Of a stretch of 64,000 nucleotides of DNA, positions 1 to 64,000 are shown piece after piece. The position numbers and the translations under genes are program-made. The stretch is from the IMG/VR virus record IMGVR_UViG_3300043430_000167; one strand, given 5' to 3'. Under the pieces are notes generated by a model, which was not told the DNA's origin, ran no database searches, and worked only from the letters and a program-made list of their open reading frames with translations. Every line of letters starts with the position of its first letter. Position 1 is the first letter of the stretch. This stretch comes from an uncultured virus (IMG/VR IMGVR_UViG_3300043430_000167) (taxonomy: Duplodnaviria > Heunggongvirae > Uroviricota > Caudoviricetes).

Positions 1-410
1 AGGCGGACCACCCGGTTCTCAACGACAAGTCGGAAGAGTACGACGACGACATCACTGAGTTCGTGCTTGCTAAGCAACGGACCCTGATGAACAAAGAAGG
101 GCTCAGCCCGTCTGTGGCGTTGAAGCGCGCGGCTGACGACGTTTTGAGTCGTTTCGCAAAGCCAGCCGAGGTCAAGGAAGAAGCCAAAGGGTTGGATTCG
201 GCGGCGGCAGTCACCGAGCGCAAGCAGGCCCAGGTGGCGAAGAATCTGGACACAGCGCGGCGCCAGCCCGCAAGCCTGAAAGAGTCCGGCTTGGACTCAG
301 ATAAGGCAGGCCAGACAACGCAACTGCCGGATGCCGCCAAGATGACCGAAGCGGAGTTCAGCGCCTTACCTGAGACAGTCAAAGCGCGAATGCGCGGGGA
401 CATCATCTAA
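1..410 (+). CDS. Capsid scaffolding protein, C-terminal part (5'-truncated by window edge)
   Basis: Ala/Lys-rich helical ORF ending 'MTEAEFSALPETVKARMRGDII', a tail typical of scaffolds next to N4-type capsid genes; the portal starts at the far end of the window. Confidence 0.6.
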   Translation, partial: ADHPVLNDKSEEYDDDITEFVLAKQRTLMNKEGLSPSVALKRAADDVLSRFAKPAEVKEEAKGLDSAAAVTERKQAQVAKNLDTARRQPASLKESGLDSDKAGQTTQLPDAAKMTEAEFSALPETVKARMRGDII

Positions 411-412
411 CC

Positions 413-871
413 ATGCCTACGGGCTACGACTGCCAGGAGCTAGACATGGACCACCCCAAAGGGGCGTGCCCCGACATGGCCCACATCAAAGACAAGATCG
501 ACAGCATGGCCGAGCAGATAGAGCGCTTGGCCGCTTTGATGGAGCGACAGATCCGGCTCGAAGAACAGGCAGCTAACCATGCGGCTGCGGTAGGAAGAGC
601 ATTCACCCAGCTTGGAAACTTAGATCAGCGTGTCGGCGCTCTTGAGAAAACTGAGACGTATGTGCGCGGCGGCGTTAGGTACGCGGGGATCGCCGCAGTA
701 GCGACCATCGGAATACTCGGGTGGGCCCTGAAAACACAAATGGATATCGTGCAACAGCTCCCGGTGCGATTGGACCGCATCGAGCGGCAGCAGGCGGAGG
801 AAATCAAGATCGATGAGCGGCTGACTACCGAGATCGAACGACTAAAGGCGGCTGATCATGCTCCACGCTGA
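413..871 (+). CDS. Coiled-coil membrane protein of the lysis cassette (holin/antiholin-like)
   Basis: Coiled coil followed by one TM segment (YAGIAAVATIGILGWAL); directly upstream of holin and endolysin. Confidence 0.4.
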   Translation: MPTGYDCQELDMDHPKGACPDMAHIKDKIDSMAEQIERLAALMERQIRLEEQAANHAAAVGRAFTQLGNLDQRVGALEKTETYVRGGVRYAGIAAVATIGILGWALKTQMDIVQQLPVRLDRIERQQAEEIKIDERLTTEIERLKAADHAPR

Positions 872-1061
872 TTGGAAAAACATTCTCAAGCGCGCCTGGT
901 CCATCCGCTGGATGGCGCTTGCCGCGTTGTTTTCGGCGGCAGAGGTCATGGTGCCGATGTTCCCAGACAAGATGCCACGTGGTTTATTTGCGATCCTGAC
1001 GGGGGTCGCCGTGGGCGGGGCGTTTATCTCCAGACTGATGGCACAACGTGATGTCGACTGA
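858..1061 (+). CDS. Putative holin
   Basis: 67 aa, two hydrophobic segments, 'WKNILKRAWSIRW' N-terminus; overlaps the endolysin start. Confidence 0.6.
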   Translation: MLHADWKNILKRAWSIRWMALAALFSAAEVMVPMFPDKMPRGLFAILTGVAVGGAFISRLMAQRDVD

Positions 1062-1509
1062 CCGCACAATCACCCTCAAACGCAAGACTGCCGCGGCAGG
1101 ATTCACCCTCGGCATTTTGACGATGGGCGCGCTCGGATCTGCGGGGATCTATCAGTACAACACCGTCGAGGACGCGGTGCGGAAGCTGAGCAACTGCACG
1201 CAGACGACCTGCACCGGGAAGATCGACGGCAAGACGGCGATCCCAGCAGGCCGGTACGAGATCCGCGACACCTACTCTCCGCGATTCAAAAAGCATGTGC
1301 TTGAGCTGGTCGGCGTACCTGGATTCCAGGGAATCCGCATTCACTCAGGTAACACCGCAGACGACTCAGAGGGATGCTTGATCCTCGGGCTGAAAGGCAC
1401 GGAGTTCGGCGTTGCCGAGTCCCGCGCAGCAATGGCGCAGTTCAACGCAGACGTTCGTAAGGCACTCGCCAAGGGGCGGGTGTTTATCGTTATTGAGGAT
1501 GCGAAATGA
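1048..1509 (+). CDS. Putative endolysin, DUF5675-like
   Basis: Motifs 'TAIPAGRYEI..TYSPRF', 'VPGFQGIRIHSGNTADDSEGCLILG'; lies between holin and spanins. Confidence 0.75.
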   Translation: MMSTDRTITLKRKTAAAGFTLGILTMGALGSAGIYQYNTVEDAVRKLSNCTQTTCTGKIDGKTAIPAGRYEIRDTYSPRFKKHVLELVGVPGFQGIRIHSGNTADDSEGCLILGLKGTEFGVAESRAAMAQFNADVRKALAKGRVFIVIEDAK

Positions 1510-2054
1510 TCTACCTGATTGCAACCCTCGCGGTCGTATTGGTCGCCTTTGCGCTCATCCCTGGCGGTCTGCGCTGGCTCGCGCTGCTGATCCCCCACAT
1601 CGTCGTCAAGATTGCCGCTTGGTCGCTAGCCTACGTCGCAGTCAAATGGTTCTCGACCGAGGACGGACGCTCTTTGCGCTGGCCGCTCCGCTGGATGATG
1701 ACCAAAGACGCGGATCTGTTCGGCGATAGCTACTGGCAGATTGAGTGCCGCGAGAAGGGGATCGACCCGAGGTCTGACGCAGCACGCATTGCTTGGTTGC
1801 GGCGAAACGGCGGACATACCGTCAATTACGGGCTGCTCGGCGTCGATGTAACCCAGGACTGGGTCGATAAGTACCGCGACCCTATGACGCACTGGATCAG
1901 CGGCGGGCCGCTGTGGATCAGCGACAACGCATTCGAGCTGTGGGTCTCAATCCTCGGTGTTGATTTCATGGCCGGATGGAACCTGATTGGCCATCAGCAC
2001 GGCCGGGCGAAATACTGGGCGCAGATCCGGCGCTCCAAACCCCTGAATCCGTAG
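1506..2054 (+). CDS. Phage membrane protein
   Basis: Two N-terminal TM segments, 'LRWPLRWMMTKDADLFGD' and 'WLRRN' motifs; coupled starts and stops. Confidence 0.45.
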   Translation: MIYLIATLAVVLVAFALIPGGLRWLALLIPHIVVKIAAWSLAYVAVKWFSTEDGRSLRWPLRWMMTKDADLFGDSYWQIECREKGIDPRSDAARIAWLRRNGGHTVNYGLLGVDVTQDWVDKYRDPMTHWISGGPLWISDNAFELWVSILGVDFMAGWNLIGHQHGRAKYWAQIRRSKPLNP

Positions 2055-2063
2055 GAGCTGAGC

Positions 2064-2582
2064 ATGCTGAACTACCTTGGCTTGTGGTGGGTGAAGGCGG
2101 TGATTGTAGGCGCGCTCGTGGCAGCGTTCGGCTGGGCAACCTACCAAGCTGGGTATGACCGATGTTTCAAGACCTCCAGCCTTCAGGTGACGGCCTTGAC
2201 CAAGAAGGTGAGCGATATCGAAGCACAACGCCTTCGAGACGTGGCAGACCTGAGCGAGCGCAACCGGCTCCTGGAGCGGGCCTGGGCGGCAGATGTCGCA
2301 CAGATCGACAAAACCATGACGGAGAAACTACACCGTGAAACCGCTAAACGTAATAGTGCTGTCGCTGGTATTCGGCTTGGCACAACTAGCCTGTTCGTCC
2401 CCGTTGCCAAAGCCGATTGTTCAACCGGCAGCGTTACCGATCCCGCCAGCGGAGTTGATGGTGCCTATCGAGCCCAACTTTCTGACGAGGCTGCTGAATT
2501 TCTTATCAACCTCGCCTCAGAGGCCGATGCCTGTGCCATCAGACTTACCGCCGCCCAGGAATTGATCAAGAGTGAGCGTTGA
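2064..2582 (+). CDS. i-spanin (Rz-like)
   Basis: N-terminal TM, coiled coil, C-terminal 'AEFLINLASEADACAIRLTAAQ'; AGGAG RBS. Confidence 0.8.
   Translation: MLNYLGLWWVKAVIVGALVAAFGWATYQAGYDRCFKTSSLQVTALTKKVSDIEAQRLRDVADLSERNRLLERAWAADVAQIDKTMTEKLHRETAKRNSAVAGIRLGTTSLFVPVAKADCSTGSVTDPASGVDGAYRAQLSDEAAEFLINLASEADACAIRLTAAQELIKSER
2335..2565 (+). CDS. o-spanin (Rz1-like) lipoprotein embedded in the i-spanin gene
   Basis: Alternate-frame ORF with signal peptide, lipobox-like 'LAC' and Pro-rich mature part. Confidence 0.75.
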   Translation: MKPLNVIVLSLVFGLAQLACSSPLPKPIVQPAALPIPPAELMVPIEPNFLTRLLNFLSTSPQRPMPVPSDLPPPRN

Positions 2583-2589
2583 TTTTTGC

Positions 2590-2619
2590 TTGACGCTCTC
2601 ACGCTCTCTGTTGTAGTCT
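2590..2619 (+). promoter_or_regulatory. Sigma70-like promoter for the capsid operon
   Basis: TTGACG-N18-TAGTCT; the same hexamers occur upstream of TerS. Confidence 0.5.
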
Positions 2620-2639
2620 GACAGAGCGAGAAATTTAGT

Positions 2640-2810
2640 TGCTGGGCAATTCACCGCCCAGCAGCCTTGTTCGCCCCGCTTAGCCACCAGCGACACAGGT
2701 GGCCGGCTCGTCCCCGTCATAAGTCGTTCGAAGTTTCCGCAAGTTGCCAGCGACACGGCACCGCAAGGATCACGTTGATCCGAAACCCGTTCGACATATT
2801 CGATGGAGGC
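2640..2810 (+). ncRNA. Structured 5' leader of the major capsid gene
   Basis: Hairpins at 2640-2663, 2683-2703, 2745-2760, 2767-2781; two share the loop AGCGACAC. Confidence 0.5.
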
Positions 2811-2816
2811 GCCGAC

Positions 2817-3929
2817 ATGGCCCAAACCAATTTCGCACAGCTCACCTCTGAGCAAAAGACAGTGTGGTCGCTGGACTTCTGGAAACAGGCCCGCAACCTT
2901 TCGTTCATCAACAAGTTCCTTGGCAAAGACGCCAACTCGATGATTCAGCACATTACTGAGCTGAAGAAGACCGAGAAGGGCGCCCGTGCCGTCATTACCC
3001 TGCTGGCCGACCTCGAAGGTGACGGTGTGGCTGGGGACCGCACCCTGGAAGGCAACGAAGAAATCCTGAAGTCTTATGACCAGGTAATTCGCATTGACCA
3101 GATGCGTAACGCTAACCGCCACGAAGGTCGCATGGCGGACCAGAAGTCGGTGGTTACCTTCCGCGAGAACTCGCGTGACAAGCTGGCCTACTGGCTGTCT
3201 GACCGCATGGACCAGATGGCGTTCCTGACTCTGGCTGGTAAGTCTTACGCCTACCATCCGAACGGCACGACTCGTGTGGGCTCAGACCTCAAGAATCTTG
3301 AGTTCGCAGCTGACGTAGTGGCGCCGAGTGCCAAGCGCGTAGGTCGATGGGATAACACCGCCAAGTCCTTCGTTGTTGGTGGTGGTGCAAATACCGTTGT
3401 TGGAACAGACACCCCGGCTTGGGAGCTGTTCGTTGCGCTCAAGGCGTACGCCAAGGAAAACTACATCCGCGGTGTGGTCGCTGACGGCGGGGAAGAAACC
3501 TACCACGCCTTCTTGTCACCGCTGGCAATGGCCAAGCTGAAGCTCGACCCGGTCTATCGCGACAACCTGCGTTACGCGCAGCAACGCGGTTCGCAGAACG
3601 AGCTGTTCACCGGTTCCAGCGTCAAGCTCGATGGCATCTACTTGCACGAGTTCCGTCACGTACCGAACACGCGACTGGCTGCATCCGGTAGCAAGTTTGG
3701 TGGCACCGGTACGGTGGACGGCTGCCAGATTCTGTTCTGCGGCGCCCAGGCGCTCGGCATGGCAGACATCGGCAACTCTGAGTGGGTGGAGAAGGAGTTC
3801 GACTTCGACAACCAGCCTGGCATCAGCATCGCCAAGATCCTCGGCTTCCTGAAGCCTCAATTCGCCACACAGTACAGCGGCGGCACCAAAGAAGATCACG
3901 GTGTCATCTCTGCCTACGTGGCTCAGTAA
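2817..3929 (+). CDS. Major capsid protein (N4-gp56-like)
   Basis: Start MAQTNFAQLT after GGAGG; motifs 'LADLEGDGVAGDRTLEGNEE', 'DQMRNANR', 'LFCGAQALGMADIG'. Confidence 0.9.
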   Translation: MAQTNFAQLTSEQKTVWSLDFWKQARNLSFINKFLGKDANSMIQHITELKKTEKGARAVITLLADLEGDGVAGDRTLEGNEEILKSYDQVIRIDQMRNANRHEGRMADQKSVVTFRENSRDKLAYWLSDRMDQMAFLTLAGKSYAYHPNGTTRVGSDLKNLEFAADVVAPSAKRVGRWDNTAKSFVVGGGANTVVGTDTPAWELFVALKAYAKENYIRGVVADGGEETYHAFLSPLAMAKLKLDPVYRDNLRYAQQRGSQNELFTGSSVKLDGIYLHEFRHVPNTRLAASGSKFGGTGTVDGCQILFCGAQALGMADIGNSEWVEKEFDFDNQPGISIAKILGFLKPQFATQYSGGTKEDHGVISAYVAQ

Positions 3930-3941
3930 GGAGTAACGAAC

Positions 3942-4382
3942 ATGGCTCTTCTTCAAGCTGCACGAACTGCACAGTGGCCGTTGCTTGCCACTTTTACCTT
4001 CAACTTTGATGACACCATCAAGGACATCAACGGCGTGACAAAGACCTTCGGGGCTGTGGTTGGTGATGCCGTGGTGTGCCAAGCGATCAACCTGCCGGAA
4101 GGCGCAGTGGTTGTCGGTGGCGAAGTCGTAGTTGAGACCGCAGGTGTTGGGCCGACTGTGTATACCGTCAGCCTGGGCGACTCTGCCTCGGCCACTCGGT
4201 ATGCCAACGCTGTCAACTTGCTCTCTGCGGCCCGCACGGCGCTCACTCTGACGGGGTTCCGCACGTCGGAAAACATCCGCTTGACCATTGCTTCAACGGT
4301 GGCTAACGCAACCGCGGGCAAGGCAACGGTCCGGGTGCTGTACGAGATCCCGAACCGCGCAAACGAGACCATCCCTAACTGA
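3942..4382 (+). CDS. Virion structural protein (possible capsid decoration/cement)
   Basis: 146-aa beta-rich protein right after the capsid gene; strong RBS. Confidence 0.55.
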   Translation: MALLQAARTAQWPLLATFTFNFDDTIKDINGVTKTFGAVVGDAVVCQAINLPEGAVVVGGEVVVETAGVGPTVYTVSLGDSASATRYANAVNLLSAARTALTLTGFRTSENIRLTIASTVANATAGKATVRVLYEIPNRANETIPN

Positions 4383-4392
4383 TCTTGACCAC

Positions 4393-4416
4393 GGCGGGCT
4401 TCGGCCCGCCAATTTC
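4393..4416 (+). terminator. GC-rich UUCG hairpin (weak terminator or stabiliser)
   Basis: GGCGGGC-TTCG-GCCCGCC followed by AATTTC. Confidence 0.5.
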
Positions 4417-4429
4417 AAAGGAGGTAGAA

Positions 4430-4804
4430 ATGCCGCTCTATGTATTGAATCGAGACTACTCGCTGCGCACCGTTGACGGCGTGGTCAGTTTCGTCAAAGG
4501 CGAGCCCACCTGGGTTACTCCGTCGATGGTGAAGCACGCTGTGTCAATTGGCGCTGAGCGCGTGGACCAAAGCACTGAGGTGGATCTGATCGGTGAGCCT
4601 GTTGCGAAAGAGCAGCTGAGCGCAGAGGACCGCCAAGCGTTGCTTCAGGCAGCGTTCGAACAGATTGAAGCCACAAACGATACCAAGGATTTCTCAGGCG
4701 CAGGTGTGCCCACCGTTAAGGCCGTCGAGAAGATCACAGGTTTCGACGTGGACCGCGTTGAAGTCACCAAAGCGTGGGCTGAGTACCGCGCAGCGAAGGC
4801 TTAA
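4430..4804 (+). CDS. Hypothetical head-region protein
   Basis: GGAGG RBS, ATG 4430; C-terminal 'DFSGAGVPTVKAVEKITG'. Confidence 0.55.
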   Translation: MPLYVLNRDYSLRTVDGVVSFVKGEPTWVTPSMVKHAVSIGAERVDQSTEVDLIGEPVAKEQLSAEDRQALLQAAFEQIEATNDTKDFSGAGVPTVKAVEKITGFDVDRVEVTKAWAEYRAAKA

Positions 4805-4810
4805 AAGCCA

Positions 4811-5491
4811 ATGACCCCGAATGACCTTTACCTCGCGTTTCGTGCAGACGTAGTTGATGTAGCCGCACCGTATCTTTGGAGTGATGAAGAGGTGTGGCGC
4901 TACATGAATGACGCCTACATGACGTTCTGGCGCAAGGTAGGGGGCATTCCTGACTTCACCTCGACAGCTTGCAGCGTGCCCATCGTGGCGGGTGTTGAGA
5001 GCAGCAGGCTAAACCCCTCCATCCTACGCATCATGTCCGCTTCCCGAGCGAGTGATTTCGGAAAGGTAGAGGTCATCAACTCGACGGATCTCGGGCGCTT
5101 ACGGTCATCTGACTACGGCCAGATGAAAGAGGTGCGCCTCGATAAAGCTGCGGGTCAAGTGCGGTACATGGTTATCGGCATGCGGAAGAACCAGGTGCGG
5201 TGGGTGCAAGTGCCGGAGAAGGATGACGTGTGCAATCTGGTGATTCACCGGCTTCCGTTGGAATCCCTTACTCCACAAAGTGAAGAGATTGATGAGCTTG
5301 AAGAGATCCATCATTCGCGCTTGCTGTTGTGGATGAAACACTTGGCATATTTGAAGCAGGACGCAGAGACTTTTGACAAAGGTCGCTCGGATGTAAACGC
5401 CGCGGAGTTCAACGCCTACTGCTCTGAGTGCGTTGCCGAGAAGTCGCGCTACATGCACAAAACACGGGTGGTGCAATATGGGGGTATCTAA
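4811..5491 (+). CDS. Head-tail adaptor protein
   Basis: 'PYLWSDEEVWRYMNDA' and 'HHSRLLLWMKHLAYLKQDAET' resemble podovirus adaptors. Confidence 0.7.
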   Translation: MTPNDLYLAFRADVVDVAAPYLWSDEEVWRYMNDAYMTFWRKVGGIPDFTSTACSVPIVAGVESSRLNPSILRIMSASRASDFGKVEVINSTDLGRLRSSDYGQMKEVRLDKAAGQVRYMVIGMRKNQVRWVQVPEKDDVCNLVIHRLPLESLTPQSEEIDELEEIHHSRLLLWMKHLAYLKQDAETFDKGRSDVNAAEFNAYCSECVAEKSRYMHKTRVVQYGGI

Positions 5492-6080
5492 ACAGAACCT
5501 GAAGCTGCAGGCCGGCGCGACAAACACGCTCGTCATCCGGTGGGAGGATGCGGACCACTTGCTGTACAAGCAAGTCACGGCAGTTGTTTCCCAGATACCG
5601 CTACGCCTCACAGTACCTGGTCACGGGATTCCTGATGGTTGGAGTGCGGGATTTATAGGGTTCTCCGGCGTGAATTTCAATGCAAAAACAATGCCCCCTC
5701 GCCCTGTAGATATGCGAGAGGTCACTGTAATCGACGCCAACACAATTGAGTTTAATGATCTTGTGGTGACGACCGCCCCTGGCATCTCAAACGCGATTTT
5801 GGTGTTCTACGTTCCGCGTGAATTGGCGGGATATACGGCGCGTATGCAGGTTCGTGCGAGTGCGAACTCAGAGGTCGCTCTGTTGAGTCTCACGAGCCCA
5901 TTAGACGGCATCATTGTCGATGCAGCAACGTACAAAACAACTGTGACAGTTAAACCAAGCGACACAGAAAATGTTACGTGGTTCAACGGTGTGTATGACG
6001 TTGAGTTTGTCTCAGGTTCTGGTGATGTTGTCCGAGTGCTTCAAGGCGATGTTGTGCTCGAAAAGGAGGTAACGCGATGA
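5478..6080 (+). CDS. Virion structural protein
   Basis: 'LAGYTARMQVR...GVYDVEF...RVLQG' beta-sandwich pattern seen in tail-attachment proteins. Confidence 0.5.
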   Translation: MGVSKQNLKLQAGATNTLVIRWEDADHLLYKQVTAVVSQIPLRLTVPGHGIPDGWSAGFIGFSGVNFNAKTMPPRPVDMREVTVIDANTIEFNDLVVTTAPGISNAILVFYVPRELAGYTARMQVRASANSEVALLSLTSPLDGIIVDAATYKTTVTVKPSDTENVTWFNGVYDVEFVSGSGDVVRVLQGDVVLEKEVTR

Positions 6081-6232
6081 TGTACGTGAATGAGGATGTG
6101 AAGTCTGCGTCCATCTCTGCAGTGAAGATTTTGGCAAACGGCGAGCGAGTGGATCTCGGCGTAATCGCGTTTTATCACCGCAACCCGCTTAAGCGTTTTG
6201 CGTTTTACATACGAAAATTGTTTGGAGCATAA
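6077..6232 (+). CDS. Small hypothetical protein (51 aa, absent from ORF track)
   Basis: AGGAGG RBS; MMYVNEDVKSAS...KLFGA* fills the gap between neighbours. Confidence 0.55.
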   Translation: MMYVNEDVKSASISAVKILANGERVDLGVIAFYHRNPLKRFAFYIRKLFGA

Positions 6233-6234
6233 CC

Positions 6235-6603
6235 ATGGCAACAATCCTAGCAAATACCGGCAAAGCCCTGATGACTTCGCGCATGAAGGGCCTGGGCACC
6301 GAGCCGACCTTCGTGGCGTGGGGGACCGGCGCGGGCACGGCGGCAGCCGCGGACACCACGTTGTTTACAGAATCGGCAGAGGCTCGTGTCAGCGGGACAA
6401 GCTCGCAGGCCACCACCACAACTACCAACGACACCTATCAGGTCGTCGGAACGATCACCGCCTCCGCAGGGCGGACGATTACGAATGCCGGTTTGTTTGA
6501 CGCAAGTACAGCTGGGAATTTGTTTGTCAAAGGTGACTTTACCGGGGTTGCTCTGAATACGGGCGAGTCCATCCAATTCACCATTGGCGTGCAGCTGACC
6601 TAA
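6235..6603 (+). CDS. Small Thr/Gly-rich virion appendage subunit
   Basis: 'AWGTGAGTAAAADTTL...ITNAGLFDASTAGNLF' beta-rich structural pattern. Confidence 0.6.
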   Translation: MATILANTGKALMTSRMKGLGTEPTFVAWGTGAGTAAAADTTLFTESAEARVSGTSSQATTTTTNDTYQVVGTITASAGRTITNAGLFDASTAGNLFVKGDFTGVALNTGESIQFTIGVQLT

Positions 6604-6621
6604 TTACAAGGAGGGCACGCC

Positions 6622-7788
6622 GTGGCCGACTCGATTTACACCGGGAGAGTTGGTTCAAAGCTGAGCGTGCTCGGGAAGATGCAGCTTGCGGGTAACCCAT
6701 CTGCATTACCCCCTCAGAGTTTCCTCATGACGCTTCTGGCCGCAACCAGCCCGGTGCCTCTTTCCGCCCGCTTATTGAATAGAGGCCTGTTGGCCGCTAA
6801 GTCTTCAGCTGTGAAGATAACGCGCTCGGTAGCGAAGGTGGTTCGCGCTGCACAGCCCTCAGCCGGCAGGCTTACTCGTTTGGTGGCCAAGAAGTTGCAG
6901 GTTACGACGATTACAGCGGGTGTTGTGCTTGCAAAGAAGGTTCTGATGCGGACTCTCTTAGCCGCGCAGTCGTCAACCGCGAAGCTCTCGCGTCTTATTA
7001 CAAAGCGAATTCGCGCGGCTCAGTCGTCAACCGGAAGGTTGGCCCGCTCAATATCAAAGAAGGTTCAGGCTGTGCAGTCTTCAGTCGTGAAGCTATCGCG
7101 CTTGGTGGCAAAGCGGCTTCGTGCTTCCACGTTGTCTGTAAGCAGTCTGTTTTCCAAAAAGGTTCTGATGCGGTTGCTTTTAGCTACCCAATCTACAACA
7201 GGAAGGCTTGCTCGCTCGGTAACCAAACGACTTCGCGCGGGGCAGTCTTCAGTGGGGAGCCTGGCTCGCGTGGTGGCCAAGAAGATTCAGTTCACCCAGG
7301 GTTCATCTGGGAGGCTGTCCCGCTCGGTGGGCAAGAAGCTGAGGGCGACTGCGTTAACAGCAAGCAGCTTGTTCACCAGAAAAGTTTTCATGCAGGTGCT
7401 TTTGGCCACTAAGTCTTCATCCGTGAAGATATCCCGTTCGATATCAAAGAGGGTGCTTTCCACGCGTGTGTTGTTGGTCACAGTGAGGCGGCGAATATCC
7501 TTAAAGGTTTTAGCCACCTCAATCGTGCTGAGTGAACTGCTTCGCCGTTTGCCGGTGAAGTTGTTTGTGAGCGTGGGCGGCTCTGCCGCTCTGTCCGGCT
7601 TGTTTGTCGGGATATCCGCAATCAACGAATATGTTGTACGGATAGTGGCTCGTTCAACTGCTTTTGTGAGAATCAATGCGCATTCGGCAAGCGCTTCAAT
7701 CCGAGCCACGACAGGCAAGCTGCTCAGTAGTGTGCGATCAAATAACCAAACCACGGTGAAAAGCAATGGCGGAAAATCTAGCGAATGA
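6622..7788 (+). CDS. Highly basic repeat protein (putative fibre/stalk)
   Basis: 18-aa repeats nested in a 74-aa (222-nt) super-repeat; only 4 acidic residues in 388 aa; GGAGG RBS. Confidence 0.6.
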   Translation: MADSIYTGRVGSKLSVLGKMQLAGNPSALPPQSFLMTLLAATSPVPLSARLLNRGLLAAKSSAVKITRSVAKVVRAAQPSAGRLTRLVAKKLQVTTITAGVVLAKKVLMRTLLAAQSSTAKLSRLITKRIRAAQSSTGRLARSISKKVQAVQSSVVKLSRLVAKRLRASTLSVSSLFSKKVLMRLLLATQSTTGRLARSVTKRLRAGQSSVGSLARVVAKKIQFTQGSSGRLSRSVGKKLRATALTASSLFTRKVFMQVLLATKSSSVKISRSISKRVLSTRVLLVTVRRRISLKVLATSIVLSELLRRLPVKLFVSVGGSAALSGLFVGISAINEYVVRIVARSTAFVRINAHSASASIRATTGKLLSSVRSNNQTTVKSNGGKSSE

Positions 7789-8317
7789 CTTCGCAACGAC
7801 GCTTGCTGGCGCAGTAGACAACTCCACCGGCACGTTAACTGTTGTGCTGGCCTCAGGCGCACCAGCACCTAATTTCAGAATCCGCGTGGATGACGAGCTT
7901 ATGCTCGTGACGGCTGTCGCAGGCACAACCTGGACGGTCACGCGCGGGATAGAGGGCACGGCTGCTGCGAGCCACGCGTCCGGTGCAGTGGCTGCCCACG
8001 TGCTGACGGCCGGAGCCTTGGCTGCTTTGTTCGCCGAACACGCCCCTGCCACCCCAATCAATCTCACGGCGAATACCACGCTCGCATCGAATGCAAAGTA
8101 TTCCTACAGCGCTGGGGCGCTTACGCTGACTCTTCCTGCCGCACCTGCTAATGGTGATGAGGTGGTTATCTACAACACAGGCAGCCTGTTAACTACGGTT
8201 GTTGGGCGCAATGGGAAGACGATCATGGGGCTGGCGCAGGACATGACGCTAGATATCGCGAACCGAAAGTTCCTGTTTGAGTATCTATCTGCGTCTGATG
8301 ACTGGAGACTGTCATGA
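7766..8317 (+). CDS. Tail fibre-related protein
   Basis: 'DDELMLVT...TVTRGIEGTAAASH' and 'LTLTLPAAPANGDEV' modules common in fibre proteins. Confidence 0.6.
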   Translation: MAENLANDFATTLAGAVDNSTGTLTVVLASGAPAPNFRIRVDDELMLVTAVAGTTWTVTRGIEGTAAASHASGAVAAHVLTAGALAALFAEHAPATPINLTANTTLASNAKYSYSAGALTLTLPAAPANGDEVVIYNTGSLLTTVVGRNGKTIMGLAQDMTLDIANRKFLFEYLSASDDWRLS

Positions 8318-8871
8318 GCAACGCATCTACATTCCTAGGGGGCGGCGCTGCAATCAAGAGCGTTCAGCGCGGAACGATTTCAAGTACAGCCTACCCTGCA
8401 ACAGCAACAGTGACTGCGGTAGATACGACGCGCTCCGTCATTAAATTGATGGATACCACCCCGGGGCTATGGTCGAGCGCGTATGTCAGCACTAGAGTGG
8501 AACTTACAAACGCAACTACGGTGTCAATGCGCAACGCGTTTGGCGGAACGCTTAATTCGGCAGCCTCGGCAACATGGGAATTGGTTGAATACGCGGCTCC
8601 GATTAAGTCTATTCAGCAAGTCGCGGTAACTCTGTCAGGCAGTAATCAAGGGATGTATTTGGATACTGCGATCACCCCCGTCGATCTCAGCAAGACGATT
8701 CTTGAGTTTCGCGGCTACCAAGCCGGGACGTCCTCGCTTTCCTCCGACGTTCAGGGGTTTATGTTGAAAGGTGCGCTCACATCTAGCACAAATCTGCGCG
8801 TCTATAACCGAGCGAAACAGCAAACCCCGTACGGACTAATCGGCCATTTCACTATTGTGGAGTTCTTCTGA
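8314..8871 (+). CDS. Tail fibre distal protein with internal duplication
   Basis: Two 'IKS(V/I)Q' ... 'VE(Y/F)' halves. Confidence 0.55.
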   Translation: MSNASTFLGGGAAIKSVQRGTISSTAYPATATVTAVDTTRSVIKLMDTTPGLWSSAYVSTRVELTNATTVSMRNAFGGTLNSAASATWELVEYAAPIKSIQQVAVTLSGSNQGMYLDTAITPVDLSKTILEFRGYQAGTSSLSSDVQGFMLKGALTSSTNLRVYNRAKQQTPYGLIGHFTIVEFF

Positions 8872-9257
8872 TGCTATACGGATACCCCAACCACGACGGC
8901 GTGATTCAGACTACTTTAGAGACAGCAGGCATCGCGCCTGCGGGATACATCCCCATTGACTCTCAAGACAAGATTGGGTGGCGCCACATTGACGGATCGT
9001 TTTTGCCTCCGCTTCCGCCACCACCCACCCCAATTACAAGCGTCACCCGTCGCCAGTTCAAACAAGGACTCACCCGGATCGGCCTACGTGTAGCTGTTGA
9101 AGCGGCTATTGCAGCTGCAGATCAAGACACTAAGGACTGGTACTTCGAGTCGACAAGTTTTGAGCGTGCGAATCCGGTTATGAACTCGATGGCAAGCGCC
9201 CTCGGCAAGACGCAGGAAGATATCGACAACCTATTCAGGCTGGCGGCGACACTATGA
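8871..9257 (+). CDS. Tail fibre assembly chaperone-like protein
   Basis: 'SVTRRQFKQGL...FERANP...LGKTQEDIDNLFRLA'. Confidence 0.6.
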   Translation: MLYGYPNHDGVIQTTLETAGIAPAGYIPIDSQDKIGWRHIDGSFLPPLPPPPTPITSVTRRQFKQGLTRIGLRVAVEAAIAAADQDTKDWYFESTSFERANPVMNSMASALGKTQEDIDNLFRLAATL

Positions 9258-10426
9258 ACATCATTGAGATCCGGGCACAGTCAGGCGTCCGAAACGACCT
9301 CCCGCCAGATCGTTTCTCTCCTGGCGATCTGCTCACTGCGGACAACATCGAGCTTGATGAGACGGGCAAGGCATACAGGCGCTTGGGTGTTTCACGCCAA
9401 GCCACTGGCATGTTCCACAGCCTGTGGAGTGACGTGCAAGACAGCTACGTGGTTAAGGACGGCGTGCTCAGTCGGTTCAGCGGCGCAGGTGTCACTCCGA
9501 TTGTGCCCGTGGTAGGTCGACGGGTGGCTTATCAGAGGATCGCTGACGCCGTCTTCTGGACTGACGGCGTAGCCAGCGGAGTTCTTCGCGGGGCCACAAA
9601 CCACCCGGCTGGCGTAGAACTCCCTCAGTCCCCCTCAATAAACCTCACGGGCGGTGCATTTCGCCCAGGTGCTTACCTGGTGTGTGTCACGAATCTGCGC
9701 GCTGATGGGGTTGAGTCGGGGGCAAGCAGTGTCCAACGGGTGCTAGTAGGGGAAAACCAAGGGCTAACCCTGACCCTGTCGACGCCAGTTAGCCCCTCGG
9801 TCACGTCGTGCCGGGTGTATGTCTCCCAGTGGGACGGCGAGGTGCCGATGCTCGCCGCTACGGCGCCTGCCGCCACAGCCACTCTGACACTATCTGAATT
9901 GCCGGATCTCACGCTTCCGGTCCGCACGCAGTACATGTCCGGCCCCCCTCCTGGTCAGGTTCTTGGCTACTACAAGGGGCGCCTGTATGTGGCTAGAAAC
10001 CACTACTTATGGTACAGTCAGCCATACGAGTATGAGCTGTTCGACCGGGTTGGGGGGTATATCGGTTTTTCGTCCCCAGTGCGTGTTTTTGCCCCAGTCT
10101 CTGACGGTCTCTTTGTCGGCACAGAGAGTGAAACGGTCTTCTTGTCAGGCTCAGACCCGGATGTTTTTGAGCGGGTAGAAGTGGCTCCTTACGGGGCGGT
10201 GCTTGGGACGGAGCAGGAGATACCGGCGCATTACTTTAGCGACGGGTCAACCCAAGCCCCGGTCTGGTTGTGGGCTTCGGAACGCGGGGTTTGTATGGGT
10301 GCGAGCGGCGGTCAGTTCAAGGATGTGACGGGCGGTAGATATCAGCTCCCGGCTTCTGTAGGTGGTGCAAGTCTTTTCAAGATTCGGGGCGGCACGCCTC
10401 AGTTCATAACCAGCCTGTTTGCATAA
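9254..10426 (+). CDS. Virion tail protein (nozzle-like)
   Basis: Beta-propeller-like pattern ('YKGRLYVA..LWYSQPYEYELFD'); position in structural arm. Confidence 0.5.
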   Translation: MNIIEIRAQSGVRNDLPPDRFSPGDLLTADNIELDETGKAYRRLGVSRQATGMFHSLWSDVQDSYVVKDGVLSRFSGAGVTPIVPVVGRRVAYQRIADAVFWTDGVASGVLRGATNHPAGVELPQSPSINLTGGAFRPGAYLVCVTNLRADGVESGASSVQRVLVGENQGLTLTLSTPVSPSVTSCRVYVSQWDGEVPMLAATAPAATATLTLSELPDLTLPVRTQYMSGPPPGQVLGYYKGRLYVARNHYLWYSQPYEYELFDRVGGYIGFSSPVRVFAPVSDGLFVGTESETVFLSGSDPDVFERVEVAPYGAVLGTEQEIPAHYFSDGSTQAPVWLWASERGVCMGASGGQFKDVTGGRYQLPASVGGASLFKIRGGTPQFITSLFA

Positions 10427-10436
10427 GGAGCAGATC

Positions 10437-10889
10437 ATGGCATTTCGTCTATCTACAGGTCTTACCAACGCCATGATGGCGTCGTCATCGTTCAAGGCAG
10501 CGCTGGAAGGCGCTTCGGGTTTCTTGATTGACATCTACTCGGGCACTCAGCCAGCCAACCCTGACACTGCAGCGAGCGGCACACTACTTGTCACCGTTTC
10601 GCTGTCTGGCGCGGGAACAGGGATTCACTTCGAGACTACCGCCACAGCAGGCATGATCCCCAAGAAAACCAGCGAAACCTGGAGTGGTACTGGCTTGGCG
10701 ACAGGTACTGCCGGATGGTTCCGAATTCGCCAGACCACGGAGGCGGGCACTGCCGCCACGACCACTCTCGCACGGGCGGACGGTTCAATTGCCACCAGCG
10801 GGGCGGATATGGACTTGGGGTCTCTCACGGTGACGCTCGGCGCCCCCTTCTTGCTATCGGCAGCTGAATTCAGCTTGCCGACGGTATAA
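10437..10889 (+). CDS. Small virion appendage subunit
   Basis: 'IYSGTQPANPD...GTAGWFRI...DGSIATSGADM'; AAGGAG RBS. Confidence 0.6.
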   Translation: MAFRLSTGLTNAMMASSSFKAALEGASGFLIDIYSGTQPANPDTAASGTLLVTVSLSGAGTGIHFETTATAGMIPKKTSETWSGTGLATGTAGWFRIRQTTEAGTAATTTLARADGSIATSGADMDLGSLTVTLGAPFLLSAAEFSLPTV

Positions 10890-10898
10890 GGAGTAATC

Positions 10899-11306
10899 AT
10901 GCCTCTCTTCATTCCTTCAGTCGGCGAGAACAAGCTCGTTGAGTTCGCTCTCGGATTCTCGACACCCGGCAACCAGCTGCTCAAGCTCTATGTGAACAAC
11001 GTCACTGCGGCTGACACTGACACCGCAGCGACCTATACGGAGATGTCGACGCTTGGTTACGCAGCGAAGACGCTCACCAAAGGTAGCTGGTCCATTGCTC
11101 AGAACGGCGGGCTTGCGCAGGCTTCGTACGCGGCACAGACATGGACGTTCACGGCGGGCACGGCGGTGACGGTCTATGGCTACTTTGTAGTGGATGCAAC
11201 GACGGGCGTGTTGCTCTGGAGCGAGCCTTTCAGCAGCGGCAAGATCATCCAGTACACCGGGGACCAGATCATCATCACGCCGGTGTTCACTGGCAGCAAG
11301 GTGTAA
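10899..11306 (+). CDS. Small virion appendage subunit
   Basis: 'LKLYVNN...TEMSTLGYAAKTL...YGYFVV...LLWSEPF'. Confidence 0.6.
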   Translation: MPLFIPSVGENKLVEFALGFSTPGNQLLKLYVNNVTAADTDTAATYTEMSTLGYAAKTLTKGSWSIAQNGGLAQASYAAQTWTFTAGTAVTVYGYFVVDATTGVLLWSEPFSSGKIIQYTGDQIIITPVFTGSKV

Positions 11307-11309
11307 GCC

Positions 11310-12110
11310 ATGTCAGCGCTTGTGTTCAGCAACAACGCCAAGAACAATTATCTGGACACCCTAACGGGTAAAGCCATAATGGGCAGCTATGCCCTCGGAA
11401 CTTACATCCAGATCACTACAAACGCTGCGGTGAATTTGTTCACTAACGCGTACGGTACAGCGGTGTCATTCGCCTACCCAGTGGCGGGCACAAGCGTCAT
11501 GTCTACTGCGTCTATCACCCCAAACGTTAGCGGGGCAGCCTCGCTGATGACTTGGTACGGCAATGCGAGTACGTCATACCTTGTTGCCACAGGCACTGTA
11601 AGTGCTGCAGGTGGTGGGGGTAACTTCATTGTGCAGAGCACGTCGTTCACGGCCTCTACACCCGTACCTTGTTCGTGCGTCATAAAGCTGCCGACCGGAA
11701 ACGGCGGAACGCTATTTATGAATCAAGCGCTTGTCAATGCATGGCTCCAAATCATTACAGGCACAGCGACAGCGGTTCCCGCAATGGCTTCGTCTGGCAC
11801 GATGACGTTCTATTCTGGCACGCAGCCCGCCAATGCTGACACAGCTGTCACTACGCAAACCGCGCTAGGTAGCCTAACGTTCGCCGTTGCGGATTATTCG
11901 TCAGCTGCAACCGGCGTAGCGGTGTTGGCTGCAGCCAAGTCGTGTACCCCTGTGGCCACAGGTACGGCTACATGGGCGCGATGGACGAGAGGCACTTATA
12001 CCATCGACGGCTCTGTGGGGACAACGGGCGCTGACTTCATTGTTGCAACAACTTCGTTTGTAACCGCCACGCCAGTGAATTTGACCGGCGCATCGTTGAC
12101 GTTCCCGTAA
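11310..12110 (+). CDS. Two-domain paralogue of the 10437-10889 subunit
   Basis: Second half 'FYSGTQPANAD...GTATWARW...DGSVGTTGAD' matches the 10437 protein; first half is a degenerate copy. Confidence 0.6.
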   Translation: MSALVFSNNAKNNYLDTLTGKAIMGSYALGTYIQITTNAAVNLFTNAYGTAVSFAYPVAGTSVMSTASITPNVSGAASLMTWYGNASTSYLVATGTVSAAGGGGNFIVQSTSFTASTPVPCSCVIKLPTGNGGTLFMNQALVNAWLQIITGTATAVPAMASSGTMTFYSGTQPANADTAVTTQTALGSLTFAVADYSSAATGVAVLAAAKSCTPVATGTATWARWTRGTYTIDGSVGTTGADFIVATTSFVTATPVNLTGASLTFP

Positions 12111-12111
12111 C

Positions 12112-13674
12112 ATGGCAAACACCCCGATCCTTGACTCTGGGGAGTATGCTCGTGCAATAACGGGCTTCGGGGTACCGCCTCTAACTGGTAGTGGTGAATA
12201 CACTGCTGTCAGCACGGGCACTACCGTTACCCCAAAACCTGTTTCCGGTGAGTATTCTCGTGAAATAGTGGGTTTTGGGGTAACCCCGTGCCTTTCAATT
12301 GGGGAACCTCCGCTTAACTTTCAGTTTACAGCCTCTGGCGGGGCTTTGTTCAGTGGAACTGCGTCCAAGCAGTTCACCTTGAACTCCGTTACCAGCTATG
12401 ACATAACGTCATATAGTTTGACGGCCTCTGGTGGGGCGTTGTTTAGCGGCACGGCGCAAGTATCATCAACGCAGCTGTCCGTATATGAGATTTTCCCACT
12501 TGGCGGGATGGCGTTCTCTGGAGCGGCCACCTCGGTGTCAACTTGGAGGGAGTTTTTACCCACAGGTGGGATTGCTTTCGGCGGCGCGGCTAGGTTTATC
12601 ACTGCCGAGCACGGAACCGGCGGTATGCAGTTCAGTGGGACAGCTGGTATTGGTGCGAATACGGGCTCGGTAGCAGTCACTCTACCTCGGTTGAACGCTT
12701 CGCTCGACGCAGAGACGATCACTGTCATCTCTGCTGAGGTGTCCGCAGAGCTGCCGAGACTCACTGCGGATATAAGCTCGCTCACGGGCTCTGTGGCAAG
12801 TGTTGCGGCGAAGCTGCCAAACCTGACAGCAAACGTGGCAGGTGGGTCGTTTGCCTTGTCCGCAGAGCTGCCGAGTATGACAGCGACGATCAGCGGTACA
12901 GCCGGGATCATTGGCAGTGTCGCAGCACAGACCCCCAGGCTGACGACTCAGGTGTCCGGGCAGGTCGGTGGGGGCGGCGCGATTGCGGCCAAGCTGCCGA
13001 ACCTCACGGGTTCTGTATCTGGCCTGTCAGGTGTCATAGGCGCGATCTCAGCTGAGCTGGCCTCACTGGCGATGTCGAGTTCGGCAACCGTCGGCGTGCA
13101 GGCTACGCTCTCTGGCTCCTTGCCGAGCATGACGGCTTCCCTCGGTGCGGCCCAGACGGTCACGGGCTCCATGACGGTGAGCTTGCCGAAAGTGTCTGCG
13201 CGGCTGACGGCTGAGTACACGGCGGGTTTGATCCTGACGTTTGTCACGAACACCTTGAGTGCTGCAAGCACAACGTTCTCGAACTATCCGTTCAACAGCT
13301 TCTGTGAGATCGACGGGGAATACTACGGAGCAGCGGCTGATGGCCTATACAAGCTGGATGTACAGCAGGACAGCGTCCCTTTCAAAATGACGACCGGTTT
13401 TATGTCGTTCAAGATTCCGCAGCAGAAACGAGCGAGCGACTTTTACATGAACCTACACAGCGCAGGTGACATCACTCTGCGCGTGTCTGTGGATGAAGGC
13501 CCGCAGTACGCCTACACGCTGAGCCCGCAAGATGTAACGGCCTTGCGCCAGCGGCGCGCGCTGCTCGGTAAAGGTCTGCGCGGGGTGTATTGGCAGTTCG
13601 AGCTGGAAGGCACGAAGGACTTTGATTTCGACAACTACACCGTGGCCTTCGCGCCGACGGCACGGAGAGTGTAA
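12112..13674 (+). CDS. Repeat-containing virion structural protein
   Basis: 'SGGALFSGTA' repeats, then ~22-aa 'LPxLT' repeats, then a C-terminal domain ('YPFNSF...GKGLRGVYWQFEL'). Confidence 0.6.
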   Translation: MANTPILDSGEYARAITGFGVPPLTGSGEYTAVSTGTTVTPKPVSGEYSREIVGFGVTPCLSIGEPPLNFQFTASGGALFSGTASKQFTLNSVTSYDITSYSLTASGGALFSGTAQVSSTQLSVYEIFPLGGMAFSGAATSVSTWREFLPTGGIAFGGAARFITAEHGTGGMQFSGTAGIGANTGSVAVTLPRLNASLDAETITVISAEVSAELPRLTADISSLTGSVASVAAKLPNLTANVAGGSFALSAELPSMTATISGTAGIIGSVAAQTPRLTTQVSGQVGGGGAIAAKLPNLTGSVSGLSGVIGAISAELASLAMSSSATVGVQATLSGSLPSMTASLGAAQTVTGSMTVSLPKVSARLTAEYTAGLILTFVTNTLSAASTTFSNYPFNSFCEIDGEYYGAAADGLYKLDVQQDSVPFKMTTGFMSFKIPQQKRASDFYMNLHSAGDITLRVSVDEGPQYAYTLSPQDVTALRQRRALLGKGLRGVYWQFELEGTKDFDFDNYTVAFAPTARRV

Positions 13675-15504
13675 ATGGCAAATTCTGTAACCGTATCAGA
13701 CCTGAAGAATTCTGCGGACTACGCGTCCAGCGCGATGGTGGATAACGCAAACAATTTCCTCGCGGATTTGCGTGCTATCGCGGATATGGTGAAGCCGGCG
13801 TCTAATTGGGGGAGCTACACCAGTGAGGGTGGAGTGGATCTGGTTGACCCGTCAGTAGCGAACGCTATCACCGCTGCTGCGGCCAATACACCCGTCGAAC
13901 CTTTGTTCCCCGACAACGCCGCACAGCGCCCGTCCGACGCCGCTCTTGCACAAATAGCCATTCCTGAATTCGGGTCTATTCCCGAAATGACACTGGCTGA
14001 ACCTGTGTTGACCCTGCCGGCTGCCCCCAATGCAACCCTGCCGGCTGCCCCCGGAAATGCACCTGAGCTGAACTCGGCCGTCTTACCTGCCGCGCCCCAG
14101 ATAACGCTCCCGGCTGTGCCGACCATTCAAGCATTGGCGCTGCCAGAGGCCCCCGCGATAAACGTGCCGACATTCAGTACAGCCGCCCCAGTCGATGACA
14201 TGCTCGAACCTACCTCCCGGTTCGAGTTCAGTGAGGACCAATACCAGTCTGACCTGCTCGATGCGGCGAAGCAGAAGCTCATTGCTGACTTGGTGAATGG
14301 CGGGTACGGCATTGAGGCGGCCGATGAGGAAGCTCTCTGGGACCGCGTGCGTGCTCGCGAGCTACTGAACGCCGAGACACAGATCCAGGAGGCGGCACGC
14401 CAAGCGGCTGCTCGCGGAATGATGCTGCCGCCAGGCGCTCTCAATGCAACGATCAGCCGAATTCAAACAGCCGCTCTTGAGAAGACATCGAGTCTGTCAC
14501 GTGACATCGCGCTGAAACGCGCCGACATGTATGTGGAGAATCGCAAGTTCACGTTGCAAGAGGTTCGTCAAGTCGAAGCGATGCTTATCCAATACTTTGG
14601 TTTTGTTCAGGAGCGTGCGCTGAATGCGGCTAGGTACCTCGCCGATTTTGGGGTCCAGTTGTTCAACGCAAAACTATCGCGGTTCAACGCGAGACTGGAG
14701 GCGTTCCGTGGAGCGGCTCAAGTGTACGAGACTCAGCTCCGCGGAGCGCTGGCTCACCTAGATGTGTACAAGTCCAAGGTGGAAGGCGCCCGACTGTCCG
14801 TTGAGGCCCAGCAGATGTATGTGTCGCTGTACAACGCGCAACTTGAAGGCGTGAAGTCGCGCGTCGAGCTGTATCGCACACAGATGGAGGCGGCGAAGGT
14901 CTTCACGGAGGTCGAGCGGTCCAAGCTGGACCTGTTCCGCACCCGCGTCGAGGCATATCAAGCTCAGGTGAGCGCCAAGGCGTCGGAGTTTGGAATGTAC
15001 GAGGCTCGCATTCGCGGTGAAGCCACAAAACTGGGGGTGTATGAGACCTCGGTCAGAGCATATGCCACGAAGGTGCAGGCTTATCAGTCTGGTGTGGCAG
15101 CGAAGGAGACGCAGGTTCGTGCCCAAGTCGCTGCAGCGCAAATCCCGCTCGAACAGTACAGAGCGCGAATTCAGATGTACGGGGCGGATGTGGCCCGGTA
15201 TCAAGCAGACATCCAGGCGGCGTTGGGTATCTATGAGTCTCGGTTGAAGAAGTACAGCGTCCAAGTGGAAGCGCAGGTGAAAGCGGTGGCTGAGAAGGTG
15301 CAGGCGCAGCAGTCGAACTCCACGGTCATGGCACATCGAGCTCAGATTGCATCAAGTGAAATGCTTGGGCAGTCGCAGATTCTCAACGCACGCTCTCAGA
15401 TAGCAGCTACGGCCGCTTCGAGTGGGCTAGGCATCCTGTCTCAGAACATGGCTGCAATCAGGACCGCTGCCAGCGGTCTCGTGGCTGAAATACAGTCGGC
15501 ATAA
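13675..15504 (+). CDS. Putative internal virion/tail protein
   Basis: Pro-rich region followed by a long Tyr-periodic coiled coil. Confidence 0.5.
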   Translation: MANSVTVSDLKNSADYASSAMVDNANNFLADLRAIADMVKPASNWGSYTSEGGVDLVDPSVANAITAAAANTPVEPLFPDNAAQRPSDAALAQIAIPEFGSIPEMTLAEPVLTLPAAPNATLPAAPGNAPELNSAVLPAAPQITLPAVPTIQALALPEAPAINVPTFSTAAPVDDMLEPTSRFEFSEDQYQSDLLDAAKQKLIADLVNGGYGIEAADEEALWDRVRARELLNAETQIQEAARQAAARGMMLPPGALNATISRIQTAALEKTSSLSRDIALKRADMYVENRKFTLQEVRQVEAMLIQYFGFVQERALNAARYLADFGVQLFNAKLSRFNARLEAFRGAAQVYETQLRGALAHLDVYKSKVEGARLSVEAQQMYVSLYNAQLEGVKSRVELYRTQMEAAKVFTEVERSKLDLFRTRVEAYQAQVSAKASEFGMYEARIRGEATKLGVYETSVRAYATKVQAYQSGVAAKETQVRAQVAAAQIPLEQYRARIQMYGADVARYQADIQAALGIYESRLKKYSVQVEAQVKAVAEKVQAQQSNSTVMAHRAQIASSEMLGQSQILNARSQIAATAASSGLGILSQNMAAIRTAASGLVAEIQSA

Positions 15505-15516
15505 CGGAGAATAATC

Positions 15517-16986
15517 ATGGGACTTCTGGATGAAGCAATGGGTGCTGCTCGTAGGGGCGTGGGCCAAGGCGCTCAGTGGGTGTCGAACAAAGCAGCGGCT
15601 ACGCCCGTTACACCAGCGGTAGAGGCTTCGGCCGCTGAGGGTGGTTTGGCGGGGCGGGCGGGGAGGCTGCTAGGTAAAGCCACCCGAGTGGCGGCTCCTT
15701 TGGTTCAGAAAGCTGCGGTAGCTTCGCCTCTGCTTGGGTTTAACGACTACAAGCTCAACGAACCTGGCGTGGACTCGTCTGCGGCTGGAACGTTTAAGTC
15801 CCTCGGTTCGGGCGACTTTACTGGTGCAGGCCGCAGTCTGGTCAAGGGTGCTAAAGAGGCCGTGCTCGACTCAGCGTCTGGTGTTTCTAAGTTCGTCGAC
15901 GGAGCAGCTGGGGTGGTTGGGGCGGATACGGGTCTGGCGCGCGGCCTTGCCCAGAAAGTTCGCGGCCACTACGGCGACGGTGTACAAATCAATCCTTCTC
16001 TGACTGACCAGCCACCTGTTGTAGCTCAGCCAGCTGCGACACCCGTACCTCAACCGCCTGTAGCGCCAGGTACTTCAGCCACCCCTAATCAACCCGTGAC
16101 TACAGCTAACCAGTCTGCACCTGAAGACAAGTTCTCCCGCCTTGTAGATCAGCTGAGCAACGCCCGGTCCACCGCACCTGCGGTTCGAGCTGCTCCGAAT
16201 GCCGCTTCCAGTTTTCGTGAGCCGCCAGCACTTGACACATCCATGGTTGCAGGGGACGCCACCGGTCTCGGTACGCTGGCCAAGATAGCCGCTCAACAAC
16301 CGGCTGCGGCAGAGTGGGCGGCAGGTATGAGGCGCGCAAAGAATCAGGACGCTCTCCAGCTGCAAGCTGAAGCTGCGGGTGACCTTAATGCGCGCGCAGG
16401 TGATCAGTTGAAAATGCAGGGTCTGAGTAAAGCTGCCGACATCTACGCTCAGCAGGCTCAACGCCAACACGAGCGGGGGCTCGCCCGCAATAAATTGGAA
16501 TATGACCGAGCGGAAGATACCGAGAAGCGCTATGAGAAGCGCATCGAAGACACGTTCGGTCCGGCGTTTGACAAGGACGGCAAGGCCAATCCGAACCGTC
16601 AGAAGTTCGAGACCGCTCTGAACGCGTACTTGGATCAGGCCGGGGTTGACAAGCGCCAACTCGACCCAAGCACGTTCGAGAAGATCCTGCTTGCGTCACA
16701 GTCCGCTGCGTACAACCCGAGCCCTGGTATTGGTAGCCAGTTACTACAGAAGGCTCTTGGTGGTAGCACTGCTGCTACGACCAACGCCATGGACGCAACT
16801 CAACCAACGAGTGAGCAAGCGCTGGGCGGTGTGTTTGTCAGGACCGCCGATGGTCGCTACAAGCTCGCGTCGGACGTTCATGGTGGAGGCACGCTGACGG
16901 ATATCTTCAGTGCGCCAAACCGCGAAGTTCAAAGTCGTTTTGCGAAGGAAGCCGCTGAGGCTGCCAAGCGCCGCCAGGAGAACTGA
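15517..16986 (+). CDS. Putative DNA ejection protein
   Basis: Ala/Gly/Gln-rich, low complexity; precedes the giant virion protein. Confidence 0.45.
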   Translation: MGLLDEAMGAARRGVGQGAQWVSNKAAATPVTPAVEASAAEGGLAGRAGRLLGKATRVAAPLVQKAAVASPLLGFNDYKLNEPGVDSSAAGTFKSLGSGDFTGAGRSLVKGAKEAVLDSASGVSKFVDGAAGVVGADTGLARGLAQKVRGHYGDGVQINPSLTDQPPVVAQPAATPVPQPPVAPGTSATPNQPVTTANQSAPEDKFSRLVDQLSNARSTAPAVRAAPNAASSFREPPALDTSMVAGDATGLGTLAKIAAQQPAAAEWAAGMRRAKNQDALQLQAEAAGDLNARAGDQLKMQGLSKAADIYAQQAQRQHERGLARNKLEYDRAEDTEKRYEKRIEDTFGPAFDKDGKANPNRQKFETALNAYLDQAGVDKRQLDPSTFEKILLASQSAAYNPSPGIGSQLLQKALGGSTAATTNAMDATQPTSEQALGGVFVRTADGRYKLASDVHGGGTLTDIFSAPNREVQSRFAKEAAEAAKRRQEN

Positions 16987-16988
16987 GA

Positions 16989-19900
16989 ATGCCCTTATAC
17001 GACGTGCTCCAGAACAACCCAAACGCATTCAAGACTACCCCGAGCACCTACGACAGGCTGCAGGCCCAACCGCGCCCTGAGCCGATGACAGGGCTTGAGC
17101 AGGAGAAGCTCTTCGGCAATCCGTTGTCTCGCGGCCTCGGTCAAGCTGCACGTGGGATGAAGGGTTCGGTCAAGGCGTATGTGGCGTCAGCGCTCGACGC
17201 CATGGGCGCTGGCGAGACCGCTCAAGGGTGGTGGGATGGGGCCCAGCAGGATGCTGAACGTGCTGCGTTCGTCGCACCAGAGGTGCAGAGTATTCGCCAG
17301 GTCAATGATGTGGATACAGCCGGGCAATACGCGCTCGGGGCGATAGGCAAAGGGCTTGCGTTTATCCCTGCCACGATGGCCGCTGCTGCTGCCGGTAGAG
17401 CGGGCTTGGGTCGGGCGATTGGCCCCACGGCGGGCGCGCACGTCGGCGGCGCGGCGCTCATGCTGCCCGCTGAGGGGGGCGAGGTGGCTCAGCAACTGCG
17501 CACAGATCCAGCTGCAGCTGGGATGAGCGCGGCGGAGAAGTTCGCACGCGCCACTGGTGTGGGTGCGATCAACGCAGGACTTGAGGTGCTGCCCGAGGCG
17601 GGCATGGTTAACCGCTTGACAGGCCGAGTGCCGGTAACGTCGCTCAGGCAGGCAGCGAAAGGTGCGGCAAAGGAATTCAGCCAGAATGTAGGCAAGGAGG
17701 TCCTTACCGAGACTGCGCAAGATGCTGTGGGCCAGTTGCATAACATTCAGTATGACGGAAGCAAGGCGTTCGACGCAGTTCAGTCAGTGGACGCGGCTCT
17801 GCAAGGGGGCATCGGCGCAGGCCCGGTTGCGGCGATACACGCGCCCGTGGCTCAGGGCCTGGATCTACTGGCCGGCACAGGTAAGCTCGGTTCTGACGCA
17901 GTGCAGGCTGGTGGTAAGAAGATCAGTGACACCGCCATGAGCGCTCCCTCAACGGGTCTAGGTGACGCGTGGCACAGCTACCGTGAGCACCCGGAGCTGG
18001 CGCAGTTGATGAGCGAGCAAACGCTCCCGCCTGAGTTGGCTAAAGGCTCCGACCAAGACGTTCTGAACTGGGCCGCTGGTGACGACAACAAGCGCCGGGA
18101 CGCGGCGCTGGTCATTGCCCAGCGCACGCTCACGAACCCTGCCGCCAGTGAGCAGGCCAAGGCTGAAGCACAGGGCTTGCTGAACAACCCAGGCGACCCG
18201 GAAGCATGGCGTCCGTTTGCCGGCGCTCTGGTGCTGCAGGAGAAGTCTCGCCGTGTAGGCGCGAACATCCGCGAAGCAGCGGAACAACTGGGTGCGAAGA
18301 TCCCCAGCATACCCGAGGGGCTTGACGCTGAGACTGTGGCGAACAAGGCCGGTCTTGGTGTGCGAGCTGCCGCGCAGACGGTGAAGGCGGCTGCTGACGG
18401 CTTGAGCAAGAAGAACCTCGAACCCACTATCCAAGATCTGAATTATGCCCAGCTCATGGCACCGCGCATGGAGAAGGCCTTCGGTGGCCAGCTCAGCCCG
18501 GACGTGAGCACGGCGGCAGCCTCTGTGCTGAAGGATTATGTGCTCGGCGGCTTTGGTGTGGACGAACACGGTAACGTGACCGTGCCGCACGGTCTCACGG
18601 CAGCATTCGGCGCAGAGACCCCGGCAGTGGTCGAGCATGCGTTTGACCTGCTGCGCAGACAAGGGCGTGTTGACGAAGCTCTGGCGGCAAAGCTCGCTGA
18701 CGTGAAGACGGCGGTGGAAGAGCGCTTGCCTAAGTACAAGCGGGCGACACAGGTGGTGTGGGACAACCTCGTGCCTGAGCAGATGGAAGCTGTGCCGTCA
18801 GAGGACTACCCCCACATTGCAGACAGCGTGCGGCGGTATCTGGACTCTGGCAAGAAAGACCCTGCCGCTGAGAAATATCTCGACACCCTGTTCGGGCCGA
18901 ACAAGTCCAAGGTGCTGGAGCAGATCGACCTTTTGCACGAACGCGGGCAGCTCAAGGCGAAGCACTATGGTGAGGGGGTTGATGAGGCTGGCGTTCAAGA
19001 GAGCGACAACGCGGTTGAAGAAGATCACGACGCGCCTATTGGGGAGCGCGGGCCGAGCTACGACTATCACTTCGGAAGCAAGGCGGGCATGCCCTTTGAC
19101 ATGGAGCAGGGGCATACCCCTGAGCACATGATGCGGGTGTCTTCAGGGCTCGACGCGAGCCGCTACGCAACGCGCTATGACAAGAGCACAGGGAAAGACT
19201 ATGTGCATGCTGAGCCTGTCGGCATTGTTGACTATGCGCGCCAGACCGGAGACGGCGCCGCACTGCAGAAGCTCTACAAAGAGCACGCGGCCGAGCGCGA
19301 CCAGATCGGCGATGACGCACTGGACCGCAAACTGAACAGCCGGTACAAGGTTCTGCGTGCTCAGGAACTCATGGACGACGGGCATGATCAAGTTGACATT
19401 CGAGCTTCAGAACTAAAACGTCCTGCAACTATCAAGGGTGAGCCGAACAAGCGCGCGTGGTCAGATGTCACGGCAATTGGCACCAAGGATGTTTCGACCA
19501 TCGAACATGGCCGTGTGTTCTTGAAGCAGAAGGATGGTGGCGAGTTCGTCACCTCCGCGCAGAAGCTCATCAGCAAGATGTGGGAGGCTAAACAACGAGG
19601 TGCGTTCCAGGGCAGCACGGCGGAGCAGGCTGGAGGCAAAGACATGCTGAACATGTTCTCTGCCGGTCTTGCGTCGCTTCTCGCAACTGGGCAGTTCGAA
19701 GGCATGGACGTTCGTATGCCTGACGGCTCCATGCAGATCGCTGACAAGATCGACGACTTGCCCAAGAACTTCGTGTTGTTCACGAAGCCGGGTGGCGAGA
19801 AGGTTCGTATCTCGGATGTCATCAAGGCGACAAGCAAGGAGATCAACGAAGCACGTGCCGAAGAAAACCGCCTTGCTCGTGACCAGAAGACCGGCGAACA

Positions 19901-22900
19901 CTTCATCTACAGCACAGAGAAAGCAGCGCAAGCGCGAGCCAAAGAACTTGGTGACAAGACCTTTGCCGCCCCTTATCAGGATCGCTTCGCTGTGTTCGAG
20001 AAGGCCGGCGCTGAGATCCCGTCCGACAAGGTGCGCAAGACTGCGGGCGGGCAAGGCCACACCATCACTGAGACAGAAGAAATGGCCTCCCAGGCGGAAG
20101 CCAAGCTGGACAAGACCGAGCGCACTTTCGACGAGCTGACGGGCATTGAGCTACACCCGAAGGAAGGGCGGCTGGATCAACGCAAAGGGCGCATTGAACA
20201 ACTGCGCCGTGATTACAAACAGGCGAACGAGCGGCTCAAAGAGTTGGTTGCGAAGCGCGAAGGGCAGGGCGGGAGCATTCAGAACCTGGAGAAGTTCCGC
20301 CCCAACGACGTGGTTTGGGCGGCGGTTACTCCGCGTGAAGAAACTGAAGACGGTCATGCCGTGGCTGTGTTCAAGGATTTTGGTCAGGCCCAGCGCTATG
20401 CTGAGCAGCGTGGTTTGAACACAGTGCAGGATCTGGCGATGAACCTGACGCCCCCGCCTGCACGAAAGAACGTGCCGCTTGAGCGCTCTATCGCCGCGGC
20501 TCAACAGAAGCGCGACGCGTTGGTGGAAGAAGGCAAGCGCATCTCCGCTGAGTACAAGGCTGCTGCAGACAAGGCTGAGCCCAAGCGCAAGTACAACAGC
20601 GAGCCAGCGCGCAAGAGCGTCATGGACAACCCCCGCTTCGCCGCATGGTTTGGCGACAGCAAGATGAAGACCAAGGACGGTCAGCCAGCTGTGTTCTATC
20701 ACAGCACCGACAACACGTTTGATGAGTTCGACACGCGCATGGCGGGGCGGAATACGGACCACGCCAGCACGGGCCTGGGGGTCTTCCTTAGCCCGAGCAA
20801 AGAGCGCAGCAAGGTGTATGGGCAGCATTCCATGGCGCTGTATGTGCGGATGGAAAAACCCTACAAGATGAGTGTTGAAGAGTTCAGCGGGTTCAAGGAT
20901 CAGGCATCTGCAGCAGCGCGGCAAGCTGAGCTTCGTGCTCAGGGTTATGACGGCGTCTTCGTACCTGCGGACAAGACCACCATCGTGTTCGATCCGACAC
21001 AGCTCAAGTCCATCGACAACAACGGCAACTTCGGCATCTTCGACGCGAACATCAAGCGCAGTGTTGTCCCCGGTGACGCTACTGCGAGCTTCGCCACGCC
21101 TGAGCAAATCAAGGAGGCACAGGACTACGTGATCAAGACCCTCGGCCCGCAGATGCAGACTGAGTGGGTGAAGTCTTTCCCACACGGAGGTTCTGGTGAG
21201 TGGCAGCAAGGCATCATCCGCTTAGCCACCTCAGCCCTGAACCCGCTCTCCGTGGCGCACCACGAGAGCATGCACGAGCTGTTCAGCAGGTTGACTGCCG
21301 CTAAGCGCGACAAGGTCGCGCAGACTCTGCTCCAGGCTGCGAACAGCCCGCTGACTGTGCGGCGTCTTGAGCGGTTCTTCGCTGACGAGAAGTACGCCGC
21401 TGTGCGCGAGGCGATCAAGACTGACCCGGAAGAGCGGCTGGCATACATGTACCAACTGTGGGCTTCTGGCAAGATGAAGTTCGGCCCGGAGACACAGACT
21501 GTGTTCCAGAAGGTCGCAGACTTCGTGCGCAAGATCACCGGCATGCTCACGAACGACCAGCGTGCAGAAATGATCATGCAAGCGTTCCATGAAGGCAAGA
21601 TGGCTGAGCCAAACGCCATGGCGGAAACGCTCAACGATATTGACAGCCGTGGTCAGACGTTGCGCAGCATAGGTAAAAGAATGCAGCCCGCTGCGCGCAA
21701 GGCGCTTGAACTTGTAGCCACAGCCGAGAGCAACCTGGCCGCAAGCAGTAACCCCGCAGTGCGAGAAATACAGACGCTGTTCAGCAACAGCACGGGGAGC
21801 ACCGACAAGGGGCAGGGGTTCCTGCAAGCGCAGGTGCAAGCGAACAACCAATGGCTCAACAAGATGGGCACTGCGCTGCATGCGTCTGACGCAGTTGAAA
21901 AGGCTGACATCGCCGCGGCGCTTGAAGGGCTGCAGAAAGGTGAAAGCTCTACCGACCCTGTGATTGGCAAGATCCAGGCTGGCGTACGCAAGGTGCTTGA
22001 TGACATGCACGAATATCTGCGTGAGGCTGACGTGCGTAGATTCGACAGTGAGAGCAAGCAGTGGGCGCCCATCGAGAAGGTACGTGACTACTTCCCACGC
22101 AGCTGGGACACGTCGAAGCTGATGGCTGATGGCGACAAGTTTGTCGCGGCTCTGATCGAGCACCACAGTGACGCGCTGGTAGCCATCGCTACCCAGGCGA
22201 ACAAGGAGCGCGCTGCAGACGGTGACGCCGGCAAGTACACGGCCAGCTGGGAGAAAGCACAGAAGAACGACACCTCGGCGGTGACGCCGGAAGACGTGGC
22301 GCGGGCAATCCACCAGCGCCTGCTGAACAGCGACGGTCAGGCAGAGCTTGGTGAGCAGACCAATGCCCTTGGCTACACGCCAATGATGAAGGCGGTTAAC
22401 CAGCGGACGTTGAACTGGATCGACATGAAGCACTTCTCCGACTTCCAGCGCAAGGATATGGTGCAGACGCTCACCACCTACGTGAACCAAGCTACGAAGC
22501 GTGCCGAGTACGCCCGCCTGTTTGGCGGAGACGGGGCCAAGCTCGAAGCGAAGATGACTGAGGCTTGGCACCACGAGATCGACAATCTGGCCAGGGAACA
22601 GTACGGTGTTGACAATGCCAGCGCGAAGGCTGCGCAAGCCGCTCGCTCACCTGATGAGTGGGAGAATCACCTGCATGACGTGCTGAAGGTCAGCAAGGCG
22701 GAGGCGCAGAAGCTGATCCAGTCTGGCCTGCAAAACCTCGAACCTGTACGCCGCGCTGTCATGGCCATGGAAGGCACACTGGGTCATGACATCTCCCCGC
22801 TGCTCCGCAAGGTGAGCGCCTACAGCATCGTGTACCAGAACACCCGGCTCCTGGCGTACGCCATGTTCTCGAACCTCATTGACCCGCTTGGAATCATCGT

Positions 22901-23858
22901 GCGTGGCGGCGAGCTGAAAGACGCCTACAGCGCATTCAAGCGTGGCATGACAAGCGTGGTGCGCGAGTGGGGCGACATGACTGGTTTGCGTGAAGCGAAA
23001 GACGGCGACGTGGACGAGGCCACCCGCATAGCTGAGATGATTGGCACGGTGGATTGCGCCGGTTTCATGAGCACCATGGGTAACATGTACGGCTCGCAGT
23101 TCTTGCCGCAGTGGGCACGGAACTGGAACGACAACTTCTTCCGCTGGAACGGCATGGAGGCGTTCAACAAGGCCATGCGCGTACAGGCTACCCAGGCTGC
23201 CATCGGCTTCATCAAGCGTCACGGCGGCGAGAAGACCAACGAGCACAGCGGGCGCTACCTGCGTGAGCTTGGCCTGACCGCTGAGGATGTGAAGGTGGGC
23301 GCGGACGGCAGGCTCAACGTGGAAGATCCGAAGATCCAGAAGGCAGTCATGCGTTGGGTGGATGGAGCAATCCTGCGCCCGAACGCCGCGCTGAGACCCA
23401 CGTGGATGTCAGATCCTCACTACGCAGTGTTCGGCCACCTCAAGCAGTTTATGTACGCCACCCACGAAGTGCTGCTCAAGCGCATCGTGCACGAGGTGAA
23501 GAACGGCAACACTGACCCAATGATGACGTTTCTGGCCGGGTACATCCCAGTCATGCTGGTGGCAGACTCAGCCAAGGGCATCCTTCAAGAGATAGTCGGG
23601 GGCGGAACCCCGACGTGGCAGCACGACAGCGTCGGGGGGATCGTTGCGCACGGCGTTGAGAGAGCCGGTGGCCTGGGTGTTGCCCAAATGGGTGTGGACA
23701 CTGTGAAGTACGGCCCCACCAGTTTGCTCGGACCGCAGGTTGAGCAAATCATGAGCGCGTTCAGCAATCCAGTGAACGAGTCCATCAAAGAAGCCGCGGG
23801 GGTTGGCCCCCTCAGCATCATGATGAAGGGCGCCAAGATGACGAACGTAGTGGACTGA
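16989..23858 (+). CDS. Giant internal virion/ejection protein with ADP-ribosyltransferase-like (ART-PolyVal) and HExxH domains
   Basis: 2289 aa; 'FAAWFGDSK...VFYHST...GLGVFLS...GYDGV...VFDPTQLKS' at ~20630-21050; 'HHESMHE' at ~21258-21278. Confidence 0.65.
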   Translation: MPLYDVLQNNPNAFKTTPSTYDRLQAQPRPEPMTGLEQEKLFGNPLSRGLGQAARGMKGSVKAYVASALDAMGAGETAQGWWDGAQQDAERAAFVAPEVQSIRQVNDVDTAGQYALGAIGKGLAFIPATMAAAAAGRAGLGRAIGPTAGAHVGGAALMLPAEGGEVAQQLRTDPAAAGMSAAEKFARATGVGAINAGLEVLPEAGMVNRLTGRVPVTSLRQAAKGAAKEFSQNVGKEVLTETAQDAVGQLHNIQYDGSKAFDAVQSVDAALQGGIGAGPVAAIHAPVAQGLDLLAGTGKLGSDAVQAGGKKISDTAMSAPSTGLGDAWHSYREHPELAQLMSEQTLPPELAKGSDQDVLNWAAGDDNKRRDAALVIAQRTLTNPAASEQAKAEAQGLLNNPGDPEAWRPFAGALVLQEKSRRVGANIREAAEQLGAKIPSIPEGLDAETVANKAGLGVRAAAQTVKAAADGLSKKNLEPTIQDLNYAQLMAPRMEKAFGGQLSPDVSTAAASVLKDYVLGGFGVDEHGNVTVPHGLTAAFGAETPAVVEHAFDLLRRQGRVDEALAAKLADVKTAVEERLPKYKRATQVVWDNLVPEQMEAVPSEDYPHIADSVRRYLDSGKKDPAAEKYLDTLFGPNKSKVLEQIDLLHERGQLKAKHYGEGVDEAGVQESDNAVEEDHDAPIGERGPSYDYHFGSKAGMPFDMEQGHTPEHMMRVSSGLDASRYATRYDKSTGKDYVHAEPVGIVDYARQTGDGAALQKLYKEHAAERDQIGDDALDRKLNSRYKVLRAQELMDDGHDQVDIRASELKRPATIKGEPNKRAWSDVTAIGTKDVSTIEHGRVFLKQKDGGEFVTSAQKLISKMWEAKQRGAFQGSTAEQAGGKDMLNMFSAGLASLLATGQFEGMDVRMPDGSMQIADKIDDLPKNFVLFTKPGGEKVRISDVIKATSKEINEARAEENRLARDQKTGEHFIYSTEKAAQARAKELGDKTFAAPYQDRFAVFEKAGAEIPSDKVRKTAGGQGHTITETEEMASQAEAKLDKTERTFDELTGIELHPKEGRLDQRKGRIEQLRRDYKQANERLKELVAKREGQGGSIQNLEKFRPNDVVWAAVTPREETEDGHAVAVFKDFGQAQRYAEQRGLNTVQDLAMNLTPPPARKNVPLERSIAAAQQKRDALVEEGKRISAEYKAAADKAEPKRKYNSEPARKSVMDNPRFAAWFGDSKMKTKDGQPAVFYHSTDNTFDEFDTRMAGRNTDHASTGLGVFLSPSKERSKVYGQHSMALYVRMEKPYKMSVEEFSGFKDQASAAARQAELRAQGYDGVFVPADKTTIVFDPTQLKSIDNNGNFGIFDANIKRSVVPGDATASFATPEQIKEAQDYVIKTLGPQMQTEWVKSFPHGGSGEWQQGIIRLATSALNPLSVAHHESMHELFSRLTAAKRDKVAQTLLQAANSPLTVRRLERFFADEKYAAVREAIKTDPEERLAYMYQLWASGKMKFGPETQTVFQKVADFVRKITGMLTNDQRAEMIMQAFHEGKMAEPNAMAETLNDIDSRGQTLRSIGKRMQPAARKALELVATAESNLAASSNPAVREIQTLFSNSTGSTDKGQGFLQAQVQANNQWLNKMGTALHASDAVEKADIAAALEGLQKGESSTDPVIGKIQAGVRKVLDDMHEYLREADVRRFDSESKQWAPIEKVRDYFPRSWDTSKLMADGDKFVAALIEHHSDALVAIATQANKERAADGDAGKYTASWEKAQKNDTSAVTPEDVARAIHQRLLNSDGQAELGEQTNALGYTPMMKAVNQRTLNWIDMKHFSDFQRKDMVQTLTTYVNQATKRAEYARLFGGDGAKLEAKMTEAWHHEIDNLAREQYGVDNASAKAAQAARSPDEWENHLHDVLKVSKAEAQKLIQSGLQNLEPVRRAVMAMEGTLGHDISPLLRKVSAYSIVYQNTRLLAYAMFSNLIDPLGIIVRGGELKDAYSAFKRGMTSVVREWGDMTGLREAKDGDVDEATRIAEMIGTVDCAGFMSTMGNMYGSQFLPQWARNWNDNFFRWNGMEAFNKAMRVQATQAAIGFIKRHGGEKTNEHSGRYLRELGLTAEDVKVGADGRLNVEDPKIQKAVMRWVDGAILRPNAALRPTWMSDPHYAVFGHLKQFMYATHEVLLKRIVHEVKNGNTDPMMTFLAGYIPVMLVADSAKGILQEIVGGGTPTWQHDSVGGIVAHGVERAGGLGVAQMGVDTVKYGPTSLLGPQVEQIMSAFSNPVNESIKEAAGVGPLSIMMKGAKMTNVVD

Positions 23859-23876
23859 GTGCGCTATGATTGAGGG

Positions 23877-24725
23877 ATGAAGAATAAAGGCTTCACCCTC
23901 GTAGAAATGGCGGTGGTATTGGTGATCATGAGCGCGGTCTCCGGCCTGCTGCTGTCCGGACTCAACGTGTTCATGACGCACACTCGAAGCGCCACCACAC
24001 ACGCCAGGCAGGCGGCTATCAAGAGTGCGTTGATAGCCTACCTCCGGGACAACAAACACCTGCCTTGTCCTGCGACCAAAGCTGACGGCGCGGCAGGCGA
24101 CTGCACATCTCTGTCCGGTACGCTCCCATATCGCGAGCTTTCCATCCCCCAAGACGAAGCGCTTGACGCGTGGGGGAATCACTTCACCTTCGTTGTCACT
24201 AAAGACTGGACAGTCGCCGACACGTTCATCAAAGCACCGGATAAAACCAAGTTGGTTCAACTGGGCGACGAGCGCGCGGCAGTCGTCTTGATCTCCCATG
24301 GTGACAATGGGGACGGGGCGATAAACGCACAGTACCAGCCCAACACGGCCCCGCCCGAGAGTAAGGTTGAAGAAACAGCCAACGCTGAGGGTTGCTCCCC
24401 GCGCTGTTACAGAGAGTCGGTCGCCGATGGCTTTGACGACAGGCTTGCCGTCTTCAGCCCGCAAGAGCTGCTTGAGCCCTTGCTTCAGCAAGGCTGGACG
24501 ACAAAGAGCGATGCAGCGTGCGAGAGCTTTATCAACTCGATCATCCTCTCCAGCAAAGCAGGGCCGGCGCTCGGCAGCGTGCAGCTGACAATTGACAAGG
24601 GAGCGCTTGTTGTCGGATCAACTGAGGAATGCGTGCTTCTGCCGGTGACGCCCCCTAAAGACTGCTCTGCCCCAATGGAGAGGGTGTGCTTGGTCTTGAC
24701 TAAAAACGGAGTGTTCGCCAAATGA
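23877..24725 (+). CDS. Prepilin-type N-terminal cleavage/methylation domain protein (pseudopilin-like)
   Basis: MKNKG/FTLVEMAVVLVIM class III signal (G-1, F+1, E+5); 'LPCPA', 'GTLPY', 'DAWGN', 'ISHG'. Confidence 0.8.
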   Translation: MKNKGFTLVEMAVVLVIMSAVSGLLLSGLNVFMTHTRSATTHARQAAIKSALIAYLRDNKHLPCPATKADGAAGDCTSLSGTLPYRELSIPQDEALDAWGNHFTFVVTKDWTVADTFIKAPDKTKLVQLGDERAAVVLISHGDNGDGAINAQYQPNTAPPESKVEETANAEGCSPRCYRESVADGFDDRLAVFSPQELLEPLLQQGWTTKSDAACESFINSIILSSKAGPALGSVQLTIDKGALVVGSTEECVLLPVTPPKDCSAPMERVCLVLTKNGVFAK

Positions 24726-24922
24726 CCTTCGCTCAACGTGTAAAAGTCGCAGCAATGATCACTCCGGCGTTGATGCTGACGTTCTTCGGCCTGTTCGTCT
24801 GCTCACCGCTACCTAAGTCAGTGAACCTGTATCTTGGTTTCGCCCTCAGCCTGCTTGCCGCGTACAGCTGCGCACACTGCATTGTGATCGCAGCCTGCAT
24901 GTGGCGTGATGCGAACAAATGA
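24722..24922 (+). CDS. Small two-TM membrane protein
   Basis: 66 aa, hydrophobic; ATGA overlaps with both pilin-like genes. Confidence 0.55.
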   Translation: MTFAQRVKVAAMITPALMLTFFGLFVCSPLPKSVNLYLGFALSLLAAYSCAHCIVIAACMWRDANK

Positions 24923-25485
24923 ATCAGCGGGGATTCACCCTCGTTGAGCTGGCGTTCGTAATTTTGGTCATCGGCGCACTCACAGCGGGCGTGCTTGTTG
25001 GTGGCAAACACCTCGTGCGTCAAGCGGATAAGAAAGCCTTTGCTGCCAAAGTTCAGAGCTTGGTGGCGGCGACATCGGAATTCCGAGATCGTTATCGCAT
25101 GTACCCAGGCGACTTCATTGTGAACGAGACCGTGCCTGAAATCCCAAGGCTCAGTAAGCGCTGCCTGTCTGTCGGCCGAGGTAACGGCAATGGGCTTATT
25201 GACGCGAACGAATCCACGTGTGCGAGGGAGCAACTCCTTGGCGCCGGGGTGCTTGAGGCCGCTGCGTTCGAGTTCAAGTTCCCGCAAGTCTCGCTCAGTT
25301 TTCTCTCCGTTCAAACAGCTGGTGTGCCCGTTGGCACGCTAAAAGCGAACGTGAGGAACGTGGTGGTGTTCCAGAACCTGCCGTGCTACCTGACCCAGGC
25401 TGTGCCGAGCGGGGCGGTGATCACAGGGGTATGTTCGGTTGATGACGAAGACGTGGAAGTCCAGTTTGCAGTAGCCGCACAGTGA
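24919..25485 (+). CDS. Prepilin-type N-terminal cleavage/methylation domain protein (pilin-like)
   Basis: MNQRG/FTLVELAFVILVIG class III signal; 'YPGD', 'GNGNGLID'; Cys pairs. Confidence 0.8.
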   Translation: MNQRGFTLVELAFVILVIGALTAGVLVGGKHLVRQADKKAFAAKVQSLVAATSEFRDRYRMYPGDFIVNETVPEIPRLSKRCLSVGRGNGNGLIDANESTCAREQLLGAGVLEAAAFEFKFPQVSLSFLSVQTAGVPVGTLKANVRNVVVFQNLPCYLTQAVPSGAVITGVCSVDDEDVEVQFAVAAQ

Positions 25486-25575
25486 TGGGCTCTTCGCACG
25501 GCGGAGCCGTAATATATTGGACAAACTCGATTATATTGGACTGACAGAGGGTGTCAGATGCCCCGAAAGCCGCAT

Positions 25576-25599
25576 GAATAAAGGCTCCCGCAGGAGCCT
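25576..25599 (-). terminator. Intrinsic terminator downstream of the tRNA fragment
   Basis: Minus strand AGGCTCC-TGCG-GGAGCCT followed by TTATTC. Confidence 0.5.
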
Positions 25600-25614
25600 G
25601 AATTTTCGGTAATG

Positions 25615-25655
25615 GGATTAACAGTCCGGCGCTCTACCGACTGAGCTATCGAGGA
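25615..25655 (-). pseudogene. 5' half of tRNA-Asn(GTT), att core
   Basis: TCCTCGATAGCTCAGTCGGTAGAGCGCCGGACTGTTAATCC: 5' acceptor strand, D arm and anticodon arm; no T arm follows. Confidence 0.85.
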
Positions 25656-25774
25656 AAATCAACAACGTAGCTTCAACTAGCTGTCCAATATATCGTCTCT
25701 CTGACGGTATCTGAGTGACGTTTTGACGCCCTCTCTGAAAATATATTGGACAGCTCGTTGCAGCGAGGAAGCGA

Positions 25775-25803
25775 ATTCTAGGTGGTGATCTCCGGGCTGT
25801 CAA
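25775..25803 (-). promoter_or_regulatory. Near-consensus sigma70 promoter pointing into the tRNA fragment
   Basis: TTGACA-N17-TAGAAT on the minus strand. Confidence 0.8.
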
Positions 25804-25816
25804 CCTTGGTCTTTAC

Positions 25817-25847
25817 AAAAAGAAAGCCCGGACGAATCCGGGCTTTT
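25817..25847. terminator. Intrinsic terminator ending the early (minus) arm; possibly bidirectional
   Basis: AAAGCCCGGA-CGAA-TCCGGGCTTT with A/T tracts on both sides. Confidence 0.8.
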
Positions 25848-25867
25848 AAAGGGCTGAGGGGAGGGAC

Positions 25868-26125
25868 TCAGCCGTACTTGCGCATGTCTCTCGCTGACTC
25901 CTGCTTGTCCGCTTTGGCGTTGGCCATATCCTCCAGGTGACTTGCGAGCAACTTCTCGAACGCTCGGTCCTCCAGAGCTTTGACGACTTTCGATTCAAGC
26001 AGCTCGATGACGGACTCACCTTTGTGCTGCACGTCTTCCAGCTCGAAGTCCTCAATGTCGTGGAACGTGCCCAGGACAAGGAACTCAACACCTCCAAGCG
26101 TGATGCTTACTTCACTCGTATTCAT
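25868..26125 (-). CDS. Hypothetical protein
   Basis: 85 aa, acidic; overlaps upstream stop. Confidence 0.5.
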   Translation of the reverse strand: MNTSEVSITLGGVEFLVLGTFHDIEDFELEDVQHKGESVIELLESKVVKALEDRAFEKLLASHLEDMANAKADKQESARDMRKYG

Positions 26126-26466
26126 GGCTTGTCCTTAACTAGAACCTTGAAACCAAGGTAAGTCACTCTCGTAAGACTGTCGTACGAGAAAGGTTGGGAG
26201 CACGAATTAGCCTTCATCTTCAAATAGCAAAGATCCGCTTCGTCAAGCATTAACGCGTCAGGCTCACGCTGCATATGTTGAACCCCTAGACTCAAAACCT
26301 TCATCATGTCGTAGTACGGGTCATCCGCTGGCGAGAAGGTTCCCGCATGCAATATCTGGATCTTTTTACCGTCCGTTTTACAAACTGTGTAAGCCGTCTG
26401 CTCGTAACCCGGTCTCCCCAGGTCAATACCCAGCATGTACTCAGGTAAGTTGTCACTCGTATTCAT
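26122..26466 (-). CDS. Hypothetical protein
   Basis: Visibly AT-richer ORF flanked by a 14-bp direct repeat. Confidence 0.5.
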   Translation of the reverse strand: MNTSDNLPEYMLGIDLGRPGYEQTAYTVCKTDGKKIQILHAGTFSPADDPYYDMMKVLSLGVQHMQREPDALMLDEADLCYLKMKANSCSQPFSYDSLTRVTYLGFKVLVKDKP

Positions 26467-26665
26467 AGTCTTCACCTCTGTTGTCTTTGAGGATGTCGCC
26501 CTCGGCTACGTCGACAACCACGAGAACGTCGTCAGCCAGGTTCGTCACTTCGAAGATCGTTGCTATGCTGTCAGGTCTGCGCATGTCGTCGAGTGCTGTG
26601 GCTGCGGCCTCTTCGTGTGACGGAGCGTCGATGTGCGCAGACCATACTGTCAGGAACGTGGGCAT
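26453..26665 (-). CDS. Hypothetical protein
   Basis: 70 aa; coupled to the ligase stop. Confidence 0.5.
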   Translation of the reverse strand: MPTFLTVWSAHIDAPSHEEAAATALDDMRRPDSIATIFEVTNLADDVLVVVDVAEGDILKDNRGEDYEYE

Positions 26666-27531
26666 TACAGATCCCTCTCATCCCTGAATGACAAAAACAC
26701 AGGGTGTCTCGGTTTGTCCTTCACGCCCACTGGGAAGTATTTGAACTTCAGCAGCTTGCCGATGTACTTCTCGCGGTTGTCCCACACGCGCTGACGAAGC
26801 TCGTCATCCATGCCTGTGCCGATCTCAAACTCGATGCCTTTCCACAGCACTTGGAACGCGCCCAGCGTGTTCTTGCCCGTCTTGTTCTCTTTGTGTGAGC
26901 TGCGCTTGGTACGACCCAGCTCGTTGGTCGTGGCTTCGTTGCCATTGTGCATTTGCTCAACCAGCCCGACGATGTGAGCTTCATCATCCTGAAATCTTTT
27001 TAGCTTCAGCAAGATCCCTTCCTTGGCAGTGCTGCGCCCGAACTTGTAGCCTGCATCCGGGTCACGCAGAATCAGCCCTTCGTAGCCTTCGTTGAGGCAC
27101 TTCTCTTCCAGAGCCAGCAGCTCTTCAACAGAGTTCACCAGGGTCTGGGGCACTTCAACGACGCGACTGCGAAGGTTGAACTTGCCCGGCTTGAAGCGGT
27201 GGTAATAGCGCTCGTGAGGTACTTCAATGTGGTCAAACACATGGAAGTGCACGTCGGGCTCACCGTCGACAGACATCACGCCGCTGGTGGTCACGTTGAA
27301 GCAGTTCTTCGCTGTCGGCTCACCGACGATCAGCTCACCGTCGAAGTGCTCGTATGCTGAGAACAGCTTCTGCACGTGCTTGTTCGGGATAGGTTTGAGG
27401 CTCCGGCTCATGAGCACGCCGTTGATTACTACTGCACGAATGCCGTCGAGCTTGGGGCTGGCCAGCAAGGGGAAGCGCAGATTGTTGAGGTCTGCGGGTG
27501 AAGCTAACATGGGTTTGAATGCTAAAGTCAT
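26665..27531 (-). CDS. ATP-dependent DNA ligase
   Basis: Motif I 'SPKLDGIR', 'FDGEL', 'YEGLILR', 'LLKLKRF', OB-fold 'PRHPVF'. Confidence 0.9.
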   Translation of the reverse strand: MTLAFKPMLASPADLNNLRFPLLASPKLDGIRAVVINGVLMSRSLKPIPNKHVQKLFSAYEHFDGELIVGEPTAKNCFNVTTSGVMSVDGEPDVHFHVFDHIEVPHERYYHRFKPGKFNLRSRVVEVPQTLVNSVEELLALEEKCLNEGYEGLILRDPDAGYKFGRSTAKEGILLKLKRFQDDEAHIVGLVEQMHNGNEATTNELGRTKRSSHKENKTGKNTLGAFQVLWKGIEFEIGTGMDDELRQRVWDNREKYIGKLLKFKYFPVGVKDKPRHPVFLSFRDERDL

Positions 27532-27866
27532 GAGTGGTACTCGATTTCTGCGCCTGGAGCGCGTTGAATCATTCCGATGGTGATACCGCCGCCCGTTTCC
27601 CACTCATAGCGCAAGATCCACTCAAGCATGCCTGAGCTATCTCGCTCGGTACGTGGAAACACTTTGAGGTTCAGCACACGCTCTTCGTTGCAGTAGCGGC
27701 GCACGTGGTTGGCCACACCGTCGCGCATGATTTCTTCGTCGGTGCGTTTGTAACCAAGAGCTTGCTTGGCAAGATGGCGAGCGGTGGTGTAAAGGGTGTC
27801 GCCCACAGTTGCATCAAGCAGTTGCTCCAGTACGCGACGGTCAATGCTTACTTTTTCATTCGTCAT
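27528..27866 (-). CDS. Hypothetical protein
   Basis: Coupled ORF in early operon. Confidence 0.5.
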   Translation of the reverse strand: MTNEKVSIDRRVLEQLLDATVGDTLYTTARHLAKQALGYKRTDEEIMRDGVANHVRRYCNEERVLNLKVFPRTERDSSGMLEWILRYEWETGGGITIGMIQRAPGAEIEYHS

Positions 27867-28192
27867 TTCGTGTCCTTTGTCACCCAGAACACGTAGTCGC
27901 CGAACCGACCATAGAACTCGCCGGACTGAAGATTCACTTCTTCGGCGCCGTGGCAATACTCAGTGGCCAGCGCCTCTTGCTCTTCGGCGATGTCTTCACC
28001 ACTCACCTCTTTGTTGGCGGTGTAGTCGCCGCAGTCATCCTCGAACTGCTTCATCATGAAGATGATGTGGGCCTTAGCTTCATCGAAGCTCTCGCACTCA
28101 GCTGGTTCGTTGTCCGGCATGTACCCAGGCATGTTGTAGCCAGCGATCCACACTGTAGTGGGCTCACCTTCCTTATCCAGTTCATTCTTCAT
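27863..28192 (-). CDS. Acidic hypothetical protein
   Basis: 'AGYNMPGYMPDNEP'; coupled ORF. Confidence 0.5.
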   Translation of the reverse strand: MKNELDKEGEPTTVWIAGYNMPGYMPDNEPAECESFDEAKAHIIFMMKQFEDDCGDYTANKEVSGEDIAEEQEALATEYCHGAEEVNLQSGEFYGRFGDYVFWVTKDTK

Positions 28193-28890
28193 GCCGCTAT
28201 CTCCAATTTGAGTTGCTTCCACGCGTCCGTTTCGCGGCGTTTAGCTTTACGTGCCTGAACGATCAAGCTCGCCGCCCAGCTGCGCATCTGTTCGGTGATG
28301 TAGCTACCGCTGTTGCTCTCGAAGCCCCAGCATGAGTCTTCACCCAGTTCTTCTCCGTTCTCGTCATGCAGCGTGACGATCAGGCCAACGTACCACCAGT
28401 TGTCATTGCACCAGTCGCGCAGGAACTCATAGGTGTTGCGCATGGCACGCATAGCCTGCTCGTGCTTCGTCCCGGTCTTGTACGGTGGGGCGTCCCAGCC
28501 TTCTTTGATGGCGATGGGCAAGGTTGCCTTCCAGTCGTAATAGCGATGGCTGAAGTGCTCACCACACAGCTCCCAACCGTACTGCTCTTCGTCTAACGAA
28601 CCGTGAATCCAGTCAGTCACTTCACCCACACCGTCGCAGTCTTCCCAAGGCGGCTCGTGGTGGCTGTCATACTGAATCTTGAAATTGATTTTCCAGCCGC
28701 GAGGTAGCTCGTGTTCTTCCTCACCCTCATAGGCTTCACCGTGATTGAGCGGGGTGATGTTCTGCTTGAATGAACCTTCGCCGTACTTCGCTTCGAACTT
28801 TGCTGAACGCATAGCTTGAATGGCGGGGTTGTTTTCAGCACGTTCCTTTTTATAGAAACGGAGCACGCGTTGCTTGTAGGTTTCCTTCAT
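28189..28890 (-). CDS. Hypothetical protein
   Basis: Trp-rich ('DWCNDNWWYVG', 'DSCWGFES'); coupled ORF. Confidence 0.55.
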   Translation of the reverse strand: MKETYKQRVLRFYKKERAENNPAIQAMRSAKFEAKYGEGSFKQNITPLNHGEAYEGEEEHELPRGWKINFKIQYDSHHEPPWEDCDGVGEVTDWIHGSLDEEQYGWELCGEHFSHRYYDWKATLPIAIKEGWDAPPYKTGTKHEQAMRAMRNTYEFLRDWCNDNWWYVGLIVTLHDENGEELGEDSCWGFESNSGSYITEQMRSWAASLIVQARKAKRRETDAWKQLKLEIAA

Positions 28891-29240
28891 CACTCTTCTC
28901 CCAGCACAGCGAAGCGAAACCGATACCCAGCCAGATGTGTGCCGCATGCGTCACACGTCTCTCGTGAGAATTCATGCTCTCCTGTGTCGCGGTCGACGAG
29001 CCCGTCTTTGTGGCACTGCGGGCAGATGTCTGTCGGCTGTTTGTGGCCAATCCATCCGCACAGCTTGCACTCGACCTGATCCTCACTGAAGAAGTCAGGT
29101 ACGAGGCCTGAGCCCAGGTCGTGAACTCCTTCAACGACCATCCTGTCATGTGCGTCGTCGCTGTCTGGCGGCAGGTCGTCGTTCACTGCGAAGATCATGC
29201 AGTCTTGGCATAACCAGAGGTCACTACGGACGATTTTCAT
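28890..29240 (-). CDS. Cys-rich (zinc-binding) hypothetical protein
   Basis: Four CxxC pairs. Confidence 0.5.
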   Translation of the reverse strand: MKIVRSDLWLCQDCMIFAVNDDLPPDSDDAHDRMVVEGVHDLGSGLVPDFFSEDQVECKLCGWIGHKQPTDICPQCHKDGLVDRDTGEHEFSRETCDACGTHLAGYRFRFAVLGEE

Positions 29241-29613
29241 GGTTCTTCCTATGTGTCAACAGTTCAGATAGGGAAAGGCCGAGCGGGTGCTTACGCCTGT
29301 ATTGAGCCCGCCTTAGAAGTACCTCGCGCTCAGCGACTTCAGGCCTTTGTCTCCTTCGCCGCTGCTTCTCATTTGGCGAAGGGGGTTTCGGGTAAGGCTT
29401 GTCCTTGCCCTTACCGTTGGCGTAAACAGGTGAATAGGGGCCGGGTTTTTCTGCAGTTCGCCAACCCACGATATGCACTTCGCCTTCCGCATGTAGCTTG
29501 GTGAGTAACCTCTGTAGCGTGCGCTGGTGGCAATGCAGGACGGGCCAGTCACGTGCGCTCACAAGTTGATTCTTCAAACGCTCACGAAGCCTCGGCCCCA
29601 CGGCGCTCTTCAT
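29224..29613 (-). CDS. Putative DNA-binding protein
   Basis: Basic; HTH-like 'RTLQRLLTKLHAEGEVHIVGW'. Confidence 0.4.
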   Translation of the reverse strand: MKSAVGPRLRERLKNQLVSARDWPVLHCHQRTLQRLLTKLHAEGEVHIVGWRTAEKPGPYSPVYANGKGKDKPYPKPPSPNEKQRRRRQRPEVAEREVLLRRAQYRRKHPLGLSLSELLTHRKNHENRP

Positions 29614-30491
29614 GCAGCCTCCTTGTGCAGCAGCCCAAGCTGCTCAGCGATGAGTTCAAGTTCAGTGAAAGGAATCGTGTGGCATCCAACGACGAGCGTG
29701 CCGTCCGGGTGAATCATGGTCAGGCGGTAGTCGCCAACCTGTCTCTCCGCGTTGCTAGGGGTATATTCAATGCTATGGGTCTTGCAACGAGTGGCAGCTC
29801 GCCAAAGCCACGGAGCGACTTCGACAGGCACTGTTGCACCGCGCGAGGTCTCGATGAGGGTCTTGTCCTTGCTCAGCCGCAGAGCTGTCACTTCGAAGTG
29901 CGGGTAACGTCGCTCGACGTTGTGGCGCCAGTCGACGAGGGCTTCCGCTTGTTCTTTGGCACGCGCTTCTGCTCGCTCTTTTTCTTGGCGTTGGATTACC
30001 TTCGCCCACTCCCGCATTCGCAGAGCTTCGACCTCAAGCTGTTTGTCCAGCTCGTCCATCGACGGGCGAGTCCAACCAAGACCGAAGAACGCTGAATACG
30101 CGTCACGTGCGGCGAGGTTTGATTCGATGTCGCTCAACCGCGAACGCAACCGCTTGTTGGCGAGGTACTCCTTGCGAAGGCACTCAACATTCTTCATCCA
30201 CCCCCGGTCGTTCGCCATGTGCACGAAGTCCAGGTTCTGACCTTCGTGTTGAGGCAGCACGGCGCAGAAAACGCGTTGCATGTGGTGGACAGCTGAGCGG
30301 GCGCGCCTCTGGTGGGTGGACGTGGTGTTGCTGAACCTGCGCTCACTCAACATGACGCGGTTGTCGCCAAGCAGGAAGCCAATGGGCTCCGCGTAGCTGA
30401 ACATCACCGGACCTTCGAAGCGGACGTTACCGCTCTTGGCTCGCGGGCGAGACTGCGCCGCCCAGAGGTGAAACACTTCACGTGAGTTCAT
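29610..30491 (-). CDS. Hypothetical protein
   Basis: 'VFHLWA', 'FSNTTSTHQ', 'IETSRGATVP', 'VGCHTIP'. Confidence 0.55.
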   Translation of the reverse strand: MNSREVFHLWAAQSRPRAKSGNVRFEGPVMFSYAEPIGFLLGDNRVMLSERRFSNTTSTHQRRARSAVHHMQRVFCAVLPQHEGQNLDFVHMANDRGWMKNVECLRKEYLANKRLRSRLSDIESNLAARDAYSAFFGLGWTRPSMDELDKQLEVEALRMREWAKVIQRQEKERAEARAKEQAEALVDWRHNVERRYPHFEVTALRLSKDKTLIETSRGATVPVEVAPWLWRAATRCKTHSIEYTPSNAERQVGDYRLTMIHPDGTLVVGCHTIPFTELELIAEQLGLLHKEAA

Positions 30492-30852
30492 GATAAACCT
30501 CTCCGTCATAGCCAAGTTTGTTGCGCTCCCACAGGAGCTTGAGCAGCGCCTCTGCGTCTGCGCGCTTGCGCTTGATGGACTTCTCGATGACCTCAATGGG
30601 CGCCGGCAGCAGCTTCATGATGTCAGCCGCGGTGTCAGTGCCGATGCGCGTGCAGGAGATGCCGGGTGGGACTACTTTCTTGCGGGCTGTATCAAGGCCG
30701 GGCACAACAATGTCCTCTTCGAACACGTCCGCCGCTGCCGCGGGCTTTTGAGCTGGAAACGCGGTCTCTACGACCTTCTTCCCGAACAACTCTGACAGAA
30801 ACTCCTTGGCTTCGTCAGAAAGTGTCAGAGTGTGAGTTATGCGAATATCCAT
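30478..30852 (-). CDS. Hypothetical protein
   Basis: 124 aa; TCTGAC motif cluster inside its 5' end. Confidence 0.5.
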   Translation of the reverse strand: MDIRITHTLTLSDEAKEFLSELFGKKVVETAFPAQKPAAAADVFEEDIVVPGLDTARKKVVPPGISCTRIGTDTAADIMKLLPAPIEVIEKSIKRKRADAEALLKLLWERNKLGYDGEVYHELT

Positions 30853-30858
30853 GATGGT

Positions 30859-31137
30859 TTAATACTCCGAAGGAAGAAGGATTGTGGTTGCGCTGCGGTC
30901 GGCTTCGGTGATGATCCAAATCTTCACATCAGGTGCGATCTGGTATGCGGAGAAGATGCGGTTGCCGAGCTTAACGGCTTCGTCATTGAGTGCTTTGTCT
31001 TCTTCGCACAGCGTTCCCCAGTCGCCGTTGTAGTGGCGAGTGAGAAGACCTAGCGGCGTGAGTTCGTGAGCGGCAATTACTTCAAGCGCTCCGGGCGTGG
31101 CCACGACCTGGCCGAGTTGGAATAGTGGATGGATCAT
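30859..31137 (-). CDS. Conserved mobile-element protein
   Basis: 'LGQVVATPGAL...RHYNGDWG...IWIITEADRSATTILLPSEY', a pattern recalled from plasmids and phages. Confidence 0.65.
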   Translation of the reverse strand: MIHPLFQLGQVVATPGALEVIAAHELTPLGLLTRHYNGDWGTLCEEDKALNDEAVKLGNRIFSAYQIAPDVKIWIITEADRSATTILLPSEY

Positions 31138-31439
31138 GTCAGTCCTCCTGCCTGCAGCCACATGTCGATTGCGGTCTGCGCTTCGTTCATGAAAGCGGTG
31201 CCCTTGCTGGTGAACAGGGTCTCCGCATCATCGTCGTCTTCCGGCCCGCCAAGGAGCTGGTCAAGTACGTCTGGCCAGCACTCTTCACAGAACCCACCAA
31301 GCTCGTTGGCGTCGATGTAGTCGTGGAGTTGGCTGAAGCGTCTGCCAGTTTTCGGGATGCGTCCGGTGGCCGCCTCTTCGCAGATCTCGCACTTCATTCG
31401 CTCGATGGTCAGCGCCATTGCGAGTTCTGGTGTCATCAT
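31134..31439 (-). CDS. Hypothetical protein
   Basis: 'FSQLHDYIDANELGG'; start approximate. Confidence 0.5.
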   Translation of the reverse strand: MMTPELAMALTIERMKCEICEEAATGRIPKTGRRFSQLHDYIDANELGGFCEECWPDVLDQLLGGPEDDDDAETLFTSKGTAFMNEAQTAIDMWLQAGGLT

Positions 31440-31858
31440 GATTCCAGCCACTTCTCTTGCGCCCAAGTCAGCGCGTTCATTACTGCGGTCTGCTCTCCGT
31501 CAGTGCGCTTGTACTCGCTACGCATGAAGAACTCCCACACCCTGACATACAGGTCTGCTGCCGCTACGTGCTTGTTGATCCTTGGTGCCCCACGCTCTCC
31601 GGCAGGGTCTTGCGCTTCAATGTGCTTGCGCAGCCACTCCCCGAACGGTTCCGACACCTCGTAGTCATAGACGCCCTCGAAGTAGATGTCCGCAGCGCCG
31701 AACACCGCCTCCAGATACAGCTCTGAAAGTTCAGCGAACTCCGCGACGGCGCGGCACAATTCGATACAGCCTTGATCCCAGTGCTCAAGCAGCTTGTCGT
31801 CTTCCTTCACGCCTTCCCACATGAATGCGGCGGTGATGGCGATGTTGATGTGGTTCAT
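31436..31858 (-). CDS. Hypothetical protein
   Basis: 'GVYDYEVSEPFGEW'; GGAG RBS. Confidence 0.5.
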   Translation of the reverse strand: MNHINIAITAAFMWEGVKEDDKLLEHWDQGCIELCRAVAEFAELSELYLEAVFGAADIYFEGVYDYEVSEPFGEWLRKHIEAQDPAGERGAPRINKHVAAADLYVRVWEFFMRSEYKRTDGEQTAVMNALTWAQEKWLES

Positions 31859-31863
31859 GTCAG

Positions 31864-32310
31864 TTACTCCATTTCTTCAAGTAGTTCTACGCCGGTCTCA
31901 TCGAACAACTGGGTCGACCGGATGATGTTCTCTCGCCAGCGCTCGGCGAATTCGGGGCTCATTCTGCCCACCACCACGCGCTTGATCCCTGACTGCACGA
32001 TGGCTCGTGCGCAGTCCATACAGGGGAAGTGGGTGACGACCAGGGTGCCGCCCTTGGGGCTGAAGCCTGAGCGCGCTGCGGTGTAGATGGCGTTACGCTC
32101 TGCATGTTCTGCCCAGAAGAGCTTCTCCGGGCGAGATTGGAAGCGTTCATCTTCGTCAGCACTGCAGCCACGCGGCGCGCCGTTGTACCCCCATGGCCCA
32201 CCCTCTCCATCCGGGCCGATGATGATCGCGCCTACCTTGGTGTCGTCCTTGGACAGCTGGGCCACGGCGCGGGCGATGGCCATGAGTCTGGATATCTTGG
32301 CGGGGGTCAT
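31864..32310 (-). CDS. dCMP deaminase
   Basis: 'GYNG', 'HAE', 'PCMDC' zinc-deaminase motifs. Confidence 0.9.
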   Translation of the reverse strand: MTPAKISRLMAIARAVAQLSKDDTKVGAIIIGPDGEGGPWGYNGAPRGCSADEDERFQSRPEKLFWAEHAERNAIYTAARSGFSPKGGTLVVTHFPCMDCARAIVQSGIKRVVVGRMSPEFAERWRENIIRSTQLFDETGVELLEEME

Positions 32311-32311
32311 T

Positions 32312-33031
32312 TCAGCTCCTCACCAAGAAGGTGTTTCCGTCGACTTCGATCTCGGTGTAGTCAGACTTCAACTCATCGGCAGCCGCTTCCCAGTCGATGT
32401 GGTTTGTGGGCCACTCGGCATCACGTAGGATTGCACCGATATCGCTCGCATACTCTTGACAGTAATCCACAAACTTGCCCTCGTTGATGAGTTGACAGTC
32501 GCGGAACCTACCGCCGCAGTAGCTCTCAGCCTGCTCCTTCAGATCCAGCCAGTTGGCAAGCTCTTCGTACTCGTCAGCGTTCGGGTCGTTCGGGTCGAAC
32601 TCAATGGCATAGTCGACGCTGAACTCATCGCAGAACGCACGCGCTTCGTCCTCTCCGTCAAGAAGCGCGCAGATCTTGCCGCGAATCTTGCAGAGAGCTT
32701 CTTCGAGATCAGAGTCTGTAAGAGTGTCGAGCGTGTCTTCGAGGTCCAGCTCGCTCAACACTTCGCTCCAGTAGCCGAGGTTGTCGGCCATCGTTTCGAG
32801 CGTGTCGAGGTCGTCGGTGTCGGTGATCTCATCCTTGGCCGCTTCAACTGCAGACTTGTCGCCTTCACCCAGGGTGATCTCACCGTTGAGCCACTTGCGC
32901 AGCTCGCTGGAATCCACGTTGTCGAGGAAGTCGTGACCCGTCAGCAGGTAGCTGATATGGGCGTCGATGTCACGACCGGAGAGGTAGTCGTCATAGAGGT
33001 TGATGGTTTTAAGCATCTCGGTCGTCCTCAT
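32312..33031 (-). CDS. ArdA-like antirestriction (DNA-mimic) protein
   Basis: Very Asp/Glu-rich; C-terminal 'HIDWEAAADELKSDY' resembles the ArdA C-terminus. Confidence 0.5.
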   Translation of the reverse strand: MRTTEMLKTINLYDDYLSGRDIDAHISYLLTGHDFLDNVDSSELRKWLNGEITLGEGDKSAVEAAKDEITDTDDLDTLETMADNLGYWSEVLSELDLEDTLDTLTDSDLEEALCKIRGKICALLDGEDEARAFCDEFSVDYAIEFDPNDPNADEYEELANWLDLKEQAESYCGGRFRDCQLINEGKFVDYCQEYASDIGAILRDAEWPTNHIDWEAAADELKSDYTEIEVDGNTFLVRS

Positions 33032-33563
33032 GCTGCGTTATCCACTGGAGAACCTCGTCTTTGTTCGGGTGGTCTCCTTCGAGCGAGTTATTGATGGTGT
33101 CTGCAAACTCACATAGCAGGGCGTATGCACCTTCGTTGGCAGCGCGCAGCCTCTCTATCTCGTCGAGCATGGCTGGGAACTCGTTGTGTGCGAGGCTCTG
33201 GAAGTCTTCTTGGGCTGTAGTGGCGCGGGCCTCTTCAAGCACCGAGTCGGCGTAAGACTGTGCATCCTCGCGTGTCGGGTAGAACAGGTCGGCAGACCCG
33301 CGACACTTCTGACCTCGGCTGACGAAGTCGATGCTTTCTCCGGAGCATCCAGGAGATATACCAAAACGAGTGATTTTGATTTCACTGATGGTTGCTTTGT
33401 ATGGCCTGTCTCGCTGTGCGTTGTAGTGCAGATCCACTTCATACACAACGACGGGAAGCACTTGATCGCGCAGATCTTCGTTGGAAAGCTCGCGGAAAGC
33501 TCGCGGTTTTTTCTCTGTCGTTGCAGCGTGCGCCGCACGCAGTTTGTCGATGTCGATTGTCAT
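33009..33563 (-). CDS. Ead/Ea22-like hypothetical protein
   Basis: 'IDIDKLRAAHAATT' ... 'PAMLDEIERLRA' flanks. Confidence 0.4.
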   Translation of the reverse strand: MTIDIDKLRAAHAATTEKKPRAFRELSNEDLRDQVLPVVVYEVDLHYNAQRDRPYKATISEIKITRFGISPGCSGESIDFVSRGQKCRGSADLFYPTREDAQSYADSVLEEARATTAQEDFQSLAHNEFPAMLDEIERLRAANEGAYALLCEFADTINNSLEGDHPNKDEVLQWITQHEDDRDA

Positions 33564-33769
33564 TTCAGTAGCTCCACAGTCTTGCGAACAGGGGCTAGGT
33601 ACGCTTCGTCTGACGTGAGCAATTCCATTGCGTCTTTGACGCCGCACACGTAGGACACCAACCTGTCTATTTCCATATGGGAGATTAGGGAGCGTATGCG
33701 GAACTTAAGCAACTCGCAGTCGTCCGGGAGGGTGTCTATCGTCGCAATGAGGTCTTCGAGTTTGGTCAT
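33560..33769 (-). CDS. Hypothetical protein
   Basis: Coupled small ORF. Confidence 0.45.
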   Translation of the reverse strand: MTKLEDLIATIDTLPDDCELLKFRIRSLISHMEIDRLVSYVCGVKDAMELLTSDEAYLAPVRKTVELLK

Positions 33770-33770
33770 T

Positions 33771-34142
33771 TCAGTCTTCCTCTTCAACTTGCGCAGCCTT
33801 CCGGGTCATTTCTATGACCCGCTGTGCGACAACGTCGGTATGGGCGGCCTGCTTAGCTGCGGCCCTGATCACACCTTCAAAAGCGCCTCGGTATTGAGAC
33901 GCCAAAGCGACGGCAATATCCTTCTCAATCGCCATCAAGAAATTTGGAGAGACGCACGCCTTGGCGATAGCATGAACCATCGCAACGGTGATCTGCTCCT
34001 GCGATTCTGCGATTGCTTTCTCCATCGCCGCTTTCAGCTTCGCCCCCGTCCCGTAACTGTCGCGCATCATTGAATTGATGGCGTTCTGAACACCTTCTTT
34101 TAGCCAGCGTTCGATTGTTTCGTCTTTGATTTCGATTGCCAT
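33771..34142 (-). CDS. Hypothetical helical protein
   Basis: 123 aa; AGGAG RBS. Confidence 0.5.
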   Translation of the reverse strand: MAIEIKDETIERWLKEGVQNAINSMMRDSYGTGAKLKAAMEKAIAESQEQITVAMVHAIAKACVSPNFLMAIEKDIAVALASQYRGAFEGVIRAAAKQAAHTDVVAQRVIEMTRKAAQVEEED

Positions 34143-34143
34143 T

Positions 34144-34350
34144 TCACTTCTCCTTAAACTGTTTCAGGATTTCGCCAACGGTCTTGTGTGACCAGTCCGG
34201 GTACTCGAAGCTCGGCCCGATCAGGTCGTGCAGAGCGTTTGCGAACTGTTCGTCACTGTCATACAAGTCTGAGACCTTTTCGTTGGACGGGAAGCGCTTG
34301 ATGTACGCTCTGGCGCGCTTTTGGGCTGGGGCGATGAGGTCGATTGTCAT
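34144..34350 (-). CDS. Hypothetical protein
   Basis: ATG 34350 overlaps the NinX-like stop. Confidence 0.45.
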   Translation of the reverse strand: MTIDLIAPAQKRARAYIKRFPSNEKVSDLYDSDEQFANALHDLIGPSFEYPDWSHKTVGEILKQFKEK

Positions 34351-34772
34351 TTCAACAGTTCCTCCGGGGTATCGACTTCGTCGCCAAGCTTTGCAGCACA
34401 GAAGCAGCGCATGGCAGCGATGAGCGGGGTGGGGCCGTACTGTACGCACGAGACGCCATTTTGTGAGTAGGCGGCGAAGCCGTCTCGGTCAGATGCTCGG
34501 CCCACTTGGATTGGGTGCCTTTCGATGATCGGCCCGCCAGCTTCCCAGCTTCCCGAAAAAGAGGGGCAGGGAGTGTGTTTGGTAGGGTTGTCCCAGTAAA
34601 TTCTTGGCTTTGAGTCGCGGACTAGATCGGAATATGCCCGGTCGGCCTTGTCTTCCGGGTCGAGCCTGTCATAGCGCTGCTGCCCAGTGACGACGGTCGC
34701 TTTGTAGCCCAAAGCCTTCGCCACCGCCCAATCCAGCGCAGCGCCGGTCAGTTCTTGTGTTTTTATTCTCAT
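34347..34772 (-). CDS. NinX/DUF2591 family protein
   Basis: 'ELTGAALDWAVAKA', 'SWEAGGPIIE', 'GPTPLIAAMRC'. Confidence 0.8.
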   Translation of the reverse strand: MRIKTQELTGAALDWAVAKALGYKATVVTGQQRYDRLDPEDKADRAYSDLVRDSKPRIYWDNPTKHTPCPSFSGSWEAGGPIIERHPIQVGRASDRDGFAAYSQNGVSCVQYGPTPLIAAMRCFCAAKLGDEVDTPEELLK

Positions 34773-35035
34773 CGCTCAATCTCCAATGTCATTTTGCTCA
34801 GATCCGCCCGACCGATCACAGGGCGGCTTCTCATTGCGTTCTTCAGGTAAGTGGTGGCGCTGCACGCCTCACCGTAGCAGTCGAACCCCACGCAGACAGC
34901 GCCGGTCTTTGTCACAGCGATCACCAGCCAGTATTCGGTGCCGGGGCTCTTGCGCCCACCTTGGGCGGGGTAGATGTTGCCGGGCAGCACGTCAGCTTCT
35001 TGGATGGTGGCGAGCAGGGAGGGGTTGAGTTTCAT
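34769..35035 (-). CDS. Hypothetical protein
   Basis: Coupled ORF, 88 aa. Confidence 0.45.
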   Translation of the reverse strand: MKLNPSLLATIQEADVLPGNIYPAQGGRKSPGTEYWLVIAVTKTGAVCVGFDCYGEACSATTYLKNAMRSRPVIGRADLSKMTLEIER

Positions 35036-35238
35036 TCGTCGTTCCCCTCAGGTTCGCCGTGATCCTCGGGGCGGCAGACTGCGCTGACGGTGTACGCGCC
35101 GTCCCCGCTCAGGACGCGGTCTTCGAGATTCGGGCTGACCTCAAGCCACCTGAAGTAGCCCTGGCACGTATCCAGGGCGATGTCCAGAATGTCGCCGAAG
35201 AAGTCTTCGGTCATGTTGAATTTCAGGGTGATTGTCAT
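35032..35238 (-). CDS. Hypothetical protein
   Basis: Coupled ORF, 68 aa. Confidence 0.4.
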   Translation of the reverse strand: MTITLKFNMTEDFFGDILDIALDTCQGYFRWLEVSPNLEDRVLSGDGAYTVSAVCRPEDHGEPEGNDE

Positions 35239-36215
35239 TTTCTCTTCTTTCCAGGCTCGACCAGGTCCGTCTTACGAGCCCTGATATAAGCCTCGGTCAT
35301 AGTGATACTCTTGTGGCCGAGAAGTTTCTGTGCGGAAGCCGCGTCGTCCATGTCCGTGGCAACCATGCCGCGAAGGTCATGCTCCGTGAACCGGTCGTTT
35401 CCAGCTGATACGAACGTCGCCATCAGTCGCCTCCAGATCGAGCCGAAACCCTGTGACGTGTACTGAGTGCCCGAGCGAGTTGGAAATAGCAGCGGCGATG
35501 ATTTCGGCAAGCGACTTAAAATCTCCTGCAGTTCTGGAGTCAGCCGGATGCGGATCCGCTTTCCGGTAGAGTTCTTGGTTTTTTGAGGACATAGGTGTAT
35601 TCCTTGGTTGTCAATATCAACCCACTTGAGCGCGAGCATGTCTTGCTGGCGGGCACCAATCAGTGCTTTGAGATCCAGATAGGTCTGGAGCCACGCGGGG
35701 CACAGGCTCTTGAACGTCGCCAGTTCTGTCGAGGTGACGTACCGAGTACGGGGCCTCTCTCGCGCACGAAGCCCTGGAACTGCGCAAGGGTTATCCGTGC
35801 GTAAGCCCCACCTGATTGCGTAATTGAAGATGTGGGAAAGGAGCGCAATCTCACGGTTGCCTCTTGTCTTCGCTTCGCGGGCATCACGATACGCAGCGAC
35901 GTGTACTGCGGTGACCTGTGTGACGTGCATCTCTCCAAACGCCGTGCGAAGAAAGCGTAGTTCTTGGCGATTGTCCTTCTGCGTGCGCTCGGCTTTTCCC
36001 GGCACAACTTCGAGAAGGTATCGGTCAAAAAGCTCAGCCATGATCTCAGTTTGTGTCGGTGCGATGACAAGAGTCGACCATTTCGCCATTGCTTTGGCAT
36101 AGTCACTGTCTAGCCTTTCCCATTTACCAGTTGCTTTGTGAACGAAGTAGTACGCCCCGTTGCGGTGATATACCCGCTCAGGTAAGTCTTTTCGTTTTGT
36201 TCTTGCGCGTCCCAT
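35235..36215 (-). CDS. int: Tyrosine integrase
   Basis: Catalytic R (GARQQD), K (QKT), HxxR (HDLR), H (LLGH), Y (TEAY); N-terminal arm-binding-like region. Confidence 0.92.
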   Translation of the reverse strand: MGRARTKRKDLPERVYHRNGAYYFVHKATGKWERLDSDYAKAMAKWSTLVIAPTQTEIMAELFDRYLLEVVPGKAERTQKDNRQELRFLRTAFGEMHVTQVTAVHVAAYRDAREAKTRGNREIALLSHIFNYAIRWGLRTDNPCAVPGLRARERPRTRYVTSTELATFKSLCPAWLQTYLDLKALIGARQQDMLALKWVDIDNQGIHLCPQKTKNSTGKRIRIRLTPELQEILSRLPKSSPLLFPTRSGTQYTSQGFGSIWRRLMATFVSAGNDRFTEHDLRGMVATDMDDAASAQKLLGHKSITMTEAYIRARKTDLVEPGKKRK

Positions 36216-36432
36216 TTTGCATGCCTCGTTGAAGATCTTTCAGAGCGAATAGGTTCGGCTCAGATTTTGTCAGAGTCTTGGGCGAGCTAATTAGCGCTGC
36301 GCGTAATACGCGCGGCCAGTCGTCTGCGCCAATAAGGAGAACGGGCACCCCGTATTCGCGCAATATCTTCAAGACAAGTGAGGGACGACGATACCCCGTC
36401 AACTCGCAGAGTTCGTCTTTTGACAGAATCAT
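36178..36432 (-). CDS. Excisionase-like protein (DUF4224-like)
   Basis: 'LSKDELCELTGYRRPS...GVP...PRV...EPN'; directly upstream of int. Confidence 0.7.
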   Translation of the reverse strand: MILSKDELCELTGYRRPSLVLKILREYGVPVLLIGADDWPRVLRAALISSPKTLTKSEPNLFALKDLQRGMQNGTRKNKTKRLT

Positions 36433-36833
36433 TTCTTCGGGGTAATTACGACAAAGAATTTGTCAAATTCAATTTCGATAGCGCCGTCTTCGCGCTCAGC
36501 TATCACCACGCCTTGTTTTTTCAATAAATTCGGCGACGGGATAGGTGTAGTGGGTCTAGCATCAACCTTCTTATCCCAGATGTACGCGTACTTGGCAAAC
36601 GAGTTGCCGTCCTTCGGTGCGGGGAAACGAGTGAGTAACCCTCGTCGCCACATAAACCCAAGGTTGTCAGACACTTTGTTGGTGGCTACGGTCATTTCAC
36701 CGTAAGTTTCCAAGGCACATGCCCTGACCTCCTGGATGTCCATAAGGTTCACGCATGTCATGGCGTATGGTGCCGCCCTCAAGTGCTTTTCCAGCACGTT
36801 GTAAATCTCTTTAGTAGATCGAATACCTTTCAT
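36429..36833 (-). CDS. Hypothetical protein, possibly winged-helix DNA-binding
   Basis: 'NKVSDNLGFMWRRGLLTR'; visibly AT-richer. Confidence 0.4.
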   Translation of the reverse strand: MKGIRSTKEIYNVLEKHLRAAPYAMTCVNLMDIQEVRACALETYGEMTVATNKVSDNLGFMWRRGLLTRFPAPKDGNSFAKYAYIWDKKVDARPTTPIPSPNLLKKQGVVIAEREDGAIEIEFDKFFVVITPKK

Positions 36834-36988
36834 CCCATTCCCCTTTTCCCGCCGCCGCCTTTAGCTCTGTTTCTTCGATGCACGCTTGGCCAACCCATGT
36901 AGCAGAAAACCAATCAGAACAACAGAAGACAGTAAGCTGTAGGAAAGACCCGCGACACGAGTCGCAGTCACCAAGGCTCGGATCATCA

Positions 36989-37390
36989 TCACCTCATTGT
37001 TGTCCGCTCAAGCCATGAAGCGATGGACTTGCGGTCTAACAGCCTCTGAGTGTACTCAGAAGCAGCCAGCTCCGCACCCCATTCATCAGGATTAAGCAGT
37101 AGGACGCCACCGGTCGGGCAGCCTATAACCACTGCTACCGCCCGACCTTCTTTGTACCTACCGTTGAGCCACTCTGCCTGTAAAGGGCTGAGCAGTTCAG
37201 CGGGCCGCACTCTCCCACGTTGTGGCACACGCGGAAGAAACTTGTACTCCACCCACAGATCCTTTGAACCGGAATACCACACATCAGGCACACCCCCAAG
37301 ATAGGGGTTGTTGTTCTTCATGTGATAGACCGTCTTGGGTAAATGTTTGTGAATCGAGTGAATAAAGGTGGTCTCAGGCTTGACGGACAT
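36989..37390 (-). CDS. VRR-NUC / Holliday-junction resolvase-like nuclease
   Basis: 'E..F', 'GVPD', 'WVEYK', 'LSPLQAEWL'. Confidence 0.75.
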   Translation of the reverse strand: MSVKPETTFIHSIHKHLPKTVYHMKNNNPYLGGVPDVWYSGSKDLWVEYKFLPRVPQRGRVRPAELLSPLQAEWLNGRYKEGRAVAVVIGCPTGGVLLLNPDEWGAELAASEYTQRLLDRKSIASWLERTTMR

Positions 37391-37775
37391 ATTGTTCGCA
37401 CGCCTTATCTTCGAAGGAGAGAATGTCGCGAAGGTTATAGAACTGCCACGGTGCGTTGAGACCGAGGCGCCTATAAGCTGTGTCCAGAACAGCTGCGTGA
37501 TGTAAACCCATGTTCATCAGGACGTGTGTGTCTTCCCAAGAGAACGCGTTTTGCAAATCCAACAATGCCTCGCGCAGGGGGACGGCAATCGCCTCTTCAC
37601 CCCCGTCCTTCCAAGTGCATAAACTGCGCCCGTCAACGGTTAAACCGAGCGCGAGACATGAGTCGATGTCTACTACCCGTTCGAACTCATCCTCGTTTGC
37701 GCCGCTTGCTGTTATAGACCTGATTACTGCGTCCGCCCCATTACCTAAAGTAGTGATACTCACGGTGATAGTCAA
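37374..37775 (-). CDS. Degenerate DEDD exonuclease paralogue
   Basis: Similar to 50363-50890 but with catalytic acidic residues replaced (SITTLG vs DLETMG). Confidence 0.5.
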   Translation of the reverse strand: MTITVSITTLGNGADAVIRSITASGANEDEFERVVDIDSCLALGLTVDGRSLCTWKDGGEEAIAVPLREALLDLQNAFSWEDTHVLMNMGLHHAAVLDTAYRRLGLNAPWQFYNLRDILSFEDKACEQYVRQA

Positions 37776-37882
37776 AATAGCTCTCCAAAAGTTTTGATGA
37801 GGGAATAGGACTCTGGTCTATGAGGGTGGGTTGATTCAGGCCAAAGTCGCATGAACGTTGACCTGAATCAACCAGGCCGCAG

Positions 37883-38122
37883 TTACGCGGGGGCAGCGGT
37901 GAGTTCGGCCAACTTGTCGTCCAGGGACTTCAATTCTTTTGCCCGCGCGGAAGATGCCTTTTCATTGGCCTTGTAGGCGGCGTCGTAAGTCTTCATGACG
38001 GTTTTGAATTCGCCTTGCGCAGCCTTGTCTTGGCCTTTGAGATCTTTGATCTTGGCCTTGGTCTCTGCGATCAGGGTTTTCTTTTCAGCTGCGGTCAGAA
38101 TGACGGACTTGGTACGTGCCAT
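37883..38122 (-). CDS. Small Lys/Ala-rich coiled-coil protein
   Basis: 79 aa; AAGGAG RBS. Confidence 0.55.
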   Translation of the reverse strand: MARTKSVILTAAEKKTLIAETKAKIKDLKGQDKAAQGEFKTVMKTYDAAYKANEKASSARAKELKSLDDKLAELTAAPA

Positions 38123-38129
38123 GATGGTG

Positions 38130-38339
38130 TTACTCCTTGAGTTTGGAAATGAAAGATTGCCGATTAAAGTCGGCGGCTTTATTGGTCAATCGTTCGAGCA
38201 CGTGTTTGCGCCGACGTGACGATTTCTCCAATTCGATTGCAGCAAGAACTTCTTCTTCCGTGAGCTGGTCGATCACGCTGACCAGATCACGGACTGATTT
38301 GAGCGCAAGCTGCATTTGCCACTCGCGCACTGCCATCAC
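38130..38339 (-). CDS. Hypothetical protein
   Basis: 'LTEEEVLAAIELEK..RRR'. Confidence 0.5.
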   Translation of the reverse strand: MMAVREWQMQLALKSVRDLVSVIDQLTEEEVLAAIELEKSSRRRKHVLERLTNKAADFNRQSFISKLKE

Positions 38340-39130
38340 GCAGCCTTACGACCGCGTGCAGCGGGCTTCTGCAGTTGACCCTTGCCGCGAGCAGGCGCTG
38401 CTGCGGCTTCAGGCAACGAGCTGAAGTCCGGTTCCGTCAGCAAGCGCTGGCGGGCCTCTTCCTTGCGAGCGAAGGCCAGGGCGAGCTGGTCCTTGTCGCA
38501 GGGCTGAGGATCTCCAAAGCGCACGCTCGGGTAGTCGAGGTTGGGGTCCAGCGTGATCTCAGTCACCACGCCGTAGCTCGGGCGATTGAACGTCCGGGCC
38601 ACTTGCGCCACGTAGCTGTCAAAGTTCTTGATAGCTGTGGCGCTGACCTTGAGCAGCATCAGTGGTGAGTTGAGGTCGCCGTCGGGCTCAATCAGGGCGA
38701 TGAGCTTGCTGTTCCCACAAGCCTTGCCGTTGCCGTTGCCGGACTTCCATTGATTCGCCCAGCACGCCGTGCAGGTGTCGCACTGCTTGTCCTTGCTGTT
38801 TTCCGAAGGCTCCATGCCGGTTGGCTCAAGACCAATGGCGAAGCACTCAGGGGCTTCAATGTGGTTGGGGTTGTAGGTGCTCTTGTAGTAAGCGTTGAAG
38901 CTCACGAAGTCCACGATGATTCCGCGCAGAGTGTCTGCGGTATCGCCGTTGGGAAGCTCGAAGCCTTTCTTGGTCGGCTTGATCCGGTCGCCGCCAGGAG
39001 CTGAGAGACGTTCCTTGAAAGACGCCATTTCCTTGGCCATCTCATCCTGGATGTTGGCCGGCAGAGTGGGTTTGGCAACCGCAAGCGCGGTGCTGGTCTT
39101 CTTGGGTGCTGCAGTTTTGGCAGTTGCCAT
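38336..39130 (-). CDS. Putative ssDNA-binding/annealing protein
   Basis: 'CDTCTACWANQWKSGNGNGKAC'; located in the replication module. Confidence 0.55.
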   Translation of the reverse strand: MATAKTAAPKKTSTALAVAKPTLPANIQDEMAKEMASFKERLSAPGGDRIKPTKKGFELPNGDTADTLRGIIVDFVSFNAYYKSTYNPNHIEAPECFAIGLEPTGMEPSENSKDKQCDTCTACWANQWKSGNGNGKACGNSKLIALIEPDGDLNSPLMLLKVSATAIKNFDSYVAQVARTFNRPSYGVVTEITLDPNLDYPSVRFGDPQPCDKDQLALAFARKEEARQRLLTEPDFSSLPEAAAAPARGKGQLQKPAARGRKAA

Positions 39131-39141
39131 GAGATTCTCCT

Positions 39142-39543
39142 TCAGGGTTTGACAGAGGGTTTGAGCGCACGAAGATTCAGGCGCTTTTTGCTGAATGCTT
39201 CGAGACCGGGGATCTCGCTGCGCTTCATTTCCATTACCTCGCGAGCGGCAGGGTCAGAGATGCGGCGCTGCATGAGGTGGTAGTTCTTGGTGCGTGACAT
39301 CCAGGCAAAGAACTTGGTGTCGTCCTTAATGCTGAAGCTCACGCTGGTTGACACGCTGGCTGTGGCTGTCTTGCCAGTGGCTTTGTCCGTGCCTTCCGCT
39401 TCAAGTCTCGCCATGAGGCGTTCTTCCAGCTCCTTGTAGGCATCCTCCTGCTCCTTGACCTTCTCTTCGAGGACGCGCTTGGCTTCGCGGATCTTGTTGA
39501 GTTCGTCGATCAGTGAGCCGAGGGGTTTGACTGTGTCTTTCAT
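39142..39543 (-). CDS. Conserved phage replication-region protein
   Basis: Coiled coil; 'LMQRRIS...IPGLE'. Confidence 0.5.
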   Translation of the reverse strand: MKDTVKPLGSLIDELNKIREAKRVLEEKVKEQEDAYKELEERLMARLEAEGTDKATGKTATASVSTSVSFSIKDDTKFFAWMSRTKNYHLMQRRISDPAAREVMEMKRSEIPGLEAFSKKRLNLRALKPSVKP

Positions 39544-39607
39544 ACGTTTTGTCCTTTCTATTTTGACAAAGTGTACATTCCAATCTGACAGAGTGCAATG
39601 TCTTTCG

Positions 39608-41554
39608 TCAGAGTTTGTCAGAGACTCGGGCGAACGAAACTCCCATGTCGGAGAGCATCTCGTAGGTCTCTTTCACGTACCACTGAAGATCCAGGTCTGG
39701 CGGGAGCTTGTTTCGCTCTGGCAGAGTCATCAGCAGCTTGGCCCCTTCGGTCTTCGGCACCTTGTTGCCGCTGCCCACGTAGGTGATGGCCGGCAGCTGC
39801 TCTGTGGTCATGTACCAGCGAGCCACGCGACCGAAAGGTGTGCCGCCATAGCCTTCTTCGACGGCTGGCGGGCGACTCTTACGTTTGACTGGCGCCCGCT
39901 CTTTTCCTGCCCAGGCGGCACGCACCCATTGTCGGTCTTCGATCTGATCCCAGTCGTCGACCATGTGGGTTTTGAGGTGCTGTACGCCTCCACCAGATAC
40001 GCCGCGGACAGTCACGAAGTCACGTACGTCTTTCTGCTTCTTGATGAACACCTCGGGCTTCGTGCCGTCGATCAGGAACTGACGAGCCGCCTTGCTGCAC
40101 ACTTCCATCGTCGGGTTCTTCTGCAGGCCACATTCAGCGTAGAGGCCTTTGGACTTCACCTTGCCGTCGAGTGTGATAGCCAGGTAATTGTTCACATCCT
40201 TCATGGCAATACAGCGGTACGGTGTTTCTTCGTACTCGAACTTGGTGCGATGGCTGTTTGAAGAGAACACCTTGAGCACGCGTTCGCGGTTGGTCGGGCT
40301 GTGCTGCACGCAGATGCCGTCTGTATTGGCCGAGAGAACTTCCACACCCTTGATGCGCGTCAGTTCGTCGATCAAGCAGAGCAGGTTCAGCTGACCCGTG
40401 ATCGTCACGGCCAACATTAAGTCCGGGCTGTAGAAGCTGGAGTAGATGCTACCCAGCTTGCCGAACGTACCGTTCAAGGCAATCTTTAGCGTGTTGGCGA
40501 CCTTCTTGTTTCCATCGCGCTTGGCTTGTAGGCGCTCTTGGTATAAGTCCCGGTAGGTGTCGAGGAACGCTTGACCCTTGTTACCTGAGATGCGTGGGAT
40601 GTAGCCACACTGCAGGATCATCGTCGGGTAGTAGCTCCGCACGTCAAAGTCGCTGATGAGCACGGTCTCAGTTGATGCACGATATAACTTCACGTCGTGG
40701 GTACTGTGAAGCCCACCAATACCGACTTTATAGCTACCTTCGCCAATCTTGAATTCTTCCTCCATCCATTCAGGTGCGATTGGGGAGCCGTTGGCGTAGT
40801 TGATCTTGAAGCTGTGAGCTTCAATGCGTTCGATCAATGCGAGCAGAGCGGGGTTCTTCGTCTTGATGAACGCTGGGGTGAAGTATTCAACATAGCTTGG
40901 CGCCACTGGCTTGCCGCTGATACCGGCCACCTTCTTGATGATTGCTTCCGCCACTTGCGCATCGGACTTACTGCGTAGATCCAGACCGTATCGCTCACCT
41001 AGTTCAATGCGTAGTTCAAGTTCACCTTGCAACTGCTGACTGAGCGCGGCCGTGCCCCCTGTGTCGTTGTCGCAGTAGCTCTCAACCATGGGCAGCTGCT
41101 TGGGTGTGAGGTCCGTGTCGTGATGAACCGGCATGTCCACCAGCGTGGGGTAGTGCATGCGGCCCATGTAGGTCTTGAGGCTCGTCATGGTGCCCGGCGC
41201 TACTTCAATCCAGTCGACGTGGTCGAACTGCAGAGGTTCGATACCGGCGAATTTGTAGACCTCCCACGGTTGCATCTTCTCTTCGATGATCTTGGTGGCG
41301 ATGATCTTCAGGTTCTCAGGATCATGACCCTGGACCGCCGCGGCTATGATGGGTGCGTCAAACTTTATACCGTTGAATGACTCCCAAGTGTATTTGGGGT
41401 CGTCGAACATGGCCAGTAGTCGCTTCATGTCTCCGCGCTTATGCCACCAGAAACCGTGTCGTTCACCAGTCTTCTTGTTACGTGTGCGTACTAGGAAGAC
41501 GGGTTTCTTCAGGCCGATTAGTTCACAGTCGAATACAATGTGCTCTCGTTTCAC
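39608..41554 (-). CDS. Family B DNA polymerase
   Basis: Exo 'VFDCE', 'FNGIKFD', 'YCDND'; pol 'DFDVRSYYP', 'KIALNGTFGK', 'NTDG'. Confidence 0.9.
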   Translation of the reverse strand: MKREHIVFDCELIGLKKPVFLVRTRNKKTGERHGFWWHKRGDMKRLLAMFDDPKYTWESFNGIKFDAPIIAAAVQGHDPENLKIIATKIIEEKMQPWEVYKFAGIEPLQFDHVDWIEVAPGTMTSLKTYMGRMHYPTLVDMPVHHDTDLTPKQLPMVESYCDNDTGGTAALSQQLQGELELRIELGERYGLDLRSKSDAQVAEAIIKKVAGISGKPVAPSYVEYFTPAFIKTKNPALLALIERIEAHSFKINYANGSPIAPEWMEEEFKIGEGSYKVGIGGLHSTHDVKLYRASTETVLISDFDVRSYYPTMILQCGYIPRISGNKGQAFLDTYRDLYQERLQAKRDGNKKVANTLKIALNGTFGKLGSIYSSFYSPDLMLAVTITGQLNLLCLIDELTRIKGVEVLSANTDGICVQHSPTNRERVLKVFSSNSHRTKFEYEETPYRCIAMKDVNNYLAITLDGKVKSKGLYAECGLQKNPTMEVCSKAARQFLIDGTKPEVFIKKQKDVRDFVTVRGVSGGGVQHLKTHMVDDWDQIEDRQWVRAAWAGKERAPVKRKSRPPAVEEGYGGTPFGRVARWYMTTEQLPAITYVGSGNKVPKTEGAKLLMTLPERNKLPPDLDLQWYVKETYEMLSDMGVSFARVSDKL

Positions 41555-41557
41555 AGT

Positions 41558-44500
41558 TTAAGCTCTCCGCAATAACCAAACGATTACCATAACCGGCCAA
41601 GCAGCTAGCGCCACGGGCTGCATGAACCAAGCTAGGGGTGATGGGCAGCTATCAAACCAGCGCAGAATTGCGTGGTTGTTATCTACCGCTGTCAGGGCGA
41701 CTACGCCTGCAAAGAAATAAGCAGCGAATGCTAAAACGACGCTTAGGAGGGGCATTCGCTTTCTCCCTTCGCTGCGATTGCTGCGAGCACTGCGGCATCC
41801 AGACTTTCAGCAACAGAGTCGTCTCTCAACTGCCCAGCAGTTATGGTCGGCGCATCCATCTCGATATACATGACCCACTTCGCTTCCTTATCCCCTGATC
41901 GTGACCAGCAAAGTTCTTTGCGAGCGAATTGCCAGCACGCCGCATCCTTGCGGTACGGCTCAATCGCCTCGGCAATGGCTGCGTCGAGTGCGGCTGTACC
42001 AGTCTGTTGAGTGTTAGGATGTAGCGGATCAGCACCAATGAACACAGCTTCTGGTGCTTCCGGCCACTCGCTGCGTATAGCGTCGAAACTCCCCTCGACC
42101 CAACAGCGCAGAAACTGATCTCCGCAATCGGTTTTTAGCGAAAACTTAATCGCCGCAACGGGAGCTATCGAGCCGTCCCTTGACTGCGCCTCAGCGAGCT
42201 TGGCTTTCAACCTAACACTCTTGGAACGTTGATCGTCTAGCTTCTGTTGCAGGTCTCGCTTAAATCCGCCAACGCTTTCGGAATATCTGCGCTCAGATTC
42301 AGCAAGTTTCTTGCGCGCGGTGATCAACTCAGATGACAGCTCTTTGGCAAACGCTTCAGAAATTGAGATTCGTCGCTGCGCCTCTTCCAGATCAGCGGTC
42401 AGGGCAGGGACAGATCTCACAAAGGCTTCTGCCAGCTCAATACAGAAATGGCTTCTGGCGTGCTCGGCCATTGTTTTCAACTCGACGAGTTTTTCAGGTG
42501 TGAGTCTCATTTCAGGCTCCCGTTGCAGCATGAATGAACGGCTTGATTACGCCCCACAGCCAAGGAATTCCAACTGCGAGTCCCCATCCGACGACTACTC
42601 CAAATATAACAAGCACAACAAACGTTGTTGTTACGGCGTCTGCGTCAATAAACCCTTTTTGATCGTGTTTCATTTTTCTTCTCCCTTCTGCTGCCTCAGC
42701 AGCTCCTCGCATTTCTGAGCGGCAAACATTCCAAGTTGTTTTACTACGGCGTACTGGCTCTCAAGTAGCTGAACTCTCTGTCGGAGAAATTCAATCTCTT
42801 TGTTCGCTTTTGCAAGTGCGGACTTGTGGCGCGCTGAACTCATTTCTCTTCTCCCTCCCCCAGCGCCGCATCGCACGCGGCACGGAGATTTCTGATGGCG
42901 GCTTCATCAAACAGAAGAAGTGACTCACCTGTGATAGCGTCAACTAATCGCATCCACGGCTGTTTGACAGCCCCTGCTGAATAAATTATAGCTTCCATGC
43001 AGCTGTCAATTTGATGTGCGCTCATGTCACTCACTTCCTTTCTTCACCACCTGACAGGTGATCGTTCCTGCACCGACCATCTGCGCTTGTCCTCTTTCGG
43101 CACAGTCAATGAATGTTTTTGCGTCGCCCATCCAGTTGCCCGCGAAGACACAGATCAGGCACAGGATGAATGCTTGCCACCATTCGAGCATTACGCACTT
43201 CCTTTCTGCTGGTCTGTATCTGTTGCGGCGATTCGTTTGGCAATTCTTGACAGTTCTTTCTGGGCCTCAGAAAGCTCTTCTTCTGTTAACCCTGAGGTGT
43301 CTTGCCAGCATGCTTCTGCGTTTTCAACTATTGCCGCCGCGAACCTACGCGCCCAGTTTCTCGCTTTGCGTTTGCGCATCACGCGCCCCCTTCCTGCCCG
43401 GCAGGCAGCAGCGGCACTCCGCTCGCCATACTTGCAAGCAGCGCCACGGCCGAGTCCTTCTTGGTGAGCTGCATAAGACGGTCGGCTGCATTGGAGAGCA
43501 CGCTGTAAATGCGCTGCACTTCCTCCCACGCCTCGGGCGTGAACGGGATTGCTATGCCTTCGCTGCGCTTTGCGTAAAGGTCTTTGAATGCTGGGGCGTC
43601 ACTTGACAGTGGGTCTGACTCATCCTTCGGGTAGTACTGCCTACCTGCGACGACATATCCCCAGCTTGGATTCATTCCGACAAGAACCCGCGAACTGGAG
43701 AATGATGGAGCATTGTGAGCCCTGCCGTCTGCGGTCATGATCTCCATCGCAATAAAGATGCTCTTCTGCATTGTCCGTGTTCGGACGTGCTGCATCCAGT
43801 TATGCGCAATTTTTTTAAGCGACTCGACAGCTCCGTCAAAACTGCTTGCGCGGATCATCTTTGTCTGATAGCAGTAGGCCACGTTGCGCCGTACGAATTC
43901 ATCGGCGATGACGTGTTGTGTCCATGTCTCGTAATAGTCTGCGGGAAGCACAATGCAGAAGCTGGGCGTGCCTGCCGTGTGCAGGTACACACTAACTTCG
44001 TGCAATTCCTCAACGCCGTCCGAGTTACTGATGTGCTCGGATACGGTCTTGACTTTCTTGTATTGCTTCCCCGGCGACGGAAAATCGTACTTACTCACGA
44101 TACTTCTCCTTTCTGCCCGGTAGGCTTCACAGTGGCAATCTGTTCGCGCAGAGTTTCAATCTCCTGCACTAATGCAAGAATGAGGCCATCTCCGCAGCAA
44201 TTGCGCCAAGGCTCTCCGTAGCGCAGCGCCAAAAGTTCTGTGCCATTGTTATGGATCACCGAATACTTACCACCCCCCAAATCAATTCTTGTCATCACTA
44301 TCTCCCTTCACAGCGGCGAGTGCAGCACTGGCTTTTTGCAGAATAGTATTCAGCTCAACAGGAGCAGTGTCATTAACGACATAGTCTTCAAGCGCATCCA
44401 CCAGCAGGCAGTGCTGGCGCTCATACTCAGTACGAATCTTCGCTGCTTCGCTGATGGCGTAGTCACGAGATTCCACTAGCTGGCGCTCAAGTGAATCGGC

Positions 44501-44944
44501 CCGTTCGCGCAGACGCAAAACGTCATCAAGTGATGCGCTTTTATATTCATCCTTGCACCCTTCAAAATACCCAAGTGCCGCAGCGCCGCAAGCAGACAAC
44601 CTAATCCGCTCGTTCTCTAGCTGTGCTTCAAGCTCGGCAATGCGGGCTTCCGCCTCCCCTTCTTCCTCAACCCATATCCGCTCAATACAGCAAGGGCAGT
44701 CGGAATACGCTTTACCTTTCTCAGGGGCGACGTTAGGTACTAGAATAACCACTCGACCAACTCCACCGCATAGTTTGCATTCTTCACTCATCACTCTTTC
44801 CTCTCTGCGCCCGCTGCCTCCGCTTGCGCTCTTTATTTACCTTGTCCATCGCCTTGCAGCATTCCGCCTGGATTTCTTTCAGGGCGTCCATGCGCTGCTT
44901 GAGAGCCGCGTCGTCAAGCTCTGAGAGTGGCGTGTCGAGGTTCA
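41558..44944 (-). other. Cluster of about 11 small accessory ORFs (including 41743-42510 Ead/Ea22-like, 43379-44098, 44282-44794)
   Basis: Tightly coupled, visibly AT-richer ORFs between polymerase and helicase. Confidence 0.55.
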
Positions 44945-45226
44945 TGGTGCTTTTGCTAGCGCTTCTGCTTTCAACGCCGCGTACGCTATACAGTCCTCAG
45001 CACTGTCTTGGTGAAACGCTTCGTTGCTCCATTGGCGTACGTCTTTGAGGATTTGCATGAGTAACCAGCCCTCAGCTTCGGTCAAGCTGTGGCCTGTGAT
45101 GGTGTTGAACGCGGCCACGGTGTTAGCCATGCTGCGCTCGCCTTCTGGTTTGTCATAGGTTGCAGCCCGGTCACGCATGTGTTTGGCGGCTTGTTCAAGG
45201 AAATTTATTGCGCTAGTTTCAGCCAT
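44942..45226 (-). CDS. DUF6378-like protein
   Basis: 'DRAATYD..GERSM', 'GWLLMQILK', 'DSAEDCIAYAAL'. Confidence 0.6.
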   Translation of the reverse strand: MAETSAINFLEQAAKHMRDRAATYDKPEGERSMANTVAAFNTITGHSLTEAEGWLLMQILKDVRQWSNEAFHQDSAEDCIAYAALKAEALAKAP

Positions 45227-45381
45227 GATGGGCGATCTCCTGGTATGACGACTGCAGTTGTGAATAACGTGCCGCAATGTGAGCATTTGTATTTGCGAGT
45301 TACTGTCCGGCGCAACTTGCGGCTGTCGTAACAATGAGCGAACTCACCACAGTTCTCGCAGCGTTGAGTCAGCTTCTTCAT
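45205..45381 (-). CDS. Zinc-ribbon protein, NrdR N-terminus-like (58 aa, absent from ORF track)
   Basis: MKKLTQRCENCGEFAHCYDSRKLRRTVTRKYKCSHCGTLFTT...; start overlaps the helicase stop. Confidence 0.55.
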   Translation of the reverse strand: MKKLTQRCENCGEFAHCYDSRKLRRTVTRKYKCSHCGTLFTTAVVIPGDRPSWLKLAQ

Positions 45382-47756
45382 CGCCGGATCATCTTCTTGA
45401 GTTCATCGAGCAGCGAGCTGCTTCGGGCTTCCTTCACCTGGCACTTCTCCCACACCACGTTGTCTAATGTGTCGTCTGCGCAGATGACTATGTTCTCTGT
45501 GCGTTCAGTTTGACCAATACGGTGAATGCGCTTGAGCCCTTGCTGGAAGTGCTCGAAGTTGTACGTGGGCGAGGCCCAGATCGTCGCTGTGCCTTTGGTA
45601 AGCGTCAGTCCATGGCCTGCTGACTGAGGATGCGCAAACAACACACGGTAAGCGCCTTCTTGATATCTCTTGACGATACCTGTGCGCTCTCGGTCAGACG
45701 TTGTGCCGTCATATACGGCAAATGTAAGCCCGCGTTTCTCTGCAAGCTCTACGAGGGCGTCACGCTGATGCTGCCACAAGAAGAACACTACTGAGTGTGG
45801 ACGTTCTTCGACAAGATCTAGTACAAGCTCATAGCGGTCGCTGTCGATGAGCTGCGTTACGCGGTCCTGGTCATATACCCCGCCGCTTGCTATCTGAAGT
45901 AATTTTGTGAAGACGGCTGCACCATTGATTGCTGTGACAGTCTTGTGTTCAAGTTGCAATAGCTGCGTGCCTTCCATCTCTTTGTAGAGGCGCATGTGCT
46001 TGCTGTTCAGTTTGAACGTTACTCGACGTAGTGTGTTGGCCGGAATATCCACGCAGTCTTCAAAGCGATGGCGAATTGTGATGTCTTTTAGCAGCGTGGC
46101 GATGGTCTGCTCGATGCCGTCGCGGTCCACCCACTTGACCATGTTCGACATTGGACCAATTTGCTCAGGTACGCAGGCTGCTGCGCGGAATTTGAAGAAT
46201 GAAGTCCCCAAGCGTTTGCCGCCATCAAGGATCTTCATTTGGTGCCACAGATCACAAACACCGTTAGGTGTTGGTGTTCCAGATAGCAGACGACGGTGTT
46301 CAAAGTAGTCTGCAATCTTGGCGCAGGCCTTGGCACGCTGGCTTGTGTGATGTTTAAAAGCTGTACTTTCGTCGCATACAAAAGTACCCCCTTCAAAGCG
46401 CTTCCAGAACTTTGATTTTTGATCCGCCAGCCATTTTGCTGCGTCGTGATTCAAGATGTACGCGTCTGCTTCGACAGACATTGCTTCTTCACGATTCTCT
46501 GCGAACGCCACTGAGGTGCGTAGGTCTGGAGCGAAGGTGGTGAAGTCATTCTGCCAAGCTGATGTCAGCAGTGACTTCGTAGCCAGGATGATTGCAGGTG
46601 GTGCGCCTTTACTTCGGCGCTCTGCAAAGTCGACGATCTCAACGGCTGTTTTTCCCGTGTTACCTGTCGCAAAAATGTACCCATTGTGTCGCAGCAGCAG
46701 GAAACTGGTCGGGACTTCGAAGCAGTATTTGAATCCTTCTGGGTTGTCAATTTCAAAAACAGAAGTAGCCCGTCCTGGACCAATGAGCTGATCCTTAGCG
46801 CGAGCATGAACAACATACTCCAACATTTTTCCACGACCTTCAGCTGTTCTATCGCGATAACTGAACGTCAAAGAGCTTGGGCGTTTCGCTGCAGAAAACG
46901 CGTACTGAGCAAAATTGGCTGTTGATTCAATGAACGTGCTAAAACGTGTTCCTGAGCTGGGGCGCTTGTCTTCAGCTGAATCCCAGTGAGGCAGTTCATC
47001 TGCAATTACTTCAAGTTGGTTTTGCGTGCTTCTCCACCAATCTGATTCAAATTCTTTTTGCCTACGCGGTGCTTCGAACGTAATGACTTGAAAATCAGGA
47101 GTACCATTGCATTGGCGCTCGTGGAACGGGATATTTGCTTGTTCAAGCAGCGCTTTAATCCGAACGATTTTGCGTGCTTTTTTCAAGCGCATCGTACAAC
47201 GCAGAGTTTTGCTGCCAAAGTGCCCATCTGCAATTACGGCGACCATTACTCTCAAATCCGCATCGCTTAAATCGAGCACGTTATGTCCTCGAACAGAGAA
47301 GGTGCTGCAGAACTTGGCGTTAAAATGGCCAGGGCCTTTTTGATGCAGTGCTGCTTTGTAATCGGATGCACTCATTACGTCGTATGATCCGTCTTGCTTA
47401 TAGAACAGCACTCGATGCTCATGTGATAACCGTTGCGATGTACCTCGCACGGGAGCTATCGCTATCATTTTCGAGCAGGGGCGTTTCACGTATGCAATTG
47501 GCTCAATGAATTCTATTTCACGTGAGTCGGGGTAGAACTGAGCTACTTTGTCGCCATTTGAATAGGCGTCAATTCTTTTCCATCCGTTTGGCGTTAAGAA
47601 CTCAGTATCAGCGCTCACGCACCCAGGGTCGCTCATATCGAAAACTTCGGGCTGAGTTCTCAGTAGCGCGAGACTTTGTTTCTGGTGCTTGAATAAACTT
47701 GGCACTGTGGAAGTGGGTTTGGCAGACCGGGCAGCCTTGGCGTTCATGAGTGGCAC
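45378..47756 (-). CDS. SNF2-like SF2 helicase containing an intein
   Basis: Spliced Walker A 'DPG/TGKT', 'DEST', 'SGTP', 'SAGHGLTL', 'RIHRIGQ'. Confidence 0.9.
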   Translation of the reverse strand: MPLMNAKAARSAKPTSTVPSLFKHQKQSLALLRTQPEVFDMSDPGCVSADTEFLTPNGWKRIDAYSNGDKVAQFYPDSREIEFIEPIAYVKRPCSKMIAIAPVRGTSQRLSHEHRVLFYKQDGSYDVMSASDYKAALHQKGPGHFNAKFCSTFSVRGHNVLDLSDADLRVMVAVIADGHFGSKTLRCTMRLKKARKIVRIKALLEQANIPFHERQCNGTPDFQVITFEAPRRQKEFESDWWRSTQNQLEVIADELPHWDSAEDKRPSSGTRFSTFIESTANFAQYAFSAAKRPSSLTFSYRDRTAEGRGKMLEYVVHARAKDQLIGPGRATSVFEIDNPEGFKYCFEVPTSFLLLRHNGYIFATGNTGKTAVEIVDFAERRSKGAPPAIILATKSLLTSAWQNDFTTFAPDLRTSVAFAENREEAMSVEADAYILNHDAAKWLADQKSKFWKRFEGGTFVCDESTAFKHHTSQRAKACAKIADYFEHRRLLSGTPTPNGVCDLWHQMKILDGGKRLGTSFFKFRAAACVPEQIGPMSNMVKWVDRDGIEQTIATLLKDITIRHRFEDCVDIPANTLRRVTFKLNSKHMRLYKEMEGTQLLQLEHKTVTAINGAAVFTKLLQIASGGVYDQDRVTQLIDSDRYELVLDLVEERPHSVVFFLWQHQRDALVELAEKRGLTFAVYDGTTSDRERTGIVKRYQEGAYRVLFAHPQSAGHGLTLTKGTATIWASPTYNFEHFQQGLKRIHRIGQTERTENIVICADDTLDNVVWEKCQVKEARSSSLLDELKKMIRR
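46659..47621 (-). mobile_element. Intein (321 aa) with LAGLIDADG-like homing endonuclease in the helicase P-loop
   Basis: Starts CVSADTEFLT; block B 'SHEHRV'; 'VIADG'; ends 'YIFATGN' before Thr+1. Confidence 0.9.
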
Positions 47757-47804
47757 CTTTAGAGCAACGTGATTTACGAGCGTTAACTGCGAAGCATCTG
47801 GCGC

Positions 47805-47972
47805 TCATGCGTCAGGGCCTTTGATCCATCCTTCGCGGATACAGCGCTCGTAAGCCTGTTGTGAGCGCTTGAGGTCTATGTACATCGTTGTTGAGATCAC
47901 GACGACTGCTAGTGCAAAGAGGACCGCCAGCAGCAGAAATACGCCGGCCAAAGTTGTGATGATGGTGATCAT
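47805..47972 (-). CDS. Small membrane protein
   Basis: Single long hydrophobic segment. Confidence 0.45.
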   Translation of the reverse strand: MITIITTLAGVFLLLAVLFALAVVVISTTMYIDLKRSQQAYERCIREGWIKGPDA

Positions 47973-47974
47973 TT

Positions 47975-48673
47975 TCAGACTCCTGATTTGCAGTGGCCCG
48001 TGCCGCCTGGTCCGTACGGACACCAGCGACAGCTGTGCTCATTTGGGTTTGGTTTGAAGTCCGTCGCGGATGTCATGCGAAGACCTCGTCTGTCGAAGTT
48101 CTTAAGGTATCTGAGGCCTTGTTCACGAGAGAGTGTCAGAGTCGTGATGTCGTCTGCGTCGAGATACCAGAGTTCTGCCGTCACCTTGGTGATCTTGTCG
48201 TTACGCAAGAGCATGGCCAGTGCATAGAGCTGCAGCTGTTCGGCGTGCTTGAGTTCGTTGCCGAACTTCTTGCCTGTTTTGTAATCAATCACCACAGCGT
48301 GTGTTGGGCTCAGCATGACGGATGCGTCCAGCTTCATACGAAGCCATCCCGTCTTCCAGTCGTGTGGGGTCCACAGATTGTTGAACGCCCAGTCTTCTTC
48401 CAATGTGGCTTGCTTGGCGAGGAACTTCTCGCGCAGGCTCTTGTATTCATCAGCGAACTTGTTCAGTTCTTTCGGCAAGGTCTTGATCTTGCCGCGGACA
48501 AAGTCTTCAGCCAGTTGGTGTATGGCTGTTCCACGTTCTGCGGCTGGACTGGGTCTTGGATCAGGGATGCGTTCCCCGTACTTGAGCCAGGCTTTGAAAC
48601 GACAGCTTTCAAAGTCAATGAGGCGCGAGTAGGACCAGGACTTGATTGTTTGATTTGGGCGGGGCGCGTTCAT
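47975..48673 (-). CDS. Cas4/RecB-like PD-(D/E)xK exonuclease
   Basis: 'WSYSRL...C', 'RGTAIH', 'IDYKTGK', 'QLQLYA', 'CRWCPY......C'. Confidence 0.85.
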   Translation of the reverse strand: MNAPRPNQTIKSWSYSRLIDFESCRFKAWLKYGERIPDPRPSPAAERGTAIHQLAEDFVRGKIKTLPKELNKFADEYKSLREKFLAKQATLEEDWAFNNLWTPHDWKTGWLRMKLDASVMLSPTHAVVIDYKTGKKFGNELKHAEQLQLYALAMLLRNDKITKVTAELWYLDADDITTLTLSREQGLRYLKNFDRRGLRMTSATDFKPNPNEHSCRWCPYGPGGTGHCKSGV

Positions 48674-49173
48674 TTTAAGAGACCTTTCGATGCTTTTCGT
48701 TTTTGATAACTGACTGCTTCTCGTTTACGCCGCTGTTCTCTTGCTTCACGACTTTCGTTTTTTACCCGTTTTGAGTCGCATGCTTTGCAGATCGTGGATT
48801 TTCCGGTTGTTCGTCTGTTGTCAGAAACGAAGTCATTGAGTGTTTTTTGTTGTTTGCACACATAGCATCTACAAACCCCGTTATTGGCTAAGCGTTTGTC
48901 TTTTGCGATGTTTTCTGTTAGAGGTATAACTTGCATATTTAAAAGATCGTAGTGGCCGTTGTTATCTATTCGATCAATAGAACATCTCTCGAAATCTCTC
49001 GCCATGAACCATTTAACAAAATCTTCTTTTGATACCAACACTTGAACGCCTTTATAGGATGCGTTCTTCGACGTACGGGTGTTTTTCACTCGGTGGCACA
49101 TCATGTAATAACGTGCCAGCGCTCGATGTCTTCCGCCGATAATCTTGTGCCGATTGTCATTTTTGCTCGGCAT
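48670..49173 (-). CDS. HNH-type homing endonuclease-like protein
   Basis: 'SIDRIDNNGHY..N' plus C-terminal CxxC pairs; AT-rich. Confidence 0.65.
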   Translation of the reverse strand: MPSKNDNRHKIIGGRHRALARYYMMCHRVKNTRTSKNASYKGVQVLVSKEDFVKWFMARDFERCSIDRIDNNGHYDLLNMQVIPLTENIAKDKRLANNGVCRCYVCKQQKTLNDFVSDNRRTTGKSTICKACDSKRVKNESREAREQRRKREAVSYQKRKASKGLLK

Positions 49174-49175
49174 GT

Positions 49176-49616
49176 TTAACGGCCTGTATGGCCGAAGCCG
49201 CCAGCGCCACGTTCAGTTGAACTGAGTTCGTCGACTACTTCAAAGACCGCCTGTTGGATGGGCAGGATCATGGCTTGGGCGATGCGGTCGCCGTGTTTGA
49301 TGTGAAGGCCGCAATCAGGTGTGTCTACTGTGAGTTTCACTTTCACTTCACCGCGGTAATCGCTGTCAATCACACCAACGCAGTTGGCCAGACGCACACC
49401 GTAGTTGAACCCGTGGCCACTGCGGCTAAAGACCAGCATGACGTGATCTTGAGGAACTTCGAACGCCAGGCCTGTGGCGATAACATCAGGCGCGTATTGA
49501 CCCACATGGTATGTTGCACTCAATGAGAGGGCATGTAGGTCAAAGCACGCTGCACCGGGTGTTGCATAGGTAGGAATGATTGCTTCGGGGTGCAGCTTCT
49601 TGATTTTGACTTGCAT
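49176..49616 (-). CDS. dut: dUTPase (trimeric)
   Basis: 'ACFDL', 'SRSG', 'GVIDSDYRGE', 'RIAQ', 'RGAGGFGHTG'. Confidence 0.95.
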   Translation of the reverse strand: MQVKIKKLHPEAIIPTYATPGAACFDLHALSLSATYHVGQYAPDVIATGLAFEVPQDHVMLVFSRSGHGFNYGVRLANCVGVIDSDYRGEVKVKLTVDTPDCGLHIKHGDRIAQAMILPIQQAVFEVVDELSSTERGAGGFGHTGR

Positions 49617-49629
49617 GACTTTGTCCTCG

Positions 49630-50340
49630 TTAAAGTTGAAGTGAGTGGGCGACTAGGAACCCCTGATCCGACACAACTGTCCTTGCTTTCATCGGCACCT
49701 TTATCCGAATGCACGGAGGTACAAGGTAAGGCGATTCAGTGTGCTTAACCCACAAAGCAGCGCCCTTCTCCGGCCGGAACGGCTACCGTGCAAGTCTGTT
49801 TGGTCTCTTGCGGATTCCAAGGCCAGTATGCAACTCGCCAAAAGGGTGCTGCTTTGTAGGTGCTGGTTTCTTTCCCACCAGCAAAGTCATGTGGGTGACC
49901 TATTCATCATCGAGGTGCTTCCTCAGATTGGCATAATTGTCGATTAGCTCAGTCTCGCAGGCATGCCCTGCGAAACATAGTTACAGCGTCCTGTAACGAT
50001 CCTCTTTTACCCACAAGTCAAGCGCACTGGTCGCTACTCCAGTTGTCGGCATTCCGACGCACGCCTGCGTCTTCTGCGCTTGCTTGTAGGTGCTGGTTTC
50101 TTTCCCACCAGCAAAGTCACCGATTCATGAGACTTGCGCTTTCGGTTAGCGAGTACGCCCGCTCATGTGGGGGCAGGTTTCTTCCCAGCCTGCAAAGCCA
50201 TGTGGGCACATCTAATTAGATGGATCTAGCCCTACCCACAGAACTGCATCCGAATGCCGCAAGTCGACATTATTGGCACTCAGTTGCAGTTCTGTAGGTG
50301 CTGGGGAGACGGCCAGCACCGTTGTTGGTATTTGATCTAC
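49630..50340 (-). ncRNA. Array of repeated structured RNA modules, family unknown
   Basis: 36-nt repeat at 49854-49889 and 50084-50119 (identical), 50165-50200 (compensatory variant), 50292-50320 (partial); long closing stems; no credible ORF. Confidence 0.65.
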
Positions 50341-50362
50341 ATAGCTAGCCCCCTCCGTGTTG

Positions 50363-50890
50363 TTAAGTCAGAGAATCGAAAAGTTCGAAGAGGTGCAGAA
50401 CCTGGTCTTTAGCATCGTCGAGCGCGTTGTGGTGTGTGCCACTCCGCGTCATCTTGATGCTTGGGTTCATGTTCTTGAGTGTGCGATAGCAGCGGTTGTT
50501 GTAGAACATCCACGGCTGTTCGATACCGCAATTGCGTAACGCGCTGCCCAGGATCACGTTGTCGAAGTCAGCCCCGTTACCCCATACAACCATGTCCTTC
50601 TTGACTGCGCAGCCGAGAGCGAAGTGCATGAACGCGATGAGTGCGTCCGGCATGGTCTCGCCTTTACGTTGGAACGCAGCCCGTGCCTCGTCGCTCTGCT
50701 GCATCCACCAGAGTACCGTGCTCGGGTCCATAGCTCCGCCGTATTCAACAGCGGATGCAAGGTCGATGACTTTGTAGAACTCCTTGCCGAGTTTCATCTT
50801 GACCGGGTCGAATTCCACAGCGCCGATGGCGATGATGGCTGCATTGGGTGTGTTACCCATGGTCTCCAGGTCGATCATGAGGTTCTTCAT
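50363..50890 (-). CDS. DEDDh 3'-5' exonuclease (DUF5051/RNase AS-like)
   Basis: 'MIDLETMG', 'WGNGADFD', 'HNALDDA'. Confidence 0.85.
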   Translation of the reverse strand: MKNLMIDLETMGNTPNAAIIAIGAVEFDPVKMKLGKEFYKVIDLASAVEYGGAMDPSTVLWWMQQSDEARAAFQRKGETMPDALIAFMHFALGCAVKKDMVVWGNGADFDNVILGSALRNCGIEQPWMFYNNRCYRTLKNMNPSIKMTRSGTHHNALDDAKDQVLHLFELFDSLT

Positions 50891-51039
50891 TTCTTTTCCC
50901 TTTTAGCGAGTTTGCGCATATGCCCGTCATGACAGACGAGGTATTCCGTGTCGTCGATGATGCGGATCTTCACGATGGTCAGACCGAAGTCTGTTGCCCA
51001 TTTGCGCATGAGATGCGCCTTGAGTTTGGTCAGCATGGT

Positions 51040-51411
51040 TCAGAGCACCAACAAGGTCGGTTGATGTTCATTTTCATACCACGACCAACCGATGCAATTG
51101 CCCGGCTCATCGTCTAGATATTGAGTCAGCCAATTGATGAAATGACTAATCTCATCGTCGTAGTTTTTCAAATCACTGCGACTGAAGATGTACCCGTCGG
51201 CATATCGGCTGTTCGTCCACGGCACGTGGTAGTAGCTGTTCGAACGTCCAAGGGCCTGCCAGCGATCACACTTAAAGAATTGATGATCAGGCCATGTTTC
51301 TGGAGCAGGTTCCCCCGCGTCGTTAAACATGAAGTTCAAAATTGCCTCGACGTTGTCAGGGATTATTGATTTCACACGTGCTTTGAGCACAAGTTCTGTG
51401 TAGCTTCCCAT
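51040..51411 (-). CDS. Hypothetical protein
   Basis: 'MGSYTEL', 'HQFFKCDRW', 'LKNYDDEI..F..WL'. Confidence 0.55.
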   Translation of the reverse strand: MGSYTELVLKARVKSIIPDNVEAILNFMFNDAGEPAPETWPDHQFFKCDRWQALGRSNSYYHVPWTNSRYADGYIFSRSDLKNYDDEISHFINWLTQYLDDEPGNCIGWSWYENEHQPTLLVL

Positions 51412-51412
51412 T

Positions 51413-53809
51413 TCATTTAACCCTCTTGAGTGTTTGACGTTGTGTTGTGGGCATGAGTGCCTTGCGTTCACGAGATGGCGTCTGCCATTCAATTTCTAAT
51501 CCATAGAACGCGCCGTTATCCACCTTCATCTTTTTTGTGCTGATGCCATGGTGACGAAGCATGCTTGTGAGCTTGTTCGGACTACGTGGTGTGCCGCCAC
51601 AGCAGTGCTCGAAGATCACACCCAGCTCGTCACGTGTAGCGCGGGTTATGGCTTCCTCGCTCCAGCGTTTCATCAAGGCTGCATACCCACGGGCGATCAT
51701 GTTCTGGTCACCCATCTCCATCAGCAGGTTCTCGTCTGGCATGCAGCTGTGTAGTTGCTCAAAGTCCCCTGTGAGCAACGCACGTGCTGTTTCGTCGATG
51801 CTGGTGAGTGACAGCTCTTGAACCTTTGCTTTCGCCTCGGTCATCAGTGCTGTAGTTGCCGTGGTGACGCATGCTTTGCGCGTCATCAGGTAGTGAGTAA
51901 ATGCACCCAACTCGCTTTGGAGTTTCTTGATGAATTCAACCGGGGTTATGCTGTAGCGCGTGCTCAGCATTTCTTTGAGCATGACTGTCTGGTAATCACC
52001 CACGTTGTAGCGACGATCATTCGGCGGGATGCGTACGGGCTGTGGCCTGTTTGCACTCATGATGATCATGGTGTAGCTACGGACTTCCTTTGCCGCCTCA
52101 CGCATGCGCCTGACGCTGAACGTAGGCTCTGTCACCATGTTGCGGAGCATGCCTTCAGTGCTCTTGTTCGTCAGAGCGTCTGCTTCTATTTCGTCGATGA
52201 AGCCAATGAGAGCGCGTTCAATCCATTCGTTGAATTGATCTTCAAGCTGACCAGCTGGTTTGATGGCGACGTAGTGGCCCAGGATTCCTCTGAGCACGAC
52301 GTTGACCAAGATCCCTTTCCCTGTGCCTTCTATGCCGTGTAACACCCATGCAGTACCCGGCTTTTCACGTTTTTGAAACACCACAGCCAGGTGGTTCAAG
52401 AAGTGCTCAACACAATCCTTGTTCCCTCCGAGGACATGTTCGATCAGTGCTCTGACGCTATCCCACGACTTGCCTACATACTCTGTGTGACAACGTAAGA
52501 GTGGCGGACAAATGAAAGTGTTGATGGTTTTGCCTTCAACATTCACCACGATGTCTGACTGTGGGTCGAAGGTGATTTCCCATGTCGGGATGAATGGCCC
52601 TGGGTTCCTGCCATGGCTCAACACCCAGTCGTTGAGTGCGTCCTTGCTCTTGACTCGTTTGAGCCAGAGCTGATGAGCTTCTGCGTTCCAGAGACAGCTG
52701 TAATACTCACTGTCTTCGCTGTTGCGGAACGCCAGCATCACATCGCCGTCTTCAGAGACTGAGGCGAGGTCGCCTTTCAGTTCACGTGTCAGCTCTGCGT
52801 AACGCTCAGGCATCACTTCCTTCATGAGCATTGAATCTTCGCCCTTGAAGTTGTGGATGAGTTCGAAGTTGTTGCGTGGATGGTAGTAAGCGCGAGAGTC
52901 ACCCATGGTGCCGTCAGTGCGCATGAAATTGTAGTAGATGAACTCACTATCAAGGCTATCGAATACTTCGTAGCCGTTAACTTCCCCCAGGCCTTTCTGA
53001 ATTGTGTATTCGCCTTGCTGTGTGCTCTTTGTTGCGATCTTCTTCATTCCAGCAGCTTCACGCAGCTGGTTCCAGATCTCGCGTTTTTCCTTGGTCAACG
53101 CATCCAGTGCTTTGAGTGCGATGCGTGTGTGGGGCAGGGTGGCCAGTGATTTCTTTACGAGCTTCAGCCGGTCACTGGTTTTGATCGGACTGGTCATGTT
53201 CACGAAGATCGGCTCTGCGATGTAGAGCAGGCGGTCGTTCTGACAGAGTGTGATGTCCAAGCTGAAGTGCAGTCCTGATCCGGCAGAGTTTGTCAGAGTC
53301 AGTGCGTTGCGCAACGGCTTCAATGTGAAGTTGCTGTACATCAGCCAGGCTTTGAGCTGGCTCGGTTGCATGGCTTTGTCGAGCATGCAGATGATGTGAC
53401 AGCTGAGGGTTTTGTCCTTGGGATTGAGCTTGTAGCTGGAGCTGTACTGGATGATGTAGCTCACATCATCGAGCTTCATGGCCAGCATGAACTCTTCAGG
53501 ACTGCTGAATGGCGCTTTGTCCAGGTCGAAGCAGACCCATGTTGTGTTGGTGTTACTGCTGGTTGATCCAGCACGTGACTCGTTTCTGAGTTCCCGCTGG
53601 ATAGTGCCTTTGAGCAGGCATGGCTTGGCCGGGTCATTCACAGCCGCCTGGATGACTTCAAACATGTCGTTGAGAGACTTCACCGTGTGAGTCTTGCTGG
53701 TGAAGTTGGCTACATGAGGGTAGCTGTCTTTCGTGATTGAACCATCACGGTTCTTCACTATCCGCTTGGTCAGCGGCACAGAAGCGTAAAGAAAGGTGAG
53801 TTTGATCAT
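51413..53809 (-). CDS. Primase-helicase (AEP-like N-terminus, SF3/DUF5906 helicase)
   Basis: 'CFDLD'; Walker A 'GIEGTGKG'; Walker B 'FIDE'; 'DRRY'. Confidence 0.8.
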   Translation of the reverse strand: MIKLTFLYASVPLTKRIVKNRDGSITKDSYPHVANFTSKTHTVKSLNDMFEVIQAAVNDPAKPCLLKGTIQRELRNESRAGSTSSNTNTTWVCFDLDKAPFSSPEEFMLAMKLDDVSYIIQYSSSYKLNPKDKTLSCHIICMLDKAMQPSQLKAWLMYSNFTLKPLRNALTLTNSAGSGLHFSLDITLCQNDRLLYIAEPIFVNMTSPIKTSDRLKLVKKSLATLPHTRIALKALDALTKEKREIWNQLREAAGMKKIATKSTQQGEYTIQKGLGEVNGYEVFDSLDSEFIYYNFMRTDGTMGDSRAYYHPRNNFELIHNFKGEDSMLMKEVMPERYAELTRELKGDLASVSEDGDVMLAFRNSEDSEYYSCLWNAEAHQLWLKRVKSKDALNDWVLSHGRNPGPFIPTWEITFDPQSDIVVNVEGKTINTFICPPLLRCHTEYVGKSWDSVRALIEHVLGGNKDCVEHFLNHLAVVFQKREKPGTAWVLHGIEGTGKGILVNVVLRGILGHYVAIKPAGQLEDQFNEWIERALIGFIDEIEADALTNKSTEGMLRNMVTEPTFSVRRMREAAKEVRSYTMIIMSANRPQPVRIPPNDRRYNVGDYQTVMLKEMLSTRYSITPVEFIKKLQSELGAFTHYLMTRKACVTTATTALMTEAKAKVQELSLTSIDETARALLTGDFEQLHSCMPDENLLMEMGDQNMIARGYAALMKRWSEEAITRATRDELGVIFEHCCGGTPRSPNKLTSMLRHHGISTKKMKVDNGAFYGLEIEWQTPSRERKALMPTTQRQTLKRVK

Positions 53810-53896
53810 GGGAGTCTCTCAGCGCGAGGTTCGTACTCTGACAGAAAGCATCAGAGAGTGTCAAACAAGAAAAGTGGGGACAGAGTTGGGTGAGGG

Positions 53897-54333
53897 TTAG
53901 TAGTTTCCGTCAGCCAGTATTCTTACATTTGGCTCTTTTACTGGGAAATGTTCAAAGTCCGCAGCTTTGGCTGTTGGTTTTAATCCAACTTTTACCAGTT
54001 CATTGTTCAAAAGATTTGCAGCTTCTTCTTTTGTTTTTGTTTTTGCTGCAACCACGGCTGATGTTCCTACAGGGTAGAAGCCTTCAAATTTGGTATTGAT
54101 CCAGGTTTTCATTTCAAGTGCTCCAAGACATTCAGTGCGCGGATGTGATTCTCTTGGTTATTTCGTAGAGGATTCATCTTGTTGTGCAGGACAGCCACGC
54201 ATTCGAGTAAATAGGGCATGAGTTCGTATGCGTGTCGGGTAAACGTCTGGCTCAGGTTGTATCTTATTCCCGGTTCCCATTCACTTCGAAGAAGCTCTTC
54301 ATAGGCTGTGCGTAAGGCGTCGATTTTGGTCAT
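53897..54333 (-). other. Two small hypothetical ORFs (53897-54112, 54109-54333)
   Basis: Coupled AT-rich ORFs. Confidence 0.45.
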
Positions 54334-54349
54334 TTTTAACCCCAAAAAT

Positions 54350-54650
54350 ATTAGAACCAGATTGGAACCAAAGTTCCGAAATTTGGGCTAAATTTCGGAA
54401 CTTTGGGTGATTTTACTGTCAGTTTCAAGTTGACAAAGTGTCAGGTGCAATCTGACAGTAAAACTGGTCAAAAACAGGTCAAATTTCGGAACTTTAGAAC
54501 TTTTTGGAACCTCTGAGAGCCTTGCTGCGTAAGGCTGGTACCGAAGTTCCAAAAAGTTCCGAAATTTATAAGTTAATGTGTGAAGAAAAATAAAAGGACT
54601 TTCTGTTTTTACTATACTAATGCGGACAAAGATCGGAACATTTCGGAACC
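54350..54650. repeat. Iterated inverted repeats; candidate replication origin
   Basis: Perfect 17-bp IR at 54368-54406; further AAATTTCGGAAC/GTTCCGAAATTT copies at 54481 and 54556; AT-rich tract; upstream of primase. Confidence 0.6.
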
Positions 54651-54653
54651 GGC

Positions 54654-54899
54654 CTATTTTCGCACTGTAGCCTGTCGTCCCATGAATATGCCAGCCAGAA
54701 GTGCTGCGACTGTCGCTGAAAAGCCACCTGTCATGGTTCCACCATGTAGCGAAAAAACGAGAATAAAGATTCCAACTTCTATGCAGAATGAGAATAGCTT
54801 CAAGCGACGCAGTTTCCACCACATGGAGTAGATGCCGAAGAAGATCACCACGCCGTAGATGAGGGGCATGATGTCGATGTGAGCGAGGAATGCGTTCAT
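54654..54899 (-). CDS. Small multi-TM membrane protein
   Basis: 81 aa, three hydrophobic segments, 'HGGTMTGG'. Confidence 0.55.
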   Translation of the reverse strand: MNAFLAHIDIMPLIYGVVIFFGIYSMWWKLRRLKLFSFCIEVGIFILVFSLHGGTMTGGFSATVAALLAGIFMGRQATVRK

Positions 54900-54929
54900 G
54901 ATGTCCGTCCCATGTTCGGTTGATCAATG

Positions 54930-54962
54930 CAAAAACTCACCACCATTAACTTGGTGGTGAGT
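54930..54962 (-). terminator. Intrinsic terminator
   Basis: ACTCACCACCA/TGGTGGTGAGT stem followed by TTTTG on the minus strand. Confidence 0.65.
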
Positions 54963-54970
54963 GGTCACAA

Positions 54971-55942
54971 CTAGCTGAGTGCAACCTCGCCAGTCTTGAC
55001 GCGGATGCGCTTGGTGGGCACTTTGATTCCCAGTGACTTCGCCAAGAGCTTGTCATTGGGAGACAGCGTGTCGCCAGAGGCAATGGCTGCTTCGATACGA
55101 ACGCGGTGGGCTTTCTCTTCCTGATGAAGTTTGAACTCTTCATCATTCTGCTGGTTGATCTCTTCGTCGACCTTAGCCGGCAAGCGACCTTCGGCGTTCT
55201 TCAGAGCCAGCTCGACTTCCTTCATCGCTGCGTTGATCAGCGGGATGTCGGAGAGCGAGGCACCGCGGCTGCGACGCATGACTGCGAGCAGGGCGTTGTC
55301 ACGCGCCTTGTTGAGCGAGTCGCTCAGCTTGCTGACCACGCTGACCTGCGTGTCGTGCGAGAGCCGGTCGAACATGTCGGTATCCTCGTCGTAGAGGAAG
55401 CCAATGTCGCCAGGGCGAGGCAGGGACTGGATCACTTGCATGATGTCGTGACGCTTGGCAGCGAGTGCGGCGCGTTGTTGCGCTTGGTCGATGCTGTTGA
55501 GGCGAGCCAGATCCTCGGCGGTGATACCGCAGTCGAGCGCCGCGGCCAGCCCTTCGAGCATTTCCTTGGGCATGGCACGTGCCTCGCCCGAGATCATGAA
55601 CTTCATGGTGTCGTTGAAGGGCAGGACTTCGTTGTCGTTGACTTCCAGCGCGAGCATCTCGCGGTAGTCGTCACGCAGTGCGCTGAGCCAGAGCAGGTCG
55701 TGCCACGTGTTGTGGCCGGTGCCCAGCTCAGCACGGAGCATGGCGTCCTCTGCGGTCTTGGCAAAGCCGTTGACCACTTCGGTGCTCACGTCGCTGTCGT
55801 TACGCTCGATAGCTTGAACGATGCGCGAGCAGGCGCCGATGATACGAGCGTTGAGGGAACCAACGATGCCATAGAGAACAGTGCGCTTGGCTTGTTCAGG
55901 CAGGTTGTTGGCAAGGTTCTTGATGTCGATATGTACAGTCAT
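54971..55942 (-). CDS. Early hypothetical protein (323 aa, helical)
   Basis: AAGGAG RBS; followed by a terminator. Confidence 0.65.
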   Translation of the reverse strand: MTVHIDIKNLANNLPEQAKRTVLYGIVGSLNARIIGACSRIVQAIERNDSDVSTEVVNGFAKTAEDAMLRAELGTGHNTWHDLLWLSALRDDYREMLALEVNDNEVLPFNDTMKFMISGEARAMPKEMLEGLAAALDCGITAEDLARLNSIDQAQQRAALAAKRHDIMQVIQSLPRPGDIGFLYDEDTDMFDRLSHDTQVSVVSKLSDSLNKARDNALLAVMRRSRGASLSDIPLINAAMKEVELALKNAEGRLPAKVDEEINQQNDEEFKLHQEEKAHRVRIEAAIASGDTLSPNDKLLAKSLGIKVPTKRIRVKTGEVALS

Positions 55943-56267
55943 GATGAAGCTCCTTGAGATTGCTTTACGTAGTAATGAGGTTATGTGCTGGTTACAGCGT
56001 CCAGCGCCGTTGGGCTGTGATGCACGGCTGTTGGGTAGAGGTGAGCAGGTGATCCTACGGCCACGTCATGACCGATCTCCTGTGACTACTTGAGTAGCGC
56101 GACAAGCTGTGCCATCAGCTCGGGTTGCTTCTCGACGAGAGCAGTGAATTCTTCCGGCGTGTACTCGACTTCCACATCAATTGGACCAACGTTGACGTCA
56201 ACGCCTTCGCTGGCCTTCTTCGCAGTGAAGCCTTGCATGGTGAACTTGAGGTGCATGGTGTTTCTCC

Positions 56268-56668
56268 TTAGTGGAACGTGACGCGTTTGCGAGCAGTGCG
56301 CTCTTTGAGCAGCTCCGCCAGCGCGGTGAAGAACGCTTCGTCAGCGTCCTCTTCACGCGCCAGCAGGATGTGCAACGGATCAAGCGTTTCATCCGCTGGA
56401 TCAAGGACGAACTGGGCAGCCTCGCCCAACTCGTCTTCAGTCATGAAGATCTTGGCCATGACTAGCGACGTGCGCCGCGTGCCTTGGGTGCAGGCATTTG
56501 GTCGTCAGGGATGTAGACGTTGCCGCGCAGTCCCTGCCAGAAGCCGCGACCGGATGCCTGAGTAGCCTTGATGCTGCTGTGGATCATGAGGCCGGCAACG
56601 TTTGCTACTTGCTCAGCATCCAAAGGACGGGATTCTTCGGTCTTCGCTACTTGATTGAGGTAAGCCAT
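56268..56668 (-). other. First early ORFs (56462-56668, 56268-56459)
   Basis: Small adjacent ORFs at the start of the leftward arm. Confidence 0.5.
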
Positions 56669-56874
56669 GATGTGTATCTCCAGATGATTGAGAAGGAACT
56701 ACACAACAAGAGATCAAGGGATTCGGGTGCTTTTCCCGAATCCAAAAACGAAATCCGAACCCACCACCCCGTTTTTAGAAGGGGTGGGAGGGATGTACCG
56801 CGAATAAATTAGAGCTATATATTTGGAATTCACTCTGATAGAATCGAAATACGAAATACAGAGAGTGTAAGAGA

Positions 56875-57447
56875 ATGAAGAAATGCACGCGGTGCGGGGT
56901 TGAAAAGACGAGTGATTGCTTCAGTGTGAGGCGGGCGTCAAAGGACGGGCTTAACGCCGCGTGCAAAGACTGCCGATGCGCAACGGATAAAGCTAAGTAC
57001 GCTGAAGACGTTTCATTCAGAGACAAAGCTAAGCAGCGCTCTCGGGACAGGGCAAAGACTGATGAAGGTAAAGAGTCGTCAAAAAGGTGGTACGCAACTC
57101 ATTCCTCTTCGCACAAGAAGCGCGTGTATTTGGCGCAAAGAACGCGTAAAGACAATGACCCTGCATGGAGAAACGCTGACAACGTATGGCGCGCCATGCG
57201 GGCAGTGGGTCGTGTACCTGGGTGGGCAAATAAGTCCGACACAATGCCTTTCTATGATCTGGTGGCGATCTTAGGGCCGGGTTGGGTGGTTGATCACATT
57301 GTCCCCATTAACGGTGAAACAGTTTGTGGGTTACATGTTCGTCAAAACCTGCAGGTGGTGAGCGCTCATACCAATTCCACAAAAGGGAACCGCTTCAACG
57401 GTGAGCTTGAAATCATGGGTGTTACTGAACCGAAAGTGCGTAGGTGA
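56875..57447 (+). CDS. HNH endonuclease
   Basis: N-terminal CxxC pairs; 'VDHIVPING..VCGLHV..NLQV....N..KGN'. Confidence 0.8.
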   Translation: MKKCTRCGVEKTSDCFSVRRASKDGLNAACKDCRCATDKAKYAEDVSFRDKAKQRSRDRAKTDEGKESSKRWYATHSSSHKKRVYLAQRTRKDNDPAWRNADNVWRAMRAVGRVPGWANKSDTMPFYDLVAILGPGWVVDHIVPINGETVCGLHVRQNLQVVSAHTNSTKGNRFNGELEIMGVTEPKVRR

Positions 57448-57605
57448 GCACCGCAAACAACTTCATCCCAAATTTCTCAGAACTTCGTACCTAGAATATG
57501 ACATTTAGAACTTAGCTTCAAAGAGGATATTTCCCTCTTTGATTCCAATCCCAACCTACCCCGTACCTCGTCCAAAGTCAGGCCTCTCAAAATTTTTCTA
57601 AAAAA

Positions 57606-57662
57606 TTGACGGTGAACTCGGCTTGCGCTAGTCTCTGACGAACTCCGACACACTCTGACAGA
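57606..57662 (+). promoter_or_regulatory. Promoter for the terminase operon with three phased CTCYGAC boxes
   Basis: TTGACG-N17-TAGTCT; boxes at 57633, 57643, 57653. Confidence 0.6.
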
Positions 57663-57663
57663 G

Positions 57664-58128
57664 ATGGCCAAGCGCAAGAACTCCGTACTCACCGAGAAGC
57701 AGGAAGCCTTCAAAGAGGCAGTGCTCGACGGTATGACCCCTGCCCAGGCGGCAGAGGCTGCTGGGTACTCACATCCAAGTACCGCCGGCCAAGTGCTCAT
57801 GGCTCCAGATGTGAAGCGGGCGCTGGCCGAGGCACGCAACGAGTTGTCCAGCGCTGCACAGATCACCCGAGGCGACATGCTGTCAGTGATGATGGATGCC
57901 ATCGACATGGCCAGGCTCCTGGCTGATCCGCAGTCGATGATCAAAGGTGCTTCCGAGGTCTCGAAGATGCTCGGTTTCTATGCTCCAGAGGTGAAGAAGG
58001 TCGAATTGAGCATGAGCCAGGCCCGTGTGCGCTCGAAGCTGATCTCCATGACCGACGAAGAGCTTCTGCTCATGGCTTCAGGCCAAGAACCCCTCACGAT
58101 TGACATGGAGCCTCCCGTTGAGCACTGA
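57664..58128 (+). CDS. Terminase small subunit
   Basis: 'LTEKQEAF...AAEAAGYS' HTH; precedes TerL. Confidence 0.8.
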   Translation: MAKRKNSVLTEKQEAFKEAVLDGMTPAQAAEAAGYSHPSTAGQVLMAPDVKRALAEARNELSSAAQITRGDMLSVMMDAIDMARLLADPQSMIKGASEVSKMLGFYAPEVKKVELSMSQARVRSKLISMTDEELLLMASGQEPLTIDMEPPVEH

Positions 58129-59935
58129 ATTCCGCGAGTGCTCGGTGTGCCACACCCAGCGAGACCGCGCCACGCTGGTCTACGGGGTCTGTCCTTTTTG
58201 CACAGATGCAACAGCTGTTGTAGAAGAGCCACTCAAAAAGACCCGTCAGAAGCGGTCTACCTCTGTAAAACTGGCAGAAACACCCACGCCAAGCCCCTCA
58301 GAACCGCTTCCAGGCGCTCAAACGGCTCCGGACGCCCCATACACGCCCCCGGCCTTCGATAACGCGGCAGCGGCGGCAAATCCACAGGCGGAATTGGCTG
58401 CCCGTGAGCTGGCCAGGCGCCGGTTGATGCACTTCATCAAGCGGTTCCGGCCCAAGTATCTGGCCGGCTGGGTCCACGAGGACATTTGTCGTCGGCTGGA
58501 GAGGTTTCTTCGTGCTGTTGAGGCTGGAAAAAGCCCCCGCTTGTTGATCCTATGCCCTCCACGCCTGGGTAAATCGGAAATAGGATCAAGACACTTCGTA
58601 CCTTGGGCGCTGGGTCAGCATCCTGATTGGGAGATCATCGCTGCCAGCCACACCGCCAGCCTAACCCTCTCATTCAGTCGGTATATTCGGGATCTTCTGC
58701 GCGATCCTGCATATCACGCACTGTTCCCGGACTGCAAGTTGGACCCGTCTAGCCAGAGCACTGAGAACTGGAACTTGACCATGGGTGGCGGGTATTTGGC
58801 CGCTGGCGTGGGCTCAGGGATTACTGGAAGGGGCTGTCATATCCTTTGTGTGGACGACGTGGTAAAAGACATGGAGTCGGCAGACTCCCAGACGATACGC
58901 GACAACATCTGGGAGTGGTACTGCTCGACGGCATACACCCGCCTCGCCCCAGGCGGTGGAGTGCTGGGGATTTTGACCCACTGGCATGAGGAAGACTGGG
59001 CCGGAAAGATCATGCAAGCGATGGATACGGGCGACGGCGATACGTTTGAAATCGTGCGTTACCCAGCCATCAACGACCACGGCGACGAGTATCTCCTGCC
59101 TGACGACAGGATTTTGCAGATAGCTCCACCTGATGTTGTGCCAGAGGGCGCGCGGTTGACCCGCGCACATGGCACGGCGCTACATCCAGCGCGCTATGAC
59201 ACCGAGGCGGTCACGCGAATCAAGCGGAATCTGTACGCCAGCGGCCAGCAGCGGGTGTGGTCAGCCCTATACCAGCAGAGCCCCGCTCCAGACGAAGGGT
59301 TGTTCTTCACGAAGGACATGTTCCGCTATTACGGCTCGCCGCCCCCGCGCCAGGATCTCTACATCTATCAGGCATGGGACTTCGCAATCAGCACTGGCAA
59401 GGAGAGCGACTACACCGTGGGCGTGACCTTGGGCCAGGACCACCGCGACAATCTGTACGTGCTCGACGTGCGGCGGTTCCGCTCGGACAACTCTCTCATC
59501 ATCGTGGACCAACTCGTTGAGTACGCCCGCGAGCACGACGCCACCTTGGTGGGGTTTGAGGACGGTCAGATATGGAAGACGCTTGAAGCTCAGTACTTGA
59601 AGCGCTGCGACGAACTGCGTTACTACCCCAGCTACGAGGTATTAAAACCGCTGACAGACAAGATGGTCCGGGCCAGCCCCCTGCGAGGGCGCATGCAGCT
59701 AGGCAAGGTGTACTTCGACGAAAAAGCACCTTGGTTCCGGGACTTGTTCTTTGAGTTCACGCGTTTCCCGGCAGGCAAGCACGACGACATCATAGATTCC
59801 ATGGCCTGGGCCGTGCGCCTCACGCTCACGCGCGCCGCGCCAAGGCAGAAGGACACACAACCCAAGACGAAGAGCTGGAAGGACAAGCTCAACCAGTACA
59901 CCGGCGAGGCCGGTGGCTCCCACATGTCAGCGTAA
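58100..59935 (+). CDS. Terminase large subunit (start uncertain, 58100 or 58118)
   Basis: Walker A 'PPRLGKS', 'GITGRG', Walker B 'LCVDD', 'LYQQSP', nuclease 'WDFA', 'HDDIID'. Confidence 0.93.
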   Translation: MTWSLPLSTEFRECSVCHTQRDRATLVYGVCPFCTDATAVVEEPLKKTRQKRSTSVKLAETPTPSPSEPLPGAQTAPDAPYTPPAFDNAAAAANPQAELAARELARRRLMHFIKRFRPKYLAGWVHEDICRRLERFLRAVEAGKSPRLLILCPPRLGKSEIGSRHFVPWALGQHPDWEIIAASHTASLTLSFSRYIRDLLRDPAYHALFPDCKLDPSSQSTENWNLTMGGGYLAAGVGSGITGRGCHILCVDDVVKDMESADSQTIRDNIWEWYCSTAYTRLAPGGGVLGILTHWHEEDWAGKIMQAMDTGDGDTFEIVRYPAINDHGDEYLLPDDRILQIAPPDVVPEGARLTRAHGTALHPARYDTEAVTRIKRNLYASGQQRVWSALYQQSPAPDEGLFFTKDMFRYYGSPPPRQDLYIYQAWDFAISTGKESDYTVGVTLGQDHRDNLYVLDVRRFRSDNSLIIVDQLVEYAREHDATLVGFEDGQIWKTLEAQYLKRCDELRYYPSYEVLKPLTDKMVRASPLRGRMQLGKVYFDEKAPWFRDLFFEFTRFPAGKHDDIIDSMAWAVRLTLTRAAPRQKDTQPKTKSWKDKLNQYTGEAGGSHMSA

Positions 59936-59945
59936 GGACAGGATC

Positions 59946-60328
59946 ATGTACCAGATGCCTCTGCAGTTGGACAACACCTACGGGGTCTCAAGAGAGACGC
60001 TGAACCTGGTCAAGCGGTACTCGTCGAGGGCGTTTACGCGTGACGAGCTGCTCATGGTGTGGTTCGAGGATGAGCATGCGGAGTTCGAGACGGTGTGCGG
60101 CAAGCGCACCTCTGTGCGCTACGAGGACATGCAGCCATGAGGCTACTCCCCCACATCCGCAAGCAGGGCTCGCGCTGGCTCTGCACGACGTGCTGGCTCC
60201 CGGAGTACGAGGGAGCGGGGCCCACGCCGCGCGAGGCGTACGAGAGCTGGAAGCAGGTGCACTTCGCCACACCCCCGTCGGTCGTGGTGAACGCGCTGTG
60301 GGCGTACAGAGAGCGGAGCACAGCATGA
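59946..60328 (+). other. Two small hypothetical ORFs (59946-60140, 60137-60328)
   Basis: ATGA-coupled chain between TerL and the large gene. Confidence 0.5.
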
Positions 60329-62925
60329 CCCTTCCGCGCTTGATACTCCCGGATAGCGAGCAGGAGACCGTCGCAGCAGGTGTGCTCGGCGTAGGCCTCT
60401 GGCGCAGGCTCGTGGCCACATTGAAGCTCCTTGGCGGCGGCTCGCGCAAGCAGGTCATCGAGCACGACGGCTACGAGGTCATGGTAGAGGCCACGCACCA
60501 GCACGGCCAGGACTCAGGGCGGGTGAGGGTGGAGGGTGGCGGGTATGCTTCGTTCATACACTTGCCGGACGTAACGCCTTACAAGAAATTGATGATCGAG
60601 CGCAGCATGCGGCCAACAAGCGGAAACGTAGCGGGTTTCTTTTCAACAGGCACATACCCGAACCATCAGTATTACGACCTTGTGACTCGTCTGGTTGTAG
60701 GGACTACGGGCGAGGTTTTGGCTGAGGTCGTCACGCGAATGGATCAAACTATAGACGGCCGCTTGTACGACGTATTTTGCTTCATGTATGAAGACTGGTA
60801 TTTCGACGATTTCTACCTTGAGGGTTTCGGCTTGGTGTTTCAGAACATCAAGTCTCTTGCTTCAGCAGGGCCAGAGAACAGCTATAGGCGAGCTGATCTA
60901 AACTTGATTCCCGGTTCATTTAGATATGCCAATTGGACGTATGCGTACCCTAGCGACCCTGCTTATAGCAGCAGTGATACTGAGTGGAACGGCGGCACGA
61001 CAAAGATAGCCGTCCCTCTGCGCGAGGACGTGTTTTACAATTTCAATTACGCAGTCTTGTTTCGGAATTCGCTAAGCGAGTTGTACGCCAATGATTGGAT
61101 GGGTGACGCGGGCTATCATCTTTGGCCGGAGGATATGAGCGAGCAGCGCGGCGAAAATTTTCACGAAGTTACGCTGTTATATGAGCGCGCGGCATCCAGT
61201 TATTATGGTTATGCCGGTAATTTGGCCACAACCAGTGTGGTTGGGCGAGTGGAGTGGGAGTCCTCCGTAGCAGACGAAAAGGTTTACGGAAAAGGTCTCA
61301 CGTTAGATCAAGTCACTTATAGCGACTTTCCCACTCGTACTACGTTCAATAAACAGAAGGGGTTACCGTGCGCGTCACCACTTATAAAGTTGCTCAACGG
61401 CAAGGCGACGGTTTTGAGAAAAACGGAGGACGCGGTTGGGGAAGGGGTGGTAATCAAGTCGAACGTGTCGTGGCGAACGCCGTTTGAACACAGCGCATTT
61501 GACGAAATGGCAGGGGCGACTTCCCCTGTCGGGAATGCGAATTTGGCTGCGGGCGACTTGGTAGATGTACGAACCTCAATTGGACCGGTGCGTGATCTAA
61601 GAAGAAAGCAGGGCGTAACGGCGACTAAAGTTGTGCTGGACCAGCTACGAGACGGGTCGGCGCCAGCTAAGTGGTTAGACACTTGCAGGGAATACTTGTA
61701 TGACAACTATGTAGATAGGGCGAAGTACGAATTGGCGCAAGGATCGACTGAGTGGGACTATTCGGTTGCAGTAGCTGAATACGGCCCGAGGTATTCGACG
61801 CCAGTATCCAGTGTCCCAGCGTACGAGTGGATTAAGTTTGAAGCAGTGAGCACTTTGACGTTAAAAAGTAAAATGTCAGAAAAAGCGTTTGCTGCATTGG
61901 TTGTACCTGATGGGGTGAGCCCGAGCTGGGGCAGCGGCGAAGCGAAGCTTGTTTGTGAGGTCAGGGGCACCTTGATTGTTTCCGGTGGGAATCCTGTTAC
62001 CGGAAGCGCTCCCCGCCTGATGTTTGATGATTTTCCCACCCCACCTGCTGGTTCATCAGAAGACGTGTATTTTTTTGAGTCACATGACGTATCCGCGGCA
62101 TCTTGGGCCAAGCGTAAGCGCGGGTGGTGGTCCACCTCATTCATGCAGGACGAAAGCTCTATCTGCCCGCCAGGGCGAGTGAGCGGCGAGTACGTGTACG
62201 GTAGGTTTGACCACTTGGCGTCATCCAAGGTTCTATCCAGCGACCTGATTTATCAACTATTCCGTAAGTTTGATATCTCAGGCGACTGGTGGTACTCGTA
62301 TTCGTTATCTAGCCGAGATAGTTATATAAACACAAGTTCTTCGGCTTATATCTCTTCTTTGTCTTTCAAGCCGGCGAGTATCGTGGAGCTTCTACCTCAA
62401 GTTACACATCCGGTGAAACGGTTAGGGCCAGTTGAGCCCTTAACGGACTCGGCGGTTGCGTTTTGTATCCCAGACGGCTTAAGGATTACTTTAGAGTTGT
62501 TCGGCACAAAAAACGGGGGATTGTATGGAGACCCCTCTCAGGAAGAAGATCTGGTGGTTTACGGCACTCTGCATTTGAAATGGAGCGCAAAGGACCATAG
62601 GTGTATTTTTGAGCGGTGGCAAGGGTTGTTAAAAGCAGACGGGTCTCCCGTCGAAGAATTTGGCGTTCCTTATGACAACCAGCACGCCCGAATGGGTAAA
62701 AATAAGATAAACCCTGTAACTAGCACTTCTTTCCGATACCGGTATTACTTATTCCAAGGGGATGTGCTGTACCCGTTTGACGGCGGGGAGCTGAAGAACG
62801 CTATTATCAGGTTCGCTTGTGCGACAGGGTCTGAAGATAACGTTGAGGGCGAAAAAGGGCTGTTTAAGTCGTTCGGTCTTTACGCGGATGTCCAGCGGGC
62901 TTTCCAAGCGTGCGCTAAGAGTTAG
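60325..62925 (+). CDS. Large hypothetical protein (866 aa), possibly virion/receptor-binding
   Basis: ATG 60325 coupled to the upstream stop; aromatic, beta-rich body. Confidence 0.6.
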   Translation: MTLPRLILPDSEQETVAAGVLGVGLWRRLVATLKLLGGGSRKQVIEHDGYEVMVEATHQHGQDSGRVRVEGGGYASFIHLPDVTPYKKLMIERSMRPTSGNVAGFFSTGTYPNHQYYDLVTRLVVGTTGEVLAEVVTRMDQTIDGRLYDVFCFMYEDWYFDDFYLEGFGLVFQNIKSLASAGPENSYRRADLNLIPGSFRYANWTYAYPSDPAYSSSDTEWNGGTTKIAVPLREDVFYNFNYAVLFRNSLSELYANDWMGDAGYHLWPEDMSEQRGENFHEVTLLYERAASSYYGYAGNLATTSVVGRVEWESSVADEKVYGKGLTLDQVTYSDFPTRTTFNKQKGLPCASPLIKLLNGKATVLRKTEDAVGEGVVIKSNVSWRTPFEHSAFDEMAGATSPVGNANLAAGDLVDVRTSIGPVRDLRRKQGVTATKVVLDQLRDGSAPAKWLDTCREYLYDNYVDRAKYELAQGSTEWDYSVAVAEYGPRYSTPVSSVPAYEWIKFEAVSTLTLKSKMSEKAFAALVVPDGVSPSWGSGEAKLVCEVRGTLIVSGGNPVTGSAPRLMFDDFPTPPAGSSEDVYFFESHDVSAASWAKRKRGWWSTSFMQDESSICPPGRVSGEYVYGRFDHLASSKVLSSDLIYQLFRKFDISGDWWYSYSLSSRDSYINTSSSAYISSLSFKPASIVELLPQVTHPVKRLGPVEPLTDSAVAFCIPDGLRITLELFGTKNGGLYGDPSQEEDLVVYGTLHLKWSAKDHRCIFERWQGLLKADGSPVEEFGVPYDNQHARMGKNKINPVTSTSFRYRYYLFQGDVLYPFDGGELKNAIIRFACATGSEDNVEGEKGLFKSFGLYADVQRAFQACAKS

Positions 62926-62947
62926 TGGAGGCTAAACCACCTGCTTC

Positions 62948-62999
62948 TTGACAAGCCGTAAACCTCTCTGTCAGACTCTGACGGACTCTGACAGAGAGG
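62948..62999 (+). promoter_or_regulatory. Putative promoter with TCTGAC inverted and direct repeats
   Basis: TTGACA at 62948; CCTCTCTGTCAGA...TCTGACAGAGAGG. Confidence 0.5.
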
Positions 63000-63003
63000 T
63001 TCT

Positions 63004-63360
63004 ATGATCGGCGAACTCATCATGCGGTTGTTTCATGCACGGACAGCAGCTCACGTCCTGCATTTGAAATCACGCTCCTACGCGCAACACAAGGCTCTCA
63101 ACGAGTTCTACGACGAGGTCGTAGGCCTGGCCGACACCATCGCCGAGGCATGGCAGGGTGCGCACGGTCTCATTTCAGAGTACCCAGGCCGCTTCACTCT
63201 GCCCGCAGAGCCAATTCCCATGCTCGAAGAGCTTTGTGCCTGGGTCAAGAACAACCGGTACAAGGAAGTCGACCGCGCCGAGACGAACATTCAGAACGAG
63301 ATCGACAACGTCGTGACGTTGATCGACTCCAAGCTATACAAGCTGAGGCACCTCAAGTGA
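63004..63360 (+). CDS. Ferritin/Dps-like four-helix protein (DUF5856-like)
   Basis: 'AHVLHL...YAQHKALNEFYD...D..AE', 'NEID....LID..LYKL'. Confidence 0.7.
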   Translation: MIGELIMRLFHARTAAHVLHLKSRSYAQHKALNEFYDEVVGLADTIAEAWQGAHGLISEYPGRFTLPAEPIPMLEELCAWVKNNRYKEVDRAETNIQNEIDNVVTLIDSKLYKLRHLK

Positions 63361-63578
63361 AAACCCTCTTGATCGACGCAATCGTCGGCGTTGGCTTCCC
63401 ATCAGCGCTGCTGGCTGTTGAAGCTGAGCGAGCAGGTATGGCCTCTGGCGGTGAGTGGATGCGAGAGCGGCTTATTCACTGTGAAGAACCCCAGCTTCAG
63501 GCTCTCTATCAGGCTCTGAGAGAAGCTCGTGAAGAGGCTGCAGCCGAGCCGGAAAGTGTGATCATCCATGCCCATTGA
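63357..63578 (+). CDS. Hypothetical protein
   Basis: GTGA overlap with the upstream stop. Confidence 0.45.
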   Translation: MKTLLIDAIVGVGFPSALLAVEAERAGMASGGEWMRERLIHCEEPQLQALYQALREAREEAAAEPESVIIHAH

Positions 63579-64000
63579 TGCCGACAAGACGAACGAGCAG
63601 TGGGCGCGATTCCAGTTCTGCGTATCTGGAGAGGCAAAGGTGGTCACTTCCGTGGGCTACGTGGCCTTGAAGAACATAACCGCTGAGCATTTGGTATTTG
63701 ACGGTGTGGAGTTTGTGGCTTGCGACGGGGTGGTGTCAAAAGGGGAGAAGCCCTGCGTTCGAATTGACGGCATAGAGATGACCCCAGACCACAAGGTGTT
63801 ATCAGAGGGTGAGTGGGTGGAGGCTCAAACATTCCCGCACCTGGGCCGTGACTATGCGCTGCGCTTCAACGTGGGTTCCAGATCGGTGTTCGACATTCTG
63901 AACTGCGGCCCTCGCGCGCGTTTCGCAGTGGTTGGCGATACAGGCTTGGTGATCGCGCACAACTGTCGTGACAGAGGGCATCTGGATTTCGTCCAGAAAG
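63568..64000 (+). CDS. Portal protein N-terminus (3'-truncated), intein-interrupted
   Basis: Spliced product MPIDADKTNEQWARFQF/CRDRGHLDFVQK resembles N4-type portal N-termini; lies between TerL and scaffold on the circular map. Confidence 0.65.
   Translation, partial: MPIDADKTNEQWARFQFCVSGEAKVVTSVGYVALKNITAEHLVFDGVEFVACDGVVSKGEKPCVRIDGIEMTPDHKVLSEGEWVEAQTFPHLGRDYALRFNVGSRSVFDILNCGPRARFAVVGDTGLVIAHNCRDRGHLDFVQK
63619..63963 (+). mobile_element. Mini-intein, 115 aa
   Basis: Block A CVSGEAKVVT; block B MTPDHKV; block F VFDILNCG; block G IAHN followed by Cys+1. Confidence 0.9.

What the first reader, a model, noticed from the sequence alone, without database searches (positions are those of the whole stretch)
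49630..50340. Non-coding array of 36-nt hairpin repeats, each next to a different long-stemmed RNA domain
Seen in sequence: the ~740 bp between the DEDDh exonuclease and dUTPase has no credible ORF. On the minus (co-transcribed) strand, UGACUUUGCUGGUGGGAAAGAAACCAGCACCUACAA occurs twice identically (+ coords 50084-50119, 49854-49889). A third 36-nt copy (50165-50200) has a compensatory stem change (GCUGG/CCAGC to GCAGG/CCUGC). A fourth, partial copy (50292-50320) keeps the stem with a new loop. In three units the 3' ACCUACA opens a 15-22 bp stem closed by UGUGGGU around an unrelated insert: one long hairpin (50234-50299), a three-hairpin cloverleaf (50009-50091) and a larger domain (49748-49861). 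Linkers carry further hairpins (GUUACAG/CUGUAAC, UCGCAGG/CCUGCGA). CCCACAUG boxes offer an alternative partner for UGUGGG. The conserved U-G pair favours the minus strand, although one pair in the 49748 stem fits the plus strand better. Inference: a constant handle plus variable payload design, i.e. a polycistronic small-RNA cassette processed into several RNAs. These could be decoys for host defence or RNA-binding proteins, guides, or antitermination/processing signals. I cannot match it to a named family.
Basis: partly seen in the sequence, partly recalled or inferred. Interest (0 to 1): 0.85.

Follow-up and report, generated by a model that had tools for sequence, protein, structure and literature searches.

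The report
New phage RNA hairpin, tRNA/tmRNA-linked
The gap between two phage genes holds three copies of a small RNA hairpin with an unchanging loop, which also turns up in many unrelated phages beside their tRNA genes or inside their tmRNA genes, so it looks like an undescribed building block of phage non-coding RNAs whose job is still unknown.

Summary
Window 49617-50362 (746 nt, minus strand, between an Rv2179c-like exonuclease and dUTPase) has no credible ORF. It carries two identical 36-mers, a third diverged copy with a compensatory stem change, and long stems enclosing unrelated inserts.

New here: the hairpin belongs to a wider family. It has CUUU, usually GACUUUG, on its 5' side, then a 5-bp stem and an 11-nt loop ending GGAAAGAAA, often followed by ACC. 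I found 37 further distinct copies in otherwise unrelated phage and prophage sequences (33-60% GC, no shared protein). The stem covaries strongly. The loop looks constant, but every search pattern fixed most of it.

The hairpin sits:
- inside bona fide phage tmRNAs at the PK4 position (4 loci, a fifth by eye);
- 4-11 nt before tRNAs (4 loci);
- directly before long stems (about 10 copies);
- in other intergenic sites.

Other phage genomes have one copy; this phage has three. Rfam 15 has no match, and the window has no tRNA, tmRNA or tag ORF.

Best reading (confidence about 0.4): a co-transcribed precursor of tRNA/tmRNA-related structured small RNAs, in which the hairpin is a handle read by conserved host tRNA/tmRNA machinery. 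Transcription, processing and the partner are not shown.

The parts
50363..50890 (-). Upstream gene: Rv2179c-like DEDDh 3'-5' exonuclease (boundary of the non-coding array).
   Evidence: Pfam PF16473, E 8.4e-55. PHROG 255 exonuclease. 78 loci holding homologues of this gene have no copy of the hairpin.
50292..50320 (-). Degenerate hairpin ('copy d'): GCUGG/CCAGC stem and ACCUACAG tail, but another loop and no CUUU.
   Evidence: Sequence. Folds as a hairpin. Not found by covariance model R1.
50234..50299 (-). Long hairpin A1: 25-nt arms, opening with ACCUACAG and closing with CUGUGGGU.
   Evidence: Inverted repeat I1. Fold z -6.3.
50163..50207 (-). Hairpin copy c (diverged): GGCUUUG, stem GCAGG/CCUGC, loop CUGGGAAGAAA, tail CCCCACAUG. 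No long stem follows.
   Evidence: R1 38.2 bits, E 5e-5. 75% identical to the reference copy.
50082..50126 (-). Hairpin copy a: UGACUUUG, stem GCUGG/CCAGC (50108-50112 with 50092-50096), loop UGGGAAAGAAA, tail ACCUACAA.
   Evidence: Exact 36-mer at 50084-50119. R1 58.4 bits.
50009..50091 (-). Domain A2: a 16-bp stem with one bulged A, enclosing three small hairpins. It starts at the ACC tail of copy a.
   Evidence: Fold, z -5.1.
49891..50015 (-). Linker domain B2. It can close on itself (GUGGGU with ACCCAC) around hairpins GUUACAG/CUGUAAC (49980-49997), UCGCAGG/CCUGCGA (49955-49973) and GAGG/CCUC. This closure competes with the A2 stem for the UGUGGGU strand.
   Evidence: Fold in isolation -44.3 kcal/mol, z -3.65. 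A 49-nt piece (49969-50017) occurs with other flanks in an RNA run.
49852..49896 (-). Hairpin copy b, identical to copy a over 36 nt, preceded by ACCCACA.
   Evidence: Exact 36-mer at 49854-49889. R1 56.6 bits.
49748..49861 (-). Domain A3: a 20-bp stem (one mismatch) enclosing about 74 nt.
   Evidence: Inverted repeat I2. 21 pairs in my scan. Fold z -4.2.
49617..49747 (-). 3' tail of the non-coding region, up to the dUTPase ribosome-binding site and start codon.
   Evidence: Sequence. No ORF of note.
49176..49616 (-). Downstream gene: dUTPase (boundary).
   Evidence: Pfam PF00692, E 1.7e-23.
49644..50008 (.). Segment that a related genome in DNA run X6 replaces with 40 other bases (linker B2, copy b, domain A3 and most of the tail).
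   Evidence: Joint 49643/50009 with 40 letters between, depth 50.

Best explanation
The gap is a non-coding stretch transcribed with its neighbouring genes. It holds three copies (plus one decayed look-alike) of an RNA hairpin I found in no Rfam family and no searched paper, and so far almost only in phage and prophage sequences. The hairpin has CUUU (usually GACUUUG) on its 5' side, a 5-bp stem of free sequence, an 11-nt loop ending in GGAAAGAAA, and often ACC on its 3' side.

In other phages the same hairpin is a part of tRNA-type RNA genes. It fills the PK4 slot of phage tmRNAs, sits a few bases before phage tRNAs, or abuts a long helix that begins with its own ACC tail. I therefore read the window's array as a precursor of several structured small RNAs that derive from, or are built like, phage tRNA/tmRNA cassettes.

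The hairpin would be a constant handle read by a host component that is the same in many bacteria. My best guess is the tRNA/tmRNA maturation machinery. Outside tmRNAs the hairpin commonly shows U(-1), G(+1) paired with C, then A-C-C, which from memory is the signature of an RNase P cleavage site. The long stems would act as processing stalks, or as clamps that hide the ACC tail and the UGUGGGU strand.

Shown: the structure, its conservation, its contexts, the copy number, and the indel of a unit. Inferred: transcription, cleavage, the partner, and any benefit to the phage.
For: 1. The hairpin is real.
- On 40 copies, 94% of stem cells pair, 4 of 5 pairs change on both sides, and there are 29 compensatory cells. 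None of 500 shuffles reach the covariation score, and slid controls collapse.
- The 40 copies were chosen for 3 or more pairs. The unbiased test is the scan with GACTTTNNNNNNNGGAAAGAAAC, which does not constrain four of the five pairs. Of its 78 hits, 21 have 5 of 5 pairs and 17 have 4 of 5. My own calculation for random sequence expects about 0.6 and 4.8.

2. RNA strand.
- G-U or U-G pairs occur in 4 cells.
- Neighbouring tRNA or tmRNA genes lie on the hairpin's strand in all 16 loci that have one.

3. tRNA/tmRNA link.
- The hairpin lies inside tmRNAs called by Rfam RF00023 at 83-156 bits in L099, L102, L109 and L171 (ARAGORN calls three of them).
- tRNAs start 4, 7 and 11 nt after it in L108, L021 and L121.
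- A tRNA or tmRNA lies within 700 nt in 8 of 19 paired hits, against 0 of 25 pattern hits without a proper stem.
- In the cultured Gordonia phage Orchid the order is gene 99, hairpin, tRNA-Leu, tmRNA.

4. No phage partner.
- No protein family is shared by the 10 hairpin-bearing contigs compared.
- Their GC ranges from 39.5% to 60%.
- The motif was almost absent from bacterial genomes: 2 true hits, in L034 and L039, the second identical to a contig that IMG/VR classes as a provirus, in one scan of 185,579 species. In 401 sampled genomes only the prophage host and one unpaired hit matched.

5. RNase P-like signature.
- The stem's base pair is closed in 32 of 35 non-tmRNA copies, and NCC follows in 17 of 35. 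The figures are 1 of 5 and 0 of 5 for copies inside tmRNAs, where a cut would break the tmRNA.
- In L108 the hairpin is followed by exactly ACCA and then tRNA-Phe.

6. Long helices start directly at the ACC tail in L003, L004, L007, L011, L044, L061 and window copy b, with 16-21 ungapped pairs. The 99th percentile of 740 control positions is 14.

7. Modularity. A relative lacks 49644-50008. Other genomes have one copy each.
Against: - No direct evidence of transcription or of discrete RNA ends. The RNA-library contigs laid on the region cannot show expression.
- The unchanging loop GGAAAGAAA is not explained by an RNase P site.
- Loop constancy is partly built into my search patterns.
- Half of the non-tmRNA copies lack NCC. 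The tmRNA versus non-tmRNA contrast rests on only 5 tmRNA copies, which are partly related to each other.
- In the window the ACC tail is paired (ACC with GGU) in the favoured fold, which would hinder recognition of a free ACC.
- The hairpin's place within non-coding regions varies: at the start, in the middle, or just before an ORF or a terminator. One fixed role in processing is therefore not obvious.
- A small, fast-evolving phage protein partner would escape my blastp comparison.
Confidence: 0.4

Rival explanations
1. A tmRNA-derived decoy. The hairpin plus long helix copies the PK4/helix-2 corner of phage tmRNAs. Three copies in a row would soak up a host factor that meets that part of tmRNA (ribosome, S1, an RNase), tuning trans-translation during infection.
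For: The hairpin occupies the PK4 slot, directly 5' of the helix-2 3' strand, in four Rfam-confirmed phage tmRNAs. The strands that follow it here (ACCUACAAG and ACUUGUGGGUAA) resemble the helix-2 strands of L099 (AUACAAGUAG and AAACUUGUGAAUAA) by eye. A phage tmRNA cut down to its tRNA-like domain is on record as a likely inhibitor of tmRNA (passages of PMC4131195 and PMC11915505).
Against: Host genomes, tmRNA genes included, did not show the motif in the 401 sampled or in the species-wide scan, so it does not mimic host tmRNA by sequence. The order of the parts differs: in tmRNA the hairpin precedes the 3' strand of a helix whose partner lies upstream, while here the partner lies downstream. 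The window has no tRNA-like domain and no tag frame.
Confidence: 0.15
2. A cis-acting transcription element. The single-stranded CUUUG block plus a purine-loop hairpin would act like a nut site (boxA plus boxB) or a put-type RNA. It would keep RNA polymerase from terminating in long untranslated, highly structured stretches.
For: The element lies on the gene strand, is single copy in four complete genomes, and is associated with long untranslated structured stretches. Its layout of a U-rich block followed by a hairpin with a purine loop recalls lambda nut (recalled, not tested). A host partner would explain conservation across hosts.
Against: It often lies at the 3' end of the untranslated stretch, just before an ORF, or even before a terminator (L005, L015, L049), or inside a tmRNA. 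Those are poor places to load an antitermination complex. The block lacks the A-A that follows UUU in boxA (recalled). The model finds nothing in the 24-34 kb stretch of HK022, taken (from memory) as its early region.
Confidence: 0.12
3. Decaying remnants or by-products of tRNA/tmRNA gene turnover, duplicated here by recombination, with no function of their own.
For: The copies neighbour tRNA and tmRNA genes. A variant loop, AGUUCAAAG(A/C)AAA, looks like a T-loop. The hairpin plus ACCNACA resembles a T-arm plus a 3' acceptor strand (by eye). Copy d has decayed. Units are gained or lost between relatives.
Against: About 30 nt are kept nearly unchanged in phages that share no other DNA or protein similarity, while the stem changes by compensating pairs. 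That is the mark of selection on a structure, not of decay.
Confidence: 0.1
4. A DNA-level element: a small mobile element (MITE-like, with ACCYACA...TGTGGGT ends), a recombination hotspot, or origin iterons in the replication module.
For: Patchy spread among unrelated phages. Inverted-repeat ends. An indel of a whole unit and several break points among relatives in run X6. The array sits among replication genes.
Against: U-G pairing in ACCUACA/UGUGGGU and G-U pairs in the hairpin fit only one strand. Copies always run with the genes and tRNAs. One copy per genome elsewhere. No target-site duplications seen. No shared replication or transposition protein. A position inside functional-looking tmRNAs.
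Confidence: 0.08
5. A mimic of a defence RNA: CRISPR-repeat-like RNA (RNA anti-CRISPR) or a type III antitoxin-like repeat array.
For: A 36-nt repeat with a hairpin and an 8-nt tail, present in several copies in a phage non-coding region.
Against: The spacing is 81 and 230 nt, neither tandem nor regular. No bacterial array carries this repeat in the scan of 185,579 species. There is no toxin gene beside it. The 11-nt loop is large for a Cas6-type repeat (recalled).
Confidence: 0.03

Closest known systems
Phage-encoded tmRNA (Rfam RF00023), region between PK3 and the helix-2 3' strand (PK4 slot)
   Same: The same hairpin (GACUUUG, 5-bp stem, NNGGAAAGAAA loop) sits in this slot in L099, L102, L109 and L171. 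In both settings it directly abuts a strand of a long helix.
   Different: The window has no tRNA-like domain, no CCA end and no tag reading frame. The helix partner lies downstream, not upstream. The tmRNA-embedded copies lack the ACC tail, and 4 of 5 lack the closing base pair.
5' leaders of phage tRNA genes and tRNA arrays
   Same: The hairpin lies 4-11 nt before tRNA-Phe, tRNA-Gln (twice) and a tRNA-Leu-like gene, and inside tRNA arrays (L003, L007, L061).
   Different: The window has no tRNA at all. The hairpins are followed by long stems with unrelated inserts.
Stable small RNAs of the phage T4 tRNA cluster (species 1 and 2 RNAs); recalled from memory, not checked here
   Same: Structured, non-tRNA RNAs encoded among phage tRNA genes and thought to be matured by the tRNA processing enzymes; function long unknown.
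   Different: No sequence comparison was made here. T4-type phages were not among the carriers found.
Bacterial and phage Y-RNA-like RNAs (YrlA, RF02553)
   Same: A long stem formed by distant strands plus a tRNA-like module. Found in phages (abstract of PMC4201824 in the listing).
   Different: No YrlA match in the window. I did not look for a Ro/Rsr gene.
Lambda nut (boxA plus boxB) and HK022 put antitermination RNAs
   Same: A short single-stranded block followed by a small hairpin with a purine-rich loop, on the transcribed strand (layout recalled from memory).
   Different: No match of the model in HK022. The placement is often wrong for loading onto polymerase. No N-like protein is known.

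Membership tests
tmRNA (RF00023 / permuted RF04321) | tRNA-like domain: acceptor stem, T-arm and 3' CCA | tested here: not met
   ARAGORN finds no tmRNA or tRNA in the 64-kb window. Rfam gives no hit at E up to 10 in 49000-51000 and none at gathering score in the whole window.
tmRNA (RF00023 / permuted RF04321) | Tag-peptide reading frame ending in a hydrophobic ...AA stop | tested here: not met
   Three-frame translation of 49617-50362 (minus strand) shows no such short frame.
tmRNA (RF00023 / permuted RF04321) | Hairpin of the PK4 slot as seen in phage tmRNAs | tested here: met
   The same motif occurs at that slot in L099, L102, L109 and L171. Three window copies score 38-58 bits with model R1.
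tRNA (RF00005) | Cloverleaf recognised by ARAGORN or the Rfam model | tested here: not met
   none in the window.
Any Rfam 15 family (4227 models) | Covariance-model match | tested here: not met
   In the window, only two chance-level hits at E 0.59 and 8.5, neither on the hairpin copies. In 26 related loci, the hairpins are covered only where they lie inside a tmRNA match; no other family covers them.
CRISPR repeat / RNA anti-CRISPR (solitary repeat units) | Repeat identical or near-identical to the repeat of a host CRISPR array; regular spacing in arrays | tested here: not met
   Spacing is 81 and 230 nt. The scan of 185,579 species' genomes gives only two true hits, L034 and L039, each a single copy; L039 matches a provirus contig. 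That pattern fixed the G-C ends of the stem.
Type III toxin-antitoxin RNA (ToxI-like) | Head-to-tail tandem repeats next to an endoribonuclease toxin gene | tested here: not met
   The copies are not tandem. The neighbours are an exonuclease, dUTPase, an HNH endonuclease and a PD-(D/E)XK nuclease. The Tandem Repeats Finder tool was not run.
HK022 put RNA | Sequence and structure likeness to putL/putR | tested here: not met
   R1 finds nothing below E 2.9 in HK022 24000-34000. The put coordinates themselves were not looked up.
Lambda-type nut site | boxA consensus followed by a boxB hairpin bound by an N protein | not testable with these tools
   The consensus is recalled from memory. No N-like protein could be sought, because such proteins are short and diverge fast.
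RNase P substrate (model hairpin with 3' RCCA) | U(-1), G(+1)-C pair, A discriminator and CC after the helix | tested here: inconclusive
   All four features are present in window copies a and b and in 17 of 35 non-tmRNA copies, and absent from the 5 tmRNA-embedded copies. The rule is recalled. Cleavage is untested, and the ACC is paired in the favoured fold.

The most novel reading that the evidence does not exclude
The hairpin is a phage-only 'tag' that phages of very different hosts attach to their tRNA-type RNAs: tmRNAs, tRNA precursors and tRNA-like modules. Its unchanging purine loop would dock onto a universal host machine such as RNase P, the ribosome or a tRNA-directed nuclease. The window's triple array with variable inserts would be a new class of modular tRNA-mimic RNA, made to capture or divert that machine, for instance as a decoy against tRNA-targeting defence.
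Probability: 0.15. Interest if true: 0.85.

Novelty: new variant of a known kind. Interest (0 to 1): 0.68.

Why it matters
Phage tRNA regions are known to hold structured RNAs of unknown function, and phage tmRNAs have no explained role. This work adds a short hairpin with a covarying stem and a loop that stayed constant wherever my searches could see it, shared by phages of different hosts that have no protein in common. It ties together three settings: the inside of tmRNAs, tRNA leaders, and long-stem RNAs.

If a host partner exists, the hairpin would show how phages address their own tRNA-type RNAs to host machinery, or protect them from it. A cultured carrier (Gordonia phage Orchid) and a bacterial strain whose genome holds a copy matching a provirus contig (Paludibacterium denitrificans) make this testable. 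The family also deserves a covariance model in RNA databases, because it is currently invisible to annotation.

Tried and rejected
- Pseudoknot between the 5' CUUU and the loop's AAAG. It looked attractive, since both were constant and the slot is tmRNA's PK4. I rejected it on geometry (my reasoning, no tool): there is no linker between CUUU and the stem, and only three A's would have to span both helices.
- A partner in cis for the loop. Six-mers complementary to the loop occur near the motif no more often than chance (the expectation is my own estimate).
- A conserved peptide (frame DFAGGKETS). The flanks are unrelated, and stem changes alter the peptide while keeping the pairs.
- A riboswitch for a common downstream gene. 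The downstream ORFs are unrelated by eye.
- A shared phage protein. None in an all-against-all blastp of 10 contigs; an integrase family occurs in 5 of 10.
- attP or a copy of a host gene. The scan of bacterial genomes found no host gene with the motif. In the provirus contig the hairpin is internal.
- A link to the neighbouring exonuclease. 0 of 78 loci with homologues carry the hairpin.
- Escherichia phage D6. The blastn hit is a different hairpin inside a coding region.
- The GenBank phage collection. No match to the whole gap or to a phage tmRNA carrying the motif. Only the Gordonia Orchid group matched the 56-mer.
- RNA evidence. Contigs from RNA or possibly-RNA runs cover 49768-49978 (X15) and 49969-50017 (X17, with other flanks). 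These cannot show transcription, ends or strand.
Four of the 7 hits with an 11-nt loop were the known motif.
- One search was wasted on a pattern one base too long.
- Full-text search for the motif's letters found no relevant paper. Two concept searches found none describing it.
Full report
**What is in the window**

The stretch 49617-50362 lies between a gene for an Rv2179c-like DEDDh exonuclease (50363-50890) and a dUTPase gene (49176-49616), both on the minus strand. It is 746 nt long, and the ORFs overlapping it are 68 aa or less.

On the minus strand the 36-mer UGACUUUGCUGGUGGGAAAGAAACCAGCACCUACAA occurs exactly twice, at 50119-50084 and 49889-49854. None of 100 shuffles gave two matches. 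A third copy at 50200-50165 is 75% identical, with GCAGG/CCUGC replacing GCUGG/CCAGC. A fourth hairpin (50320-50292) keeps the stem and the ACCUACAG tail but has another loop.

Directly after three of these hairpins a long helix begins with the hairpin's own ACC tail and closes with UGUGGGU. The helices span 50299-50234, 50091-50009 and 49861-49748. The units fold far better than shuffles (z -6.3, -5.1, -4.2). The whole gap folds at -299.6 kcal/mol on the minus strand (z -7.4) and -286.1 on the plus strand (z -5.9).

The window is a phage. It carries major head protein, terminase, DNA polymerase, primase-helicase, ligase and integrase genes, at 55.5% GC. It has no tRNA or tmRNA and no Rfam family at gathering score.

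**The hairpin is a family**

An exact scan of IMG/VR for the 21-base core, and wider patterns in IMG/VR, a metagenome collection and 185,579 species' genomes, brought in the same hairpin from contigs that share nothing else with the window at the DNA level.

The most neutral pattern, GACTTTNNNNNNNGGAAAGAAAC, leaves four of the five stem pairs free. Of its 78 hits, 21 have all five pairs and 17 have four. By my own calculation about 0.6 and 4.8 would be expected for random sequence.

The stems differ between copies:
- GCUGG/CCAGC
- GCCGG/CCGGU
- GCUAG/CUAGC
- GUCAG/CUGAC
- GGCCG/CGGCC
- GGCGG/CCGCC
- AUUGG/CCAAU
- GUUGG/CCAAC, and others.

I aligned 40 copies, 3 from the window and 37 distinct others chosen for at least 3 pairs. 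On this alignment:
- 94% of cells pair;
- four of five pairs show changes on both sides;
- 29 cells are compensatory;
- no shuffle of 500 reaches the covariation score;
- sliding the partner destroys the signal.

Four cells are G-U or U-G, which fits only the strand shown.

A covariance model built from the alignment (R1) recovers exactly three copies in the window, at 58.4, 56.6 and 38.2 bits. It does not recover the fourth hairpin.

One caution applies. Every pattern fixed most of the loop, so the constancy of GGAAAGAAA is partly by design. It did show a second loop type, AGUUCAAAGAAA, which is also seen in an upstream copy in L108 and looks like a T-loop. The 5' CUUU was not fixed in the first scan and was still present in all 9 of its loci.

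**Where the family lives**

In L099, L102, L109 and L171 the hairpin lies inside a tmRNA gene, with Rfam RF00023 scores of 83-156 bits against a gathering score of 47. ARAGORN calls three of the four, with tag peptides. The hairpin sits at the place of pseudoknot 4, directly before the 3' strand of helix 2. L124 has the same layout and a tag-like frame GNYSYAAAA by eye, but no program calls it.

In three loci a tRNA starts just after the hairpin:

| Locus | tRNA | Distance after the hairpin |
|---|---|---|
| L108 | tRNA-Phe | 4 nt (exactly ACCA) |
| L021 | tRNA-Gln | 7 nt |
| L121 | tRNA-Gln | 11 nt |

. In L022 a tRNA-Leu-like gene follows after 6 nt by my reading (Rfam tRNA 31.7 bits).

L003, L007 and L061 carry the hairpin within tRNA arrays. 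L011, L016, L051, L116, L154 and L159 have tRNAs nearby. In all 16 loci with a called tRNA or tmRNA, that gene is on the hairpin's strand.

As a control from the same scan with the same 700-nt flanks, 8 of 19 paired hits have a tRNA or tmRNA, against 0 of 25 pattern hits without a proper stem (L107 was in both lists).

L116 is the cultured Gordonia phage Orchid. There the order is gene 99, then about 520 nt without annotation that holds the hairpin, then tRNA-Leu, then tmRNA.

Long helices starting at the hairpin's tail, as in the window, occur in L003, L004, L007, L011, L044 and L061 with 16-20 ungapped pairs. The 99th percentile of 740 control positions is 14. L016 and L034 have shorter versions. 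In other loci the hairpin is followed by a ribosome-binding site and an ORF (L049, L068), a terminator (L015) or a promoter-like site (L006).

**What the family is not tied to**

- Four complete phage genomes and the other records have one copy each. The window's phage is the only one with three.
- The ten contigs compared share no protein family. An integrase family occurs in 5 of 10. Their GC runs from 39.5% to 60%.
- Bacterial genomes almost never carry the motif. There were two true hits among 185,579 species, in L034 and L039; L039 is identical to a contig that IMG/VR classes as a provirus. In 401 sampled genomes only that MAG and one unpaired hit matched.
- None of 78 loci with homologues of the neighbouring exonuclease has it.
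- Rfam matches the related loci only as tRNA, tmRNA and a near-threshold pistol hit.
- Full-text searches for the motif's letters and for the concept found no description. Supplements were not searched.

**Reading of the mechanism**

A hairpin whose stem is free to vary, but whose loop and 5' flank stay fixed in phages of many hosts with no common protein, most likely contacts something that is the same in all those hosts, or folds into a fixed shape. Its company (tmRNA, tRNA leaders, tRNA-like modules) points to tRNA/tmRNA metabolism.

Outside tmRNAs the closing pair is formed in 32 of 35 copies and NCC follows in 17 of 35. U precedes the stem in every copy and G begins it in most. From memory, this is the signature of a bacterial RNase P site. 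Inside tmRNAs, where a cut would break the molecule, the closing pair is formed in 1 of 5 copies and NCC follows in none. The L108 arrangement (hairpin, ACCA, tRNA) would leave a hairpin ending in ACCA after normal tRNA 5' processing.

I therefore favour a processed, multi-part precursor of structured small RNAs, with the hairpin as a handle for the maturation machinery and the long stems as stalks or clamps. My confidence is about 0.4.

Weak points:
- There is no evidence of expression.
- The loop is unexplained by this reading.
- Half of the copies lack NCC.
- The ACC is paired in the favoured fold.
- The tmRNA contrast rests on five copies that are partly related.

The linker after each long stem can also close on itself with the next ACCCACA box, so each UGUGGGU strand has two possible partners. 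In L003 and L016 such a second domain ends in an acceptor-like strand followed by ACCA or ACC (by eye), which again looks tRNA-like.

**Rivals**

- A tmRNA-derived decoy (0.15).
- A cis-acting antitermination element (0.12).
- Functionless remnants of tRNA/tmRNA turnover (0.10).
- A DNA-level mobile or origin element (0.08).
- A CRISPR-repeat or antitoxin mimic (0.03).

The evidence for and against each is given in its own section. A DNA run holds a relative in which 49644-50008 is replaced by 40 other bases, with several other break points nearby. The units are therefore gained and lost as blocks, which all readings must accommodate.

**Comparison with the known, and novelty**

The array fails the defining tests for tmRNA, tRNA, Y-RNA-like RNA, CRISPR repeats and ToxI-type arrays, and matches no Rfam model.

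Phage tmRNAs are known, and so is a phage tmRNA reduced to its tRNA-like domain that probably inhibits host tmRNA (passages of PMC4131195 and PMC11915505). The shared hairpin has not been described in anything I could search.

I rate it a new variant within a known kind, namely structured RNAs of phage tRNA/tmRNA regions, rather than a wholly new system, because its function is unknown and part of the family sits inside a known RNA. Interest is 0.68.

Noticed in passing
L005 about 1255-1385, L011 about 1660-1785, L016 about 1600-1700 (oriented as): A second conserved structured block follows the long stem in three unrelated phages: GGUGAAUGCG.AGGCUGAUGCGCUGA ... AAGCCGGAGAUCAGCACCGGC, then an acceptor-like strand. 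Two hairpin loops are complementary to each other (GCUGAU with AUCAGC; GCUGA with UCAGU in L011). In L016 the block ends in AUCCACA-ACC just before tRNA-Met. It looks like a tRNA-shaped RNA and has no Rfam match.
   Followed up: partly
L116 825-875 (minus strand) = Gordonia phage Orchid, about 100-150 nt upstream of the hairpin: A match to the pistol self-cleaving ribozyme just under threshold: 34.2 bits against a gathering score of 34.5, E 0.006.
   Followed up: no
L124 (and L163), region around the hairpin: A tmRNA-like gene with a tag frame GNYSYAAAA and the hairpin at the PK4 slot. Its 3' end lacks a normal T-arm and CCA, and neither ARAGORN nor Rfam calls it. It may be a degenerate or unusual phage tmRNA.
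   Followed up: partly
L108, about 180 nt upstream of the main hairpin; L282: A variant of the hairpin with loop AGUUCAAAG(A/C)AAA, which contains a T-loop-like GUUCAAA. In L108 it is followed by a U run. This hints that the family descends from a tRNA T-arm.
   Followed up: partly
L022/L063, directly after the hairpin: A tRNA-Leu-like gene with an insert of about 60 nt after the anticodon region. Rfam scores it at 31.7 bits, but ARAGORN does not call it.
   Followed up: no
L007 1991-2063; L171 1031-1107 (minus strand): Possible suppressor tRNAs beside the motif-bearing loci: anticodon UUA (called 'tRNA-Stop') in the L007 array, and CUA (called tRNA-Pyl) next to the L171 tmRNA.
   Followed up: no
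window 49969-50017: A 2013 RNA-seq run of a coded organism B holds these 49 bases exactly, but with different flanks and adapter sequence. It also holds a dUTPase contig with one difference in 241 bases. A close relative of this phage may live in that culture.
   Followed up: no
window 48670-49173 and 56875-57447: Two HNH / endonuclease VII-like genes, one directly downstream of dUTPase. These may be homing endonucleases in the replication module.
   Followed up: no
window 35235-36215: A tyrosine integrase gene (PHROG 1, E 3e-52), so the phage is probably temperate. The same integrase family is present in 5 of the 10 hairpin-bearing contigs compared.
   Followed up: no
L169, about 30-110 nt upstream of the hairpin: Two T-arm-like hairpins (GCAG-UUCGAUU-CUGC and CAGG-UUCAAUU-CCUG) without a called tRNA, and a weak Tymovirus tRNA-like hit downstream (29.5 bits against a gathering score of 40).
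   Followed up: no
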